Origin: Marsupella aquatica | Lineage: Eukaryota > Plantae > Marchantiophyta | Length of the DNA stretch: 64,000 nucleotides | Reading direction: 5' to 3' | Assembly: GCA_973895155.1 (NCBI GenBank) | Contig: OZ316897.1 | Span: 19,230,168-19,294,167, forward strand | Shown: piece after piece, positions 1 through 64,000 of the stretch | Layout of the letters: every line of letters starts with the position of its first letter | How positions within the stretch are numbered: the stretch's first letter is position 1 | Made by a program: the position numbers and the translations under genes | The notes under the pieces: generated by a model | What the model was told of the DNA's origin: nothing | Database searches by the model: none | The model's input: only the letters and a program-made list of their open reading frames with translations

Positions 1-24
1 GTTCTTAAGTACATACATAGTGAC

Positions 25-2672
25 GTGTGGGATCCATCCCTGACTCCCTCACACTCTGGAAAGTTGTACTATGTATCATTTATTGACGATTACTCAAAAT
101 TTATGTGGATTTATTTCATGACGCATAAGTCTGATGTCTTGTCCATTTTTAAGAAATGGAAGGCCCAGGTGGAGAATCAGACTGGAAACACGATCAAATG
201 TTTGGATACAAGGATGAAGAGTGAGGTCAGACAACCGCGGGGAGTACACTTCAATGGAATTTGAAGAGTACTATTCAGAATAGGGGATAACTCGCCATCT
301 CACCACAGTTTATACTCCGCAGCAGAAAAGTGTCGCTGAGAGGCTCAATCGAACACTGTTGGAGCGGTCACGGAGTATGTTGAGCCAATCAGGTTTACCA
401 CAAGAATTTTGGGCAGAAGCTGTCAATACCGCAGCTTATTTGGTAAATCTTTCTCCTTCTAGTGCTATCAATTTCAAAACGCCGTTTGAGATGCGCTATA
501 AGCGGCAAGCAGACTATCATGGCTTGATAGTTTTTGGAAGTGATGCATATGCTCTCACACCGAAGTAGAATAGGACCAAGTTGGATCCTACCTCCAAGAA
601 ATATATTTTTCTTGGGTACCAGAGTGGTGTGAAAGCCTATAGGCTATGGGATCCTATTGCCTGTAAGCTCATTGTCAGGGATGTTTCCTTCAATGAATCC
701 AGATTATTGAAGGAGGGGGAGAATACTCAGGTCTCCCGTATTGACAAAGGAAAATCTCCTATCCCGGATCTCATTGAGGGGGAGATTGGTCATGAGGTGC
801 ATGACCGGAGAGAAGCAGTTGCTCCAATTATGGAGTTGGTTCCTATGCCAGAGGAACCAAAGGAGTTTGTTGATGCTGGTGAGCAGCAAGTGGATGTTGC
901 TAAGCTTCAAATTGTACCAGCACACGCAGATCAACCGGAGTCATCGGCTAGAAGAGCATCTGGTCGCACTGTACGCGCTCCACCAAGGTATGGACAGTGG
1001 GTTGATTCATCTCAATTGCAAGAGGAGGACTTTGTTACTGATGATGAGCGTGACGCGTTGATTTTGGAAGAAGGGGAACCTTCTTCATTTCATGAAGCAA
1101 GTGCTTCAAAGGGAAAGCAGGAGTGGGCTGTAGCTGCAATGCAAACAGAAATGCAGTCACTAAAGGACAACAAAACTTGGGAGCTTGTCAAGCTACCTGA
1201 GGGACAGCAAGTGGTGGACAGCAAGTGGATATACAAGCTGAAGGATCAGTCCACAGGAGGTGGATCGAAGGTCTACAAGGCTAGGTTGGTAGCCAAGGGA
1301 TTCACACAGGAAAAAGGTGTGGATTACAATGAGGTCTTCTCACCAGTTGCTAAGTACTCAACAATACGGCTATTGTGTGTGCTTGTTGTTATGTTTGGTC
1401 TGCTGCTAGATCAGATGGATGTTGTCACAGCTTTCCTCTATGGCACCTTGAAAAAGGTGATCTTCATGAGACAGCCGCTAGGTTTTGTGAAGAAAGGGCA
1501 AGAAGATTTGGTTTGCAGATTGCTGAGATTCTTGTACAGGTTGAAGCAATCACCAAGACAGCGGAATAAAATTTGATGATTGGATCCGTGCACAAGGCTT
1601 TCACAGGAGTGTGTTTGACCCATGTGTGTATCTTAAACCGATGAAGAATGTTGTTTTTGGGTTCATTGTTTTAGTACTTTATGTGGATGACATGCTTATT
1701 GTGGCCAAGGATAGGTCTGAGATTGTTAAGCTAAAGGCACTGCTTAGTGCAGAGTTTAAGATGAAGGACTTAGGGCCAGCTAAGAGAATTTTGGGTATGG
1801 AGATCACTAGGGACTTGAAGGCTAGTAAGCTATGGTTGACGCAGAGTTGTTTTGCAAGGAAGGTAATTGCAAGGTTCGACGTGGGGGATAGCAAGCCAGT
1901 AAGTACCCTGTTGGCTCCACACTTCAAGTTGTCATCAGCTTTCTGTCCTACGGATGACACAGAGAAGGGGTTGATGTCAAAGGTTCCGTATGACAAGGCA
2001 GTGGGGAGTCTCATGTATTTGATGACTTGCACTAGACCTGATCTTGCCATGGCTATGGGCAAGGTGAGCAGGTACATGTTGAATCCAAGGAAGGTACACT
2101 GGGAAGCAGTGAAGTGGATTATTTGGTATTTGAAGGGTACCGTGGATCATGGTCTATTGTTTGATACACATGCTGATAATGCTAGATCATTGATGGGCTA
2201 TGTAGATGCTGACTATGCACAGGATCTGGATCGGAGGAGGTCAACAACAGGTTATGTGTTCACACTTGGAGGTGGATGCATAAGATGGACGTCTACTTTG
2301 CAGAAGTGTATTGCTCAGTCTACTATAGAAGCGGAGTATGTTGCAGCAGCGGAAGAAGTAAAGGAAGCGATTTGGTTGGATAGACTTATCACTGAGATGA
2401 GATTGCCACAGGGGAATGTGAAGCTCCATTGTGATAGTCAGAGTGCACTCCACCTTGCTGTGAACCAGGTGATGGACAGTAGAGTGAAGCACATCGACGT
2501 TAGGTACCATTTTATCAGGCAGGCTATGTTTGATAATATGTTTGAGCTAGTCAAGATTGACGGTAAACTCAACCCGGCTGACGCTTTTACCAAAGTGATT
2601 CCTTTGGAGAGTTTTTCTAGACACGTGATGCGTTGCAGGTTTTGCAATTGCCTCACAAGTAGGATTACTTAA
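25..2672 (+). pseudogene. copia pol remnant (integrase-RT-RNase H) with stops and frameshifts
   Basis: Broken into ORFs 25-264, 359-568, 581-1576 and 1611-2672, each carrying consecutive copia pol motifs. Confidence 0.93.
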
Positions 2673-2850
2673 CATTTGTGTAGATACTGAGATATGCTCT
2701 TGCTCATTCCTTGTATAGGCTACGGCTTAGTTCTGGTCTATTCTCGTATAAAGAGGGAACCGGTTTGGTTTTTCTTTCCAGAACTTCCCGCTGAGCAGTC
2801 ATATTGGTAGCAGTCTTTACCCTCCCCTAGACCAGAGTCAAGGGGAAGAT

Positions 2851-3194
2851 TGTTAGGATTTACTCTTAGGTCTAGAGTTACGAATGTACCGTAGTTAAGG
2901 CTAACCTTAGTCGCAGACTTTATTAGGTTAGTCATGCTGTGCACACTCTATAACCAAGCGGTGTTTGCTTGGAGAGGGGAACTCAGGCTCATTGTTACGG
3001 AGCTAGTTGAGAGATAGAGAGAGCTTGCGCTATGGATGCTTGGTATGGCCGGTCGGCCTAGAGTGCAGTAAAGCTCATGTGTGTTCCTGTGGGCGTAGCC
3101 TCATGTGGAGGTGAACCACGTATCTCTCTGTGTCGACTCTTGTGCGTTGGATGGTTCATGGGCTTGTCGTTGCGATTGTCGTCTATGCTCAACA
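2851..3194 (+). repeat. 3' LTR (344 bp) of the copia element
   Basis: Starts TGTTAGG directly after the PPT and ends CTCAACA; near-identical to the solo LTR at 30992-31336. Confidence 0.95.
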
Positions 3195-5365
3195 GCTAGT
3201 TTGGTTGTAGATGGTATTAAAAACACCATATATTTTGCTTTTTTTAAATTGGATTCCTTGAGTTGAGAGGTACAAGATTTTAGTAGGACTAAAATGGAAT
3301 TTCAGATGGTCAATTGGATATACAGTCATTATAAGGAATAAAAATCTTGCCTTATAAAAAGGGAAGTTGCTTACCCCAGGCACTACTATTGCTAAGAACT
3401 GTATAAATGAAAAGAAATTTTGTGCCTTTAACAAATGTATTAACCCCTCTTACAAAGGCAATATAGGAACTAGCCTCGCAAAACTGGGCGTTTAATAAGT
3501 GTACTAAATAAAAGCCCTCTCATTGGGGGCGTGATAGCTGATGGCCCATAAGGCCCTAAAATGAGAGATCATTACATACATGTAACTTGGAGAATTTTGT
3601 TCAATTTGAATGTGTTCTGCAAAAAAACCCACAGATGGGGGAAACACGCAGCACCAGAAAAAACCAAAGATACAAAGGAGGACAATCCACCAGCCTCAAG
3701 CAACATTCAAAGCCCACTAGGCACCTGATTAACATCAATAGACCTAACATAAAATTCCAATAACCTACAACCCACGCAGTTCACCCCAGGGCTCTATCAG
3801 GCTCTTCAGTTTGCCAAAGGCTAGGGTCATAGGTATCAGGGTTGCTTGTATTGCGCCTTTTTGTTTCGGTTTTTGGGCCTTTGGGTTTTTTTGTTGTCCT
3901 TTGATTGGGTTTTCGCCTTTGGGATCATGTCTCCTGGTTGGGCTCTCCTTGTTCTTTGGCAGTCTGCTATATATATTCATATGATTTTTGTAAATCAAGT
4001 TTTGACCTTTAGATTTCCAGGGAGTTTTGGCCTTTAGATCTAGATCTTGCTAGATTTAAGGATAACAGACAACTTTTGTCTAATGGGGTTTGTGGCTGGG
4101 CAGGAACCTGGCTAATCAAGACAACAAGCCTCCCTAATGGCCAAAAGTAGCAAATGAGGTGGAGTTTAGCAATTTTTCACAACTAATAAAGCGCTGCTGC
4201 GAAGTATCGGACGAAGCTGACTCAGGTGAAAGAGGGGCGGAAAGTACAAATATGAATAGGATAATGTACTGGTTAGAGGGCATTGTGGGATATAATGCCC
4301 TGAAAAATGAGGCAGTAGCCTGAGTTTTGAGGGCATTATTTTCATAATGCCTGTAACTAGGACATTAATGTACATTAAAACTTGAATGACTTTTCAGTAA
4401 CAAACAAGAAAAATTGAATCCCTGAAATAGAAAATTCAAATTAAAGGGTCATAAGAAGTGGTTGCAATGGAATTGGCCAAAAATATACCTTCTTCATTTA
4501 TATTAGATTTTATTCATAGATATTTTGTTAGTATCACCATATAAGATTTGGTTATCATCTTCAAATCTTGACTAAATTTCATTTAATTTTTTGTATGATA
4601 AAACCATATTTAATTTTTACTTTTATATGTATGGTGTTTTGTATAATACTCTCCTCAAAAAAAGGGGTGAGGTGCATTATGGAGAATTAATGCACTCAAA
4701 TATAGAAAGACAAAAGTCACGAAAGTCTTTACGAGTGTAAAATATATGCATTAAAAAAATAAAACATTTGAGACTCTGGGAGAGTTTGAAAGCTCCACGA
4801 GGACGAGAAAATTGACAGATGTTACAGAAGCTGAGAAACAAAATCTCTCTAACGTTGCGAACATTTTGCTGCAGTGCACGATTAATTTGTGTAGCACGGC
4901 AATCATGGCAGCAGCAGCAGCAGCAGGAGCAACGACCAGGTGCGTGACTTCAACTCCTCCTTGAATATCTTTTCTTTTCTCTCTTTGAATGAAGAACTCC
5001 TCTTCTTCCTCCCTCCAATTCAATTGTGCTCCGATTGTGCTTCGATTGTGCTTCGATTGTGCTTTCTGCTACTGAATTTGGACGTATGAGCTCCGTGTTC
5101 GAGAGCAAACCGGAAACGGATGTAGACCTTCCTGTAATGGTCACGGCTGCAGTGGCAAACACTCCCACACGCACTCGTCTCTCTTGAGCTACGCCGTTCG
5201 ATTCACTTCAGTGCCTTGGAAGGAACGGGCCTTTCAATTTTGCTTCTGAGGGTTAGTTAGTTACCTAACTCCATAGCCTAAACGTTTGGGGTCCGGGGAG
5301 CGTGGAGTGAAAACTATGTCGGTCGTAGAGATGCTCCTTTGTTCTCCAGTCAATTGCTCAGATTA

Positions 5366-5610
5366 CTCTTTGTAGATCAATGTGTGATGGTGATTGTGGT
5401 GGCAAGAACTTTTGCATCAGATGCAGAGGACTTTGTAGATGATCTGTGATGGTCATAATAGCTTCGAAAGCTTCTGCATCATGTACCTTAGCGCAGAGGA
5501 CTCTTTGTACATCAATGCGTGATGGTGATTGTGGTATGTAGAACTTTTGCATGTACTCAAAGGCAGAGGACGTTTTGTACATAACTTTGTGATGGTCATT
5601 ATGGCGTCGA
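5366..5610. repeat. degenerate tandem duplication, period about 135 bp
   Basis: CTCTTTGTA(G/C)ATCAATG(T/C)GTGATGGTGATTGTGGT...GAACTTTTGCAT...GCAGAGGAC...GTGATGGTCAT occurs at about 5366 and 5501. Confidence 0.75.
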
Positions 5611-6455
5611 GAGCGAATTACTCATCCCGTTGAGTCGAGTCCATGCATGCCTGGATATTTGGCATCTCCAAGGCTCCTTAAATTTCTTCTTAGCTTTACG
5701 GCCACCTTCCAGAAAAAAGGGTCAATTTCAATTCGTGCGGAAGTTTCTGGCATGAGCACCCGTGTTTCCATTCGCACACTTCGAAGCGTTCAGGGAAAAA
5801 ATTGGCCTCTCTTAAGATCTTTCAATCTTGGTCCGAGATGTATTGGATTTCGATGGCCGTCGTGCGATCCTCTAAATCGAGTTGTCTACATTGGAGTTCG
5901 GCTCGTTGAGTTTCTATATAGAGTGGAAAACAGAAGGTGACTCACTATACCGTGCAGAGGGAAGAGTCCTTGCCAGCTGTGAAATCGTGTACTGGATGAA
6001 TGAGATGGTCTTGTTAGGGTATCCGAAGTGGACGAATCACAATTGATTTGTTAGGGTTTTCCGTTGCTGTAAATTGGCTGTTTCTGGCGAAAGTAAGTTG
6101 ATTACGTTCTGTTATCCACTGTTTCTCTTCGCCTCAGTTCTTAGGCTCCTTTGTTTGATGGGATCCATGGGACGTCAATTCAATTCTGTTTGCCGGCAGT
6201 GTCTGCCGTTTCTCCAGCTAGGAAGCCGTGCAAAGCATATAGGACGTGCTCTGGTCACTTATAGGCGTCCATCATCATTTCGCTGGTAGAAGTACCGAAA
6301 ACCAGGGCATCCAAACGATCTACTCTGCTTCATGGGAACGAACCAGTTTGCAGGTAGAGCCGTAGAGCTGTGGACACAACACACACCCCAGCTCATAGTC
6401 AAAGCCGTGACGACGAGTGAGACACATCTCGAGGAAGAATGGATACTCTGCTGTT

Positions 6456-8065
6456 ATGTGAGTTGTTTAGAGATCCCGTTGTAGTTCTGCAGTATGTAGC
6501 AGGAGATACTGACGTCCCTCTTCTCATTGAAACAGGTGGTGGAGTAAGGACACGGTAGCTGTGGTGACAGGAAGCAACAAGGGAATAGGATTCGAGATAG
6601 TTCGAGGCTTAGCGAAACAGGGGATCACGACGATACTGACAGCTCGTGATCAAACCAGAGGAAATGAAGCACAATCCAAGCTGAAAGCTGAAGGATTGGG
6701 AGTTGTTTTCCATCAACTGGACGTTTCCACCACAGATTCAATTGGAACTTTTACCAGCTGGCTGGAGAAGGAATATGGAGGTTTGGATATTCTTGTAAGT
6801 ATACGACCATATGCTTCGATGGTTCATGTTTATGTCTCAGTAAAGTTTTCTTGCCCCTGGAGGTTGTTAGTATGTCCAAGAGTGAAGTGTCGCGGAATCT
6901 TTGTTGGATGAATTTGAACGATGAGCCACGTGCTGTGAATTGTCGCTGAAAGCTGGTTGAAAGTTCCGAGTCGGCTGGAATTTAATGATGCGCGAGCATG
7001 CTTGAAATATGGGAGAATACTAGACCATGGTGCTTACGTCCTACTTGCTGGCGAACAGATCAACAATGCAGGAATTGATAACGCAGAAGTTAACTTCGAG
7101 AATGCAACAACCGTTTTGGAGACAAACTTCTTTGGAGTCAAAAGACTGACAGAGAAATTGCTGCCTCTATTTAGACCGTCACCATTTGGAGCCCGTATTG
7201 TGATGGTCAGCTCACGACTGGGATCACTTAAGGTAACATAATGTGGACGAACATTTCTTTCAGCATTTTCTCCAATGTTTCGTTTTACAGGGCCATTTTT
7301 TCTCGGAGTGATCTCACACGAAGTAGAGGGTTTTACGGCGATTTCCTCGGCAGATGACATTCGGTCATAGAAATTATGTTTGAATGGTCCATCGAGATCC
7401 TGATGCGGCAGCTATGAGTTTCTAGCTCAATCACGCTCTTTCAAAAACCTCGTAGCTTTCGTAATCCATACATTGGAGGGCATTTGATTATATTCGACTG
7501 TTAATAAAACTTATGTCCCAAAAATGCTTGGAAGTGAAGTTTGTCTCATAAGTTCGAGGTCTGTTCCGAAACTTTAGTTGTTTGGAGTGAGTGACTTAAA
7601 TCTTATCGCCACAATAATCAAATGACTTGCCTGCCAGTGCTGTAGCTAACCAAATTGTTTTATGGCCAGAGATGTAATAATGAGGCTGTGAAACACCTGA
7701 TAGACAATGTCGAGGAATTGGATGAAATCTCCCTGAACTCTATCGCCCAACAATATTTGGAAGATGTCAAGTCGGGAGCCTGGAAGTTGAGAGGATGGCC
7801 GACTGCATTCCCTCAGTATTCTGAATCGAAGTTGTTCCTGAATGCCTATACTCGTCTCCTCGCGAAGTCCGTCGAGAATCGCCCAGATGGCCACAAGATT
7901 TATGCGAATGCGATTTGTCCCGGATTTATCAGTACAGACATGACACGCCATAACGAAAAAGCGAAACCGGCAGAAGCAGGGGCTGATACCCCAGTGTGGC
8001 TGGCTCTATCACAAGGTGGGGCAACTGGAAAGTTTTTTGGGGAGAGGAAGGAAATTGAGTTTTGA
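6456..8065 (+). CDS. short-chain dehydrogenase/reductase, carbonyl reductase / (+)-neomenthol dehydrogenase-like
   Basis: Exons 6536-6794, 7059-7232 and 7670-8065 join in frame through GT-AG introns. Motifs WWSKDTVAVVTGSNKGIG (TGxxxGxG), LDIL|INNAG, VSSRLG, YSESK (YxxxK), ICPGFISTDMT, GADTPVWLAL. Start uncertain; the best candidate is an ATG split by intron 6458-6535 (AT at 6456-6457 plus G at 6536). Confidence 0.92.
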
Positions 8066-9387
8066 CAGAAGGACGCAGATAGGTAGGAGCTCGACAATAT
8101 GAAATGTGGTCTGATTGTCATGAAGCACAAATTGAATCATTCGTCTGGATGAACAGGTTCATTTCTATGGATAGAGATTTGTTTTTCGAAAACGCGATGT
8201 ACTGTGAATGGGCCATCATGAACTCGTTTTTGATAACAATTGTGTTGGCCACTATCCGCGCATGTACCCTGGGTTTTGCAATTTCAGGAGCTTGTAACCG
8301 AGAAAAACATTTTTTAAATGGAAAAAAAGGTGAATTGTATTTAGCCGAAACTTCCTCAGTAGTGGACAGTAAATGGCTTGCCACGCAACAGTCGGAGGCG
8401 TAACCAAAACTAGGATGCTCTTCGTATTAGAGTTACACAGGGAAGTTTTGATGCACTTCCAACAGCTCTGTGAATGGAGGTGGTATTTCACCTTCCCTGC
8501 CTTGTCACGACATTGTCGACAGCAAGTTGACCTACAGAGGTTGTGACTGCACTAAAGGCAAATTCTCAGCAGGCCGAAGATAAGCAGCTCTTACCTTTGT
8601 TTTGAATCCAACAAATGAGGTACTGTAGTTCGCAGCGTCTTCCAATGTTCGGTAAATTTGATTTCTATTTCCGCTGATTTTAAGCCTCATATGACGCGTC
8701 ATGCTTTAAAAGCGTCCTAGCCCCCCTATAAGATATAGCCTGAGAGACAATTTAGGCCACAGTACACCCGTGAGAAGGAATATGAAACAAAAGAAAAGGA
8801 AAAATTCTCATGAGATCCTTTCACTGCCTAATATGGCATCAAATAACTCTCGCCAATTAAGGGATTACCTCAAATCTGCTCTGTGCAAATTTTGGATTGA
8901 GCTGCAAGATGTTTCTCAGAGGACAGTGAAGTGTTTCTAGATCGGGCTACAAGATCTTGCTCAATATTTGTGGCAAAGGAGTTGACAATTTGGTTCGCAC
9001 CAGGAAATACCCGAATTCTCATTGATTAGTCAACGACTAGCGAGGACCTACTTGCCAGACAATTGCTGGCCTATTTGGAGCAGGCAATGCTTGCCAGCTC
9101 GCTTCTGTAATAAGATGTCGAGTCCATGGCCAAGGATTCCATGAGTCGCTCCACTGCACCGGAAAATGCTTCATCTTGATTTGGCTATCAAATACTTCAG
9201 TGGTAGTCGGTACTTATGCTCATGATGCACATAGCTGTAACTCTGGGTTGAGTCCTTGGCCAAACCGAAAATTTCAATAATATTTACGAGCATGACATAT
9301 GGGAAGTCCAACAAGGACAAAGTGCAACATACTTTGGTGCAATAGTTCATTAGTGTACAGCCTTTACAGGCAAAATTGAATTCTATC

Positions 9388-10387
9388 CTATAATCCCATG
9401 CCTCTATCTTGGTGTTGCTCCCGTTGTGTTTCCCCTGCACCTGACTTAGTGACATTCAACTGATCGCTGTTTTCTACTCTTGAAGAAGTTTCTCTCTCTA
9501 CATCGTTCTTCAGAGCTGTCGAGGCTCTCAATACTTCTCCAAAACCCTCTTGATAACCTTCTACGAAACGTCGGAGCGCATCTCGATATGCTGAAGCCCT
9601 GGTTATGTAGCCGTTGCAATGCAGGACGCAGAGTCTCTGATCCTGCTCTAATAGCTAGGGGTGCAGGATCACAGAGGCGGGTAACCTGCTTTAACAACTA
9701 GCATAAAGGCCAGGCTATGAACGTGAGCCATTGACCAGTGTAAGATAAATGGTAATGAATTAATCTCAACATTCTTCATAGTGTCCTTCCGTTAAGTTCA
9801 GGCTAGAGAAACACTGGCACTCACCAAGCTCCTCCAAAGTTGAGCGCTCCTCTCGATTTTTCTGTTTCCACTGAATTGATTCTCCATCGTTCTCTTCCAC
9901 GTCGTCATCAAGTGTCCCAGTTTTCCCAACTTCGAAAGTAAAGCCTCGTTCCTGTTTCCACACCTGTCCAATTATCACAGGACGTGGTCAACATCAACAA
10001 CTCTCGCAGCCTGAATCTTTTGCCTGTGACTCACACTTATGACGAACAGAGAACTGATTGAAAGGAATAGGGTCACCCCATGAAATTCAATCAAGCAGAA
10101 GGCTGAGGAACTGCAGTCCAAAAGTCGAGAAAAGACTTAAATCATGTCGCATCATTTAACACTAGAAATAGCGTAATCAAATCCTCCACATGCCACTGCT
10201 CCACATCAGGGCAGCTGTGGCAAAATAGAAGAGTAGGCGGACAACACCTGGAGGTGCTATCGGGTCAATTTCCTAGGCTTTGGCTTTGAAGAAGGTGGAT
10301 CGGGCTGAGATGATTGGAAGGCAATTTCTTGCAGATCTGTGCGTATATAATGCACGATATTCCTCCAAACCACACCCTTAGCTTCAT
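9388..10387 (-). pseudogene. EMB2735-like conserved plant protein gene, disrupted
   Basis: Minus-strand pieces read MKLRV/VWRNIVHYIRTDLQEIAFQSSQPDPP...RKLTR*, ...EERSTLEEL, and AIRAGSETLRPALQR/YITRASAYRDALRRFVEGYQEG. These match, from memory, the plant family typified by Arabidopsis EMB2735. Frameshifts near 10372 and 9611 and an in-frame TAG near 10257. Confidence 0.75.
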
Positions 10388-10549
10388 GTCCAGTTAGTTC
10401 CCTGTCCAACACTACAAAATAGGGTGCACTGTCCTGGTCACAATCATTTGCAGTTCATCCGTCACATAATCATGACATGAAGACAACATAGGGCACCAAT
10501 TTGTGAGTAGGAGCCACAACTACCTGGCAGAAAATAGGGAACATGAGGA

Positions 10550-10944
10550 TCAGTTAGACCCCGTCTGCTGTAAATTGGAGGGCTTGGTCTCATCATTGGC
10601 CGCAAATTCTAGTGCAAGTTCCCGTTCTTGTCTTCGCTGCTCTCTCTGCAAATGACCACCAGGGAATTCACCACCTTTCATGCGATGCTCGAAACCCAAA
10701 CCAGATTCTCAGAAATTACAGTACCATACAATGTCTCCAATCAATTCCCCGGAATTTTATTGCTAAACGAAAGAAGCGAGAATGAAGGCAGAGTGAAATT
10801 TCGAGCAGCTCAGCGACTCACCCGGCGCTCCCAGAACGGCAGATCGCAGACGAAGTCATAGACGGGGGTGACGGAGAGGCACAAGAGGGTGTTCAGAGAC
10901 ACAAATGCTGCGATTGTCCGCAATTCTCCGTGCCGAAGGACCAT
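10550..10944 (-). CDS. small (72 aa) two-exon protein with a hydrophobic N-terminal half and a PVYDFVCxLPFWERR-REQRRQERE motif
   Basis: Exon 1 10944-10822 (ATG, 41 codons, donor GTGAGT) and exon 2 10645-10550 (acceptor TTTGCAG, TGA) join at phase 0 without stops: MVLRHGELRTIAAFVSLNTLLCLSVTPVYDFVCDLPFWERRREQRRQERELALEFAANDETKPSNLQQTGSN. The motif resembles an uncharacterised small plant protein family (recalled, not searched). Confidence 0.75.
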
Positions 10945-11029
10945 CTCTCTCCTTCTCTCTCTCCCTCTCGATCAATGTTATGACGCTCCGTCCTGCAAAG
11001 ACGAGAACATTTCAAGTGAGACTACGGTG

Positions 11030-11535
11030 AGCATCCCGTGTGCACTAAACAAGGGTCTCTCTATAAGTGCACACTCCCGCAATGAAGCATCCCGTGTGCA
11101 CTAAACAAGGGTTTTCAGTAAGTGATAAGTGTAAATCTGTAGCATTGTCTTGCGTCACAGGAGTGTATGGTTTAGATCACTTGTGCGTAATTATCTGAGA
11201 GTACACTTATATCTCTCTAAGTGCACACTTCTAGCAAGAAACGTACCTTGTGCACTACACAACGTTTACACCATATGGTAAGTGCAAACCAGTAGAATTG
11301 TGCACTTGTCAAAAACAAGTGTAAGGTTTACATGTAGCTGTTACATGTGTAATTATCTGGGATTGTAGTCATCTCTACGTGCATAATCCTGGGAAGGAGC
11401 ATCCCATGTGCACTACACAAGGGTGCACTACACAAGGGTTTCCAATTGCATGATAAGTGCAAACCTGTAGAATTGCACTACACAAGGGTTTCCAACTGCA
11501 TGATAAGTGCAAACCTGTAGAATTGTGCACTTGCG
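11030..11535. repeat. degenerate modular tandem repeat
   Basis: Repeated GCATCCC(G/A)TGTGCACTA(A/C)ACAAGGGT and ATAAGTGCAAACCTGTAGAATTG modules, including a near-perfect ~50-bp duplication at about 11425-11525. Confidence 0.75.
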
Positions 11536-12386
11536 CCGGTAATAATGTATGGTTTACATTTCTATATGCAATTATACTCCTTTGGTAAACAGTCTAGCGA
11601 CTCCCACCCTAAATTGTATATCTTTGCCGTGAATTCAGTTCCCCACCCCATAAGTGCAAATTCTACGCTACCAAAATGTCATACACTAATCACTGAGTGA
11701 ATCTCTTTGGGATTGTGCGCTTACCTCATTGGGGGTTTGCGCTAATAAGTCATCATTTAGTGAACTTTACTAGAGTAACCCTAAATTGAGAGTGGGCCCA
11801 CTAATGCCAGTGGGTTTTCTTGCTGAGGCTATTTTGGTTTGTTTGAAATTGACCCGGGTAACCCTAATTCTAGAGTGGTGCCAGCATCGGCAGATAGGAA
11901 ATAACACTAATGATGGCTTGCTAAGGCCATATTGGGTTGTTCAAATTTAACCCTGGTAACCTTAATCTCAGAGTGGAGCCAGCTTCGGCAGATAATAACA
12001 CTAGTTATGGTGAATTTTCTTGCAGATGCTTCTTGGGTTGCAATTCCATGAGGAAGAGGAATTCCCAACTGTCAAATCCTTTGAGCACATCAATGACACC
12101 GTCAAGTCTAAAATTCTGAATCTTCTGCCTGTATGTCACTACAGTCCTTGTTACTCCAACCCACTAAAGTGTCATCTACATTTTGTTGGCCCCCGAATCT
12201 AAACGAGAAGATATGAAGAATCGATGTCTGCACCAAAAAATTCAAGAAAAGGAAGCGAGGCGAACTCGATTGTGTGAAGACTTGGCCCAGGATTTGGTAC
12301 ACATCTCCAGATGATCCACATGAATCACTTTGCCTACTTTGTGAGCGTAAATGTCATTCAGTGTCCAAATGCTCTCAAAGATTTGA

Positions 12387-13340
12387 TCAAGCTGGCTGGC
12401 TTGTGTGGGATACAGGACGTTCTTTGCGGAGACGAGGTCGTGGCTTCAGGGGCGCAAAATGAAGTGCCTGCAAAGACACCATCTGCTGCAGAACAGAGAG
12501 CAGAGTCTGCTCAATAAGAATGCCATCAGGCTCCAACATTCCCAGGGCTCGAGCTATGGCTTCCATCGTGCTGACACAGCCAGCGAACGGTTCCTTTCTG
12601 ATGATCGAGCTCGAATCCCCCAGTCCCCAGCCCTCCCTCGTGATGTCGTGTGGAAAACACACCTGCTCCACAAACTCGCTCAGGAACGGCATGCTGGCCT
12701 TCACCATCTCTCTCGCGTGCTGCCATGTTCCGTCCACAATCAGTAAAACGATGTGCCCTGACTCCGCATCGCTGCTGCACACGCCCTTGAACCCCGAGCC
12801 TAATTGTCCAGAGTGCTTCCCAATCACTTCCTCTTCTTCACCGTCAGATCGGCCCACGAATTTCCCACCCGCCTTTCTTCCAAGGCAATCATCTGACTGC
12901 CGAATCTCGGCATCATTCTCCACGCATTGTGACATCCAAGTGCTTAGCTCAGTGGCGAAAGGCGTCGGGAAGAGGAGAAGCACCGATTTCCTGCGTCCGC
13001 ATGATCTGCATTGCCAACCGCAGGCGTCAACGGGAGGAGCAGAGTCTCCTTCTGCGGGGTTCAAAGATGCAGAAGAAGAAGGAGAGGAGGAAGAAGGCAA
13101 GGAGGGACGACTGAGCACATCGAGGAGCCGGGAGCTTCCGTGCTGGAGTCGACGGCCGACTATCACATCGACGTAGGAGAGGCAACGAGCGACGACTGGC
13201 ACTGTGGCGAGCTTCTGGCGAGTCTCATGCGGGTGCTGAAGGATGATGACTTTGGTGGCGGTCCGAATCGGCTGCGGAGGAAGCTGTGCGCACAGACACA
13301 CACGCAACGGCCGATTGCACGACGAGCACGTAGGTCTCAT
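12387..13340 (-). CDS. DTWD2: DTW-domain tRNA-uridine aminocarboxypropyltransferase (DTWD2/TapT-like)
   Basis: Single ORF with zinc knuckle CSSCNRPLRVCLC, IILQHPHE, LLLFP, LLIVDGTWQHA (DxTW) and IRKEP...CVSTMEAIARAL. The first in-frame ATG is at 13340; the track start at 13451 is a TTG. Confidence 0.92.
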   Translation of the reverse strand: MRPTCSSCNRPLRVCLCAQLPPQPIRTATKVIILQHPHETRQKLATVPVVARCLSYVDVIVGRRLQHGSSRLLDVLSRPSLPSSSSPSSSASLNPAEGDSAPPVDACGWQCRSCGRRKSVLLLFPTPFATELSTWMSQCVENDAEIRQSDDCLGRKAGGKFVGRSDGEEEEVIGKHSGQLGSGFKGVCSSDAESGHIVLLIVDGTWQHAREMVKASMPFLSEFVEQVCFPHDITREGWGLGDSSSIIRKEPFAGCVSTMEAIARALGMLEPDGILIEQTLLSVLQQMVSLQALHFAPLKPRPRLRKERPVSHTSQPA

Positions 13341-13379
13341 CGCCCGTCCTGCTCTCTGTACATCCAACAAATTTTGAAA

Positions 13380-13615
13380 CCAATTCTCTGAATGAGGCCT
13401 CTGGAGATCAAGCCTGTTACTGAACCTCTGCGAGTCAATTGCCACAGTCAATTATCCGAATGAAGCCACGAAAGAAATTCTCTGGGAATCAAGTCCGTTC
13501 ATGAAGCTCGGCGCATCAATTGCCCACAGCCAATTATCTGAATCAAGCCACGGAAGAAATTATCGGCGAATCGAGCCCGCCCGTGACTGAAGCTCTGTGC
13601 ATCAATTGCCACATT
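13380..13615. repeat. degenerate ~70-80 bp tandem repeat (about 3 copies) upstream of the DTW gene
   Basis: CAATT(A/C)TC(T/C)GAAT(G/C)A(A/G)GCC...GAA(C/G)CTC...CAATTGCC(C)ACA repeated three times. Confidence 0.65.
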
Positions 13616-13665
13616 CGGGCGTCTCACCTCTCAAAGCTTGAGCATTAATTGACACAATTAGGGAG

Positions 13666-13884
13666 TCTCAAAGCTTGGAAATTAGGGATATGGCATTATT
13701 TTGGTTATAAGCATAAGGTCATAACTTCTCAAAGCTAGGAAATTAGGGATATGGCATTTGGTCATAAAGTCTCAAAGCTTGGAAATTAGGGATATAGCAT
13801 TTGGTCATAAACTTAAGGTCGTAACTTCTCAAAGCTTGGTAACTAGGGATATGGCATTTGGTTATAAACATAAGGTCATAACTT
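13666..13884. repeat. tandem repeat of TCTCAAAGCTTGGAAATTAGGGATATGGCATTTGGT(T/C)ATAA..., about 4 copies
   Basis: Unit recurs at about 13666, 13727, 13770 and 13827. Confidence 0.85.
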
Positions 13885-14949
13885 TTTCACAAGAAACCAC
13901 AACTCCTTGTAAAAGAGGCTCTGCTCAAAGTGGAGGGCTCATTCTGACAGATTTCTTCCTCAAAACTCTTATTCAAATTTGAATTCCTTCTATTTTGGCT
14001 GTGCATTTTTGTTTGCATTCAGCCATCTCATGAGTCTAGTTTAGAAGGCCATCTAGGGCTCAAAAGAAAGATCCCAACTAGATCTACAGCTGAGTTTTTT
14101 CCATTTGGAAAACAAACAAACATTATTCTGGTCTTGTTGGGTTCTGAGATGCCCCAATGATTCCTCAATTGCCAGATTATTGCAGGTCTATAGTTACTTT
14201 AATGTTGCCTGTGTGCTCTATGTTGAAGAAGTCTACAACAGACAATTGATAAGGACACTGAAATATGTTTTTCACCCTGTCTCAATTATGTGTACTGTGG
14301 AGAGAAGAATCCCTATGCACAATCCCAGTACATTTGCCATAGCCTGGCAAGCTTGCAAGCTCCACTACTACACATTCTCTTCCTCTGAATCTGCTCTAAC
14401 TCCTGAAACTGATAGCTAAGTATGATATCTAAGTATGAAGAGACCGAAGTGCTCCCACAACTGAGGTATGCCCCCTCTCCACTAGTCAAACCTTAGCAGC
14501 CCTTGACCATGGTGAAGTTGCAGTGTACCTTACCTAACTAGGCACTTGAGTTAAGTACTAACACTCTAATGCTGTAAGTTGTAATCTGGAGTGAGATTGA
14601 CAGTGACTATTGAGCAAGCAAGGTGGCGGGAAGAAGCACCCAACCAGCAGGCAGTTTCTGTCCTCAACTGCCTTCTTTAGAAGATGGGTGACTGTTGCAG
14701 TACAGAGGGCTCAGGCAAGTATTGCTCGATTTGTTGTTCTTCATAAAGCAAAGACTATCGGTTTAAAATTAATGACGAAAGCCAATCTTGAGGGTAATCA
14801 ATGTTAATCTGCATTGATTACCCCATAAGTGTTGCCTGTTGCCCGCTTGTGCTGGATTTGATTTGAGGTTAAATACCTGGCACAAATGCACATTGACACG
14901 AATTGGGGAAAGGCTCAGTGGTAGCCCAGTTTAGTTGGGGAGTGGGAGG

Positions 14950-15064
14950 TCTCATTCACCCCACCCATAAAGCAAGGATCATTCATGCTAGTAACATTCC
15001 AAAAAATCTCATTCACCCCACCCATAAAGCAAGGATCATTCATGCTAGTAACATTCCAAAAAAA
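14950..15064. repeat. perfect 57-bp tandem duplication
   Basis: TCTCATTCACCCCACCCATAAAGCAAGGATCATTCATGCTAGTAACATTCCAAAAAA twice in a row. Confidence 0.92.
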
Positions 15065-16475
15065 ATTGTGAGAGGACTGGCAATAGGAGCAGGCAGGGTG
15101 TACCAGAGGCTCTTAATGAGCCTCCAGATTGCCCTTTGCAATGAATAGTTTAAAGCTCTCAAGACAAATTCCTCTTGATGGTCCACCTGTGCAGTTTACT
15201 TCGAAGCTTTCCCATGAGTATTAGTTTGCTTTTCAATATTAATCTGAATGGGTTTGTACTTTTGCATTTGTTGAAGACTCTCCGGCTTAGTGGCTCTTTT
15301 AATAGATAATAATTTTGTTCAAATTTGATCCGTGGAACAAAGCATCTTTCTTTCCCACAAAGTACATAAAGAGGCATATATTGATATATTTAAAGGACAG
15401 AGTACTCCTACCTGGAACCTAATGTTATGACCGTCCAGCATCAAGTATAACTATAGATATTTAAGTTTTTCTTTTTCTTTCTTTCTTTAGTTTCGATGAG
15501 TGAGATTCTCTAAACCTTGATGATTCTTTAAAAAAACAATCCGTCCAATGAAGAAATGTAACTGCGATGCATGAAGGGACACCTTTGTATTTTCATCTGA
15601 GAGAGATTCCAATGGGTGTGGTAAATGTGTCATTTATTTTCACAACTCTCTTGTAGGGACTCAATTTTCTGTGTCTGTGGAGCATTCTCATTTGACATTG
15701 GAGTTGTGTCAAACGAGCTACACGGGAATCTATCCTATCAAAGGGCACAATTCGGAAACTTGGTGCCATTTAAGTAAAGAAAATGGATAAATTGAACCTA
15801 AATCTGTTATCTGCGTTTTCTATTTATAAGCCGCACTATAGGAACCCAATACACCAGAGATCAATAACCCAGTCATACACCAAGTTGGACTAACCTTTTC
15901 ATAAAAGGAAGAAAATCCAAGACACTGCAAAATCCACCAGACTTCTAGGGACGTAGAAACTGACAAAGGCACAAAATGTCACTGGGAAATTTATGCCAAG
16001 GAGAGCCCCAACTTCTAAATTTTGTAAAGGTGTGCAAAAGTTCCATGTGACCATTACTCTAGGTCTTTAAGCCATCTTCAGTACAAATTCCAAGTTTCAA
16101 TGATTCCTTTGATTCTCCATGTCACGCTCTCATTGGCAGAAGGTCTACATCTTCAGGCTCCCAAGAATTCACATAACCTACACATACTATTATGAAGCGC
16201 TTTCATGCCTGAAAATTTGTTCAAATGAGCATCGCGATTATAAATGTTATTGATCCAACCAGCAAGTCAAGATCACCAAGAATTTATGAATCAGGTGGTT
16301 GCCAACAAACGCAATCATGGAATGATAAGTGAGATTACGTAAAGGTATGAAAAAACATACATTACTATGGGTTGTATTATAGATTCCAGAGAACAAGGAG
16401 ATATTACACATTCATCATATTCAATTTGCCAAGCGTTAATTGTCAGCTTGTTCTACAAAATTATATCCAAAATGA

Positions 16476-19283
16476 ATGACGACTCTTGTGGTGATGATTA
16501 TCATCATGAGTATCACATGTTTTTTAAGTACCCCAAGTGCCGAAACAAGGAAAGAAGGAACCTCCCTCAGTTTTCCTTCATTTGTGGAGAAGGACATAGA
16601 TAAAATCAAATTACTTCATAATGCACTTATTGACAATCTCCATGGGACATTGAATCTAACAAACCCACATCATCCCTTATGCCAAAGGAGTAGTTGCATA
16701 GGGCAGGCCGTCTTCTTACAAGCACTTCCACTTGGACATAATGGCCTGAGGGAGACCTACTCATTTAGTACCTCCCTGGCCTTCTCTATAGCTTCACAAA
16801 ACACATCTAAGGCCCTTCAACCTGGACAGGAATTTGTGATTTTCCTGACAAACTCAACAAATCGCAAAGGCCTTCGACCAAATTGTGGGAAGGGAAACGG
16901 CTTTTGTTCTTTCTCCAAATTACACAAGCTAATGGCATACACGTTTGCTATAAAGTTTGGCACCTATCGTGATCCGGAGCCTTCTGGTATTGATTCCAAT
17001 TACATAGGAATAGACATTCACTATGTTGATTCCAGCCACCACAAGACTGCCAAATCAATTGACACTGAGCTTGAAGATGGAGTAGTGACATACACTTGGA
17101 TTGATTATAGTGACCCCCTCAAGTTGCTACAAGTGAGGTTAAGCAACCAAAATGTCAGACCTTTGAGACCACTCATAAGTTTATCACTTGACTTACCAAA
17201 CATATTTGATGACTTTGTGTATATAGGGTTCACTGGAACCTCTGAGAACTCCAAAGAAGTGGTGGCTTTACATACCTGGTCATTTCATTCCACACTTGAA
17301 CATGTACCTTCTCCACCAATTCTCAATGATATTGCCTCTCATATAGTCAAAATCTTTCCAGTTGATTCTAAGCATTTTCCCCACAATCAGAACCAAAATA
17401 AGTCTGTTCTTGAACCTTCCAAAACCCAGCTACGCAACCCTCTACGTTTGCCTCCTCTTGAAGAACTGGCACTATCATCTACCTTTTCTCTCCTAAAAAA
17501 TAAATTACATCCCCTACCAAGAGATAATCAAGCACTGACACCGCCTGTAGTACAGGATTCAAACAACATCACAGTGTTACAAAATGATTCACCTCTGCTA
17601 TTGCCCTATGCCATCCAAACAGATCTACAAAATGAAAAAATACAAACCCAAAAGGAGCCACCAGCGCATCATAGCTCTGGAGGCAAAGTGGCTGGAATTG
17701 TCATAGGAGTTCTGGCATTTTTTGTGTTGTGTTGCCTTGGGGTGAGGTACACAAAGTTAGGACCCTATTTGTGTGAGAAGAGAGCAAGGGTATTAAGTGG
17801 CAAGGAAACCATTTGGAGCTCAATTAGAGATCTATTCAGAGGAAGATGTAGGAAAAGGCCAGTATATGTAGTTAATCTAACTAATGAAGAAGCCAGAGAA
17901 TTGATTCTAATGAATGACATTGAATCCTTGCTCACCTCAAAGCAAAGAGCTCCCAAAACTTCTACACTTTTGGGAACTAAAATGTACACTAATACACTGT
18001 ATGATTATCCTAGTGAGATCCGTCAGACAAATTTTGAAAGTAGGATGGGTCGTAAGAAAGAGGATCCTGAGGTTGAATACTTGCCCTATGAAGATTTTTC
18101 ATTTCTTTACCCCAAGAGCTCAGATGTTTCCAACATGCAAGGTAGCTCAAATTTATCTTCAAATATTCAGTACCAACTGCCTGCTCGAAGCAATAAAATT
18201 GGCTACTACAGAGATAACACTGGGATTTTTGCACCTCCACTTACACCTAGAGAAGACCTTGATACCAACAGGAAACGCAAGGGGAAACAGTCACATCGAA
18301 TGGATAAGATTAGAGAAGAAAAGCATATTCAAAATCTGGGTGGTATAGATGAAGACTTTGCCCAAAAGGTTCTGAAAAGATTGAATGATTTGAGTCAAGA
18401 GTCAGTCACATCACAAAAGGACCTTAATCAAGACATTGATCTGGGTAAAAATTTAGCACACCATGAGACTTCATCTATAATTCAAATTGATGGTAAAAAA
18501 TATATTGTAAATGAGGATGGAATCTATGAAGAGATTATCAAGGAAGCCCCAAAAAATTGTACGGGTTGCATTGGGACTTCAAAAAAATCCAAATATGACT
18601 TCAAATTTGATAGAGTTTTAGCAAGGTCAAATATTCCTACCATGATTGAGGTTGACGACATTCATGGAAAGCATATTCTTAATTTAGATAATATTCATGA
18701 TGAAGAAACAACCCAAGATGCTACAGGGAAGAGGATTAAGTCCTTTGAAAGGTCACTGATGTCAAAAAGACCCTCCAAAAGTGATTGTTGTGGTAAAAAG
18801 AGCTTGACAGAGAAGACTCCTTCATATAAAAAAGGAAAACAAATTGTGGACTTTAATAGTTTGTATGACGAAGCAACACAAGAGGCTACTCAAAAATTGA
18901 TTGACTCTATCAAGAGTTCAGTGAAAGCTAAAGAGAAAGTGGATTCTGACAAGGCAAAAGTTTCATCAAGAAAAGACGGCAATGATCAGGAGTACCACTT
19001 TAAAAATGATGTAATATTAACAAGGGAAGAAGATCAATTGAGAAAAGTGCTCCTTGCCAGAGGTTATTCTGAAGAGTCTGCTGGCTTAATCTCAAAATTG
19101 ATTGAATCCAATGCCCCCACCACAAAAACCAACAAGGGGAGTGAAAGGAGCTCAAAGGGTAGTGAAGGGAGCTCAAAGAGGAGTGAAAGGAGTGATCAAA
19201 CCCATGATTCATGTCTTGTGAGGAAAAGGAAAAGGCAGGAAGAAGAAAAAATTGTGAGTAATCCAGATTCATTTGTGCAGTGA
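16476..19283 (+). CDS. L-type (legume) lectin receptor-like protein: signal peptide, lectin domain, TM helix, long cytoplasmic tail
   Basis: Hydrophobic N-terminus; legume-lectin motifs SFSTSLAFSI, FAIKFGTY, NYIGIDI, YTWIDYS, YIGFTGTS, LHTWSFHS; Pro-rich stalk; TM VAGIVIGVLAFFVLCCLGV; 935-aa open frame. Confidence 0.88.
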   Translation: MTTLVVMIIIMSITCFLSTPSAETRKEGTSLSFPSFVEKDIDKIKLLHNALIDNLHGTLNLTNPHHPLCQRSSCIGQAVFLQALPLGHNGLRETYSFSTSLAFSIASQNTSKALQPGQEFVIFLTNSTNRKGLRPNCGKGNGFCSFSKLHKLMAYTFAIKFGTYRDPEPSGIDSNYIGIDIHYVDSSHHKTAKSIDTELEDGVVTYTWIDYSDPLKLLQVRLSNQNVRPLRPLISLSLDLPNIFDDFVYIGFTGTSENSKEVVALHTWSFHSTLEHVPSPPILNDIASHIVKIFPVDSKHFPHNQNQNKSVLEPSKTQLRNPLRLPPLEELALSSTFSLLKNKLHPLPRDNQALTPPVVQDSNNITVLQNDSPLLLPYAIQTDLQNEKIQTQKEPPAHHSSGGKVAGIVIGVLAFFVLCCLGVRYTKLGPYLCEKRARVLSGKETIWSSIRDLFRGRCRKRPVYVVNLTNEEARELILMNDIESLLTSKQRAPKTSTLLGTKMYTNTLYDYPSEIRQTNFESRMGRKKEDPEVEYLPYEDFSFLYPKSSDVSNMQGSSNLSSNIQYQLPARSNKIGYYRDNTGIFAPPLTPREDLDTNRKRKGKQSHRMDKIREEKHIQNLGGIDEDFAQKVLKRLNDLSQESVTSQKDLNQDIDLGKNLAHHETSSIIQIDGKKYIVNEDGIYEEIIKEAPKNCTGCIGTSKKSKYDFKFDRVLARSNIPTMIEVDDIHGKHILNLDNIHDEETTQDATGKRIKSFERSLMSKRPSKSDCCGKKSLTEKTPSYKKGKQIVDFNSLYDEATQEATQKLIDSIKSSVKAKEKVDSDKAKVSSRKDGNDQEYHFKNDVILTREEDQLRKVLLARGYSEESAGLISKLIESNAPTTKTNKGSERSSKGSEGSSKRSERSDQTHDSCLVRKRKRQEEEKIVSNPDSFVQ

Positions 19284-19427
19284 AGTTCTTATTGTTAGTA
19301 TATACTTGAATAAAATTGTCAGTGATGAAAGCTTAATACATCTCACCTCAGTCTTAGCCAGTTGATGCTATCAACTAGTACAGTCTAAGTTTGGTGTGAG
19401 CTACCCTAGGACTAAGATTGATTTTGG

Positions 19428-20909
19428 ATGGGGAAGTGGGGGGGTTCCCAAGCAGATGCGTCTTGTCAATCGGATATTGAAAGGGAGATTACTTCGAGCT
19501 CAACTCCAAAATCTACAAGAAGTAAGGATGAAGAATCTGACCCCCTAAGTGAAGAAACAAGTACACATACAACAGAGCAAGATATAGCAAAGCCTGCTTG
19601 GCGATATAAGTACGAGGAAATTAAAAAGGCAACTGATGATTTTGCAAAGTCTCTTAAAATTGGGAAAGGTCCTATAGGAGCATTTTACAAGGGAATGCTA
19701 CCCAAATCCAACATCAATATAGCAGTGAAACTAATAACTCACAGCACAAGACAAAGACCGTCCCTTACTGAGATTTCTACTTTAAGCCAAATTGAGCATC
19801 TAAATCTTGTAAAGTTACTTGGCTATTGCAAGAATAGTTTAGGGAAGTATTATGTTATTTATGAGTGGATACCCGGAGGGAGTCTAGACAAGGCTCTATT
19901 TGAGAGAAAGCCAGCTCAGACCATTGTACCTTGGACAAAACGATTTGCCATACTTAGGGGGGTGGCACGAGCTTTGCAGCATCTTCATGAAAATGGAGAG
20001 AAGCCAATCATCCATAGAAATGTGAAAGCAAGTATTTCAAGCAAGTGGATTTCTAAGAATGACATGGAAAGTTCAACATCAACAGCTAACACAATTGCAA
20101 GTTCCAACAACTGCATTGGAATTTCTAAGCGTGACATGGAAAGTTCAACATCAACAGCTAACACAGTTGCAAGTTCAAACAACTGTATTGGAATTTTTAA
20201 GCGTGACATGGAAACCTCAACATCCATGGATTTTCATACTACTAGTGGGACCTTTATCGAAACGGACAACAAAATGGATAGTAGTTCTGCTACATTGAAA
20301 AACCTGAGTGTAGTATCAAAGTTTTTTCAAGAAGGCCATTCTAGGCAAGTAATTGAAAATCCCAAGGAGGAGCTCAGAGAACCATCAAGGGGCCAATCCG
20401 TGAGGAGCTTGCTACCATTTGAAATACAGCAAACTCTTACATTTAACACTCTCTTTAAGACATTTGAAGAAGAAGCACAAGACAAAGAAACATTACTGTC
20501 ACCAAAAGTTATCCATCCCAGCGTTGATGATAATTCGAGTACATCTTCCTCAAGTTGCTCCCTTCAAAGTTGTCCTTTGTTAACACAAATGAATAATTAT
20601 GACAGTGTTGAGATGGAGACAAGGAATAATATTCTTATTCCCGATCCTTATTATAGAAAGCTATCAACTAATTCTTCCCCATACAATATTTTGCCTCCTA
20701 TGCTAATAGAGATTTCAACTACTCTTCCTGCCAGTCAGTTTGTTCCACCGTTGGAGTGGGAAGATTCAATTTGCACTTGCCCTGAAGAGTCATACCCAAA
20801 GGAAAAAGAACAAGAGGAACAATCAATGCTACAACATGATTCTGCACCAAAAAAACAATCCAGTTTTCTTTCGTCCCCTCCGCCTCCTTCCTTCGGTGAC
20901 AATCTATGA
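19428..20909 (+). CDS. receptor-kinase N-lobe to subdomain VIb followed by a non-kinase Ser-rich tail; probable second exon of the lectin receptor
   Basis: YEEIKKATDDF, IGKGPIGAFYKG, IAVKLI, EISTLSQIEHLNLVKLLGYC, YEWIPGGSLDKALF, RGVARALQHLHE, IIHRNVKAS; no DFG or later subdomains. The exact splice to the upstream ORF is unresolved. Confidence 0.8.
   Translation: MGKWGGSQADASCQSDIEREITSSSTPKSTRSKDEESDPLSEETSTHTTEQDIAKPAWRYKYEEIKKATDDFAKSLKIGKGPIGAFYKGMLPKSNINIAVKLITHSTRQRPSLTEISTLSQIEHLNLVKLLGYCKNSLGKYYVIYEWIPGGSLDKALFERKPAQTIVPWTKRFAILRGVARALQHLHENGEKPIIHRNVKASISSKWISKNDMESSTSTANTIASSNNCIGISKRDMESSTSTANTVASSNNCIGIFKRDMETSTSMDFHTTSGTFIETDNKMDSSSATLKNLSVVSKFFQEGHSRQVIENPKEELREPSRGQSVRSLLPFEIQQTLTFNTLFKTFEEEAQDKETLLSPKVIHPSVDDNSSTSSSSCSLQSCPLLTQMNNYDSVEMETRNNILIPDPYYRKLSTNSSPYNILPPMLIEISTTLPASQFVPPLEWEDSICTCPEESYPKEKEQEEQSMLQHDSAPKKQSSFLSSPPPPSFGDNL
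20048..20225 (+). repeat. 72-bp (24-aa) coding tandem repeat, about 2.5 copies
   Basis: ISKNDMESSTSTANTIASSNNCIG / ISKRDMESSTSTANTVASSNNCIG / IFKRDMETSTS. Confidence 0.9.
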
Positions 20910-23900
20910 GACACATCAACTATGTTCAAGTTGGCATAATATGCATGTGCAAGACGGGTGTAACCAGCAATGGTTGCAAAGTTTACTAAGTCCTTTCTTT
21001 TGGCTGGAAGGAAATGCAATGGTCCTAGCAATGGTTCGACATGCTGAATGGCAAAACATCAGACTCCAAATGCAATAACTCAAGCCCCCATGTTTTATTT
21101 TCTCTCTTGAGACATGTGTGTGTGTGTGCCTGATGGTCTGGGTACTTGAAGTTATATATTTCCACTCATGAAAGGAAGAAATTATGATTGCTTGAATGGT
21201 TGTAAAGGAGAGAACATTACAGAATATGCCAAACCTGTAGGGCAAGATGGATTTCTCTTTGTACTTAAGTTCAAAGATTTGGCCATATATATGTTCAGCT
21301 TTGTGAAAAAGCTTAGACGGATACAAACTTTACTTCTACCTGAGATCTGATCACAAGCATCAACAGAAAAGGAAGCAGGGAGAATGTTACGCCAAATGCT
21401 GCTTGCAGTCTTTGATAAGTGAGTATTTCGGTACGTGGAGAAATGTAGACGTGGAACATATTCATTGTTGATCCATAGAAATGGAGTATTAGTAATCCTT
21501 GATCTTAGCCTACCTTTGATTGTGGGTGTTGAGGTCACCAAAATGAACATCAAACATACGTTACTGTTGTAAAGTTCTTCAAGATAATTGAAGAAATGAC
21601 AATCTATATATACTTCATGACAAAAGGATCAATCAAGAGCCCAAATGGGAAGCTCCCATATGTTTGACTCTGCAATAAGAAGGTGATTTGTCAAAAACTA
21701 TAATGGAAACAAATGTTTTGACGGCCGTGTTTTGTCTGCTAAACAAACTAGCTCAAGCTTGTTTAACTCTTGTTTCCTTTTCTAATAGAAGAACGATGTT
21801 GATGCAAGCATAATTGAGAGAATAAAATGGGGGTATTAATTGGAATCTCACAGCATATAAAACAATCCCCAAACAAGTATTTGGTAGTTTCAATTGCATT
21901 GGGATAGAAATGTTGCTCATATAGTGATCTAGAACTGTATAAGCAACATATAGTTTACATCAAGGTGTCAGCGTAATGGGTGTGATACACTTACAAGTCT
22001 TCTCTTACAGTGTTCTTAAATTTGGATGTCTTACTAGACAGTCACTCTGGGGTAATTTCCTCAAAACTTGGATCCAAAAGAGTCAATCCAAGCCATCACA
22101 TTGATCTCCATCCAACCAAATAGCTCATTTTTCTAATGATAAAGTTGCATTGTTTCCCTGTTTCTTCCATTGCTTTACAGATGATAGCTGCTCCCTAAGT
22201 CCCATGGATTCCATTATATTACCAGCTTTAAAGCTGGCCACCCCCTCGCGTTTTGGCCAAAACTCTGAGGTATGTGTATTGTATGGTCCACTGAAGGTGT
22301 GGTCTCTCAATTCAATTGATTTTTACCATTCCAATTAGGGAACGTTAAATTGAATTACAGCTTGCCTTCTTGATGACTTTTAATTTTCCTAAATTGCATT
22401 GTATCTGGTCTACAAATAATCAAGGTAGTTAATATGCTACTGGGGCTAAATGTTCTTTGATTTAGGCCTCAAATGATTTAGGCCAATATTAAATAGATAC
22501 ACCTATAGCAATACTACCATAGCCCCTTATAGTTGGATTTACTTGTTTTGTAGTCCATATCTATATGCCCTGTAGGCTTCCCTCCATCTGTGGGGTTCAC
22601 AGGACAATACTGTTTTTAATTTGAAATCCATGATTATGAATGAGGATGAAAGAGAATAAATATTTGACAGGCGCGGGATAGCACTTGAATTGACATTGAC
22701 AGTTTGAGTTTAATTTGCTTGCCCAATGATGTGTGTTGCTAAACAGAAGCCAAAGCTGGAGTTTATGCTTCTAGAGTGAAGCCTCAATACCGTGACTCTA
22801 GGGCCCCACCAAAGGCCCCACCAAAATCTACGTGCATGAAAAGAATGATGTGCATGGAAAGGAGAATGACATATTATGTATGTTTATAATGATGACATGT
22901 ACAATGGTTTTTGTCATCATTTCATTAATATTGAAAGACCCGGCATTTAGGCTTGTTTGTACAGAAAGAGGTTGATTTTCAGATATACCACAGCATTTGG
23001 TCTAAGGACTCCAATGGACCAAACATTTCTGGACATTAAAAATGGTGAGCATTCCTGCAAAGGGATATCATTCTGCTGTTTGAATATCAACTATTTTTCA
23101 AAGGGTTCATGCAGAATTTGGTATTCAATTCATTTGAGCATCTCACCTGTCAAATGGTGCCGTCCTATGCTTTGGTTTCCATTTTGAGACCTACTCTTTC
23201 TCATATGAGATTGCGTACGTCCTTCTTTTCAATTTTGTTTTAAGGAAGCCCACACAGATCAAATCAATAAAAGGAGGGCACAAGCTCAAGTACAATTGTA
23301 TCTGATTAAGCAACTGCTTGGAAAGAACTAGACATTCCCCAAGAGAATACATGGCCCACATGCAATAGCCAAGCCAAATGAGAGATTTCCAAAGAGCTAG
23401 ACATTGCCCACATGTCAATAGCCAAGCCAAATGAGAGATTTCCACCATGTCGAAGGCAAGTATAGCATAAGTCACGTAACATGAATTTTCTCGTGGCAAT
23501 CATCTGCTAACATTCCTTAAGGGTTTTGCATTCAAGAATTGACTTCGGCAAGGGTAGGATTGAGTAAAGTATTGAGTTGCCACGGCACACCTGTCCAGCA
23601 TCTAACTCTTGACCAGCTGAAGCTAAATGAAGAGCTTCAATTCTCTTTTGAATTTCTGAGGGAACCAATTGCTTATCTGAATTATGTGCTCAAGCGTATG
23701 ACCTTGAACAAATTTGTCAGGATGCGGTTGTTGTCTTGACATGGAAATGGGGCACGAGGTGGAAGAGGAGTTTGATTTCAACTTCACGGTTTATTTCAAG
23801 GTCACGGATGAACCTTTTGATCTTGAGTAAAAAAATTCAGAATCGATCTAGACGTGGAAGTATGACAAAGTTTACATTTCCAGAAAGAGTTGCGCCAATC

Positions 23901-24581
23901 AATTTGAAAGTTGTGCATAACGTACAAATATCATCATAGATACTTCATCCATCAATCCTACAGCAAACAATTACACAGCTCAAAATGTGACAGAAATCTT
24001 GCCTCTTCACTTGATCTGAGGGAGCTTCACAAATCCACGGCAGAACTTAAGAACCAAGAACGTATGTGGCATTTCAAAAATCACACCTATCTGTAAATGA
24101 TGCTGTCCAGTTGCCCAAATTGTTGACGAGGTTCAGGACATATTCGGCCAACATTCTCTCAAAACGGAACATAGCGATCAGCATGGAGCCCAAAATGTCG
24201 AGAACAGGCCCGTGTTTTCCCACAATTTCCGAAAAAAACAATTGGCGTGAAGTCCCTAACTTAAACTCTCTGCAGGAAATGGAGATGGCCCTTGATAATC
24301 CTGCTCTTAGATCTGTGAACTCTGTTTTGCAAAACCTTTTCGAAGATGCTTCCAAAGTATTTACTTCCCGGCACGCAGACGTCGGCTTGTCCTCTTGACG
24401 TCCCAGAAATACTTGTTCAAGATCCTCCAACCTCCTCTTCAGCTTGGATGGGCGTATGGTAAGCGTTTCTCTATCCGAAGTATGCTTCCAGTAAAGAACT
24501 TAGAGAGCGGGAGTGCGTATTTTGTCTGCACAAGGGTCGATGGAGCTGCTCACAAATTTAAGAACTGCCGTAAGCTTCGTC

Positions 24582-27235
24582 TCATGTCTCCACCATGGGC
24601 TCCGGACCATTGGACTCGACATGTGAACAAGTACCAGAGTGTGCTGGTATCACAGAGTTGAACAAAATGTCCTTGATGACCTGAACAGCAGAAGCGAAGT
24701 TAGCAATAGCGTGAATAAATCAAATGAGAACTGGAAGTGGTCACGGTGGACGTTCTACATTTAGATAATCAGATCCACCTAGAACAGGCTGACACCTGCA
24801 TCATAAAACACTTGACAGTAGATCCGTTATAGAAGGGATGCAACAGTAGACAGCCAAACCTCACTGGATAACAAAACCAACCTGAGACATGAGTCCATGC
24901 ACTTGCTCCACTGTGATTTTGGAACTATCACGGGTTATCTTTGCCAGTTGAGACTCTTCCTGTGGGTCACAAGCAGAGAAATTTAGGAGTGTGAGGAAGA
25001 AGTAGGTTGCAACAAGGTCTAGAAGTTTGTAGTAGGATCGGACTACTCTGGATACCCAATAAAATAGAACATGCTGGTATAGAATTCGGTCTAACACAAT
25101 GCGGTCATAATCCATCTTTAGGGCTGTGATCCCCATAAATACATGAACAAGACCTGGCAACATTTCATCTACTGAATGAGAATAGATAGGTCATATGCTT
25201 ACCTCCTTCTTCCGCTGTGGAGGCATGAAGAATCCTCCAATGCGACCTGAATGAGCTAGATGTGTCTCTGCTTGTTCTAACTTCTCAGCTGCAAATATTG
25301 TAGGAGATAATTTTGTTAGTGCCTCGACATTATCTTGGCAACAAGCAAAAGGGCTTACAAATCAAACCAGAAACTGCACCGTGAACGAAATTGAGTTAGC
25401 TTAAATTGAAAAAGGGCCCCGGAAGAGATCATTTCTCAAAGTCTATCACGATGCTCACCAAGATCTGAAACTTGCCCAGCTACGTAGTCCCGGTTGCCAA
25501 GAAGTGGTGAAGAAGATAGAGTGTTCACCCAGTACTTGTTCCAAAGAAGATCCAACAAGTGCGAATCCAGTGATGACTTGAAATAGGTAATGTCCAGTGA
25601 ATAATACTGCAAAAGTAATCCAGCATGAGTGTCTATATTGGCCACAAAATAAGAATGTGTACTAATCACACACTAGTCGACAAAATTTAGGGTAAACAGT
25701 GGATGACCCTACCTCTGTTGTGTGAGTACTTAGAGAGAATTGGTCCCGGGAACTTTTACGCTTTGTTATTTAACCTACAAATTTCAGTCTATCCATTCCC
25801 ACCGTTTAATTTTATGAAGTGCTGGGTAAGTTGGATGGAGACTGTGTAAAGATTATATTCCAAGAAACTTGCTCAGCCTGGCTGGCGGTAGACTTAGTAA
25901 CTCAAAAGAGTTTGACGGTCCTGCGCATTTCTCGATTGCACTTGTCGTGCGTGTTAACCAAGTTGTCAGGTTCAAAACTTCAGAGATAGATGAGTCAAGT
26001 ACCTGCTTGTAGTGAACTCCAAAGTCTTCGATTTTGTTCAAAGGAATGGTCTGGTACTCTGAGGGTGGCTCGTCCGGAGGTTTGTAACCCTGTGGATATG
26101 TCCGAAATGCACCGATTTCGACCTTCCCCGCTGACACTGTTCTAGTAGGATCAATGACAACAGCCAAGAAAGGCTCTTGATACTGTTGATTCAGCATCTG
26201 TGTGGATACATCGATTCCTGACAGCCAGCAACCATAGCCGGGATGTGAGTGGTACCAACCCACCACATTTTCTAGCCTCCCAACCTGCTTTCACCAGCCA
26301 AACCTGTCAACACTTCTGAACGGCGGCTGAGGAAAACAACAAAGTTCCTTCTGCTCCATCAATACAAACTGAAAACCTAATTTTCTCCCAAGGGGATACC
26401 AGAGTCTTCCAGACGGGCCGTACCTACAACGGCATGTGACCGAACAAAATAACAATTGCCCATAAACCAGGTTGACTCTGTCTATTGAAATTCTATCAGT
26501 TCCAGGAGAGATTCCCTGACCTGCTTGTTTGTTTGCGCATATTGAACCATATACTCGTAAGCATCTGCTTGTGCATTCACACGCGTCTCAGTACCCTCGA
26601 CTGGCAAAGCAAACGCATCCTGTGTGGGAGAGCGAAGTCAGTATCCATTGGCCACTAGTGCAATTGTGAGTGACTTCTAAATCAGTCCAAAATAACATTA
26701 CCAGTAAGAGTACCTGTGCAGGATTTCTTCATGCAGGACGTTCCAGCCAGGAAACTCTTCAAAGTCTTTATGATTAGGGCACCAAAATTTCAACTTCTCC
26801 GTATAAGTTCACTTCCAGGAAACCCTAAAGCTAGGAATCTTCCCAGAAATTGAAAGGGTTTAGAAATTTAGAACTGCATGTTTTCCCTGGACAGAAACGG
26901 CTTTCTCATACCATAATAATGATCGTATCCCCGTCGGTCTTCCCCTGCATGAGCCCCATGACTTCAATTGTTCCACCTGATCTAGCGTGAACGACCATCT
27001 TCAACAGTGCCAATGCGGAGATTTTCACGTTCTTGAAAAAGTGGGGATCCCTGGTCCAGGGCTTTTGCTGCAGAAAGGCATTCTGCGCAGCCTCATCGTA
27101 CTGGTACATGGCGTCTGCGTCCAACGCCACACTGTTCGCCGGTTTACTGGACGACGAGGGGGTCTCCATGATTATGTTGTTCTCCAGCTCCCATGTCTGG
27201 CGCGCTATTGCCGCGGACGACGTCGACGCGTCCAT
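24582..27235 (-). CDS. CSN5: COP9 signalosome subunit 5 (JAB1/MPN+ deneddylase), 7 exons, 371 aa
   Basis: Exons 27235-26912, 26619-26521, 26284-26003, 25606-25459, 25288-25203, 24959-24882 and 24680-24582 splice in frame through GT-AG introns. Motifs [62 protein letters not shown]. Confidence 0.98.
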
Positions 27236-29853
27236 CGTCCGCCCCTGGTCCCCGTTCCTTCGTCTCGGTCCCGAATCCCCGTCGACTCGCCTAAATCTCA
27301 CTCTCAACGCCTAAAAAACACGACCCTCACTACTGTCCTCGAGCGCGATGTCCCTCCCAAGTAATTCCCCTGTTCTGTCGAACACATTGGCCGAAGCTTT
27401 CTTTCCACTCAGCCACTCAGGATTTCTGCATTCTACTGAGGATTTCTCCTCTCCTCTCACTCAGTGACTCAGCTGGCAATCTGAACTCGCGATAGCTGCC
27501 AATCGACTGTCGTTCTTTACAATTTATCACACTGCAAAAGCACAAAAAGCAAAACTCGGGAAAGCTTCTACTCTCGTTCTGTCCATCACCCTTCCAAAAC
27601 ACAAAAGAGAGGATACTTTGGACTCACAACAAAAACCAAAACTGGGGAGAGTTTCGACTCATTTGCACATTTAATTAAAGATACTTCTGATTTGCGCATT
27701 TAGTTTTAAAGATACTGGATTTGAACCATTAGCTCTTGCACTTTTTCATTAGATGTGTACCATTAGTTCATCACACTATTGCAGATTCTATTTACTCTTT
27801 TTAGATAATAGCCTGTTGGTTGGTGTTAGTGTTTGTACTCTTTGGGCCTCTTTTGCTTTCCCTTCATTGTACTTGATTTTGCCCTTTTGTAAAACAAATA
27901 AATTATGTAAAAAAAACTCATCTGTCTATGTACCACTATATCACACTACGGGTGAACAAAAAGCAAATATAGGATAAAGGATCCCAAAGGTAGGAGACCT
28001 CAAAACCTTCTGTTTCACATAGGTTTTATGCACCTGGGATGCTGCAGGCCTGAGCGCGGGTCAAATTGCGGTTTCCAAAGAACTGGTCCGCCATTGACTT
28101 AGGCGGTCTATCCACGGGTGTCTGCAATAAAAGTTGGTCCATGAGGATATGTCAGTGCTCTGCAAGAATTATTAGGGCCCTTCAGAAAAACAACCAAATT
28201 CATGAATTAGAAAATGATTTTGAGTTAACCGGCAGGTGGGTGTTGTGACTTGTCTCAAACCAAAAACCCCATAGGTAAAGTTTGCCAGAAAGTTGGGTTT
28301 TAGTAAGGGAGCAGGTGACTGAAAGATGGGGAGCAACAGGTTTGAGAAACCCTAATGGTGGGGAGAAACAAGAAAAAATAACCCCAAGACGACAAACGAG
28401 CCAAAAAGCCTGAGAGCATACAATGAAAGGGACAAAGCAAGGAAAATAACCCTAAGACTACCAAAGAGATTAAAAGCCAGGGAGTTCCCATTCAAGAACA
28501 AAATAACTAGAGTACAACCCTCCTCAGCAGCAAATTGAGAAGCTGGGTAAAGCTATGGAGTACACTGTGTGTATGGCTACACTTTCATGCTAATTTCCTA
28601 CCGGAACCTTACCCACCATTGCACTATTTTGCCATCCTAGTTCAAACAAAAAAGCAATTATGCAGATTTTGATACTGATGACAAACTATTTTCAAGTGCT
28701 TGAAACCTGTAAAAAAATTCTGTGATGGAAATGTTAAGAATATTGTAAGTATCTTGATGTGAAAAGTGACTTGTCTGTGTTCAGGGTTATTATTCTCCTA
28801 CTGAAACACGCAAATAATAATTTGGCCTTGGTTATTTCCTAGAATGAACAATAATGAATGTTTTGCCCAGGACCAGCTAACAAGGATGGCACTGTGGTAC
28901 CAAATATTACAGCACAAACAGGGTGACAATATCCAAAAGACAAGAGACCGAATAAAGTTTTCAGTAATCTGTGGAATTGCAGGCGAGTGAAACCCAGTTC
29001 TGCCTAGAACTGAAGGTGAAACTTGTCACTATCTTTTGGCTTTGTAAAGGGGGTAAAACTGAGGTGAAACTTGTTTTTGCTGCTGGCAAGGCCACTGACC
29101 AAATGTCACATCTAGTTTTCCGAGGGACTCAACACACTTGTCGGGGGGCCAGGCACATCTACATTGTTCACCTTAATTAGCATTATGCAAGAATTAGTGT
29201 TAGTATAAAGTTAGTATTACTAATACCAATTTTGGTAAAAAGTAATCTTGAGTCAAAAGTAACAGTAATTCTTGTGAATTTTGAAAATAGTTTTTCCCCC
29301 CTATTTTTCCACTCTTGAGACCACAGTAACACTAATTTCATGTGCATGGAAATACTCTTAGCACAAAATTATTGTGACTAAAACCAATTTGCCAATACAT
29401 CTTGAGAATTTACACTCTCAAACTAGTGTTAGTCACACTACTTATGGTGAAATTGTAATTTTAGTTTTATGAGGGACTCAACACAGACTGTGGGATCTTC
29501 TACGTGCATTTGCCTAGCATCCCACAGTTTTGGGGCATTTCTGGAGAACACAGTAAGAACTCTCTAATGAAGGGGAGAAAACAAGGGAGACCAGAGAGCC
29601 AAAAGACCAAAGAGTACCACACAACTGAACTTCTACAATGCTCCTCCCTCGAAGGCTGAAGACCCAAGAGCAATATGAAGGAAAGGAAACACTCCCCCAA
29701 GGTTGGATTATATCACACCAGAACAGGAAAGGGAGAGGAAGGCGGGAGGAATGTGCTGACTGCCTTCATGGCCTCCTTCCAAGACCAAGACGGGGCCTGC
29801 CTGCTTCCGTGCAGGCCTCAGCACTTTCCAACATATCTATATAATTTGTGACC

Positions 29854-30031
29854 TGTTGTAACCCAAGGTTAGGTCAACATCCAACCCTAGTTAAGGGATT
29901 GAGGTAGTTACTATAACTACCACTACATGTATACCTAGGGAGGTATTAGTAAACCCCCTATGAATGGATGAACCTTAATTGTTGGTGTAATTAACATTTT
30001 ATCTCCTAAGAATTCTCTCCACCTCTCAACA
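29854..30031 (+). repeat. 5' LTR of the outer element
   Basis: TGTTGTAACCCAAGG...CTCTCAACA; about 5 substitutions versus the 3' copy by eye. Confidence 0.9.
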
Positions 30032-30991
30032 CGTTATCAGCACGTAGCTCTCCCCACGAGCAACTTTCTTTGAGAAAAGGTTACATTTACATTAAATGTT
30101 CATAGATTTGACACATTTATTTCTCGATGGGGTAGGAGGAGAATACGTTGAGAAATACATTTCTTGTTCTTTTGCTGTGTTGCCCATTCTACCGCCCATT
30201 GCCCATTCTACTGCCCATTGTTGTGTTGTTAGCTTTGCATCCAAGGGAGAGAAGGTTCAATTCAAATTGCTGTTCTGTTGCGTTCAACGGGGCCCTTTAA
30301 GAAAATCATCGACTGCAGTTGCCTGATCTATCCCCATCGTAAAATTGTTAACGAATAGAAACTGACAGAAGAATGAGGAAACAAATAGATAAGGACAAGT
30401 GGAATCTACCTACACCAGCCAACAATTCCGAAGTGAACCAGTTCAGATCCTGTCTCATGAATTGAACCTGGAGGCCTTGAAGCTACAGCCTGAGAGATGA
30501 CCACAGATAAACTGAGACTGGATATTGTGGATGTGATAGAACCCATTCAGCCTGGATTCAAATTTCACTACCACACATAGAAATGAATACTGACTTTGAC
30601 ATGGCAAATACCTGAATTGAAAAGCCCAAGGTGAACTTGCTCTACCATCGACGATGATGACCGCAGGAGAGACATAAGAGCCTGCGGAGACCTGAAACAA
30701 ATGTGCAAAAGTTGCTATGCAACACAGCCCAGCGACGGACGATAAACAATGACCAGCAATGGAAGGCACTGCAACCCTAAACTATGGAGCACCTAACAAT
30801 CAAGAAATGAAGTTCAAGCCCGAATCGAGAGACAAAATTGATGAGAATCAAAGATGGGAGCTATGACAAGAAGAGATCCGATACGACACTTCAAATTTGT
30901 GAGAAACCAAAGATTGGAGCACCGGATTGAGATCAAGATAAGAGCTGCACTGATTTTGACAAGCAAGGACTTCCCGAGGATCACTGTCTCC

Positions 30992-31336
30992 TGTTAGGAT
31001 TTACTCTTAGGTCTAGAGTTACGACTGTACCATAGTTAAGGTTAACCTTAGTCGCAGACTTGGTTAGGTTAGTCATGCTGTGCACACTCTATAACCAAGC
31101 GGTGTTTGCTTGGAGAGTGGGAACTCAAGCTCATTGTTACGGAGCTAGTTGAGAGATAGAGAGAGCTTGCGCTGTGGATGCTTGGTATGGCCGGTCAGCC
31201 TAGAGTGCAATAAAGCTCATGTGTGTTCCCGAGGACGTAGCCTCATGTGGAGGTGAACCATGTATCTCTCTGTGTCGACTCTTGTGCGTTGGATGGTTCA
31301 TGGGCTTGCCGTTGCAATTGTCGTCTATGCTCAACA
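30992..31336 (+). mobile_element. solo LTR of the copia family seen at 1-3194
   Basis: Near-identical to 2851-3194, TG...CA ends, 5-bp TSD TCTCC (30987-30991 and 31337-31341), no internal sequence. Confidence 0.96.
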
Positions 31337-32432
31337 TCTCCCGATTCAGACCGAGTTGAAGTGGGACACAAAACACTGAAGCGGGAAGGAAGCAAATTGA
31401 ACGTAAGGAACTGTAGCAAAGGGGCAACGGAAATTATTTCCTTTGAATCACGGATGGAGACTGTCAAGCTGCAAAACAACAAGTGAGCGTTTCCTCCCAA
31501 AGCAGCAACAAGCCCGATGAAACACATTGACAAGAGGGGAACGAGTGCACAAAGAACCGCCACATCCAAATCTCACAACAAGACAACAAAAACATCGAGC
31601 AAACATCGACCCAAACCGCTAAGTCCAAAACCCTCCTTAACTGCAAACCCTAACAAAGCTAATTCATGTTTACAAGAGAAGTGTGCACTTAACCAGGGAA
31701 ACACTTAAAACATACCAAAAAACCCAACATACCTAAAACTCCATTTCTCTGTGAAAAAGTACCACCTCGGCAAAGAAACATAATCAAGCCCTTAATTGGG
31801 TCATCAAAATGAATTAATGGGTGGTAATTAACCACTAATCAAACGGGAAAACAAAAAATCTACCCCACTACCCTATAAATTAAAATGTAACGTCTTGTCA
31901 ATTTGAGATTGGAAACTTTATTTCACAGTTCAATGAGTTGAAATAGAAAAGGGGTAAACAAAAATGGTCTGAAATGAAAGAGTATTTTTAATTTTTTCCT
32001 CAATGATAAGAAACAAATAAATCCTAAGACACAATTAGTTGGTTTTCACATATACCATACATCAAGAAATAAAATGTGGACCAATCCATGATTGAAATAT
32101 AAGTTGCTTGAATGGTATAAATTATATACTTATTAAAAAAAAGCAATTGTTTGGAACAAAATTTGAAAGATGTATAAGAGGGAACAAACATGACATGGAA
32201 GGATCATCTATTTGCTTGGTTGGCATAAGTTATTACAATACAAACTCCCTAGACCTCAATTTGAGGGGGAGAAAAGAATGTATTACCCAGCTCATATTAC
32301 CCTTAGGACATTCAAATACAAACTGACAATACTAATTACTAAATACAAGGTATTTATAGAGGTTCACCCCCTATATCTAGTGGGGATAGTTGTTAAGCTT
32401 ACCATGGAGGATAGGGGCCAACCTCATATAAG

Positions 32433-32769
32433 TGTTGAGCATAGACGAAATTCGTAACGGCAAGCCCATGAACCATCCAACGCACAATAGTCGACACAGA
32501 GAGATACGTGGTTCACCTCCACATGAGGCTACGTCCACGGGAACACACAAGAGCTTTACTGCACTCTAGGCCGACCGGCCATACCAAGCATCCACAGCAC
32601 AAGCTCTCCCTATCTCTCAACTAGCTCCGTAACAATGAGCCTAAGTTCCACCAAGGTCTGGCATCAGCCCTGGCTATATACACAATAGCACTACCGCTAA
32701 CATTAGCTAAGTTGAGTTAGCCTAACTGTGGTTAGCACAAGAGTCACAAGACTAGAGCAATATCTAACA
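32433..32769 (-). repeat. 3' LTR of the nested copia
   Basis: Matches 50267-50608 with about 5 substitutions and 2 small indels. Confidence 0.96.
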
Positions 32770-32975
32770 AACTCCCCCTTGACTCTTGTCTTGGGGACTG
32801 GACTAAATGCTACCATATGGAATCCTCAACGGGAAGTTTTAGACAATCACCAAACCAGTCTCCCCCTAAAAGCCACAAGGGTTTACTAAGGGTTAACTAG
32901 AACTAAGCCCTAGCCTAACAGGAATGAGTAATCCATATACAAATAGTCACACATTGCTAAATAACTCTACTTGCA

Positions 32976-33582
32976 CTACAACTGCAAAACCTGCAAAGTA
33001 GCACGGTGTCTTGAGAAACTCTCCAAAGGAATCACTTTGGTAAAAGCATCAGCGGGATTGAGCTTTCCATCAATCTTGACTAGCTCAAAAGTTTTATCAG
33101 ACACTACTTGCCTGATAAAATGGTACCTGATATCAATGTGCTTCACCCTGCTATCCATCACCTGGTTAGCAGCCAAGTGAAGAGCACTCTGACTATCACA
33201 GTTTAGAGTCATTTTGCCATGCTCTAAACCCATCTCCACGATCAACTTGTCCAACCAAATTGCTTCCTTTGCAGCTTCTGCTGCTGCAACATACTCTGCT
33301 TCTGTAGTAGACTGAGATATGCACTTCTACAAGGTAGATTTCCAACTGATACATCCTCCTCCAAGAGTGTATACAAACCCAGTTGTAGACCTCCTTGTAT
33401 CCAGACAGCCTCCATAGCCAGAATCTACATAGCCAACGAACGTTCTATCTGATCTGTTATCAAATAGTAATCCATAGTCCTCTGTTCCCTTCAGATACCT
33501 GAGAATCCACTTCACAGCTTCCCAATGTACCTTCCCTGGATTTGACATGAATCTGCTAACCTTGCCCATCGCTAGGGCCAAG
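32976..33582 (-). pseudogene. copia RT C-terminus and RNase H remnant
   Basis: HWEAVKWILRYLKGT, GYVDS, STTGFVYTLGGGCISWKS, KHIDIRYHFIRQ, NPADAFTK; one in-frame stop at 33327. Confidence 0.92.
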
Positions 33583-34367
33583 CACTACAACACTATCGGC
33601 CGGTTTTGCGAAGACAATCTCATCGCAACTAACAAGCCCCTGATTTTCATAATTCTGGCTATTGCGAACATACGCGCATCGCACCCCCTTCGCACTTTGC
33701 GAACCTAATAACTTCGCACGTGGACCATCGCAACGGCATCGCAACATCATGACAAACTGAGAAGCTGAGAGGTTCGCAATATTCAATACTTCTGCGATCC
33801 ATTATACGTCGCATAAGGTTCGCAAACATACACGCACACGTCCCACGCGGGCGTCAATATTTGAGACGGATTTACCATCGCATCATATTTGCGATTGATA
33901 CTGGTTCAATTGTTTTGATGGGGATTGTATGACAAAGAGCGATACCGGTGATTTCAGAAGTTTGTGAACGGTTGCGATTAGGAAAGTGCGATCCTAGAAG
34001 TATCACAAAAACCCGACATATTTGGATCTGAAGTTCTGAAGTTAATTGACTCAAAAAGTGCGACGCCTTGGGGTTAATATTGTGCGATGGGAATGAGTTC
34101 TTAAAGGGTTCGCAAAATTATGATCACACAGGATTCAATACATTATTTGCGAGGGGTTTTCCTTGGAACCCAATGTGGAAGGCAAAATTGTTGTTTTATA
34201 AAATGGAAAAGCATGAACAAAATGATAGGGCTTCAAAGAACCCTATACATGGACAAGAGGGGGGAAATATCTGATGCTAGGTCCGCCCTTCTAAACCTAT
34301 GCTGCCTCTTCCTACCCTAAGCTCCGGCATGACAAGTCACTCTCATGCATGTATCTCTACAAAATAA

Positions 34368-36413
34368 CTAGAATGGGCTCTTGCGGCTCCTCTTGGTTGG
34401 CTTCTTGGCTGGCTTCTTGCCCTTATCCTTCCGGGGATCCTATTGGTGACGGGTGCGTGATGGCCGTCGGCGCTCCTGCTCTTGCTCCTGCTGCTCCTCT
34501 GGCTCCTCCTGCCCCTCCTGCTCCTCCTCCTCATCCTCAGGGTCCTCCTCCTCCCCCTGGTCATCAACGTGTGCTGATGACACACGACTACCACCACTAC
34601 CACGGTGGGAAGAACCTACCTCACGACTACTCCCCCCCGAGCACCACTAGTACCAGGAGTAGCCCCCTCATCGTCATCACTACTGGTCACATCAGCACCC
34701 GACCCCTCAGGCTCATCCGAATCCTGCATCCATTACATATCATTAGTTTCCGCAAGACATAAAGGGTCACTCACAATGTTTGCATGCTAATCATATGGTT
34801 CACACTTAGACACTTACAGTAGCCAACTCGGCATCTACCATCGCAAAGAGGTACTTTCGTCCATGCTCTATCGCCACCTCAATATGCTTTTTTGATATCT
34901 TCCTTTTGTACCTACGATACTGCCATGCATAAAACCAATTAAAATTGGTTAAATTTGCCCTTAAGCATACCCTATAGCCACAAGTGACGCCTAAATCCTC
35001 AACTACTAAACATGACCCAAAAAAATTTTAAAATTCAAATTTGCGAACCTATAAGCATAGCAACTTGCGAACCACCTTTTTTTGCGAAGGCGTTGCGATG
35101 GAGTTTGTGATGCGCATTTGTTCGCAAAGGCATCGGAAAATTGAAATGGAAAAAGTCTATGATAGACTTTGCGAGGGGTTTGCGAACAAATACGCATCGC
35201 AACACCTTCGCAAACTGTGTTCCCGAGAGTTTTTAAAAATTTGCCAGAAATTCTAAGTGTCAGAGTTGCCCTAAACTAGTAACCAAGCAAGCATGCACAA
35301 CAGCAAGAACCTTCGGGGATGTCATTCACTTGCATTGCACAACTCTGAAAGGAATAGAGAGGTTAGGGAGGAGCAAGAGGCACTCACAAAGTGTGACTTG
35401 AGGCCAGGGAGCCCGCCTTGACCCAACTTGTGGACTGGATTGGGGGTGGATTTCACTCGTTTGGCTGCATCTGTGAAACGCTTGGGTGGCTTTCCCTCCT
35501 GGTCGGCCACCTTCTGCATCTCAGCTACCTTCTGCTCAAGTGGCTTCAGGTCATGGTCAGGGGGGAGCTTCCCGGCCTCCTTTGCTTTCAAGGCTCGATC
35601 TAGATTGCCCTTCCACTCTTCCAACTCGTGAGCTGCCTTAATTTGCACCTCAATCTTGTAAAACGAATTCCAGATGTCCTCGGTGAAGTGGAGGGGTCTG
35701 CGCAAGTTCCTGTATGATCTCAAGTCTTTCAGGTGGGCTCTAATCTTCATCCTGTCATGGTATCGCATTTGAGACATAGAATTTGAAATCTTATCTGCCA
35801 ACCATTGCTCATCTATGTCAGGCCCATTGCGAAATGCATCCTTGATTTGGTTGATGACCCTCTTTCGCTCTGCCTTCTCAATCTTCCCCCACTGCATGCC
35901 TCGTGAGAAATTGCTTGTGATAATCTGCTTGATTGTGCTCTTAGCCCCTGCATATGCTAGCTCAGTTGGAGTCCCACTCATCTCCAAGGCAATGAATGGA
36001 AGTTTTTTTCTTGCTTCCTCTTTCTGACGTTGCTCCTCCCTCTGTTTTCGAATTGAATCTCTCTCCTCTCTTCTCTTCTGCTTCTCTAGGGCTTGAGGAG
36101 AGGCAACTCCCGACTTAGTTCTTTCCTCTCTCTTCCTTTTTTTCTCTCTAGCCTTCTCTTCAGCTGCGGCCCTCTCCTCCCCCTCTCTAGTAGCTTGTCC
36201 TGCTACAATCCCAGTTTGCAAAACCTGTCCAAGAATGGCACTCAAAGAGGCAAGCTCTGCTGGAGAATTGAGATTCACTTCTCCCAATTGTGCAGCACTG
36301 AGATGTTGGGCCACTAAGTCTGCCCAGGCATTCTTCTCTTTCTCTGGATTTCCCCCATTGCCACTACCACTACCACTACCACCTTGCCCTCCACTCCCCT
36401 CACCGGTAGCCAT
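34368..36413 (-). CDS. CACTA ORF2 (TnpA-like accessory protein), 3 exons, last exon damaged
   Basis: Exons 36413-35388, 34919-34818 and 34723-34368 splice at phase 0. Charged helical N-terminal part, W..I.K..RK..I..I.D.F segment, HKLGQGG motif, acidic tail and basic NLS-like end. A 1-bp frameshift in the G-run near 34632-34638 and a TAG near 34440. TnpA identity is inferred from context. Confidence 0.7.
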
Positions 36414-36759
36414 AGCTCCCCTCTCTCACAGTCTCCCTCGTACTGTTGCGCGCGCCCCGGCCCTTCTCGTCTCGCTCAAAAACTGAAATGAGCCCGAATG
36501 CGAGCTCCCGCCGATGTTTACGCCGTTTAAAAATGGGTTTGCGATGACATACGCATGGGAAACTGCGAAGCCCGCGCCCTCGCAAATAGTCTCGCAACTT
36601 GCGAGGCACTTCCGAATCTATTCTCTTCGTAAAGCCATCACAACCCGCAGAAGACCCAAAAAATTGTTCTCGGCCTCTGTTTTTGCGAAGCAAGTGCGAA
36701 GGTCGTAGGTTCGCAAAAATATTCTCTAACTTGTGAAATAATTTGCGAGGCAGGTCTTA

Positions 36760-37700
36760 TCGGTTTAGGGTTGGAAAACACTTTGGGGTGTCAAACGGCT
36801 ATTAAGGTTTGTCAAACGACATTTAAGGTATGTTAAGTGCCCATAAGTTAACATGGAAGGGGTGTCAATGGATGTTTGGGTTGTAAGGATAACTAGAATA
36901 TAAGTTAACAAAGGTTTGGGTTTAATTAAAGGTTAGGTTTATATTTGGTTTTAATCTAGGAGTATTTGGTTTAATTAAGGGGGTTAAAACTTGGGTTAGG
37001 TTGGAATAAAAGGGTTGGGTTTAAATTAATGGGTTTGGCTTAGGGTTCAAGGTAGAGGTTTGCATTAGGTTGTGAGTAATTACAGGGGTTGGGTTTGGTT
37101 TTAGTTGAGGGGTTGAATTGTGGTTGTTTTTTAAAGGGATTGGGTTTGGTTTTTAGTTGGGGGGTTTAATTGTGGTTTTTTTAAAGGGGTTGGGTTTCTA
37201 ATGTAAGTGTTTGGGTTGGGGTGTAACATGATATAGGGTTGGATTTGGTTCTAATTGAGGGGGTACAATTTTTGCTTAAGTTTTAAAAAAGGGCCTCAAT
37301 TTAGGGGTTAGGGTGAAGTTTAGAATAACTATAGGGGTGGGGGTTGGCCTATATAGGTAAAGTAAGGTGTAGATAGGATAAGAGTTTTATATGTAATTGG
37401 GGGATTTGGGTTGGGTTTAGGGTAAAGGTTTGAAATTTTAATGAGGGATTTGGGTATTGGTTAGGATAAGGGTAAGGGTTTAGGGTGCTTGAGGGATTTG
37501 GGTTAGGTTTTAATGAAGGGTTTCATTTCATGGTTTGGGTTTAGGGTAGGTGTTTGGGTTTAGGGTAAAGGTTTGAATTTTTAATGAGGGATTTAGGTAT
37601 TGGTTAGGATAAGGGTAAGGGTTTAGGGTGATTGAGGGATTTGGGTTAGGTTTTAATGAAGGGTTTCATTTCATGGTTTGGGTTTAGGGTAGGGTTTGGG
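36760..37700 (+). repeat. G/T-skewed low-complexity spacer with telomere-like GGGTTTAGGG motifs and a 143-bp direct repeat
   Basis: Very few C on the + strand; TTTAGGG near 36763, 37300, 37416, 37478, 37540, 37559, 37622 and 37683; duplication with period 143 (about 37411 and 37554). Confidence 0.85.
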
Positions 37701-38134
37701 TTACTTATATTTCTTTGTCTATCTCATTAACATGGAGAGGAAAACTCTTTGGCGTTGTAGGGCACTTCCCCATGTTTTTTAAAGTTTTGGCTAATGCATG
37801 ATAATGCCTTGCGAGAGCCCGGGCATCTGAAAGGTATAACATTTTCTCATGCATTTCTAGTCATTGCTGTAAATATGGAGGGTTATAATCTATCATCCTT
37901 TTTTTCTGGTTCACCATAAGGCATGGCTTAATTCATTGTATATTGGCAGATTTTCCCCTCCTTCCAGATTTGGTTCATGAAATTTGAGCCACAAGATCCG
38001 TCAAGGCATTGCTAAGCCCGGGTCTCATAAAGGTATTTTTCTGTCAATTCTTTTTAATATGTTTAGGTAGGGATTATCAATGATGGTTTTGGTGAAGTTT
38101 TTACTAATCGCCTTCCAATTGCTATACTTGTCAG

Positions 38135-39296
38135 ATGTCTTCATCCTCTACAACTTCCACCACATCAGATTCCTCTTCCAATGAAGAAAGTCATCCTCCT
38201 CCTCAACCTGAACCAACCGTACGTCGACCTAGTGGTCCACCACGCCAACTTTGTGGTTGTAAAAAATGTATGGGGATGGTTGTCCAAAAGTCATATGTAT
38301 GTGCGGAGCACATTGCTCGATATGGCCAACATCGAGGTCTTACACCGGGAGCTTCTTCATCCCGTATGGTGAGTTGTAAACTTACTGTGATTTCCATTTT
38401 ATTTTGTAAATCTTGCTAGGTAGCATAAAATAAAATTTGGGAGGTTCATCACACTCACTTGGTTCCATTTCTTCCTATAGGTATCCAGTAGGCCTACACC
38501 CACTACACCAACACCCTATGTTCCCTCACAAGGAGTTCTAGATGCTATAGGCTCGGCACTTTCACAAGCTTTTCGTTTAGTGGCAGCAGGGCAAGGTAGT
38601 GTTGGGACAATTAAGGGTGACGGTATTGTTACAAGAGGGAAAAAAAAGTCAAAAAGACAGCCTAGAGGGGAAGTGGATCAGTACACTTGTAGGGTTGATG
38701 GTAGATGGGGCCCTTGTACCTTCACAAGGAAGTGTGTTCCTATCATAAAGGATTGGAATCCGGAGTGCCTTGGTTTGCCATGTGATATAACCTATGGTGA
38801 GGAGATAGAAGTTTGGGGAAGACGTTGGGTTGTCAAGAGTTCGACCCTAGGGGAGAGGCATGGGTATGGGATTTTCTCTTGTCAGGACATTATTGTGGAT
38901 GATATGGGTGGAAAAGGGCGCTCTTCAGATGGACCAACGTTGTTCCCGTATGGTGGACCCATTTACAAGAGGAGACATTGGAACATGATCCTTGTTCAAC
39001 ACCCTGAGTGGAAGACTTATGCATTGGACATGGATACTTTTGATGGTTGCACCAGAAAGTATTGTGACCAGCGTATAATTGATGGTGATCCCATCCGTAG
39101 TGGGAATATTGCCGGTTTCATCAACAGTACTGTGGGGACCCGGCCTAAGCGTAGGAAAAACTGTGAATGGGTTTTTGTTGATGGTCCCCCTCCAGCCCCT
39201 TATGGGCAGAGATATCATCATGACCATTGTCTAGTTGTAGCTAATAGGACCATTCTGGTTGGAGAGGAGTTGTTTACACATTATGAATGGGATTAG
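38135..39296 (+). CDS. transposase-associated Cys/His module fused to a SET domain (predicted 349-aa splice product)
   Basis: Exon 38135-38368 (QLCGCKKC...CAEHIARYG; donor GTGAGT, phase 0) plus exon 38481-39296 (acceptor TTCCTATAG, phase 0, no stops). SET motifs: VKSSTLGERHGYGIFSCQDI, YGGPIY, YALDM, IIDGD...GNIAGFINS, NCEWV, VVANRTILVGEELFTHY. Confidence 0.85.
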
Positions 39297-39446
39297 GATT
39301 ACTTTAGGAACATGTATTATACGTTCATCGTATGTGAACGTATGTTTTGTAATGACATGTTCTTTTTATATTGTTAATAATATGTTTCGAGCACTACTAT
39401 ATTTGGCGTTAATTTCATTGTGAATACTTTATTGTATTTTCTATAG

Positions 39447-42400
39447 AATGTGCGGCCTAGTCAAGATATGTTGCCAAGGAGGTTGAGAGCTACATATCAA
39501 GAAATGGGCTTGCCACAAGACGGGGAAACATCATCAGCAGATTCCTCATCAAGTGACAATGATAATGACAGTCCAGATGAAGGGGCACCTCGGACAGATT
39601 ATGAGGTCATGCAAGACCAAGAGTCAGCCATGGATGACTTCATGACAGATTGGTTTGGTGTAGACATTGGTGGTGAAGGAGGTGTCCCACCCAATGAAGG
39701 AGACCCTCCACCAAATGTTGCACATGATCCAAGGCCTCAACGTACACCTGAAGGACAAAAACAATGGGAAGAAGCTGAGGCACATGCTAGAACACCTATT
39801 TATGGGGGTGCTCGTTTGAATAGACTATCTGCCATCTTGGCATTGATGAATCTTCATGCAAAACACAAGGCAAGCAATACGCTACTATCGGATTTGTTTG
39901 CAATTTGCCATGATCTCTTGTTACCTAGTGAAAATCTGTTGCCAGGAACTTGGAAGGAGGCAAAGAGGGTTCTATCATCCATTGGCATGGAATACCATAT
40001 CATTCATGCTTGTGTGAATGACTGCATTCTCTATCATGAGACCAATGCCAGCGCAACTGAGTGTCCAATTTGTCAAGAGCCTCGATATGAAACCAACATG
40101 TTGACCTCAAAGGTGCCTAGAAAAGCTGTTCGTTGGTTTCCTATTATTCCTCGATTGTTGCACATGTACCGATGTTCTGACTTGGCAGAATTGATGGTAT
40201 GGCATAAGACACATCGATTAGAGGCCGGTGTCATGCGGTTGCCAGTTGATTCCCCTGCTCACAAGCATGTGGAGTCACAATGGCCAGAATTTGCACGTGA
40301 CCCTCGTCATGTGAGGTTGGGGTTGGCATCAGATGGGGTAAGCCCACACTCCCTTGGAGGGAAAGGGCGCCCTACTTCGGTTTGGCCGGTGGTTGTTATG
40401 AATTACAACCTTCCCCCATGGTTGTCCATGAAAAAGGGATTCTTATTGCTATCATTGATTATCCCAGGTCCATCTAAGGTAAAAAACATGGACACCTACT
40501 TGGCGCTCTTGGTTGGGGAACTCCATAAATTATGGGGGGGTGTATGGGCATATGATGGTCGGACAACTATAGGAGGGTTACCACGTGTCTTCCAATTGAA
40601 GGGAATCATTATGTGGACCATGCATGACTATCCAGGTGAGTGGTATGGATTTGTATTTTTTTCATGTATTGGAGATCAAGTTTGTTTGGAAGGAAGTCCC
40701 TCTTTAATTCTATGTACATGAACTTTTCAATTCCTTTGACTCTAATTGAGAATGTTATTTTGTGAGCAGGGTTTGGGTTTGTTTCTGGGTTCCAAACTCA
40801 AGGGTACAAGGCATGCTCCACTTGTGGTCCAAGCCTTCACGATATGGCCAAGTACTCAAAATGGCTGCACAAGATAATCTACCTTGGTCATACCAAGTTT
40901 CTTCCACTTGGGCATCACATGAGGTCTGACCCCCTTTTGTTTTCAGACTTTGACATGATCAATGGTGATGAGCGTGAGATACCTGACCGCACAACATTTT
41001 CGTATTGGAAATCCATAGCTGATAGGGTGGCAGACCCTGAAGATGCCATGGGATTTGATGGTAGTGGATTGACAAGGTGGGGTATACTGGCCACTTTGCC
41101 CTATTGGCCTGAGTTGAAGATTCATCACTTGTTAGACCCCATGCATATAGAGGGAAATGTTGGGAAGGCTTTGATCAAGCACTTAATTTTATGGGGAAAA
41201 GAACATTAATTTTAGGGAGGCATGCCAGGATCTAGAACGACATCCAGATGTATGGATAACAGTTGATGAATCCACAGGGATGGAACATCGTCCTTCAGCT
41301 CCATGGGTTTTGAGTGTTGGTGAAAGAAGAGAGTTTCGACAACGCATAGGGCAGATCATGCGGTTTCCTACAGGCTATGGTGCCAATCTACGTAAGGCTT
41401 TTGGGATGGAGGACAGTCATAAATGGCCAATGTATCTCAAGACACATGACTATCATCGTTTACTACAACATATACTTCCTGTGGCAATCATAGGTTTGGG
41501 GAGTGAAGAAGTGCAAGACGCCCTTTGGTCACTAGGCACTTTGTTGAGATGGATATGCTCAAAGGAAATATATGAAGAAGAGATACCACGGATGGAGGTA
41601 TTGGCAGCAGAGGTGGTATGCAAGTTGGAGAAGGCCCTCCCTCCTTCCTTCTTTGATTGTCAGATGCATCTTCTCGTTCATCTTGTGAGGGAGGTTGCCA
41701 TTGCCGGTCCGGTGCATTGTAGGTGGATGTATTGGCTGGAAAGGTATATGGCCGTGTTAAAGGCTTATGTACGGAACCGTGCACGAGTGGAGGGGAGCAT
41801 GGCAACTGGATACTTGGCAGCTGAGAGTATGTTTTATTGTAGTAACATCTTAGCTACCATTGATCCTAGTTTTCCACGCACTTGGATGGAAGAGAGGGAA
41901 GTGGAGGAGGACCGTTTAACAAGTGCAAAAAAAACACGCTTACTAACCGCAGTGGAGTTGACACAGGTTAGTACTTTCATGTTGAGTAACAGCAATGTGA
42001 TGGAAGATTGGAGAGAGTTTTATGAGGATGCAAAGAGGGAGAGTCGTCGCCCAAGGATCTTTCCAAAGTTCCTTGAGTATATGAAGGAGAAAGTACTTCA
42101 GTTGGATGCTATGGTGGCCCAAGGTGAGAATGTATCACATTTTCCAGATATGACTCCTGAGGTTCGAACAATTGTTCATGGTCCTTTAAGACTTGTTCAA
42201 ACCAGAACAGCAATGTGGACACAAGGGAGGCATTTCAGGATTTCTGACCTTGATGAGAAGAGGGGAAGAACTTTTGATTGTGGAGTTCAAGGGCAGTTCA
42301 TGCAAGATTCACAAAGTAGCCGTCATGACACTAATGTGATCAGAGATGTGGTGCCTCACTATGGGAAGATTGAGGAGATCTTGATCATATCCTATGATGC

Positions 42401-42722
42401 CGATTCCAAATTTGAAGAGTATGTCTTCAAGTGTAAGTGGTTCAAAATTCACCTGGTTGGTGATAATCGCACGGTACTTCTTGATGAGTGTGGGTTTACT
42501 CGACTGAAGACATCAGCAACTAGCTTTCAACCATCTCATTGGCAAACATCTGAACCATTTACATTCCCAAGTCACCTTGAGCAGTGTTTCTATATTCCGT
42601 ACCCACCAGACCTAGAGTGGTCAGTTGTTATACCGTATGTGCCACGGTCCCGTTCCATTATCTCGGAAAAACCTGACGTTATTATTGTGTCAAATGGAGG
42701 CGAGGATGAGGACCAGGTTTGA
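39447..42722 (+). pseudogene. CACTA TnpD transposase core (Transposase_21, DUF4218 and DUF4216-type regions), one frameshift
   Basis: IHACVNDCILY, CPICQEPRY, FPIIPRL, LGLASDGVSP, YNLPPWL, LIIPGP, TMHDYP|intron 40636-40769|GFGFVSG, LDPMHIEGNV, KTHDYHRLLQ, HLLVHL, GPVHCRWMY..ER, YGKIEEI, FKCKWF. A net +1 frameshift (probably a 4-bp insertion) near 41186-41190. The acceptor at 39446/39447 is in phase with exon 38135-38368. Confidence 0.95.
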
Positions 42723-43465
42723 TGCACTAGTAGTAAAACTTGTTGTGGGCCCAGAATTTGACCCTAAACTAACTATCATGGTTTTATTTATATTAACATA
42801 TTACTTTTCTTCTTTTGTTTTACAAACACTTAATTGGACTTTGAAATTTCATCTCACTGTTATATATGCAACCTTAGCCGTTTCCAAAGCTATCCTCATG
42901 CATGCCACCTTTTTGAAAACCCTAGCTGTAACCTAAACACATGCATTCTCCATCTTGTAAAGAAACTCTCTCAAACATTTCCATTCTACAAAATTTTCAA
43001 ACAACTCTCTTTGCAAAACATTTTCAAGCTTGTCAAGAAGCAACTTCTGAACACTTTGTGAATAACACACCATCGGTAATTGTGATGCCAATGTGTTCTC
43101 AACTTTGCGAATCAACTGGATTCGGTAACTTGCGACTATTTATGCTTCACAATATTGTGCGAAGCTAATAGGTTCACAATATATATTTGAGTACATTATT
43201 ATCGCTAAATTATGAAACAAAAGAGATCCAAATGCAGTCGCGATGGTCGCGGATCCACAAATACTTTGCGAGACGAATAGTATCTGAAAGAGTTGCGAAT
43301 TCAATCCAATCTCCAACAAATTGCGAGGTATTTAGCTTCACAACACCTGTGAGCATGGTTTATTGTGATGCGTGTTTGATCACAAAATATCTGGAGTCGA
43401 TGACATCGCAAGACCATCCCAGCGTCAAAAAAAAGCTTCGCAAAAGGGGCCAATATGTAGTAGTG

Positions 43466-45808
43466 AAGTCAGGCCTAGTACAAGTCATCAAATACATCAG
43501 ACTGCCTACTGCCTTCTCATAAGGAATCTTAGCCATCAGACCTTTCTCCACAGCATCCGTAGGAGAGAAAGCCGATGATAACTTGAAATGTGAAGCTAAA
43601 GGAATACTCACTGGCTTATAGTTCTCCATGTTGAATCGTGCAAGTACTTTCTTCGCATACTGGCCTTGACTCAAGCACAACTGTCCAGTCTCAGAGTTCC
43701 TAAAAATCTCCATCCCTAAGATTCTCTTGGCCTTACCAAGATCCTTCATCTTGAATTCAGCACTCAATTTCAGAATGTCAACCTTAGATTGATCTTTAGC
43801 CACAATCAACATGTCATCCACATAGATAACCAGAATGATGAAACCAAATACATCATTCTTGACTGATTTTGTATACACACAAGGATCATACATCATCCTT
43901 GTAAAACCTTAAGCAAGCATGAAATCATCAAACCGCTTGTTTCACTGTCTGGGAGACTGCTTCAATCCATACAAGGACTTGAGCAATCTGCAAACTAAGT
44001 TCTCTTGGCCCTTCTTCATAAAGCCTAGTGGCTGTCTCATGAAGATCAGCTCTTCCAAGTTGCCATAGAGAAAAGCAGTAACAACATCCATCTGATCCAT
44101 CACCAGACCAAAAAACACAACAAGCTGACACAAGATCCGAATTGTGGAATACTTAGCAACCGGTGAAAAGACCTCATTGTAATCCACTCCTTTGTCCTGA
44201 GTGAATCCCTTGGCAACAAGCCTTGCCTTGTAGATCTTGTCTCCACCCTCTGAAGGACTATCCTTCAACTTGTAAATCCACTTGCTGTCTACCACTTGCT
44301 GACCTCTTGGAAGCTCCACCAGTTCCCATGTTTTGTTGTCACTCAAAGATTACAACTCCCTTTGCATTGCTGCATTCCACTCATGCTTCTGCTCTGAAGC
44401 ACAAGCCTCACTATACGAAGAAGGCTCTCCTTCTTCCAAGATCAAAGCCATATCATCTTCATCAGGTGCAATGTCAATATCATCTAGCTTACTTAGATGA
44501 GTCTGCCCATTGACCATACCTGGTAGGAGCTCTAGTAGAACGACTGGAAGTTCTTCTAGTAGATGACTCAGGCTGATCTATTGCTGCTGCTGGTTGAATT
44601 TGAGGTACCCTAGCAACAATCTGCTCCTCTTGTTCCATCACAGGAACCAGCTCCAAGCCCGGAGCTTCTCCATCTCTCCTATCATGAACTGCATCATGAC
44701 TAATCTCCCCCTCAACCCGGTCCGGGATGGGAGATTTCCCCTTGTCAGTATGGGAGTCCTGAGAACTCTCCCCCTCCTTTGATGATCTGGATTCATTAAA
44801 GGACACATCTCTACTGACAATTAGCTTACAGCTTACTGGATCCCATAACCTATAACCCTTCACACCTTTCTGATAACCAAGGAAAATGCACTTCTTCGAC
44901 TTGGACTCCAGCTTGGATCGAAGCTGGGAAGGTGTAAGCACATAAGCATCACATCCAAAAATCCTCACATGTGAGTAATCTGCTGGACGCCCGTACCTCA
45001 TTTCAAATGGCGTCTTGAATCCAATAGAACTAGATGGAGAAAAATTTACCAAATAAGCTGCAGTGTTGACAGCTTCAGCCCAAAACTCATGTGGTAAGCA
45101 TGATTGACTCAACATACTCCTCGAGCGGTCCAATAGTGTTCGGTTGAGTCTCTCAGAAACACCATTCTGCTGAGGAGTATAACTTGTTGTGAGATGGCGG
45201 GTAATCCCCTACTTCTTACAATACGTTCCAAATTCCGCGGAACTGTATTCACCGCCGTTATCCGATTGAAGATATCTCACCTTATTACCAGTCTGATTCT
45301 CAACTTGGGCTTTCCACTCCTTAAAAGTGGCAAAAACATCAGACTTATTGTGTAGAAAGTATATCCACACATACCTTGAGTAATCGTCTATGAACATGAC
45401 ATAGTATAACCGTCCAGAATGTGAGGGAGTAGGGGCTGGACCCCACACATCACTATGTACATACTCAAGTACCTCCTTGCTGGTGTGAGTTCCAACTCCG
45501 AAGGGTTTCCTGTGCTACTTCCCTAGCACACAGTGCTCACAAAATTCCAACTTACAAGATTGCAAATTAGAAAGTAATCCTTTCTTCTGAAGAATAACCA
45601 AACCTTTTTCACTCATGTGGCCCAAACAGAAGTGCCACAGCCAGGCCGTCTCCTCATGAGATAAGGTTACATTGGCTTCATCACAAACTACACTGCCCTC
45701 CAAAATGTATAGATTGCTATGTCTCTTTCCCTTCAATACAACTTTAGTACCAGTTGAAACCTGAAGGACACCATTAGCAGAGCTCCACTGATGGCCATTT
45801 GCTTCTAA
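43466..45808 (-). pseudogene. copia GAG-pre-integrase, integrase and RT remnant
   Basis: WHFCLGHMSEKG...CEHCVLGK, FIDDYSRYVW, SDNGGEY, YKARLVAKGFTQ, IYVDDML; several stops and frameshifts. Confidence 0.93.
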
Positions 45809-46139
45809 CACTAGTACATATTAAGCTGATTTCCGATGCTCAATTTTTGCAAACAATCGGCGTCCGATTCTTTTAGCATCGGAAATTCCGATTATCAAAA
45901 AATGGCAATATGCCATACTCTCGACTTCGGATATCTTCATTTCCGATATAATTGACAACGAAACCTTTCCGATGCGTTAAAAAACGGATCATATCCGTTA
46001 GAAAACACATCGGATCCCTCAACAGAAACTTTGATTGATATGTCCGATGTTTTTTGTAACGAAAATGATGTGCGTTACAATATTGATCGGAAACTTTCCG
46101 TAGTTAATAATAACGGATATTATATCCGATTGTGCTAAC

Positions 46140-46295
46140 ATGGCAAAGTCCGATGCTGGGAGTATGGGAAAGTCCGATGCTAGAAGAATGGGAAAGTCCG
46201 ATGCTGGAAGAATGGGAAAGTCCGATGCTGGGAGTATGGGAAAGTCCGATGCTAGAAGAATGGGAAAGTCCGATGCTGGGAGTATGGGAAAGTCT
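46140..46295 (+). repeat. 24-bp subterminal tandem array ATGGGAAAGTCCGATGCT(GGGAGT/AGAAGA)
   Basis: About 6-7 consecutive copies; inverted counterpart at about 47145-47290. Confidence 0.93.
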
Positions 46296-47144
46296 GGTTA
46301 TGACAAAAAGAAAATTTTTGATTGTGTTAGAATGAAAAGTTTTGATGTGTTAGATGGGGTATGTGGTTGCACTGACATACTCTTCCCAAAAGATGCAATC
46401 ATTCTTGCATGCATGAATAACTTCATACTTGAGGCAAATGGACTTGAGTGTTATTTTTGCCTCATTCCAAGACCCAGCATATTGTTCCCTTACGGAAATA
46501 TGTGCTCAACATGCCAAGTCCAAAATACATCATCTAGAAGGAGGTTGCTTGTCCCATGTAGTCTTTGTTGCAAGTCCAACAACAACATAGTTGATAAAAG
46601 ATGAGACAATCAGGAGCCATTGACGCTGAGGCTTTGGAAGGACCAAAATATCATCCATAACTAATAAGCCATAATTATCCCATATCAAATCTAATGAAGG
46701 AGGGCTTTACTATCCATGAATGACCCCTGCCAGATTTCTATTGGTTTCTCCTAGGGGAATGTAATAGGGTAACTAGAATAGGTCACTTGATGCAAAGATC
46801 TAATCTCATGATAGAGAAAAATGGATCAAGAATGGGTCCAAATTATGGGTCTTAGTAAACTCACAAGTGTATAAAATCCCCAAACACTCTAAGTCAAACA
46901 ACAAAAGTGCTAAGCTTGCATGTACAATGTAAGGAATAAGAACCACAAAGTTAAGCTCATGTTGGAGGAATAGCAATTGGGATGGGTGACCAATTAGTTG
47001 AGAAAATTTGAAGAGTTCACATGTCAAGGGAGATGGGCACCTAGCTCATAGTTCCAAATGAAAGTAGAAACCCAATTAAAGGAAGAGATGGGTGACCTGA
47101 GCATGTCGCGTCCGCTGAAATGCATATCCCATTTTGATTGCTTT

Positions 47145-47290
47145 GGACTTTCCCATTCTCCTAGCATCGGACTTTCCCATTCTCTCACCATCGGACTTTC
47201 CCATTCTCCTAGCATCGGACTTTCCCATTCTCCCACCATCGAACTTTCCCATTCTCCCTTCCCATTCTCCCACCATCGGACTTTCCGATA
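47145..47290 (-). repeat. inverted copy of the 24-bp subterminal array
   Basis: CATCGGACTTTCCCATTCTC repeated about 5 times. Confidence 0.9.
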
Positions 47291-47432
47291 GAAGTCTGAT
47301 TGTCGATATCCGATACTATTAAAATGGCATGTTGCGATGCTAGTAGTATCGGATATATGGTTTTTCAAATTTTATTTTACAAAGGCGTCCGATGTGGAGA
47401 GAATCGGAAAAAGGAGGTAAAATGTACTAGTA

Positions 47433-48770
47433 TAAAACTCCAAGTGAAATGAGATTTTTCATCATGCTGGGAATATGTCTCACATTCCTCAACGTTCTCA
47501 CAACACCATCAAACATCTGAAATCTTACAGATCCAAGTCCAACAACTTGACATGGGATTCCATTTCCCATCAACACTGACCCATTGGAAACCGTGTAAGA
47601 ACAGAAACAATTTCTCCTAGAGCAAATGTGAAAAGTACATGCACTATCTAGAATCCAGTCATCACTACCTGGATTTGACACTACGTTGAGAGCATAATCT
47701 TGACATCACAATATGTCATCATCATCGAGTAAATCTACCTCATGCGAGCTCGATGTCGCATTAGCAGAGGCAGTAGGGACCTTTACTCGACAATCCCTTT
47801 TCATGTGGCCAGGCTTGCCACAATTCCAACATGCAAGAGGCTTCCTCTCTTGCGATTTCCCTCTGGATTTAGATCTCCCCCGTGATGTAGATCTAAACCT
47901 GTTCTGCCCATTCGTGCGCTGCGCTGCTCTTCCCCTGTTCACATTGAGCGCAGTGCCAGAAGAAGATGTTGTGTGTGATTGACCCAACTTCTTCTGAGCA
48001 TCATTAGATAACAAAGAGCTCACCACCTCATTATACAAAATGAACTTCAGATCTCTGTACAAGAGCACTTGTTTCAAGCCCTGATATGACGGCGGTAAGG
48101 AGCTTAGCAGAAGCAAGGCCTTATCCTCATCTTCAACTCCTTTTCCCAGGTTTGACAGATCCACTGCTAGACTGTCAAATTCATCCAGGTGATCCTGCAT
48201 CTTGCTCCCTTCCTTGAGCCTGAGGCTCATCAAGAGAGACTTCTTGTACAACCGGTTTGACGCATCTTCCCGGTAGTACTTCGGTCTAAGAGCCTTCAAC
48301 AGTGACGCACAATCCGCATAATCATCCAGTTGCTTGATGATGTGCGGCTTGAGATATAGCATCACTGCATTGACAGCAATCACCTGCTCCTGTCTCCACT
48401 GTCTCAGAAAAATCTTCTCCTCCCCATCATACTGCTCTCGCGATGAAAGCAGATGAGCTAAGCCCATGGCCCGCAGAATACCCTTCACTTGCTTCTCCCA
48501 CAGCAAGTAATCAGTACGACCATCGTACTTCTCCACCTCAAACTTTACTCCTCCGAATCTAGCCATCTCCCTCTTCTTCCCTACTACCGACAGCTCTGGT
48601 AGTAACACAGCTTCCTCCACTGCACGCCGCACCGGTGATCGTACCGGTGTCACTAGTTCTTCCTCAAACGGTAGCAGCTCCTCCTCAGACTCTCCGTCTG
48701 ACCGTCGCGATCCTGAAGCTCCACCGACGCCAATTCTTCCAGTATCCTCCGAGTCACTCATATGAAACAA
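47433..48770 (-). pseudogene. copia gag (with zinc knuckle) and protease
   Basis: KFEVEKYDGRTDYLLW, EDEDKALLLLSSLPPSY, CCHC knuckle CWNCGKPGHMKRDC, protease WILDSACTFHI; in-frame stop at 47706 between gag and protease. Confidence 0.92.
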
Positions 48771-50266
48771 TCACGAAAAAACATCTTTTTCAAAATTTCT
48801 CATAAACTCAAAACTCAACACCGCCGCGTAGCCCACGAAGCTAGGAGTCCAATACTGAAATCCGAAATCAAAATCAAAATTCGACGGAAAAGTTATTCAA
48901 ATTTCGGTCGGGGTGGGTAAAACCTTGGGAAACTCCCCCGTTTTGACCACCTCGGAGAACAACCGAAATACCAAGTACAACCTATAGTCGGAATCGCGAT
49001 GTGATTGGTGCGCCTCGTTGCTAACTCCAGTGGCAACGTCCTCACCAAAAAAGAACCAAAAAAGTTACCGTTTGGCGGACGGAATCTTTGTGTGACGGCC
49101 AAAAAATAGCTCTCTATTTTTTGGGAATATTCCCGCACAGTCCAACAGGGCTCACAGGGGGCCGTTCCCCCTGTCGGAGCGGTTAAAATGGAGGGTCACA
49201 GGGCCCGAGATGAGGCACAACCAATGAGGAGGAGGAGAGAAAAAAAATTCAGAAAAACACACTCTAAAGGGGTCTTAAAGCCCCTGGCAAAAGCGCGCAT
49301 ATTCGCGGCAACGCGCGCATATTTGCGGCCAGAATCGCGTATAAACAACAAAAAACGTGAAAAAACGGGTTTAAAGGGGTCAAAACGCGCGTATTTTCGC
49401 GTTTTTGGCCGTATTTGGGCCCAAAAAAGCACGTTTTCACGCTTAAAGGGGTGTGGGAGGCCGGTGTGCGTGCCGGGGCGTATGGCGAACCTGGTTTGTC
49501 GGGTATTGGGGCCGTATTGGGGCAAAAAATGCCCTAAACTAACCTTAAAAATGTGCCCAAAATGACACAAAGGCCGTGTTACAAACCTCAGCCGCCTCCG
49601 CTTTGGTTTCCAATGAGAAAAGTGATGACCGCCGACATGAAAATGTTTCCGAATTGCACCGGCACGTCTGAAGCTCCACCAGAGAAAGAACTTCTATTGC
49701 GTCGCCTTCACTCCGCGTCAAGTGCCAATCGCGGACTCAAAATGACCGTCTCACCACGATCTCTCCGTTGAGCCTCAGCACTTCGCGTTTCTTCCTTCGA
49801 GTCAAGCGTCACGACAAGTAATCCAGTTCAGGGAAAAACAAGCACTATAGCTTGTCAAAAAACCAGAACGCCTCCTTCACTCGTCACGACGCACTCGTTC
49901 CGCAAACGTCAGCAAACTAGATACCAAAACGACCAGCACGCTCCAACCTTCAACTTGAACTATCACATGCGACGCCCCGCACACCGCACAGCTCACACCG
50001 TTGAAGAAACGATCTCTGGTTTCTCCCCCGAAATACCGTCGAACACGAATAAACCCTGAACGACGCAAACATCAAATCCTCCGCACCACGGATACCGATC
50101 AACGAGTTCTAACCACCGTTAGAAAGCCCTCTCACTAACCTATCTGCACAACCACATACATTTTAGTTTCATGCGATGAAACTCTGAATGTACCATCAAC
50201 AATGAACGCTGGAAAAACTTGTCACGAAAAAACCTCGTCACCTCCCAGGCATGCTCTGATACCACT

Positions 50267-50608
50267 TGTTGAGCATAGACGACATTTGTAACGGCAAGCC
50301 CATGAACCATCCAACGCACAATAGTCGACACAGAGAGATACGTGGTTCACCTCCACATGAGGCTACGTCCACGGGAACACAAGAGCTTTACTGCACTCTA
50401 GGCCGACCGGCCATACCAAGCATCCACAGCACAAGCTCTCCCTATCTCTCAACTAGCTCCGTAACAATGAGCCTAAGTTCCACCAGGGTCTGGCATCAGC
50501 CCTGGCTATATACACAACAGCACTACCGCTAACATTAGCTAAGTCCTAACCCGAGTTAGCCTAACTGTGGTTAGCACAAGAGTCACAAGACTAGAGCAAT
50601 ATCTAACA
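50267..50608 (-). repeat. 5' LTR of the nested copia
   Basis: Adjacent to the PBS; matches 32433-32769. Confidence 0.96.
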
Positions 50609-51510
50609 ATAAGATCTATATATATAAGGTATTTAGACATGACTTAAATTTTGGAATTCCAAGAATGGGTGAAGAATGCGCATACAAATGAGAATTTGAG
50701 ATTTGAGGGGGAGAAAAGTACACCCTCCTCATATGCATCCATTGGATTGTTTGAGCTCCATTTTACAAATGATATCAAATGAGGAAGTGCCTTTAGCACA
50801 TGCTATGAAATGAAGTGCACAAGTGCTGTGAGCACATGAAATAAGTACTCATGATGGCCAATCATGAAAAGTACTTCATAAAAACAAATAAGATAAATGG
50901 AGGAAGAGAAATTTCCTTGAGATTTGCAAAGCCATTGATGGAAGTGTGTGAAAACCCCTAACACCACCATGGCTTTGCCCCTACTACTTATGAACATGAG
51001 ATGTATATATGTTGGCCAACTATTTATATCACATGAAAAAAAAATGATTTCCACATATATGGATCCAAAGGACAACCGAAGGCAATGGAATACCACAAAA
51101 ATGATAGAAGACTAACGTATGCATGTTGGTTGCAGAAAATACACATATGATTATAAACACCGTGAAGGAAGAATATGGGACCAATCAGAAATGAAAAACC
51201 AAGATTCAAGTTTCTTCACACTTCAAACCTCAAGCTTCACCTGGAACAAGAGTTCATATGTAACTTACTCCCAATAGGGGACCAATATATTTAAGACCAA
51301 ATTTTAGATGATCCATATTTTCACCCACTTTGAAACATATCCAAAATGACTATAAATGTAACATTGGTGGTGGCACTCTTTCCCTTAGAAGAAAGCAGAA
51401 GGGTTTTGATGAGACCACACCAATGGATACCATGTACTACATAGATATAACACTTATTATTAGATGTTAACCCTGGTTGCATTATCTATGATAAAACAAC
51501 CAAAGGGGAG

Positions 51511-51870
51511 TGTTGTAACCCAAGGTTAGGTCAACATCCAACCCTAGTTAAGGGATTGAGGTAATTACTATAACTACCATTACATGTATACTTAGGGAGG
51601 TATTAGTAAACCCCCTATGAATGGATGAACCTTGATTGTTGGTGTAATTAACATTTTCTCTCCTAAGAATTCTCTCCACCGCCCCATACTAGAGGCATGA
51701 CTTTGTGGTAGCTCACTTGAGTAGAGACTGATAGGTCTTGGGTTCAACCGTTAGGGCTGACTCTTCCCAACTATTGTGGCTGACTCTTCCCTTTCTGTGG
51801 AGTTTCACAGATTTCCCCTTAAAAAAAAATTATAAAAAAATAAAAATAAAACTCTCTCTACCTCTCAACA
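51511..51870 (+). repeat. 3' LTR of the outer element, interrupted by a SINE
   Basis: 51511-51680 plus 51863-51870 reconstitute the 178-bp LTR; preceded by a PPT. Confidence 0.88.
51681..51849 (+). mobile_element. tRNA-derived SINE
   Basis: Absent from the 5' LTR; A-box-like TAGCTCACTTGA (51709-51720), B-box-like GGTTCAACCG (51741-51750), A-rich tail, imperfect ~13-bp TSD AATTCTCTCCACC / AACTCTCTCTACC. Confidence 0.75.
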
Positions 51871-51918
51871 AGTACCAAAGTCTTTTGTTCATGATCTCCA
51901 TGTAGAGTGAAAGCAGCC

Positions 51919-52064
51919 CTAGTGATTTTCCAGTGCAAGTGTTTTCCCAGGCTAAAATCCTGCACAAAACTCTTGTCCGGGAAAATCTCGCACTAGTGAT
52001 TTTCCAGTGCAAGTGTTTTCCCGGGCTAAAATCCTGCACAAAACTCTTGCCCAGGAAAATCTCT
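51919..52064. repeat. 74-bp tandem duplication
   Basis: CTAGTGATTTTCCAGTGCAAGTGTTTTCCC(A/G)GGCTAAAATCCTGCACAAAACTCTTG...GGAAAATCTC twice. Confidence 0.9.
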
Positions 52065-53683
52065 CAAAATATCCTTGCCTTGGTTTGATCAGAGTTCCTG
52101 AATGGAATTGCTCTTGCTCCTTGCTGGTGGCTAATTTTTTAAAAATTAAAATTGGCCTTTGCAAAATCAGCTGAAAATTATTTTAAAAGCCAGCATAAAA
52201 CAGGGGGCCACCAAAGGGCAGCACCTTGGGGGACCAAAGGTAGAGGTGCCCCAAACTGGAGAGGCCTGCACCAAGAGAGCAAGACTAAAGGCAACCAAAC
52301 AAACAATTTAACTACTACAAAAGGAGGAGTGGCTCACCCCCTACGACTGATCACTCCCTAGACTAGTCAGTGAAGCCAACAATCAATTTAACTTTACAAA
52401 AGGAGTGGCACACTCCCTAATACTAGTCAGTGAAAGGAAGCGCCTGGGAAACCTTCCCTTTAATCCATGACAGGTGTTTAAATTCTATCCATCAGGTCTA
52501 TGGTGCAGTTTCCACTCCTGAGACACAGTTCAGGGTGGACGAGGAAGGACTGGTGCAACGTGACCGTCGTTGTGAATTTACCTTGAGCCCAGTTGCCATA
52601 ATGAAAGGACATGTGGTTGAAAGCCTCCCTAAAACTGGACTTGCCCATCCTGATTATGAGATCTATATGATCTATGTTTGGCCGAATCCTTACGAAGGTG
52701 AATCCCTAGACTAATCTGTGGCTAATCAACATTTCAGAGCAGCTTTTACAAGAAGACCTGGAGAGAATTTGACCGAATGCAATGGCGTGCTGTATCCTGG
52801 TGATACGACTGGCCTCTGACTTTGACTTTGGCTTCCTTCAGCACAGTCATGCGAAATTCCCAGTAATTGCGATGGAGACGCTACTTTTCTGTCGACGCGT
52901 GTTAGCGTATGGCCTCAACATAATATTCCGGAGAGTCCTGTCATCTCCGGAACAGACCTCAAGTGGTTTGGAGGGGAGAGTCGACGAAGTTGCTGAAAAT
53001 TGCGGTGGAAACACTACATTTCTGTCGCGTACTGCTGTATAGCCTCAACAGGATCAAATCCGAAGAGTGCAGTGATCAGCGCACCGGACCTACAGGAGTT
53101 TGGTAGCGGAAAGTCCATGCTAAAGCAAAAGTGCAGGGAGCACAGGCACAATCACGACGTCCATTGCTCTATTTTCAACAAACAAAAGCTACTAAGTTTA
53201 GTTGATATTCCTGGTCGTCCTTCGAGATTTGGGACGTGGTCCTGCAATATGGCGGGGTCATGGCACAGCGATGAACCGTGATCTAGAATAGCTTGAACCG
53301 TGATCTCGAATAGCTTCTCGCTGAAGATTATCTTCCGTAGACTGTACGGTGTAAGTGAGAGTCTATGTTACGTGGACTTATCGACGCTGCAAACTTATCG
53401 AGGAAGCCTGGTGACTTAGTCAAACTCCGAGAATCATATAAAGATCGAGTTACACTCTCGGCGAGAATCAATCTATTCCACCGTGCCTAAATTGCATCCT
53501 GACATAGCGGGAGTAAGCAAGCTCAGATTAGTCCTTTGGATGTCCCAGTCACGCAACTCTCTCGTACGTGTTCGTTGAATGTTCATCTTCTTTGGGCAGT
53601 TGTCATATCAAGTACTCCTGTCTTCCAAAATCAATTGCGTTGCGGGTTAAGATTACTCCAGCTGTGGCGATTAACGGATAAAA

Positions 53684-56600
53684 ATGGAGGAACAGGAGAT
53701 CTACGACCTTCTGATTGTCACGGATGCGACATCCTCGATGACCGAGTACTTAGAATCCCTGCACACTTCTCTGCCTCAAATTATTTCCATCTCTGCGCTT
53801 ACAGGGTGTTTTTCTCACATCGGGCTTCTTGCCTATCGCGACTATTGCGACGAGACCTTGCTGGAATGGTCCGGGTGGCTGGAGCAATCAAGTGTCGTGC
53901 AAGACCAACCGGATCTTGTCGCCAAAGCCAAGTCAATTGCGCCACAGGGTGGTGGTGACTATCCAGAAGCTACGAAGACGGCACTGGCCAAGGCATATGA
54001 AGTTATGAGGCCCGAGGCTACGACGATTCTTTTGTTCTACACCGATGCTTCTCCTCATGCAGCATTCAATGGGTCCAATGGGTCCCCTCCCTGGGGGTGG
54101 TGTGAACTATCATCGAATCATGCACAAGAGAAGGAAGCCCTCTCGGACCCGAAGTCATATGGCGGCTTTGGGCCAAGCTTTATCGATTGGGTCTCCGCCT
54201 GTAAGACCCTGAGGAGCGGAGAAAAGAAAGTGCAAGTTTTTTGCATGCTCGAGTCATCAATGCCATGGCAGTACGCCGGGCATTACAATTACCTGTGTAC
54301 CCTGAGCCGCGGATCATGCATCATCCTGAAAGACTCGAAACCGGCGACTGTTTCTAAGGTGACAGTCGAGGTATTATTAGCATGGATGGGAGTAGAAAAG
54401 GCAGGTACATCTGATGCTACCAACTGTACAGAGCTGCCAGCAACTCTGTGCCGGTACCTCGACATTGGAAACATCCAGAAGATAAAGGATGAGGATGATC
54501 CAATTGCTAATCGGTTCTTCTCAACAACCTCTTCTAATGGAAGCACTGCGACTAAGAGCATTTCCGCAAACATTGCGAGTGTTGCTATTACACCAGAAGT
54601 CCTGAAAAAGCATTTGCCAAAAAAGAGAACACCAGTCTCCGACTTTGGCAAATCCTACACAAGTGATGCAGCTTATCGGGTCATCGTAGTTGAGCATCTT
54701 AAGAAGATCATTGACAGCGACGTCCGTGCCATAGCTGTGAATCCTGTCTTCGGCAGTGTTTGGAGGGCTGCTTGCAATGACAGGACCCGCGAGTCACACA
54801 ACGACCTCATCTCAGCATTTGGGCTTCAGGTCGAGAGGATAAGCAATCCAGACGACAAAGCACAAATGAAAGCTTGGCTTGAGGAGTCATACAATTATAC
54901 GGCGGAAGTCAGAGACAAGCTCAATGCGGTGCCCGAAAACGAACGATTCCCTTGTGTCTGTCTGGATCCTACCCTCAACTTCGTGCGCTCGGGCGACGAT
55001 ATGCCCAATGGGGATGAGGATAACAGGCCAATCACCGCATTCCGAAGAGACGAGCTGCTGGAGATAGGCCGATCTTGCGACTTCAAAATCCTTCGACGCT
55101 TGGGTCGCGTCCTTACTAGATTAACATATATCGAAAGTCCTGAAGACATCCCCGAGCACATTGCAGGAACAACTGACGACGAAATTCCCAAGATTCCGAT
55201 GGCTCTGGCATCCAAGAAACATGGAGGTCAATTCTGGAGAATATTGTTGCACGTCATCGTTCCAGGAACAATGCTGTCGGCTCGACCTGCAGCTCTCCTG
55301 GCGGCTTTGAGTCTGCGACTTGGTGTGGAACCTCTCACTCAAGCAGCAGAACGCGAGATGTTTAGGTGGCGTAATAGGTGGAATGACGTTGAAGTGCCTG
55401 AAATTTGGAGTGTCAGTAGCTTGTCTCTTCTCTTGGATGCAGATAAAGTGTACCGCCAAAGGCAGCAGGATCTCGGCACTACTAATGCGGATGGAGATGC
55501 ACAACAGAAGCATTTCAGTTTGCTAAAAGAAGCTGACAGGTATTTGTTTGAGCATCTTGTCACCTACAAAATGCTGGAGCTAAATCTCGATACGACTTTG
55601 ACTGCGCAATTAGGATGGACACCAGACAAGACAATTGTTCCGATCGGTCCTTTAGCTTTCTGTCGATCTTGTCAATACCCACGGTCCGTGACTATCATGG
55701 GTCCCAGTAGGAAATGTGGTCTCTGTCTTTACACAACCTATGAATCTCCGGAAGTCCGGGAGAAGTTCATAGAAAGCTGCGTCTCGAAGGAAGATGGCGA
55801 GCTGACTCCAGCGACATGGGTGGAATGTTCGGTCATAACTTGCCGAGCTCAGTATGTGGTCTACAATCGCAAGGCGCTGAATGTCCGCCCAAAATGCCAC
55901 TACTGTCGTTCACAATGCAGTATGCCAGCAGCAGAGAGAAGCAAGTATGCAGCACCTTGGGTCGAATGCACAGTGTGTCTGAACCGCATGATTTGGCCAG
56001 AAACATATCGGTCTTCCTCTTTCTCCAAATCCGCTTTCACATGTCCACCATGTACATCAGGCCGCACAACCATTGTCGAACTCGAGACAACTGCCAAGAA
56101 GATATCTGCAGAGAACACGACATCATGGCTTATCCTTGACTCCGAAAAACCGGACGAATGTCCATTCACGAACCGTTCAGTCTACCACACCATCTCTACA
56201 ATCGGTTCGGATTCCTTTCTCCGAAGGATAAGTCTGTTTCCTCCAGCCAAGCATCCGCTGACTGTCAAGGGAAAGCTCATCCGTAACTCAATTTCGCTGA
56301 TATCAAACCTCCATGATATTATCTCCCGACGGGAAACTGAACGTGCCCCCTGCTCGTTGTGCTTCTCAATCTTCCATCCGACAGCCCTCAGTGCTGCTTG
56401 CGGCCGCCGCGGCTGTCTCCAACGCATCTGCCGCAGCTGTCTATCGGGATGGTATGGCCTCAATTCCGTAGGTCGCATTATCAACACCGCTGCTCTGTCG
56501 TGTCCATTTTGTCGACGCAAGCCTGCAGGGCGCAGGCTGGCCAAGTACGGGATGGGGATCCATGCCGTCGGGAACTTGGCTGTGGCAGTGCAAGACCAGG

Positions 56601-57076
56601 GCCGCTGGATCTACGCATGGTGCCACGACTGCGGCTGCGCGAAACGGTACATTGAGCGAGTTTGTGCTCGCGGCATACCGGCGGAAGTGCAAGGGTGGAC
56701 CTGCGACGATTGTCGTGAGGAGGGCGAGCGTCTGCGCATTGCTGCCGAAAGGCAGCGGGTGGAGCTCGTTTTGAGAGATGCGCGGATTGCGAGGAATATG
56801 CAAGCAATTGAGGAGGCAGAGGCAGTGGAGGAAGCGCTGAGGATTGCGGGGCAGGAGAGGACGCTGAAGAGGAGTAAACCATGCCCTGGGTGTCGCACGC
56901 TAACCGAGAAGATTAGTGGGTGTGATCACATTTCGTGCCCCGTGAAGGATTGTGGCACGCACTGGTGTTATTCCTGTGGTCAGGGGTTGTCTGAAACGAA
57001 GATTTATCAGCACTTGCAGGAACGGCATGGGGGGTACTATGGTGATTTTGATGACAATGTGCCTGATCAACATTAG
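53684..57076 (+). CDS. intronless vWA-domain, multi-zinc-finger, RBR-type (RING/IBR-like/Rcat) E3 ubiquitin ligase-like protein, 1130 aa
   Basis: vWA with MIDAS-like DLLIVTDATSSM, AYRDY, GGGDYPEA, YTDASPH; many CxxC pairs; RING-like CSLC...CGRRGC...CRSC...CPFC; C-terminal KPCPGC..TEKISGCDHISC...CGTHWCYSC matching RBR RING2/Rcat with the catalytic Cys. TATAAA at 53437-53442. Confidence 0.9.
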   Translation: MEEQEIYDLLIVTDATSSMTEYLESLHTSLPQIISISALTGCFSHIGLLAYRDYCDETLLEWSGWLEQSSVVQDQPDLVAKAKSIAPQGGGDYPEATKTALAKAYEVMRPEATTILLFYTDASPHAAFNGSNGSPPWGWCELSSNHAQEKEALSDPKSYGGFGPSFIDWVSACKTLRSGEKKVQVFCMLESSMPWQYAGHYNYLCTLSRGSCIILKDSKPATVSKVTVEVLLAWMGVEKAGTSDATNCTELPATLCRYLDIGNIQKIKDEDDPIANRFFSTTSSNGSTATKSISANIASVAITPEVLKKHLPKKRTPVSDFGKSYTSDAAYRVIVVEHLKKIIDSDVRAIAVNPVFGSVWRAACNDRTRESHNDLISAFGLQVERISNPDDKAQMKAWLEESYNYTAEVRDKLNAVPENERFPCVCLDPTLNFVRSGDDMPNGDEDNRPITAFRRDELLEIGRSCDFKILRRLGRVLTRLTYIESPEDIPEHIAGTTDDEIPKIPMALASKKHGGQFWRILLHVIVPGTMLSARPAALLAALSLRLGVEPLTQAAEREMFRWRNRWNDVEVPEIWSVSSLSLLLDADKVYRQRQQDLGTTNADGDAQQKHFSLLKEADRYLFEHLVTYKMLELNLDTTLTAQLGWTPDKTIVPIGPLAFCRSCQYPRSVTIMGPSRKCGLCLYTTYESPEVREKFIESCVSKEDGELTPATWVECSVITCRAQYVVYNRKALNVRPKCHYCRSQCSMPAAERSKYAAPWVECTVCLNRMIWPETYRSSSFSKSAFTCPPCTSGRTTIVELETTAKKISAENTTSWLILDSEKPDECPFTNRSVYHTISTIGSDSFLRRISLFPPAKHPLTVKGKLIRNSISLISNLHDIISRRETERAPCSLCFSIFHPTALSAACGRRGCLQRICRSCLSGWYGLNSVGRIINTAALSCPFCRRKPAGRRLAKYGMGIHAVGNLAVAVQDQGRWIYAWCHDCGCAKRYIERVCARGIPAEVQGWTCDDCREEGERLRIAAERQRVELVLRDARIARNMQAIEEAEAVEEALRIAGQERTLKRSKPCPGCRTLTEKISGCDHISCPVKDCGTHWCYSCGQGLSETKIYQHLQERHGGYYGDFDDNVPDQH

Positions 57077-57499
57077 TCCGACGACGACGAATAGCACAGA
57101 GTGTAGGCGCAGTACATATTCAATCTCATGTTTTCTTCGAGATTTCTGAGTCCGAGAAAGGAACGAAGAAGACGAACAAATGAGGCAAAGGAAAGACGAA
57201 GAGTACTGTCATGGTAACTTGATTGAACGCAATGGCTCAAAAGCAGACAAACAGAGCTCAATTGAATTGGTTACACTCTCACGTCTGGCGAATAATGCTC
57301 AGCTTTTATTTGCCACTGAAAGCTCAGCCGCAATTTATAGATTTTGGATCGATCACGCCACGAGACCACGGTGTTATTCTTCATCTATGCTGAGCGTCTT
57401 GCAGGATTCCGTCGATGTGAGAAATCTTCGAAAGGATCCATGGCATCGCTAGCATACGCTACGAGCATAGACCAATTCATGGCATCGATTTAAATGCAG

Positions 57500-58160
57500 A
57501 GCAGGACTGAATGCGATTCATTTGGATGCAATGCGGTGCAACTACTTCACAATGCCGGAAACAGGAATCCGACTGCACATTGGACGGAAACTCTTGCTCC
57601 TTCCCTGCCTTGCATGAACGCTCCCCGCTGCACAAACCTCCCAGCTCCTCATCAACAGAAACGCCGTGATGTAATCGTTCCGCGATATATAAGAAAACTT
57701 GCATAGAAAAACTCTTCATGAAATTACTTACGGAGAGAGACTTACGCTATGGTTTGGTCCGATCATGAAGGAATCTGAGTTTCACGAAGTCTGCAATGAT
57801 GTGCGACGACGGCCCAATCCAGGAAACAGGAGTTCAATTGCACATAGGACCGGAAATCTTGCTTCTCGCCTGCCCAGCCTTCTGTCCACAAACAGCGCAT
57901 CAACGCCTCCCGCTGCACAAACCTCCCAGCTCAGCATCAGCGAGAAACGCCGTGATTTAAGCGTTCCTCGATGCATAAAAAGTTTGCAGAGGAAGCTCTG
58001 CATCAACGTCTCCCGCTGCATAAATCTCCTACCTCCATATCAACGAGAAACGTCGTGATCCGAGCGTTCTTCCACAGAGAAAAGTTTGCATAGGAAAGCT
58101 CTTCCTGAAATGATGTATTGAGAAAGAGTTACTATGGGGTTGGTAGGATCATGAAAGAAT
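57500..58160. repeat. degenerate modular direct repeats downstream of the vWA-RBR gene
   Basis: AACG..CCCGCTGCA(C/T)AAA(C/T)CTCC...CATCA(A/G)C..GAAACG(C/T)CGTGAT...TTGCA three times (about 57617, 57902, 58005); the GGAAACAGGA...TGCACAT.GGAC module twice. Confidence 0.8.
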
Positions 58161-59526
58161 CGAGTCTGCTACCCAACTACTACGAGCCCGAATGTTCATT
58201 CTGTCAATATATGAGTTCCCCTCCTTTCTCTTCATTGGGCTCCTTTGCCATTGGCATCATGTCTCCAGGCCATTGGCATCATGTCTCCAGGTTATCGTTT
58301 TTTGCTCTTTGGCTGTGTTAAATGATTTGTACACGCATACATCCCATCCTTCTTTCCCTAGAGTCTTCACTCTAAAAGACTACAACCCAACTCTAGTTTC
58401 TGTATATAGCAGCCTCAAAATATACTCTACAGTAGTTTCTGTACTATTTATTAGTAAGATTATGTGCCCTGCAAATTCAGATTTTTTTCCAGGACGGACA
58501 ATGGGCACAAAAACAGATGGATGGGTGTGGGTTCTGTACACTGGTGCCATCGGAATTCGCTTAACATATAGGATATTATAAAAATTCTGGACCCCTGAAA
58601 CCTGATATATTGGAGTGGGTTCTACACTAGTGTCATCAGAGTTTGCTTAAAATAATATCAAAATTCTGGACCCGACTAACAAGATATTTCTAGAATAACA
58701 ACTCTAAGTGGGCCTAGTACTCGAATTCAGACTCTACTGGGTCTCAGAAATATCTTGTTAGTTGGGTGCAACTCTACTTCACTTACTACACTATTTGTGG
58801 ACGATTAGCTCTTCACATTATGGAGGTAAGTCTTTTACTCTTTTCTAGGTTTTTGTGATTTTGCCTTTGCACATTTCTTTCTAATTTAGTGCTTGTGTAC
58901 CTCTTTTGCATTTTCTTCAGTGTACTTTGTTTGGCCCGTTCTGGTAAATAAACTTAGAGTGTTACTTCTGAAACTTGATTCTGGAACCTCACTTGCCGCA
59001 TTGAAGACAGTTACGGCTGCAAACTCTGCAATTATCTGAATCTGTTCATGGTAGGTACTGTCGTATCCTAAAATCACTCACCTTCATGTCTTCACATTCT
59101 GTACATACATGATAGGCAGCGCGCTGTACCAGGGCACCATTGAATGATGGGACCCAATAAGCAACAATAAATAAGTTACCGAGGAATGTTATCCAGAAGA
59201 TCTCAGGTGGTCCCAACTCCAAACACTTTCAACCTTTGGCTCCTTCTTTAATTAAGGTATTGGCATTTATTGGATTTCATTTGAGCGTATCTTTGGGGTT
59301 GAGTCTATCTTTAGCGTAAGTGATTATTTTTTGTCCAGCTACTGTAGCTACTATGTAGATTTCTCATGCTGTTTGTCCCTTATTTTCTCCCCTTTATTGT
59401 GGGTATCTTGGGTTTGGGATCTTGTCCCAGGGTTTGGAGCTTTTGGTTCATTGCTAGGGTAGTTTGATGTTCTCTTTCTCTTTTTGGTGGGTCTCTTGCC
59501 TTTGGGATCGTGTCTCAACCTTGGAA

Positions 59527-59936
59527 CTTTTTGTTCTTTTATAGTCAGACAAGCCTATGCAACAACGGCAGGGGCAGGAGCATCACGAGCAGCAACAACA
59601 AAGGAGGCCAAATATGCTGCACGAGCTTCATCTGATAGCTTCCTGCCCCTTGCTCTTGAGATATTTGGGCGTCTCCATCATCAGTTCGACGGGCTTCTTC
59701 GCCAAGCTGCTCGGGATGTTCACGGCCGGATGGGTCCCACCGGGCCCCCACTATCTGTTTTGACCACGCACTTTCGCCAACGCATTTCAGTCACCTTACA
59801 GCATGCTCAAGCTCGGGCCGTCTATCGTCGATCTCTGACAGTGGGTGCTAGTGTGACTCCGCAGCGGCTAGCCCCCCTAGAGGACATTCCTGTCCCACTT
59901 GCCGATCTAGTTTCGACACTTGATGTAGACCACTAG
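59527..59936 (+). mobile_element. 3' fragment of a non-LTR retrotransposon with a restriction-like endonuclease (CRE/R2-type)
   Basis: KEAKY...FLPLALEIFGRLH...LLRQAA...FRQRISVTLQHAQARAV, the typical C-terminal RLE pattern; no RT found upstream. Confidence 0.7.
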
Positions 59937-62900
59937 CTTGTTGCCACATTTGCTAGGTATGATGAGGACCTCGGTCCATTTGCGGTAGTTTTAGTTCCTC
60001 TTTCTTGGTTTTTAGGGGTTTCCTTTTGCTCACTTCTTTTAGTTCCTATTTCTTGGTTTTTAGGGTTTCCTTTGGCTCCCTTCTTTTGCGTTTGGTTTTG
60101 TCCACTTGGGACCTCTCTTGTTTATTCTTTTGTACTCTATTTGGCCTTTTTCTGTAAAAAGTATGTGTATATTCACTATGCCCATTTTTGGTTCTTTTAT
60201 AGTCTGACAAGCCCTATGCCGGTGCATTGCATGGCACAAGGAGGGCCTGTCCATAGGGAGTGGGACTGGGGCATTTCTGGGCAGCATAGGGAAGCACATA
60301 TGCCCCAGGGGCGCCCATTTCCTCCATCAATGGTCAGGGAAAACAATCAAACAAATTCAACAGCTGTGAATTTTTCCCACCCAAGGGCTTTTTTGTATTG
60401 GGATGAAGGATGAAAAAAGGCGAGATCCCTTATTATAATTGTAGGTGTATAAACCCATTAGCAGGAACCCTGGTTCCCTCACAAATTCCTACACTCCAAA
60501 GTAGAATGTTTATGGCTTTTCTTTTGCCCACAATCCAAAAGTTTTCAATAAATGATTTAAACACCAGACTTGTTAGTTCCCAGCCAGGAGTTTGGACCAA
60601 TACAATAGACTTCACTGACATAGACTAGGTATATTAGACCAATGTGAAATTTCTGTAACACCATGAAATCAAGTTGCAACCGCACAAAGATGCCAGTAAA
60701 TAGGCCACCTCAACCCTTGTGACTGTTGTTGGCAGAAGAGGACTGAAAAACTGTTGCCCTCGCCCTTGTTTGTCCATCCTTCAAGTATGTTGTGGCGGGC
60801 TTCAAGTTCCCACTAACATGCATGTTCATACATATCTGGAGTCTGTCTTTCGATCATTCAAGGAGTTTATATTTGTTAAACTTCCTTTTGAAAGATTTTT
60901 TGTCTACTTAGACTACATCTTTCTAACAATAAGCCACCCACCGTCAAGATTGCTTTGGAAAAAAAAGCCACAAGTCTCACATCTTGTGAACACCCTTTCT
61001 CACTAATGATAAGATTCGTGTTGGCCCTTAGCCGAGTAATGACACTGGTACTGCAATTATTTTAGTGACAAAACTTTGCTAGATACCACTTCTGCAAAGG
61101 CATTGGCACTTTTAGCAAAACATTGCTAAGTTTTTTGTCTTCCATTAGTAAGTTTCCCACCTAGCTGAGTGGAAGATTCCTAGCATCTTCTCCTTCACAC
61201 AGGTGACATTGGCAAAAGGAAGAAACCTAACGAATGAAAATTTCTGTTTGGTCTTGACTCTATGGACCGAGACAATGTCCCTGCCCATCCCGGACTACTT
61301 AAATCCATCACCCAATTTACACTGGAAAAAAGGCATCGGCTTGGACAGCTCACTTTAGTGAAGAATGCTGCAAGTAGTTTGTTCAGGCAGCCTGACCAAT
61401 TTATTGCAATTACTGGTGTTTGGAAAACTACTCCTTTTTTCAGCATGTTCTCTAGTATCCAATCCATTACCTTACAATATTTGAGACTTTTATGAGGTCA
61501 TTTGCTCCACTTTCTATTAGCATGAAGATGACAAATTTTAAATCAAGTAAAAATACACTTTTTCTTTTTGCAAAGGACTCACTGAGTAATTTGGGCAGTA
61601 GCTAGCAATCATGGATTACCACTTTGCGAATGACTACCTGAGTAGTTGGGCATGGGTAGACTCTTATCATCAGATAAACAATTTCAATTATGTTGTAAAC
61701 AGTCAGGAGACTGTTTGAAGGTCACTGGGGTGCATAAAATGTTCCACTGAAGGCAAATAATTTAACACAAACCAATGAAATCATGGATTAAGTATATATG
61801 TAGTGATTTGCCTCTACACTCAGATCCCCCTAATCTTATGACTTGCTGTAACCAGGCAACTCTTCAAAGAGTATAACTACTTCAAGAATACATATTCTAT
61901 CTCAAAGACGCTTGACACATAGATCGCACCAGATATCACATATGGGCCAAAGTTGTAAAAGGTGTTTATCCAAGCTTTTGAAGGCATTCTGTCCAAGTCC
62001 AGCCAAGTTTTGCTAGTCCATCCAGTCTTCACAGCCAACCAGCCGGTCCATCCAAGCTTAGCTTCCGTCTATCTTTGGAACATGTAAAAGAAGAGATGGA
62101 GCTCAATTTTCCTATATCTTTAGAACAAGCAGTGGCAGTTGCCCTCCCAAGAAATGAAAAAGTGGGATTTACTAGATTGTCAATTTTTTGGTATAAACAT
62201 ATCTTGTCACTGAATTCTTTTCTATTTATCACAATTCCACTATTTTTGTTCATGGGTTAAGAAAACTAACTCAGGTTAGTTTTTTCACATCCAATGGTTG
62301 TCATCACTCCCAGTTTCTTGTTTGGACTGCCCAGGTCTCCTTCAAGCTAATTTTGACCACCCTTTGATCAACTTTCCAAGGGGTGGGTTGGGTCAGTCCT
62401 CCCATCCTATGCCCAACCTTTGTCCAGGGCCAGCTTGTCCCTAGGCATAACCTCAGCCTTTATCTTGTTGAGGGTGGTCAAAGTCATCTTCAGGAAGACC
62501 AGAGCCATCCTATGACGGCACTTGGTGCAATGAGAGCCAATTAATATAAATGAGCTGGGCCAGGTTAATTTTCTTAACATAAACAGTATGATAAATGGGA
62601 AAAATAAATATTCTTAATACAAGCATTCTGATAAATAGACAAGATCAGGAGGCAAAGTAGCTATTAGACCCAAAAAGATGGCATCTAGTAAATTCCGAAC
62701 GAAAAGTCACAAGTGTCACGTCTTGTAAAACCCCCTTGCTCGCAAACAGTAAGACTTCCGTTGTCCTTCAGCCGAGTCACGAGTGGGGCTCGAGCACTGT
62801 GCCCAGTACTCGCCGACTGGGCGGGCCCGAAGCCGATCGATGGCCCGCTCGATTCCATCGAAACAATCATGGGGCTGAGCTCCAACTTCCCAATCCCGGG

Positions 62901-64000
62901 ATGGATTCTCATCCCTGATCCCCGATTAATTTAGAGCTCGCTCGCTGCCCACTCCCATAGCTTAGCTCAACAGCTGCTGCTGTCGGCTCGCTCAGTTCTG
63001 GAAAAGTCGAAGGGAGTACTGTGATTAGAAGTACCGCCCTTCGAATGTGGCTGACAGCAGCAATTATTGTGCTGGAATCAATCCCGTTCCTGTGCTCGCA
63101 AGCGAGAGGACGAGCGACGTATCGTACCTGATGAGCTTCGGAGCTGCAGAGTGCCGGTGGAGAAACGTGCTGCCTCCGTTTTGGTTTGTTGTGTATCTCG
63201 TTGGCGTTCTGCGGGGGTTTGTTCTTTTATCTTTTCGTCGGTTTGATGTCGTAGAGCTCTAGAGTGGAGTTTTGTTTTGTGTCTTCTTTACGAAGAAGAG
63301 TGTGGCGCTCGCGGAGCGGGGCGAGCCATTCACTCGTCGTCAAGATCCGCTGTTGATGTAGTCTTGAACTCGCGGAGTCGCTGTGGAGAACTTGGAGGAG
63401 CTTATCTCGTCTCTGTTCGTGCTGCTATGCTAACGACTGGGTTGACGGGGAGAGAGGGAGGGAGGGAGAGCTCCAGCTGCACACGAATGTCGGTTGAAGG
63501 CTTCGAGAAATTGGAGTCAGGTTTCGTTGTATTTGTGGAATGCAGCGAGCATTATTAGTGACGATGTTCGAGGAGAATTTCGTGCATTAGGGTTAGCTGT
63601 GGAGGAAGAGAAATTCTGGTGTTTTTGCTTGGTGAACACGTTCGTACGACGAGGTAGGGCTGCTGCTGGACCTCGAAGGGAGGAAGGCCCGGAGCCGATA
63701 CGTCGGTCTTTCTTCTGGCGGGTAACATTGTGGAAGGAAGGACGGAAAATTCCTTCAAAGCAGGGACAGGTACAGTGACGGGGTCTCGGGGTGACGCAGG
63801 TCTGACTTTTATCAGTTGAACAAATGTGGACGAAGAGGACAACGAATGCTCATTGTTAGGTCAGCGAAGTGGCTTCAACACAGTCGAACACGACTGCGGG
63901 TGAATCTGAATGAGGACATTGGGTCGGTGCTGAGAGGAGCTCGTAGAGGAAGAAGGCAGGCACAGAGGTTCTGCGGACAGGGCTCTCTTTCAAAGCTGCC

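Follow-up and report, generated by a model that had tools for sequence, protein, structure and literature searches.

A CACTA transposon of a liverwort carries a putative SET methyltransferase exon within its transposase gene

Introduction

In maize Spm, alternative splicing of a single unit yields TnpA to TnpD, and TnpD can bind to TnpA, as set out in the available text of PMC1636069. The element analysed here resembles maize En/Spm, as described there, in its CACTA termini, its 3-bp duplication, its subterminal repeats and its several proteins from a spliced unit, and it carries an En/Spm-like transposase with the Transposase_21, DUF4218 and DUF4216 domains. Unlike maize En/Spm, its predicted alternative product is a SET protein, and its ORF2 lies on the opposite strand and lacks a TnpA family match.

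SET-bearing transposons are already known. In the accessible part of bioRxiv 10.1101/2025.02.11.637652, the accessory gene PAG2 of red-algal Plavaka elements (EnSpm superfamily) joins an N6-adenine methylase to a SET domain, and Helitron captures of SET domains are described; the accessible part of PMC12730594 reports SET genes of histone-methyltransferase type in HarbingerS and in Phytophthora MuDR families. HarbingerS, Phytophthora MuDR and Helitrons are, like our element, DNA transposons with a SET domain, but they belong to other superfamilies and hosts, and there the domain is carried in accessory genes. Plavaka PAG2 shares with our element a long-conserved SET domain on a CACTA-superfamily transposon, with a putative function in both. 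As described, PAG2 is a separate fused gene within a three-gene cassette, whereas the SET exon studied here shares the first exon of TnpD. We found no PAG1, PAG3 or adenine-methylase gene among the open reading frames of our element, and its SET exon matched only PF00856.

A first-pass annotation of this DNA, made from the sequence alone, knew of no described SET-bearing plant CACTA family. This stands for land plants: our full-text searches listed none, although a repeat library or supplement may hold an earlier mention, and none is described in the available portions of PMC11982613 and 10.1101/2022.10.24.513474. It does not extend to red algae, where Plavaka, of the EnSpm/CACTA superfamily, has a SET gene. 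What is new here is that a bryophyte CACTA element has a SET exon, old and under selection, built into its transposase gene.

VANC of VANDAL elements and TnpA of Arabidopsis Spm3 are transposon factors thought to act on the chromatin of their own families, as we propose for this element. In the partial accounts available, both are sequence-specific DNA-binding proteins with demonstrated hypomethylation, whereas our candidate is a predicted enzyme. Transposon marking differs among bryophytes: in Marchantia H3K27me3 covers many elements, and in Physcomitrium the mark is mostly H3K9me2 (10.1101/2022.10.24.513474, in its available text), so the target of a bryophyte transposon SET domain would be informative.

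A complete CACTA element

The window is a stretch of 64,000 nucleotides from the liverwort Marsupella aquatica (contig OZ316897.1). It contains the following element boundaries:

33580..33582: AAG target-site duplication on the left
33583..43465: complete CACTA (En/Spm) element of 9,883 bp, defined by termini, AAG duplication and empty-site joint
33583..34152: left terminal repeat CACTACAAC and subterminal TTGCGA/TCGCAA cluster
43105..43465: terminal repeat GTAGTAGTG at the right end, with its subterminal motif cluster
43466..43468: AAG target-site duplication on the right

The element reads AAG CACTACAAC ... GTAGTAGTG AAG, with CACTA...TAGTG terminal inverted repeats. The annotation had placed a CACTA element with these repeats and duplication at 33583-43465, and the empty site agreed: contigs from four of four public runs contained a joint from 33579 to 43466, with three shared letters. 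Having these inverted repeats, the 3-bp duplication with its empty site and a TnpD gene, this is a CACTA/En-Spm element. A reverse-transcriptase/RNase H reading frame resumes on either side of it, and by its motifs we take the interrupted host frame to be the RT region of a Copia-type LTR retrotransposon.

The hexamer TTGCGA/TCGCAA occurs 38 times in the 9.9-kb element, compared with 15 times in the remaining 54 kb, and the hexamer clusters sit at matching places in L026, a complete copy of 9,893 bp from a divergent lineage with its own ACA/ACA duplication. Two internal clusters (35040-35210 and 36539-36750), also at matching places in L026, flank the main exon of ORF2 and are candidate binding sites of an element protein. 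Between ORF2 and exon 1 lies a G/T-rich block (36800-37750) with seven TTTAGGG words and a 143-nt tandem duplication. L026 has just two TTTAGGG words over its whole length, so the block appears to be lineage-specific; it is possibly promoter-related.

Contigs assembled from the public runs covered 30 of 30 bins. Run X1 gave 716 contigs, of which 206 were in the identity class of 99% and above, 190 at 95-99%, 196 at 90-95% and 124 below 90%. Among eight near-identical long pieces listed, seven had depths of 541-620 along the element; one of these seven, which reaches from exon 1 into the SET exon, had a depth of 604. Read depth here does not equal copy number. These depths and identity classes fit a repeated family with several subfamilies, of which the SET exon is a regular part.

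A predicted SET domain

The SET exon and its landmarks are as follows:

38481..39296 (+): SET exon with its own stop, a basic linker followed by the SET core (open reading frame, Pfam, splice-site comparison)
38679..39293 (+): folded core of 205 aa, a family-specific N-terminal flank followed by the SET domain (AlphaFold2, Foldseek, conservation table)
38862-38870 (+): GxG motif
38949 (+): Tyr of the PYGG motif
39015-39020 (+): TY motif
39123-39128 (+): Asn-Ser at the position of the NHS motif
39282 (+): Tyr at the catalytic position

The exon is open through 271 codons and contains the SET motifs that the annotation had quoted, in the quoted order. One of them needs correction: in 'NC', the Asn is found in 61 of 61 family rows but the Cys in 15 of 61, so the cysteine is not conserved. 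The linker is basic and includes KKKSKR, a possible nuclear signal. A profile search proposed in the annotation gave a PF00856 match of 24.7 bits, above the curated cut-off of 22.4 (E 3.3e-5), and 46 of 63 family rows matched this profile at E <= 0.01. None of 20,000 shuffles of the protein matched the motif pattern, which is a weak control, the pattern having been fitted to the real sequence.

Structure prediction, the other check proposed, also returned a SET fold. Given a 63-row alignment, AlphaFold2 modelled the 205-residue core with a pLDDT of 93.1 and a pTM of 0.88; a model from 28 close rows had a pLDDT of 41.9. Foldseek gave 276 matches in the PDB at E <= 0.001, and all those among the matches listed were SET proteins. 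SET8 (E 2.9e-7) and LegAS4 (6.4e-7) were the best, followed by MLL1 and G9a. These matches were moderate (TM 0.40-0.50 by query length, 14-22% identity), and scores were about equal for enzymes of H4K20, H3K14, H3K4 and H3K9, so they name no substrate. Viral SET proteins scored similarly (19 at E <= 0.001). The ESM Atlas gave scores of 0.97 for a 50-member streptophyte SET cluster, 0.96 for an unnamed cluster, 0.96 for a giant-virus SET cluster and 0.95 for a haptophyte SET cluster. SET8/KMT5A, MLL1, G9a and giant-virus SET proteins share the predicted fold, and small stand-alone viral SET proteins score alike; the window protein differs from all of these in its family-specific N-terminal flank and inserts. 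The model and the profile firmly support the prediction that the exon encodes a SET domain.

With a profile of the family, the best solved matches were two LegAS4 structures, 8SR6 (E 2.6e-5) and 5CZY (E 3e-5). A search of solved structures with the single SET protein found no SET match at E <= 10. Plant ATXR5/6 and the EZH2, MLL and SUV39 families are all represented in the PDB. That the single sequence retrieves no solved SET protein at this threshold makes it unlikely that the exon was passively taken from a canonical host gene.

Catalytic residues of the SET product

We tabulated conservation over 63 family rows, which reach down to about 25-30% identity. The GxG motif was conserved (58/61 and 61/61), as were the Asn at 39123 (56/63), a second Asn (61/61), the Tyr at 39018 (59/63) and the final Tyr (51/54). 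Other best-kept columns were a PY/F-x-G-x-x-Y block, DG and GxE. Thus GxG, the motif III Asn and the catalytic Tyr are present as in active SET lysine methyltransferases. The protein lacks the canonical NHS His, and it also lacks a post-SET segment, which in such enzymes completes the SAM pocket. The annotation had pointed to the missing His (INS in place of NHS); this is a family-wide trait, with Ser replacing His in 61 of 63 rows. It had also described the protein as ending right after the catalytic Tyr, and the end indeed lies three residues past it, with a median tail of five among 51 family rows. The SET protein contains no pre-SET or post-SET cysteine cluster. Two places after the final Tyr, presumably the channel-wall position of canonical enzymes, an aromatic residue recurs (Trp in 30/54). 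The residue at the Phe/Tyr-switch position is small (Thr, Ala, Val or Cys), and a small residue there would favour di- or trimethylation.

Legionella RomA/LegAS4 (8SR6, 5CZY and 8SWI) offers the most direct comparison for the missing parts. It has the same lack of a motif III His, aligned Tyr and Asn residues in the active site and a basic stretch before the SET domain. LegAS4 is an active H3K14 methyltransferase (PMC10653858 and bioRxiv 10.64898/2026.05.29.728679, each in the part available), and its motif III reads YINFS, without a His; the NHS His is therefore dispensable in at least one active enzyme. A catalytically dead allele of LegAS4 changes six residues, according to the available text of bioRxiv 10.64898/2026.05.29.728679. 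By a hand count in the printed alignment, with the numbering offset of PMC10653858, four of the six are identical in the window protein (Tyr135, Tyr159, Asn181 and Tyr220), Ser158 pairs with Thr, and Tyr231 falls past the protein's end. The two proteins are about 22% identical, and LegAS4, as far as that literature goes, needs a post-SET segment and ankyrin repeats, both of which the window protein lacks. The likeness implies neither descent from LegAS4 nor H3K14 specificity, and which residue is marked cannot be read from similarity.

On these residues, we consider it likely that the SET product is an active enzyme. The main objection is the absent post-SET tail, not the absent His. The objection gains weight from PMC10653858, whose available text describes the LegAS4 SET domain alone as inactive and poor at binding SAM, and it leads to an alternative in which the SET product has little or no catalytic activity and serves as a binder, gripping a histone tail or a host silencing protein, guiding the transposase or acting as a decoy for host methyltransferase partners. 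Besides the inactivity of the isolated LegAS4 domain, such a binder would account for a protein with no post-SET tail here and a short one across the family, and with a replaced NHS His. It would not be expected to keep GxG, the Asn and the catalytic Tyr among the best-kept columns of a very divergent family, as is found here, and the His is in any case dispensable in LegAS4. We regard a pure binder as somewhat unlikely.

Proposed role of the SET product

We tentatively favour the reading that this CACTA element uses its SET exon to make an alternatively spliced zinc-finger and SET protein, which would likely be a lysine methyltransferase acting on the chromatin of the element's own copies. 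The SET exon would be kept between exon 1 and the rest of the transposase gene, and exon 1 would be spliced to it as an alternative last exon to give a zinc-finger–SET protein. The zinc finger, common to this protein and TnpD, would direct the transposase in one product and the SET domain in the other to the element, perhaps through the ORF2 protein bound at the subterminal or internal TTGCGA repeats. We infer SAM-dependent catalysis, targeting to the element and a histone-lysine substrate at its own copies, with an anti-silencing or transposition-promoting outcome: the element might be kept open, expressed or mobile, or its cutting might be aided. A wider reading, in which an old and diverse group of moss and liverwort CACTA elements uses the finger to deliver either a transposase or a minimal SET enzyme of a distinct subfamily that writes a protective or non-canonical histone mark on the element's copies, is possible, if doubtful.

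An active product would probably have a chromatin target. It could instead methylate a non-histone protein and thereby tune transposition, the substrate being TnpD or the ORF2 protein of the element itself, or else a silencing factor of the host. SET enzymes with non-histone targets exist (PMC10653858, available text), lysine-rich stretches occur in ORF2 and in the SET linker, and the protein has no reader or post-SET domain that would point to nucleosomes. The top solved-structure matches are nevertheless all histone enzymes, though the PDB is biased that way, and the available parts of PMC12730594 and bioRxiv 10.1101/2025.02.11.637652 interpret the accessory enzymes of other transposons as modifiers of chromatin or DNA. 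A non-histone substrate seems unlikely to us.

On the wider reading, a land-plant transposon would be writing its own histone mark. The candidate is small (about 350 aa predicted, with a 205-aa core) and confidently modelled, and its hosts have tractable relatives, which makes the question of whether a transposon can write its own histone mark directly testable. An active SET enzyme lacking both the NHS His and a post-SET tail would also add to the chemistry known for this fold.

Splicing of the SET exon and neighbouring genes

The coding parts around the SET exon are:

38135..38368 (+): exon 1, with ATG, Ser-rich start, CxCxxC...H zinc-finger-like motif and phase-0 donor GTGAGT
39447..40635 (+): second coding exon of TnpD, opening at a phase-0 acceptor (TAG before AAT; PF02992, 132.8 bits)
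40770..42722 (+): last exon of TnpD, frameshifted near 41183 (tail of PF02992, PF13960, PF13952)
35322..36413 (-): main exon of ORF2, a coiled-coil-like stretch and a conserved domain
near 34818-34922 and 34440-34735 (-): further short exons of ORF2, likely (tblastx blocks)

Exon 1 matched PF13963 (Transpos_assoc) weakly (E 0.0069, 17 bits, under the cut-off of 27.7). The first-pass annotation began its feature at the start of exon 1 but did not recognise the zinc-finger start as one likely shared with TnpD. We predict that exon 1 is the common start of the SET protein and TnpD. Exon 1 closes with a phase-0 GT donor in the window, as it does in all 15 loci matched to its end. Among the 23 loci shown for the start of the SET exon, a phase-0 AG precedes it in 20 and AA in three; the SET codons run to a stop in the window and in each of the 20 loci shown. 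An AT-rich spacer follows (153 nt in the window, 139-150 nt in related loci), after which a second phase-0 acceptor opens TnpD at Asn-Ile/Val, with AG in 18 of 20 loci. The first Met of the SET exon is residue 142, past the GxG at 128, so translation of the whole domain needs exon 1. The public gene models P0001 and P0003, which are predictions, link exon 1 to SET. The simplest reading of these sites is two products, exon 1 plus SET (349 aa) and exon 1 plus TnpD with SET skipped. Alternative splicing of the SET exon as a last exon is very probable from these signals.

A single long protein with the SET domain inside a SET–transposase fusion is suggested by the automatic gene models P0027, P0078 and P0122, which join SET and TnpD, the second and third of them Riccia models at roughly 40% identity. 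These joined models lose parts of SET, however, and the recurrent stop, the AT-rich spacer and the fresh acceptor all argue against read-through; no phase-0 donor scoring at least 6/9 was found inside the window SET exon, and a search for longer forms found none, which is weak evidence. We consider such a fusion improbable.

Upstream, the stretch 37810-38134 holds two similar short blocks, each ending in AAAG before a GTAT donor (near 37832 and 38033), which are likely non-coding 5' exons.

The match of TnpD to PF13952 lies slightly under its cut-off. Loci L002, L013 and L026, compared with 41187-42722, hold about 150 nt of extra sequence near TnpD residue 62 that the window lineage lacks; this stretch is likely an intron. 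The main exon of ORF2 has 48-60% identical matches in related loci. ORF2 matched no Pfam family (best E 0.2), its best ESM Atlas score was 0.78, and a TnpA-like role can be suggested for it by analogy only.

Distribution of the family

Of 657 candidates from a protein search, 39 proved to be relatives; one was 31% identical and the other 38 were 52-80% identical, and the sources named were Calypogeia fissa and five Sphagnum species. An exhaustive protein search gave 91 clusters at E <= 0.001, and in the ten that we looked up the named members were Riccia sorocarpa and Calypogeia. A profile search yielded 115 matches among 7,244 candidates; all the source-named ones, a minority, were bryophytes. 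A 64-row tree groups the window protein with rows from Calypogeia and Sphagnum in a 14-row clade (support 100/99), where P0010 and the Calypogeia protein P0001 are its closest neighbours at moderate support. A large separate cluster at 27-31% identity (P0154, P0156, P0163 and their kin), on metagenome contigs of up to 65 kb, also has Asn-Ser.

The order ORF2, zinc-finger exon 1, SET and TnpD recurs in related loci. Among metagenome loci, 35 of 36 had a SET match. TnpD lay downstream of SET in 21 of 24 loci with room, and in the other three (L021, L030 and L031) the SET exon itself is cut off part-way; exon 1 lay upstream in 17 of 17 loci with room, and in 8 of 9 ORF2 was located upstream in the reverse orientation. 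Related loci come mostly from one recent family and count as about two lineages besides the window; L010 and L033 are probably the same insertion assembled twice, as are L030 and L031. The family's depth is independent of these recent loci, as P0078 and P0122 run SET into TnpD and the distant members P0046, P0053, P0074 and P0088 have a finger ahead of SET. CACTA SET exons annotated as 'SET domain-containing protein' inflate bryophyte SET gene counts.

Selection on the SET exon

Nei-Gojobori dN/dS of the SET core was 0.16-0.19 between the window and 14 loci, at dS 1.08-1.31; the 14 pairs are worth roughly two independent contrasts, and their dS is close to saturation. For TnpD the ratio was 0.11-0.13 against four loci (dS 1.26-1.31), and for ORF2 it was 0.12-0.19 against three. 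The similar dS of SET and TnpD fits their travelling as one unit. Comparing L005 with five main-group loci gave 0.28-0.34. Of 26 core variant sites listed for near relatives, taken from the best-supported 40 of 237 rows and two rows of another listing, 21 fell at third positions and 20 were synonymous. These comparisons of coding sequence support purifying selection on the SET exon, and the copy survey makes it a constant part of the CACTA family; the annotation had proposed both as checks. Almost certainly it is a dedicated gene of the element and not a one-off capture.

Within the recent group, pS was 0.057 and pN 0.044 over 78 pairs (pN/pS about 0.77), the decay expected of dead insertions, and the SET core was intact in only 7 of 20 related loci spanning it. 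The annotation had set an intact SET frame against damaged TnpD and ORF2 frames. The lesions are real: TnpD has four extra bases near 41183 compared with contigs of three of four runs, a spot across which related loci hold one frame, and ORF2 lacks one base at 34631, in its likely last exon, compared with four of four runs. Preferential retention of SET does not follow, because at the observed lesion rate 816 nt would escape with a chance of about 0.69.

Passive capture, in which a fragment of a host SET gene would sit in the element without serving it, finds precedent in Pack-CACTA elements that capture gene fragments (in the sources as available) and some encouragement in the recent pN/pS and the 13 of 20 broken SET cores. 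It is very improbable given the same placement in moss and liverwort elements, the low between-lineage dN/dS, source-named matches all from bryophytes and the failure of the single sequence to find a solved SET protein. The annotation had named two outcomes as counting against its own reading, absence of a SET fold and a neutral single-copy host fragment, and the evidence ran the other way on both. A near-identical, neutrally evolving fragment of a host gene confined to one lineage is largely ruled out by divergence, recurrence and dN/dS.

Other genes in the window

Outside the element, an intronless ORF of 1,130 aa (53684-57076, +) lies in a slightly GC-richer stretch and has weak Pfam matches to vWA (N-terminal) and IBR (C-terminal). 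The layout looks fungal-type, and the ORF may on that account be a transferred gene. Two long ORFs at 16476-20909 (+) contain a legume-lectin domain and a partial kinase domain; they also have a repeated segment and large inserts of low complexity, and together look like an odd L-type lectin receptor kinase-like gene. Ordinary host genes are represented by a DTW-domain protein (12387-13451, -) and a JAB1/CSN5-like protein (25853-27310, -).

What the first reader, a model, noticed from the sequence alone, without database searches (positions are those of the whole stretch)
38135..42722. One shared first exon can splice in frame either to the SET exon or to the transposase
Seen: exon 38135-38368 encodes the Cys/His module typical of CACTA transposase N-termini (CGCKKC...CAEHIARYG) and ends at a phase-0 GTGAGT donor. 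Two downstream acceptors share the ending CTATAG (to 38480 and to 39446) and both are phase 0. The first gives a 349-aa module-SET protein, the second gives module-TnpD, so the SET exon sits in the first coding intron of the transposase. Known: maize En/Spm makes TnpA and TnpD by alternative splicing of one transcript. Inference: a splice or polyadenylation switch produces a SET protein carrying the same N-terminal module as the transposase, which argues for integration rather than a passenger fragment.
Basis: partly seen in the sequence, partly recalled or inferred. Interest (0 to 1): 0.85.

Follow-up and report, generated by a model that had tools for sequence, protein, structure and literature searches.

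The report
Transposon splices SET enzyme or transposase
A cut-and-paste transposon family of mosses and liverworts carries a conserved gene for a likely protein-methylating (SET) enzyme inside an intron of its transposase, so that one small Cys/His exon is predicted to start either product; no RNA was available here to show either splice.

Summary
Observation confirmed with two corrections: 38135-38368 is the first coding exon (non-coding exons likely lie upstream), and this copy's transposase has a 4-nt frameshift near 41183 that sister copies lack. The region lies in a 9.9-kb CACTA element (33583-43465, AAG duplication) inserted in a copia element. The exon encodes a short PF13963-type Cys/His module; the SET exon folds as a SET domain (pLDDT 93, Z 12.3) and is under purifying selection (dN/dS 0.15-0.18). 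The order module-SET-transposase holds in 9 of 9 metagenome loci long enough, with donor and both acceptors at homologous phase-0 positions. The SET exon has no start codon before its first motif, so it needs the module exon; the seven codons ahead of the transposase's own Met are conserved as protein (P about 0.0004), so they are likely translated from an upstream exon. Module-SET models exist in Sphagnum, Calypogeia and Riccia. No RNA holder was listed, and no database protein joins module directly to transposase. SET genes in transposons and En/Spm alternative splicing are both known; their combination was not found in print. This scan noted the same family four times before in other genomes.

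The parts
33583..43465 (.). CACTA element, 9883 bp, ends CACTACAAC.. / ..GTAGTAGTG, AAG target duplication (33580-33582, 43466-43468)
   Evidence: ends; contigs of all 4 runs laid join 33579 to 43466; copia reading frame CTRP|..LALAMG continues across it
33583..34150 (.). left subterminal region rich in TGCGA/TCGCA motifs (also 34950-35260, 36480-36760, 43050-43465)
   Evidence: 19-36 per kb against 0.7 per kb outside and 0.3 in the transposase; repeat families D8-D11
35322..36425 (-). divergent accessory gene, first large exon (Met at 36413, likely donor after 35388); function not identified, TnpA-like by recalled motifs only
   Evidence: present in 46 of 61 loci at 42-61% identity; dN/dS 0.11; no Pfam, PDB or Atlas assignment
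37950..38032 (+). predicted non-coding 5' exon (AG at 37948-37949, GT at 38033); a further donor at 37834
   Evidence: aligns with L060; inferred, no RNA
38135..38368 (+). shared first coding exon: Ser-rich start and CxCxxC-x13-H module (short PF13963 type), phase-0 donor
   Evidence: (hhalign to angiosperm TnpD N-termini, probability 90%, E 1.7e-6)
38369..38480 (+). 112-nt intron to acceptor 1
   Evidence: length 101-118 in relatives, frame not kept
38481..39296 (+). SET exon (271 codons plus stop): variable linker and SET core from about 38685; predicted alternative terminal exon
39297..39446 (+). 150-nt T-rich spacer: predicted 3' UTR/poly(A) region of the SET product and 3' end of the 1078-nt transposase intron
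   Evidence: poly(A) site not identified
39447..40635 (+). TnpD-type transposase exon beginning NVRPSQD-MLPRRL
40636..40769 (+). transposase intron, phase 1
   Evidence: GTGAGT ... GCAG; gap at the same place in L038, L046, L049
40770..42722 (+). last transposase exon, with a 4-nt insertion near 41183-41186 in this copy

Best explanation
This is a bryophyte CACTA transposon family whose SET exon sits between a Cys/His coding exon and the transposase body, and which is predicted to make two proteins from one transcript by choosing between two splice acceptors: module-SET (349 aa) or module-transposase (1123 aa in copies without the frameshift). Shown: the element, its ends, the exon order, the conserved phase-0 sites, the SET fold and selection on it. 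Inferred: use of acceptor 1 is coupled to cleavage and polyadenylation in the 150-nt spacer (alternative terminal exon), while skipping to acceptor 2 removes the SET exon as part of a 1078-nt intron. Inferred further: the SET product is a SAM-dependent lysine methyltransferase that the shared zinc-type module brings to the element's own DNA or transposase complex, most likely to keep the element's chromatin permissive. Substrate and direction of the effect are untested.
For: Junction 1: the SET exon's first Met is residue 142, after the GxG motif at 128; the intron has an in-frame stop and changes length in relatives; gene models join module and SET at this point in Calypogeia P0001 and Sphagnum P0003 (cluster of 360 members), and Riccia P0212, P0238, P0258 and Logan ORF P0216 also carry module plus SET at 34-45% identity to the window core. 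Junction 2: 89 of 120 transposase relatives carry the CxCxxC..H motif at the N-terminus, 78 with the same 13-residue spacing, and the transposase exons here have no other such module; AG at the homologous phase-0 place in 9 of 9 loci and at the contig end of L060; NVRPSQD vs NIRPSED before the Met, 6 base changes including Ser AGT/TCT, random placement reaches that score in 0.00044 of trials; no phase-0 GT with a donor-like context is shared inside the SET exon. Integration: dS window vs Sphagnum-like loci 1.0 (module core), 1.27-1.46 (SET core), 1.3-1.47 (transposase); dN 0.17-0.22. Enzyme: model pLDDT 92.9, Z 12.3, rmsd 2.6 over 124 residues to COMPASS Set1; GxG 67 of 71 and 71 of 72, N215 67 of 74, E263 63 of 65, Y268 60 of 64.
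Against: None of the 16 proteins found with the module profile joins the module directly to the transposase (candidates were capped, weak evidence), and none of the 120 listed long transposase hits was a Sphagnum or Calypogeia model. The transposase has its own conserved Met eight codons into the exon, so it does not strictly need the module for a start. Acceptor 1 is AA rather than AG in 4 of 28 loci, and L042 and L047 show no SET hit despite over 300 nt downstream. The module scores below the Pfam cut-off, and a module HMM reached only 4 of 118 angiosperm transposases at domain E under 0.01. The SET motif NHS has Ser for His in 72 of 74 sequences. The codon test is post hoc, on 21 nt, with a naive substitution model.
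Confidence: 0.7

Rival explanations
1. Two separate products: the module belongs to the SET protein only, and the transposase likely starts at its own Met (MLPRRL) from a separate start site, a non-coding exon spliced to 39447, or re-initiation on a two-gene transcript.
For: MLPRRL Met conserved in window, Sphagnum-like loci and Riccia P0087; all intact models with the module are module-SET; two GTATGT donors lie in the window's spacer after the SET stop.
Against: Pre-Met codons are conserved as protein; the spacer donors are absent from L034, L049 and L060; most plant TnpD relatives begin with this module (89 of 120).
Confidence: 0.15
2. Only the module-transposase splice is used in practice; the SET exon is a nested gene that is likely expressed rarely or from its own start, or is kept for a non-enzymatic role.
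For: Acceptor 1 decayed in 4 of 28 loci against 0 of 9 for acceptor 2 (small numbers); Sphagnum SET exons have an early in-frame Met (263-aa models); His of NHS is replaced.
Against: The window's SET exon has no early Met; acceptor 1 keeps phase 0 in window, Sphagnum-like loci and L060 although intron length varies; catalytic-type residues are conserved.
Confidence: 0.12
3. The SET exon is a captured host fragment riding as a passenger (Pack-CACTA type), and the in-frame acceptors are chance.
For: Gene capture by CACTA elements is common (PMC8616336, passages); each phase match has a one-in-three chance.
Against: dN/dS 0.15-0.18 with dS equal to the transposase's; same order in 9 of 9 long loci and SET next to transposase in four Riccia models (P0087, P0088, P0283, P0297).
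Confidence: 0.03

Closest known systems
Maize En/Spm and Arabidopsis EN/SPM3, EN/SPM7 (TnpA and TnpD from one alternatively spliced gene; PMC13547354 and bioRxiv 10.64898/2026.08.24.746577, passages read)
   Same: CACTA ends, 3-bp duplication, TnpD domain set, predicted two products from one transcription unit.
   Different: The second product is a SET protein, upstream of the transposase body and sharing a coding zinc-type module; the candidate accessory DNA-binding gene is separate and divergent. Neither paper's main text contains 'SET domain'.
Red-algal Plavaka PAG2 (bioRxiv 10.1101/2025.02.11.637652, passages read)
   Same: A SET gene carried by a CACTA-related DNA transposon, proposed to modulate chromatin.
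   Different: PAG2 is a separate accessory gene fused to an adenine methylase domain; no shared exon with the transposase is described in the passages read.
HarbingerS and MuDR families of Phytophthora; SET-carrying Helitrons (cited in PMC12730594 and the Plavaka preprint, passages read; Repbase originals not seen)
   Same: Transposon-borne SET methyltransferase genes.
   Different: Other superfamilies and hosts; described as accessory genes.
VANDAL VANC anti-silencing proteins (PMC12730594 passage; PMC10398659 listing only)
   Same: Possible role: an element-encoded factor acting on the element's own chromatin.
   Different: VANC is no SET enzyme; no functional test exists here.
SETMAR/Metnase (recalled; its SET domain is row 39)
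   Same: SET and transposase linked through splicing.
   Different: A single domesticated host fusion of SET with mariner transposase; here mobile, multi-copy, and the two are alternatives, not a fusion.
Solved SET domains: Set1/COMPASS, EZH2, SET7/9, SET8, Legionella LegAS4
   Same: Fold (Z 10.7-12.3); LegAS4 is the best sequence-profile match (E 3e-6) and also lacks the His of NHS.
   Different: 16-26% identity, no subfamily stands out, no Cys post-SET; substrate cannot be read off.

Membership tests
CACTA/En-Spm DNA transposon | termini CACTA...TAGTG | tested here: met
CACTA/En-Spm DNA transposon | 3-bp target duplication | tested here: met
   AAG both sides; joint with 3 shared letters
CACTA/En-Spm DNA transposon | TnpD transposase PF02992 + PF13960 + PF13952 | tested here: met
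   this copy frameshifted, sister copies not
CACTA/En-Spm DNA transposon | N-terminal PF13963 module | tested here: inconclusive
   below Pfam cut-off; profile match 90%, same Cys/His spacing; joining to TnpD not seen in RNA
CACTA/En-Spm DNA transposon | subterminal repeats | tested here: met
   motif density
CACTA/En-Spm DNA transposon | TnpA-like accessory protein | tested here: inconclusive
   conserved divergent gene, no family assignment
En/Spm-type alternatively spliced unit | two products seen in RNA from one unit | not testable with these tools
   no RNA holder listed
SET-domain lysine methyltransferase | SET fold | tested here: met
SET-domain lysine methyltransferase | GxG, YxG, NH(S) and ELxxxY motifs (motif names recalled) | tested here: inconclusive
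   GxG, Y/FxG, N, E and final Y conserved; His replaced by Ser in 72 of 74
SET-domain lysine methyltransferase | methyl transfer to lysine | not testable with these tools
   needs an assay
Pack-CACTA passenger capture | neutral, recent host fragment | tested here: not met
   dN/dS 0.15-0.18, dS equal to transposase

The most novel reading that the evidence does not exclude
An ancient bryophyte CACTA lineage uses a splice/poly(A) switch to turn one gene into either its transposase or a self-targeted histone methyltransferase: the shared zinc module docks the SET enzyme on the element's own DNA or transpososome, where it writes marks that defeat host silencing, the first enzymatic anti-silencing writer encoded by a land-plant transposon.
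Probability: 0.25. Interest if true: 0.85.

Novelty: new variant of a known kind. Interest (0 to 1): 0.6.

Why it matters
Plant transposons are known to resist silencing through non-enzymatic DNA-binding factors (VANC, TnpA). A CACTA family that has kept a lysine methyltransferase under selection across mosses and liverworts, wired into the transposase gene by a shared exon, would give a directly testable case of a plant transposon writing chromatin or protein marks itself, and of a splice choice that trades mobility against that activity. It also explains a set of unannotated 'SET domain' gene models in Sphagnum, Calypogeia and Riccia as transposon genes.

Tried and rejected
No RNA holder listed for 37700-42800; the five runs are contigs showing both introns unspliced, which says nothing on expression. 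No whole genome held. No spliced junction among the 61 loci; three pattern hits were chance matches far from the gene. L061 is an unrelated GC-rich match and was dropped, leaving 60 loci for site counts. First fold from a 14-sequence alignment failed (pLDDT 42.6); the 74-sequence core alignment worked. Single-sequence PDB search found nothing. No relatives of the SET exon in prokaryote genomes or viral contigs by pattern scan (low sensitivity). TGTAA in the spacer of all four sequences examined looked like a poly(A) signal but arises in 26-36% of shuffles, rejected. The shared CTATAG ending is not conserved. Divergent gene: Pfam, Atlas, PDB and a home-made HMM against the 352 proteins held gave no assignment. 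The SET-core dN/dS against L034 was mis-indexed and redone; L039, L054, L049 were left out there because of internal stops. Literature: searches (CACTA, SET domain, transposase, alternative splicing: 2 reviews; CACTA, SET domain, Sphagnum: 0; EnSpm, SET domain, bryophyte: 2, not on this; with liverwort: 1 review) found no description of this arrangement; Repbase reports, subscription journals and preprint supplements were not seen and may describe such families. No complex prediction was sent.

Full report
Observation. The coordinates hold: exon 38135-38368 is 78 codons ending at ATG|GTGAGT; acceptors end at 38480 and 39446, both phase 0; exon plus SET exon gives 349 aa. Pfam places PF13963 weakly on the exon (E 0.0042, under cut-off), SET on 38481-39293 (E 3.3e-5) and the TnpD domains downstream. 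Two corrections: the ATG follows directly on an acceptor and an upstream 83-nt stretch between AG and GT aligns with locus L060, so non-coding exons likely precede it; and this copy's transposase has 4 extra bases near 41183 and stops after 620 codons, while contigs from runs X1, X3 and X5 lack them.

The element. CACTAC at 33583 and GTAGTG at 43465 are each flanked by AAG. Contigs of all 4 runs laid join 33579 to 43466; as the flank is itself a repeated copia element, whose frame continues across the site, this fixes the ends but does not show recent movement. TGCGA/TCGCA motifs are 19-36 per kb in four blocks against 0.7 per kb outside. A divergent gene at 36425-35322 recurs in 46 of 61 related loci, is under selection and has no family assignment; calling it TnpA-like rests on recalled motifs only.

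Relatives. The SET exon found 39 proteins; the named ones are Sphagnum and Calypogeia fissa models. P0001 (351 aa) and P0003 (343 aa, cluster of 360 members) begin with the same module and join it to SET at the same point. A profile search gave 132 representatives; of 20 looked up, five are Riccia sorocarpa, one Calypogeia, one Ginkgo, the rest unnamed. Riccia P0212, P0238, P0258 and the Logan ORF P0216 also carry module plus SET, and Riccia models P0087, P0088, P0283 and P0297 run from SET sequence into the transposase. In a FastTree tree of 61 of the 74 aligned cores (13 short rows left out, midpoint root) module-bearing proteins fall in several deep branches. These are gene models, not transcripts. 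The host of the window is not known; a bryophyte is inferred from these relatives.

Splice sites. A metagenome scan with the module gave 61 loci, 60 of them real. SET follows the module in 28; all 9 loci long enough to reach the transposase have the order module-SET-transposase; L042 and L047 showed no SET hit despite over 300 nt downstream. The donor GT is present in 43 of the 43 loci where the exon end could be located (17 not located), acceptor 1 is AG in 24 of 28 (AA in 4), acceptor 2 is AG in 8 of 8 by script plus L039, and L060, a third family, ends in CATAG|AATATG. Most of these loci are close kin, so the informative comparison is window versus Sphagnum-like versus L060: same positions, same phase, intron lengths 112, 116-118, 111 and spacers 150, 145-146, 219.

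Why each junction is likely. The SET exon of the window has no Met before residue 142, past the GxG motif, and the intron holds a stop, so the SET protein needs the upstream exon. For the transposase, which has its own conserved Met eight codons in, three points favour the splice: 89 of 120 transposase hits carry CxCxxC..H near the N-terminus, 78 with the 13-residue spacing seen here, and the profiles align at 90% probability; the seven pre-Met codons read NVRPSQD against NIRPSED, with six base changes of which random placement matches the score in 0.00044 of trials (post hoc, naive model); and no donor-like phase-0 GT is shared within the SET exon. Against: none of 16 module-bearing proteins joins the module straight to the transposase, no RNA holder was listed, and no poly(A) signal above chance was found. 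An earlier AI note (e1-7364039) says RNA reads showed the module-transposase splice but not the module-SET splice in a peat-moss copy; I could not test it and do not count it as support.

The SET product. dN/dS is 0.15-0.18 for the SET core, and its dS (1.27-1.46) matches the transposase's (1.3-1.47) and the module's (1.0), so it has travelled with the element under selection. The core folds at pLDDT 92.9 and matches SET domains without favouring a subfamily: Set1 Z 12.3, EZH2 11.9, SET7/9 11.7, SET8 11.5, LegAS4 10.7 (Foldseek one search agrees). GxG, Y/FxG, Asn215, Glu263 and Tyr268 are conserved; His of NHS is Ser in 72 of 74, and the F/Y-switch position is a small residue (motif roles recalled). 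LegAS4, solved with an H3 peptide, also lacks that His. Activity is likely but untested, and the substrate unknown.

Mechanism. Most likely (0.7) the SET exon is an alternative terminal exon: acceptor 1 plus polyadenylation in the spacer gives module-SET, skipping to acceptor 2 gives module-TnpD. That the module targets the enzyme to the element and that the mark counters silencing are inferences. Rivals: transposase from its own Met (0.15), SET splice rarely used (0.12), passenger (0.03).

Comparison. Alternative splicing in En/Spm and split TnpA/TnpD genes are described (PMC13547354, bioRxiv 10.64898/2026.08.24.746577; passages). SET genes in HarbingerS, MuDR, Helitrons and red-algal Plavaka are described (passages). 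PMC4158355 and PMC8616336 (passages) add nothing on SET in CACTA. Searches found no paper on this arrangement in bryophytes; Repbase and supplements were not seen. The scan reported the same family in four earlier notes on other genomes; the Plavaka, HarbingerS and PMC4158355 leads came from them. Verdict: a real, conserved, new variant of known kinds; interest 0.6.

Noticed in passing
window 35322-36425 (- strand) and about 34430-34930: Divergent conserved accessory gene with probable further acidic, low-complexity exons; no family found. Head-to-head layout differs from the tandem layouts described for Arabidopsis EN/SPM.
   Followed up: partly
window 36900-37700: Strongly G/T-skewed region between the two genes with telomere-like TTTAGGG units and a 143-nt tandem duplication (37411-37696, 97%).
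   Followed up: no
P0001 vs P0003; window vs L034/L038: SET cores of a liverwort and a moss are 76% identical, and dS between the window and Sphagnum-like loci is only about 1.0-1.5 for the plus-strand gene; horizontal transfer among bryophytes is possible, not tested.
   Followed up: no
window 37950-38032: Predicted non-coding exon is conserved in sequence with L060 and resembles the exon end upstream (37815-37833), hinting at a regulatory role; it holds a short non-conserved upstream ORF.
   Followed up: partly
window 31120-32649: 217-nt inverted repeat pair (94%) 1096 nt apart, likely another DNA element or MITE.
   Followed up: no
window 46284-46475 (- strand): Small fragment of another CACTA transposase (38% identity) near the copia element.
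   Followed up: no
window about 32976-33582 and 43466-48770 (- strand): Degenerate Ty1/copia element interrupted by the CACTA insertion within its pol frame.
   Followed up: partly
L038, L046, L049: Sphagnum-like copies have an extra intron in the last transposase exon that the window's family lacks.
   Followed up: no
P0325 (Ginkgo), P0269 (Calypogeia); Atlas rank 3: Distant members of this SET family occur in Ginkgo and with another Cys/His N-terminus; a mostly viral SET cluster scores 0.92 by features, a lead only for the domain's origin.
   Followed up: no

What the first reader, a model, noticed from the sequence alone, without database searches (positions are those of the whole stretch)
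53684..57076. Intronless vWA-RBR E3 ligase gene, candidate horizontal transfer (fungal-like) into a plant genome
Seen: a 3.4-kb intact single-exon ORF, visibly richer in GC and CpG than the AT-rich flanks, with a TATA box at 53437 and a possible 5' UTR intron (53513-53661). It joins a MIDAS-type vWA domain, a helical middle region, a run of CxxC zinc fingers, a RING-like domain and an RBR Rcat module (GCDHI). Known: plant RBR ligases (Ariadne, helicase-fused and other plant subfamilies) are not described with an N-terminal vWA. Inference: from memory the sequence resembles uncharacterised filamentous-fungal proteins, which would make it a retained fungus-to-plant transfer of a sensor-ubiquitin ligase, possibly defence-related.
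Basis: partly seen in the sequence, partly recalled or inferred. Interest (0 to 1): 0.82.

Follow-up and report, generated by a model that had tools for sequence, protein, structure and literature searches.

The report
Fungal ubiquitin ligase gene in liverworts
A leafy-liverwort genome carries an intact gene whose closest relatives are fungal, likely acquired long ago from a fungus and kept near the same neighbour gene as in another liverwort, and predicted to encode an unusual, untested ubiquitin-tagging enzyme of a type not listed among plant RBR ligases.

Summary
The 1130-aa ORF is real. [quoted passage not shown] Window and Calypogeia copies form one clade (100/100) among ascomycete sequences. 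The window's DTW gene, 40 kb upstream, is liverwort-type. In both Calypogeia copies the DTW orthologue lies on a contig of the same length, 8 and 10 accession numbers from the ligase gene. That shared linkage makes contamination very unlikely and points to one old transfer. Sites conserved in non-plant relatives stay conserved (7 of 237 versus 128 of 287 differ). The protein belongs to an uncharacterised family, annotated 'ariadne-like R811', found in fungi and giant viruses. It has a MIDAS vWA domain, helical core, three zinc fingers, a C4C4 RING and a parkin-like Rcat (Cys1080/His1082). There is no canonical IBR; a five-cysteine ribbon with near-invariant Cys994 replaces it. Lack of introns is inherited from the fungi, and the GC/CpG contrast is not diagnostic. 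Expression, junction reads and ligase activity were not tested; a defence role is unsupported. Fungus-to-liverwort transfer is a known process; this is a well-supported case, not found in my literature searches.

The parts
53684..57076 (+). Single-exon coding sequence, 1130 aa, vWA / R811-like RBR-type E3 ligase of fungal origin
53702..54388 (+). vWA domain, about residues 7-235; MIDAS-type D14-x-T16-x-S18 plus conserved D92, E95, T99, D121, H125
   Evidence: Pfam VWA_4; AlphaFold model; Foldseek to integrin beta-I and ArnB vWA; conservation
54401..55633 (+). Mostly helical core, residues about 240-650, family-specific, function unassigned
   Evidence: confident model; no Pfam hit below E 0.2; the PDB Foldseek rows shown are vWA-type or Sec23/24-type entries
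55661..56053 (+). Three predicted zinc fingers: C660/663/678/681, C715/720/738/741, C762/765/787/790
   Evidence: all 12 Cys present in 119 of 119 non-plant rows; no Pfam hit
56351..56512 (+). RING-like domain with eight Cys (C890, 893, 906, 911, 916, 919, 940, 943), predicted E2-binding RING1
   Evidence: weak Pfam/PDB profile hits to FANCL-type RING; conserved Cys
56618..56713 (+). Five-cysteine ribbon in place of the IBR (W979-C980xxC983, C994, C1007xxC1010); C994 codon at 56663-56665
   Evidence: C994 in 140 of 146 rows; IBR second-site pattern in only 7 of 146 rows; no IBR Pfam hit on residues 880-1020 at E up to 1
56705..56872 (+). Two-helix linker, 56 residues between ribbon and Rcat (median 19 across alignment A2)
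56873..57028 (+). Rcat (RING2) with predicted catalytic Cys1080 (codon 56921-56923) and His1082, followed by an acidic tail
   Evidence: aligns to parkin/ARIH1 Rcat; C1080 in 141 of 146 rows, the other 5 gaps
53437..53443 (+). TATA-like box TATAAAG (candidate only)
   Evidence: sequence; untested
53513..53661 (+). Candidate 149-nt 5' UTR intron (GTAAGC...CTCCAG) that would remove both upstream ATGs
   Evidence: sequence; no RNA evidence
52500..58100 (.). CpG-retaining island around the gene; likely an unmethylated gene region like that over the host DTW gene
12387..13451 (-). Host DTW-domain gene, the synteny anchor shared with Calypogeia fissa
50267..50609 (.). Host repeat upstream of the island, 94-96% identical to copies near 3.0-3.2 kb, 31.1-31.3 kb and 32.4-32.8 kb
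51511..51680 (.). Host repeat upstream of the island, 97% identical to 29854-30023

Best explanation
This is an intact gene in a leafy-liverwort genome, likely taken up once from an ascomycete fungus before the host's lineage split from Calypogeia and kept under purifying selection, and it is predicted to work as an RBR-type ubiquitin ligase. Shown here: the ORF, its grouping with the Calypogeia copies among ascomycete sequences, the linked liverwort DTW gene, and conservation of all zinc ligands and of Cys1080/His1082. Inferred from known RBR chemistry: the RING binds a ubiquitin-charged E2, ubiquitin passes to Cys1080 as a thioester and then to a substrate. Inferred from domain order: the five-cysteine ribbon and long helix stand in for the IBR as the hinge between RING and Rcat. 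Guessed: the metal-dependent vWA site, with the helical core and zinc fingers, picks the substrate or switches the enzyme on. I put transfer at about 0.9, current expression at about 0.8, RBR-type catalysis at about 0.8, and a role against microbes at about 0.25.
For: Best hits: C. fissa 76-77%, unnamed 65-74%, named ascomycetes 48-57% by BLASTP. The three liverwort rows form one clade at 100/100 under LG+G4 (23 rows) and LG+C20 (31 rows). 29 residues are shared by the three and absent from the 9 nearest other rows, against 0-13 for any one of those rows with a single liverwort. AU test rejects placing them outside the ascomycete-type rows: p 0.002, p 0.045. L006, 72% identical to the window protein and identical to P0130, has a GH76 neighbour whose named hits are all ascomycetes. 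Synteny: C. fissa ligase CAM6111704.1 and DTW CAM6111712.1 on a 9,255,348-bp contig; CAM6108547.1 and CAM6108537.1 on a 10,680,267-bp contig. The C. fissa assembly is PacBio-based with a recent genome duplication (bioRxiv 10.1101/2025.04.01.646537). Selection: window and Calypogeia differ at 7 of 237 columns at least 95% conserved in non-plant rows, 128 of 287 columns under 40%; dN/dS 0.15 against L006. Rcat matches parkin.
Against: No reads across junctions and no RNA data were obtained. Synteny rests on accession order and equal contig length, not on coordinates. The mixture-model AU test is borderline (p 0.045), and the branch joining liverworts to the unnamed clade is 84/97 in that tree. 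Only one of the nearest unnamed proteins was shown to be fungal; others, such as P0008, could come from bryophytes. The donor class is unresolved (GH76 best hit 51%). The window copy has 6 private departures from highly conserved columns against 1 in Calypogeia copy A (two-sided binomial about 0.125, worked by hand), a possible sign of relaxed selection. The RING match is weak and the IBR is non-canonical. Absence from other plants rests on 120 listed of 417 hits.
Confidence: 0.75

Rival explanations
1. The transfer is real and old, but in this genome the gene is silent or starting to decay.
For: 6 private changes at columns at least 95% conserved (S208, V223, V359, H372, S579, R951) against 1 in Calypogeia copy A. 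No expression data.
Against: 3.4 kb without stop or frameshift. All zinc ligands, MIDAS residues and Cys1080/His1082 intact. CpG is retained over the locus, as over the host DTW gene and unlike most of the flanking DNA. End-branch lengths are similar: 0.18 for the window, about 0.155 for Calypogeia.
Confidence: 0.1
2. The protein is not a working RBR ligase. The RING acts alone as a classical RING E3, or the protein is a zinc-finger scaffold.
For: No canonical IBR. RING has Cys in place of the usual His and matches FANCL-type RINGs best. A basic residue follows the last RING Cys (R944; K in 48 of 60 distant rows), which in classical RINGs is the linchpin position (recalled).
Against: Cys1080 is present in every ungapped row (141 of 146) and His1082 in 139 of 146, down to about 28% identity. 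Weak profile matches span RING to Rcat of HOIL-1 and CUL9 (E 0.04, 0.22).
Confidence: 0.08
3. Fungal contamination or a chimeric join in the assembly.
For: The segment has fungus-like composition, and leafy liverworts host intracellular ascomycetes (bioRxiv 10.1101/2025.04.01.646537). No reads could be laid.
Against: The same linkage to DTW appears in two scaffolds of an independent liverwort assembly. The liverwort copies are each other's closest relatives. The known symbiont Hyaloscypha hepaticicola has a distant copy (54%). No fungal neighbour genes in the flanks: no tblastn hit of 49-53.7 kb or 57.1-64 kb to 22 loci. Host repeats lie within about 2 kb upstream of the island.
Confidence: 0.03
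4. An ancient eukaryotic gene inherited vertically and lost in most plants, or acquired through a virus or other intermediate rather than directly from a fungus.
For: The family is widespread and patchy: Basidiomycota, Paraphysoderma, giant viruses, Atlas clusters with Oomycota and Nucleocytoviricota as commonest known phyla. Root placement depends on long branches.
Against: The liverwort protein is 71-74% identical to one fungal clade but 35-37% to basidiomycete members, and 19-24% to viral ones in structural alignments. Synonymous sites against fungal L006 are not saturated (pS 0.60, dS 1.21), which is hard to square with a plant-fungus split.
Confidence: 0.04

Closest known systems
'Ariadne-like RING finger protein R811' family (NCBI name on Serendipita indica CAG7847763.1; Megavirus courdo7 H2ECJ9/H2ECK0, Borely moumouvirus A0A6G6AAA4, Yasminevirus A0A5K0U8U4). 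That R811 is a mimivirus gene is recalled.
   Same: Whole-length structural match (E 1.6e-57 to the moumouvirus model); same domain order; same conserved Cys, MIDAS and Rcat residues in distant members.
   Different: Found here in a land plant; 19-24% identity to viral members; longer helical linker. I found no functional paper on the family.
[quoted passage not shown]
   Same: RING-like domain followed by an Rcat with catalytic Cys-x-His aligned to parkin and ARIH1.
   Different: No canonical IBR; eight-Cys RING; N-terminal vWA, helical core and three extra zinc fingers; fungal origin. 'von Willebrand' occurs 0 times in the main text of PMC2904391.
Fungus-to-bryophyte transfers catalogued in PMC12513842 (RDS1, YANB, EUPF, FB lectin, KP4, microbial terpene synthases)
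   Same: Fungal donor, liverwort recipient, few or no introns, LTR-rich surroundings (Copia and CACTA-type elements in this window).
   Different: The examples named in the text are enzymes, lectins or stress and antimicrobial proteins; 'ubiquitin' and 'Calypogeia' occur 0 times in the main text. Its full list of 1,809 families is in supplements too large to read, so this family may be listed there.
Plant vWA-RING ligases RGLG and WAV3/EDA40, and the cysteine-relay ligase MYCBP2 (all recalled, not tested)
   Same: vWA joined to an E3 module exists in plants; a second conserved cysteine near a RING is the hallmark of the relay mechanism.
   Different: RGLG and WAV3 are plain RING ligases with no Rcat. 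No match to them or to MYCBP2 appeared.

Membership tests
RBR E3 ligase | RING1 domain | tested here: inconclusive
   Eight conserved Cys in RING spacing; weak hits only (E 0.0024 Pfam FANCL_C; E 2e-4 PDB profile); Cys replaces the usual His.
RBR E3 ligase | Canonical two-zinc IBR between RING1 and Rcat | tested here: not met
   No IBR Pfam hit on residues 880-1020 at E up to 1; five Cys only; second-site pattern in 7 of 146 rows. So it likely works like an RBR but is not filed as a canonical one.
RBR E3 ligase | Rcat with catalytic Cys-x-His and zinc ligands | tested here: met
   C1080/H1082 align with parkin GCMH; 141 and 139 of 146 rows. H1093 stands where parkin has Glu.
RBR E3 ligase | Ubiquitin thioester on the Rcat Cys | not testable with these tools
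   Needs a biochemical assay.
Plant RBR subfamilies (Ariadne, ARA54, Helicase, Plant II) | Origin before the green algae / land plant split and subfamily domains (Ariadne, RWD, helicase, or none) | tested here: not met
   Groups with ascomycete sequences; none of those Pfam domains found, vWA instead.
R811-like vWA-RBR family | Full-length homology with vWA, helical core, zinc fingers, RING, ribbon and Rcat in order | tested here: met
   Foldseek E 1.6e-57 to a moumouvirus member; phmmer E 2e-136 to P0230, whose cluster holds the protein named R811-like.
vWA domain with MIDAS | Rossmann-type vWA fold and DxSxS...T...D metal site | tested here: met
   Fold; D14, T16, S18 in 136, 136, 134 and D121 in 144 of 146 rows. 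Thr replaces the first Ser; metal binding itself untested.
Horizontally acquired gene | Nested in donor phylogeny | tested here: met
   AU p 0.002 and 0.045; the second is borderline.
Horizontally acquired gene | Physically linked to host genes | tested here: met
   Liverwort DTW gene in the same window and linked in both C. fissa scaffolds by accession order and contig length. Read-level proof not obtained.
Horizontally acquired gene | Absent from host's relatives outside the recipient clade | tested here: inconclusive
   No Marchantia, Riccia, moss or vascular-plant row among 120 listed of 417 hits; those genomes could not be searched directly.
Horizontally acquired gene | Expressed in the host | not tested

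The most novel reading that the evidence does not exclude
Leafy liverworts took a 1130-aa ubiquitin ligase from an unnamed ascomycete lineage and have kept it since before the split from Calypogeia. It would be a fifth RBR-type lineage in plants and a non-canonical one: an IBR-less enzyme in which near-invariant Cys994 acts as a relay cysteine that passes ubiquitin from the E2 to Cys1080, gated by a metal-dependent vWA sensor. The same device would be shared by fungi, giant viruses and these plants, and used by the liverwort to manage intracellular fungi.
Probability: 0.12. Interest if true: 0.85.

Novelty: new variant of a known kind. Interest (0 to 1): 0.57.

Why it matters
The fungal transfers into bryophytes named in the paper I read are enzymes, lectins or stress and antimicrobial proteins. 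A large regulatory E3 ligase must plug into the host's own E2 enzymes and find host or microbial substrates, so its long retention is less expected. It adds a lineage outside the four plant RBR subfamilies. It also offers a testable setting for an uncharacterised family shared by fungi and giant viruses: Calypogeia fissa grows axenically, forms symbiosis in the laboratory and has published RNA-seq. If activity is confirmed, the family shows that RBR-type catalysis can work without a canonical IBR.

Tried and rejected
GC and CpG as evidence of transfer: rejected, the host DTW gene looks the same. Lack of introns as a sign of retroposition: rejected; of 14 near-full-length metagenome loci examined (of 22 fetched), all gave one ORF over 900 aa: 12 span the match, L001 is cut by the contig end, L012 stops at 922 aa. 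Co-transferred fungal DNA: no tblastn hit from the flanks to 22 loci; upstream and downstream DNA align to L006 no better than shuffles (61 and 28 of 100 shuffles as high). Donor = Hyaloscypha hepaticicola: rejected, 54% and a separate clade. Naming the donor class through the L006 GH76 gene: unresolved. Defence neighbourhood: 54 of 90 listed neighbour ORFs, from 17 loci, were scanned (L006 separately); HET genes lie next to the gene in L005, L007 and L008 (the last two near-identical, pS 0.076), the rest are mostly housekeeping, so no conserved context. Pattern scans found nothing with P0001 in metagenomes, with A1 in viral contigs or prokaryote genomes; these reach close relatives only. First fold from 12 sequences failed (pLDDT 37.7); 74 sequences gave 90.0, pTM 0.75. 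The wide structural search and the complex prediction (vWA with Rcat plus acidic tail) were not available, so the fold of the helical core and the autoinhibition idea stay open. Three look-ups of earlier findings returned nothing. Literature searches with no paper on this gene or family.
Full report
Observation. The ORF at 53684-57076 is intact and encodes 1130 aa. Pfam finds a vWA domain at the N-terminus and an IBR_2 (Rcat-type) match at 1064-1099. Such motifs are common in the window, but the proposed intron would remove both upstream ATGs. The GC and CpG contrast is real, yet the host's DTW gene shows the same values, so it more likely marks an unmethylated gene region than foreign DNA.

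Host. The window holds Copia and CACTA-type elements, a legume-lectin/kinase gene and a DTW gene. Over 244 ungapped columns the DTW protein is 84% and 83% identical to two Calypogeia fissa proteins, 57-64% to Marchantia and Riccia, and 49-52% to mosses. The host is therefore likely a leafy liverwort other than C. fissa. No whole genome is held for it.

Relatives. The search found 417 proteins and listed 120. Of these, 45 name an organism: C. fissa first (76%), and 44 ascomycetes at 48-57%; 75 name none. A second C. fissa copy is in the same cluster. An unfiltered search found 1351 representatives at E up to 0.001. Of 10 distant ones looked up, 4 clusters carry an organism name (Auricularia, Mycena, Serendipita, Paraphysoderma), and one Serendipita member is named 'Putative ariadne-like RING finger protein R811'. 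The Atlas places similar proteins in clusters whose commonest known phyla are Basidiomycota, Nucleocytoviricota and Oomycota, from few records. The fold search of viral models gives whole-length matches to moumouvirus, Yasminevirus and Megavirus proteins. So this is a member of a wide, patchy, uncharacterised family.

Phylogeny. I built trees from subsets chosen to keep the nearest rows and named representatives: 63 rows, 23 rows and 31 rows. In all three the window and the two Calypogeia proteins form one clade (100, 100/100, 100/100). They sit with unnamed metagenome proteins (99; 98/98; 84/97) among named ascomycetes. Forcing the liverwort rows outside the ascomycete-type rows is rejected at p 0.002 under LG+G4 and at p 0.045 under the mixture model. 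The second is borderline, and outgroup branches are long. Identity gives separate support: 71-74% to the unnamed clade against 35-37% to basidiomycetes. One member of that clade could be placed. L006 encodes a protein identical to P0130 next to a GH76 gene whose named hits are all ascomycetes, best hit overall 51%. The donor is thus likely an ascomycete lineage without a named genome in the collection. It is not the known symbiont H. hepaticicola (54%).

Integration. In C. fissa the ligase CAM6111704.1 and DTW CAM6111712.1 both lie on a contig of 9,255,348 bp, and CAM6108547.1 and CAM6108537.1 on one of 10,680,267 bp. In the window the two genes are 40 kb apart. With 38,150 genes in C. fissa, a given pair falls within 10 numbers by chance about 5 times in 10,000 (worked by hand, assuming accession order follows gene order; the two scaffolds are not independent, as they stem from a recent genome duplication). 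A contaminant would not share a host neighbour across two liverwort assemblies. The transfer therefore likely predates the host-Calypogeia split and, if Marchantiopsida lack it, postdates their divergence, given as 293.7 Ma in bioRxiv 10.1101/2025.04.01.646537.

Selection. Window and Calypogeia copy A differ at 7 of 237 columns that are at least 95% conserved in 119 non-plant rows, 13 of 175, 34 of 189, 65 of 196, and 128 of 287 in the least conserved bin. Against fungal L006, dN is 0.18 and dS 1.21; that ratio mixes the fungal and liverwort branches. Against this reading, the window copy has 6 private changes at highly conserved columns to Calypogeia's 1.

Anatomy and mechanism. A 74-sequence alignment gave a confident model (pLDDT 90.0, pTM 0.75). 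The N-terminal domain is a vWA fold like the integrin beta-I domain, with D14, T16, S18 and D121 conserved. A helical core of about 400 residues has no family match. Three four-Cys fingers follow, then an eight-Cys RING-like domain with weak FANCL-type matches. Where RBR ligases have a two-zinc IBR there are five cysteines only; C994 is present in 140 of 146 rows, and position 960 is His or Cys in 101 of 146. Two CxxC pairs would fill one zinc site, leaving C994 as either an extra ligand or a free thiol. The Rcat aligns to parkin and ARIH1 with C1080 and H1082 in the catalytic positions. The last 20 residues are acidic across the family (median 0.35 D+E against 0.12 background, 138 rows). From established RBR chemistry I infer E2 binding at the RING, transfer to C1080, then to substrate, with the vWA end choosing the substrate or gating activity. 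None of this was assayed. A defence role has only a weak hint: HET genes flank the gene in 3 of 17 loci scanned, two of them near-identical.

Literature. PMC2904391 (abstract and passages) states that plants have four RBR subfamilies, all older than the green algae split. PMC12513842 (passages) reports 1,809 transferred families in 49 streptophytes, many fungal in liverworts. I could search only one small supplement (no hits); the data tables were too large and may list this family. The C. fissa genome preprint (first quarter and passages) has 0 occurrences of 'horizontal', 'HGT' or 'ubiquitin' in its main text; its supplements are closed. Eight searches found no paper on this gene or family; the rows listed were seen as listings only.

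Verdict. The process is known; the cargo is unusual, and its catalytic module departs from the RBR definition. Interest 0.57.

Noticed in passing
window 16476-20909 (+): Legume-lectin ORF (935 aa) followed by a partial kinase ORF (495 aa) with long unmatched inserts; CpG o/e 0.20 and GC3 0.36 in the first ORF. Looks like a methylated, rearranged or fast-evolving lectin receptor kinase.
   Followed up: partly
window 38481-42722 (+): CACTA-type element (Transposase_21, DUF4218, DUF4216) preceded by a 271-aa ORF with a weak SET-domain match (E 3.3e-5): possibly a SET gene carried by the transposon.
   Followed up: no
window 37001-38000: Strong GC skew (0.60) and T excess in one 1-kb bin, probably a simple repeat; not read.
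   Followed up: no
window 57527-58161 and 52852-53050: Degenerate direct repeats (periods about 103, 265-285, 386 and 130 nt) at both edges of the CpG island; no match to fungal loci. Origin unexplained.
   Followed up: partly
window 569-2672 (+) and 44489-48770 (-): Two broken Copia-type retrotransposons (RVT_2, gag, integrase pieces).
   Followed up: no
L007:5295-6968, 13600-15525; L008:161-1837, 9116-9811; L005:4517-6109: HET-domain genes on both sides of the homologue in L007/L008 and downstream in L005.
   Followed up: partly
L009:7543-8670 and L001:4171-4932: An OTU1 deubiquitinase and a RING-H2 gene lie directly upstream of the homologue in two loci; likely chance.
   Followed up: no
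protein P0331, residues 253-286: One distant family member carries a UBA-like domain after the vWA (E 3.4e-5), which fits a ubiquitin-pathway role for the family.
   Followed up: no
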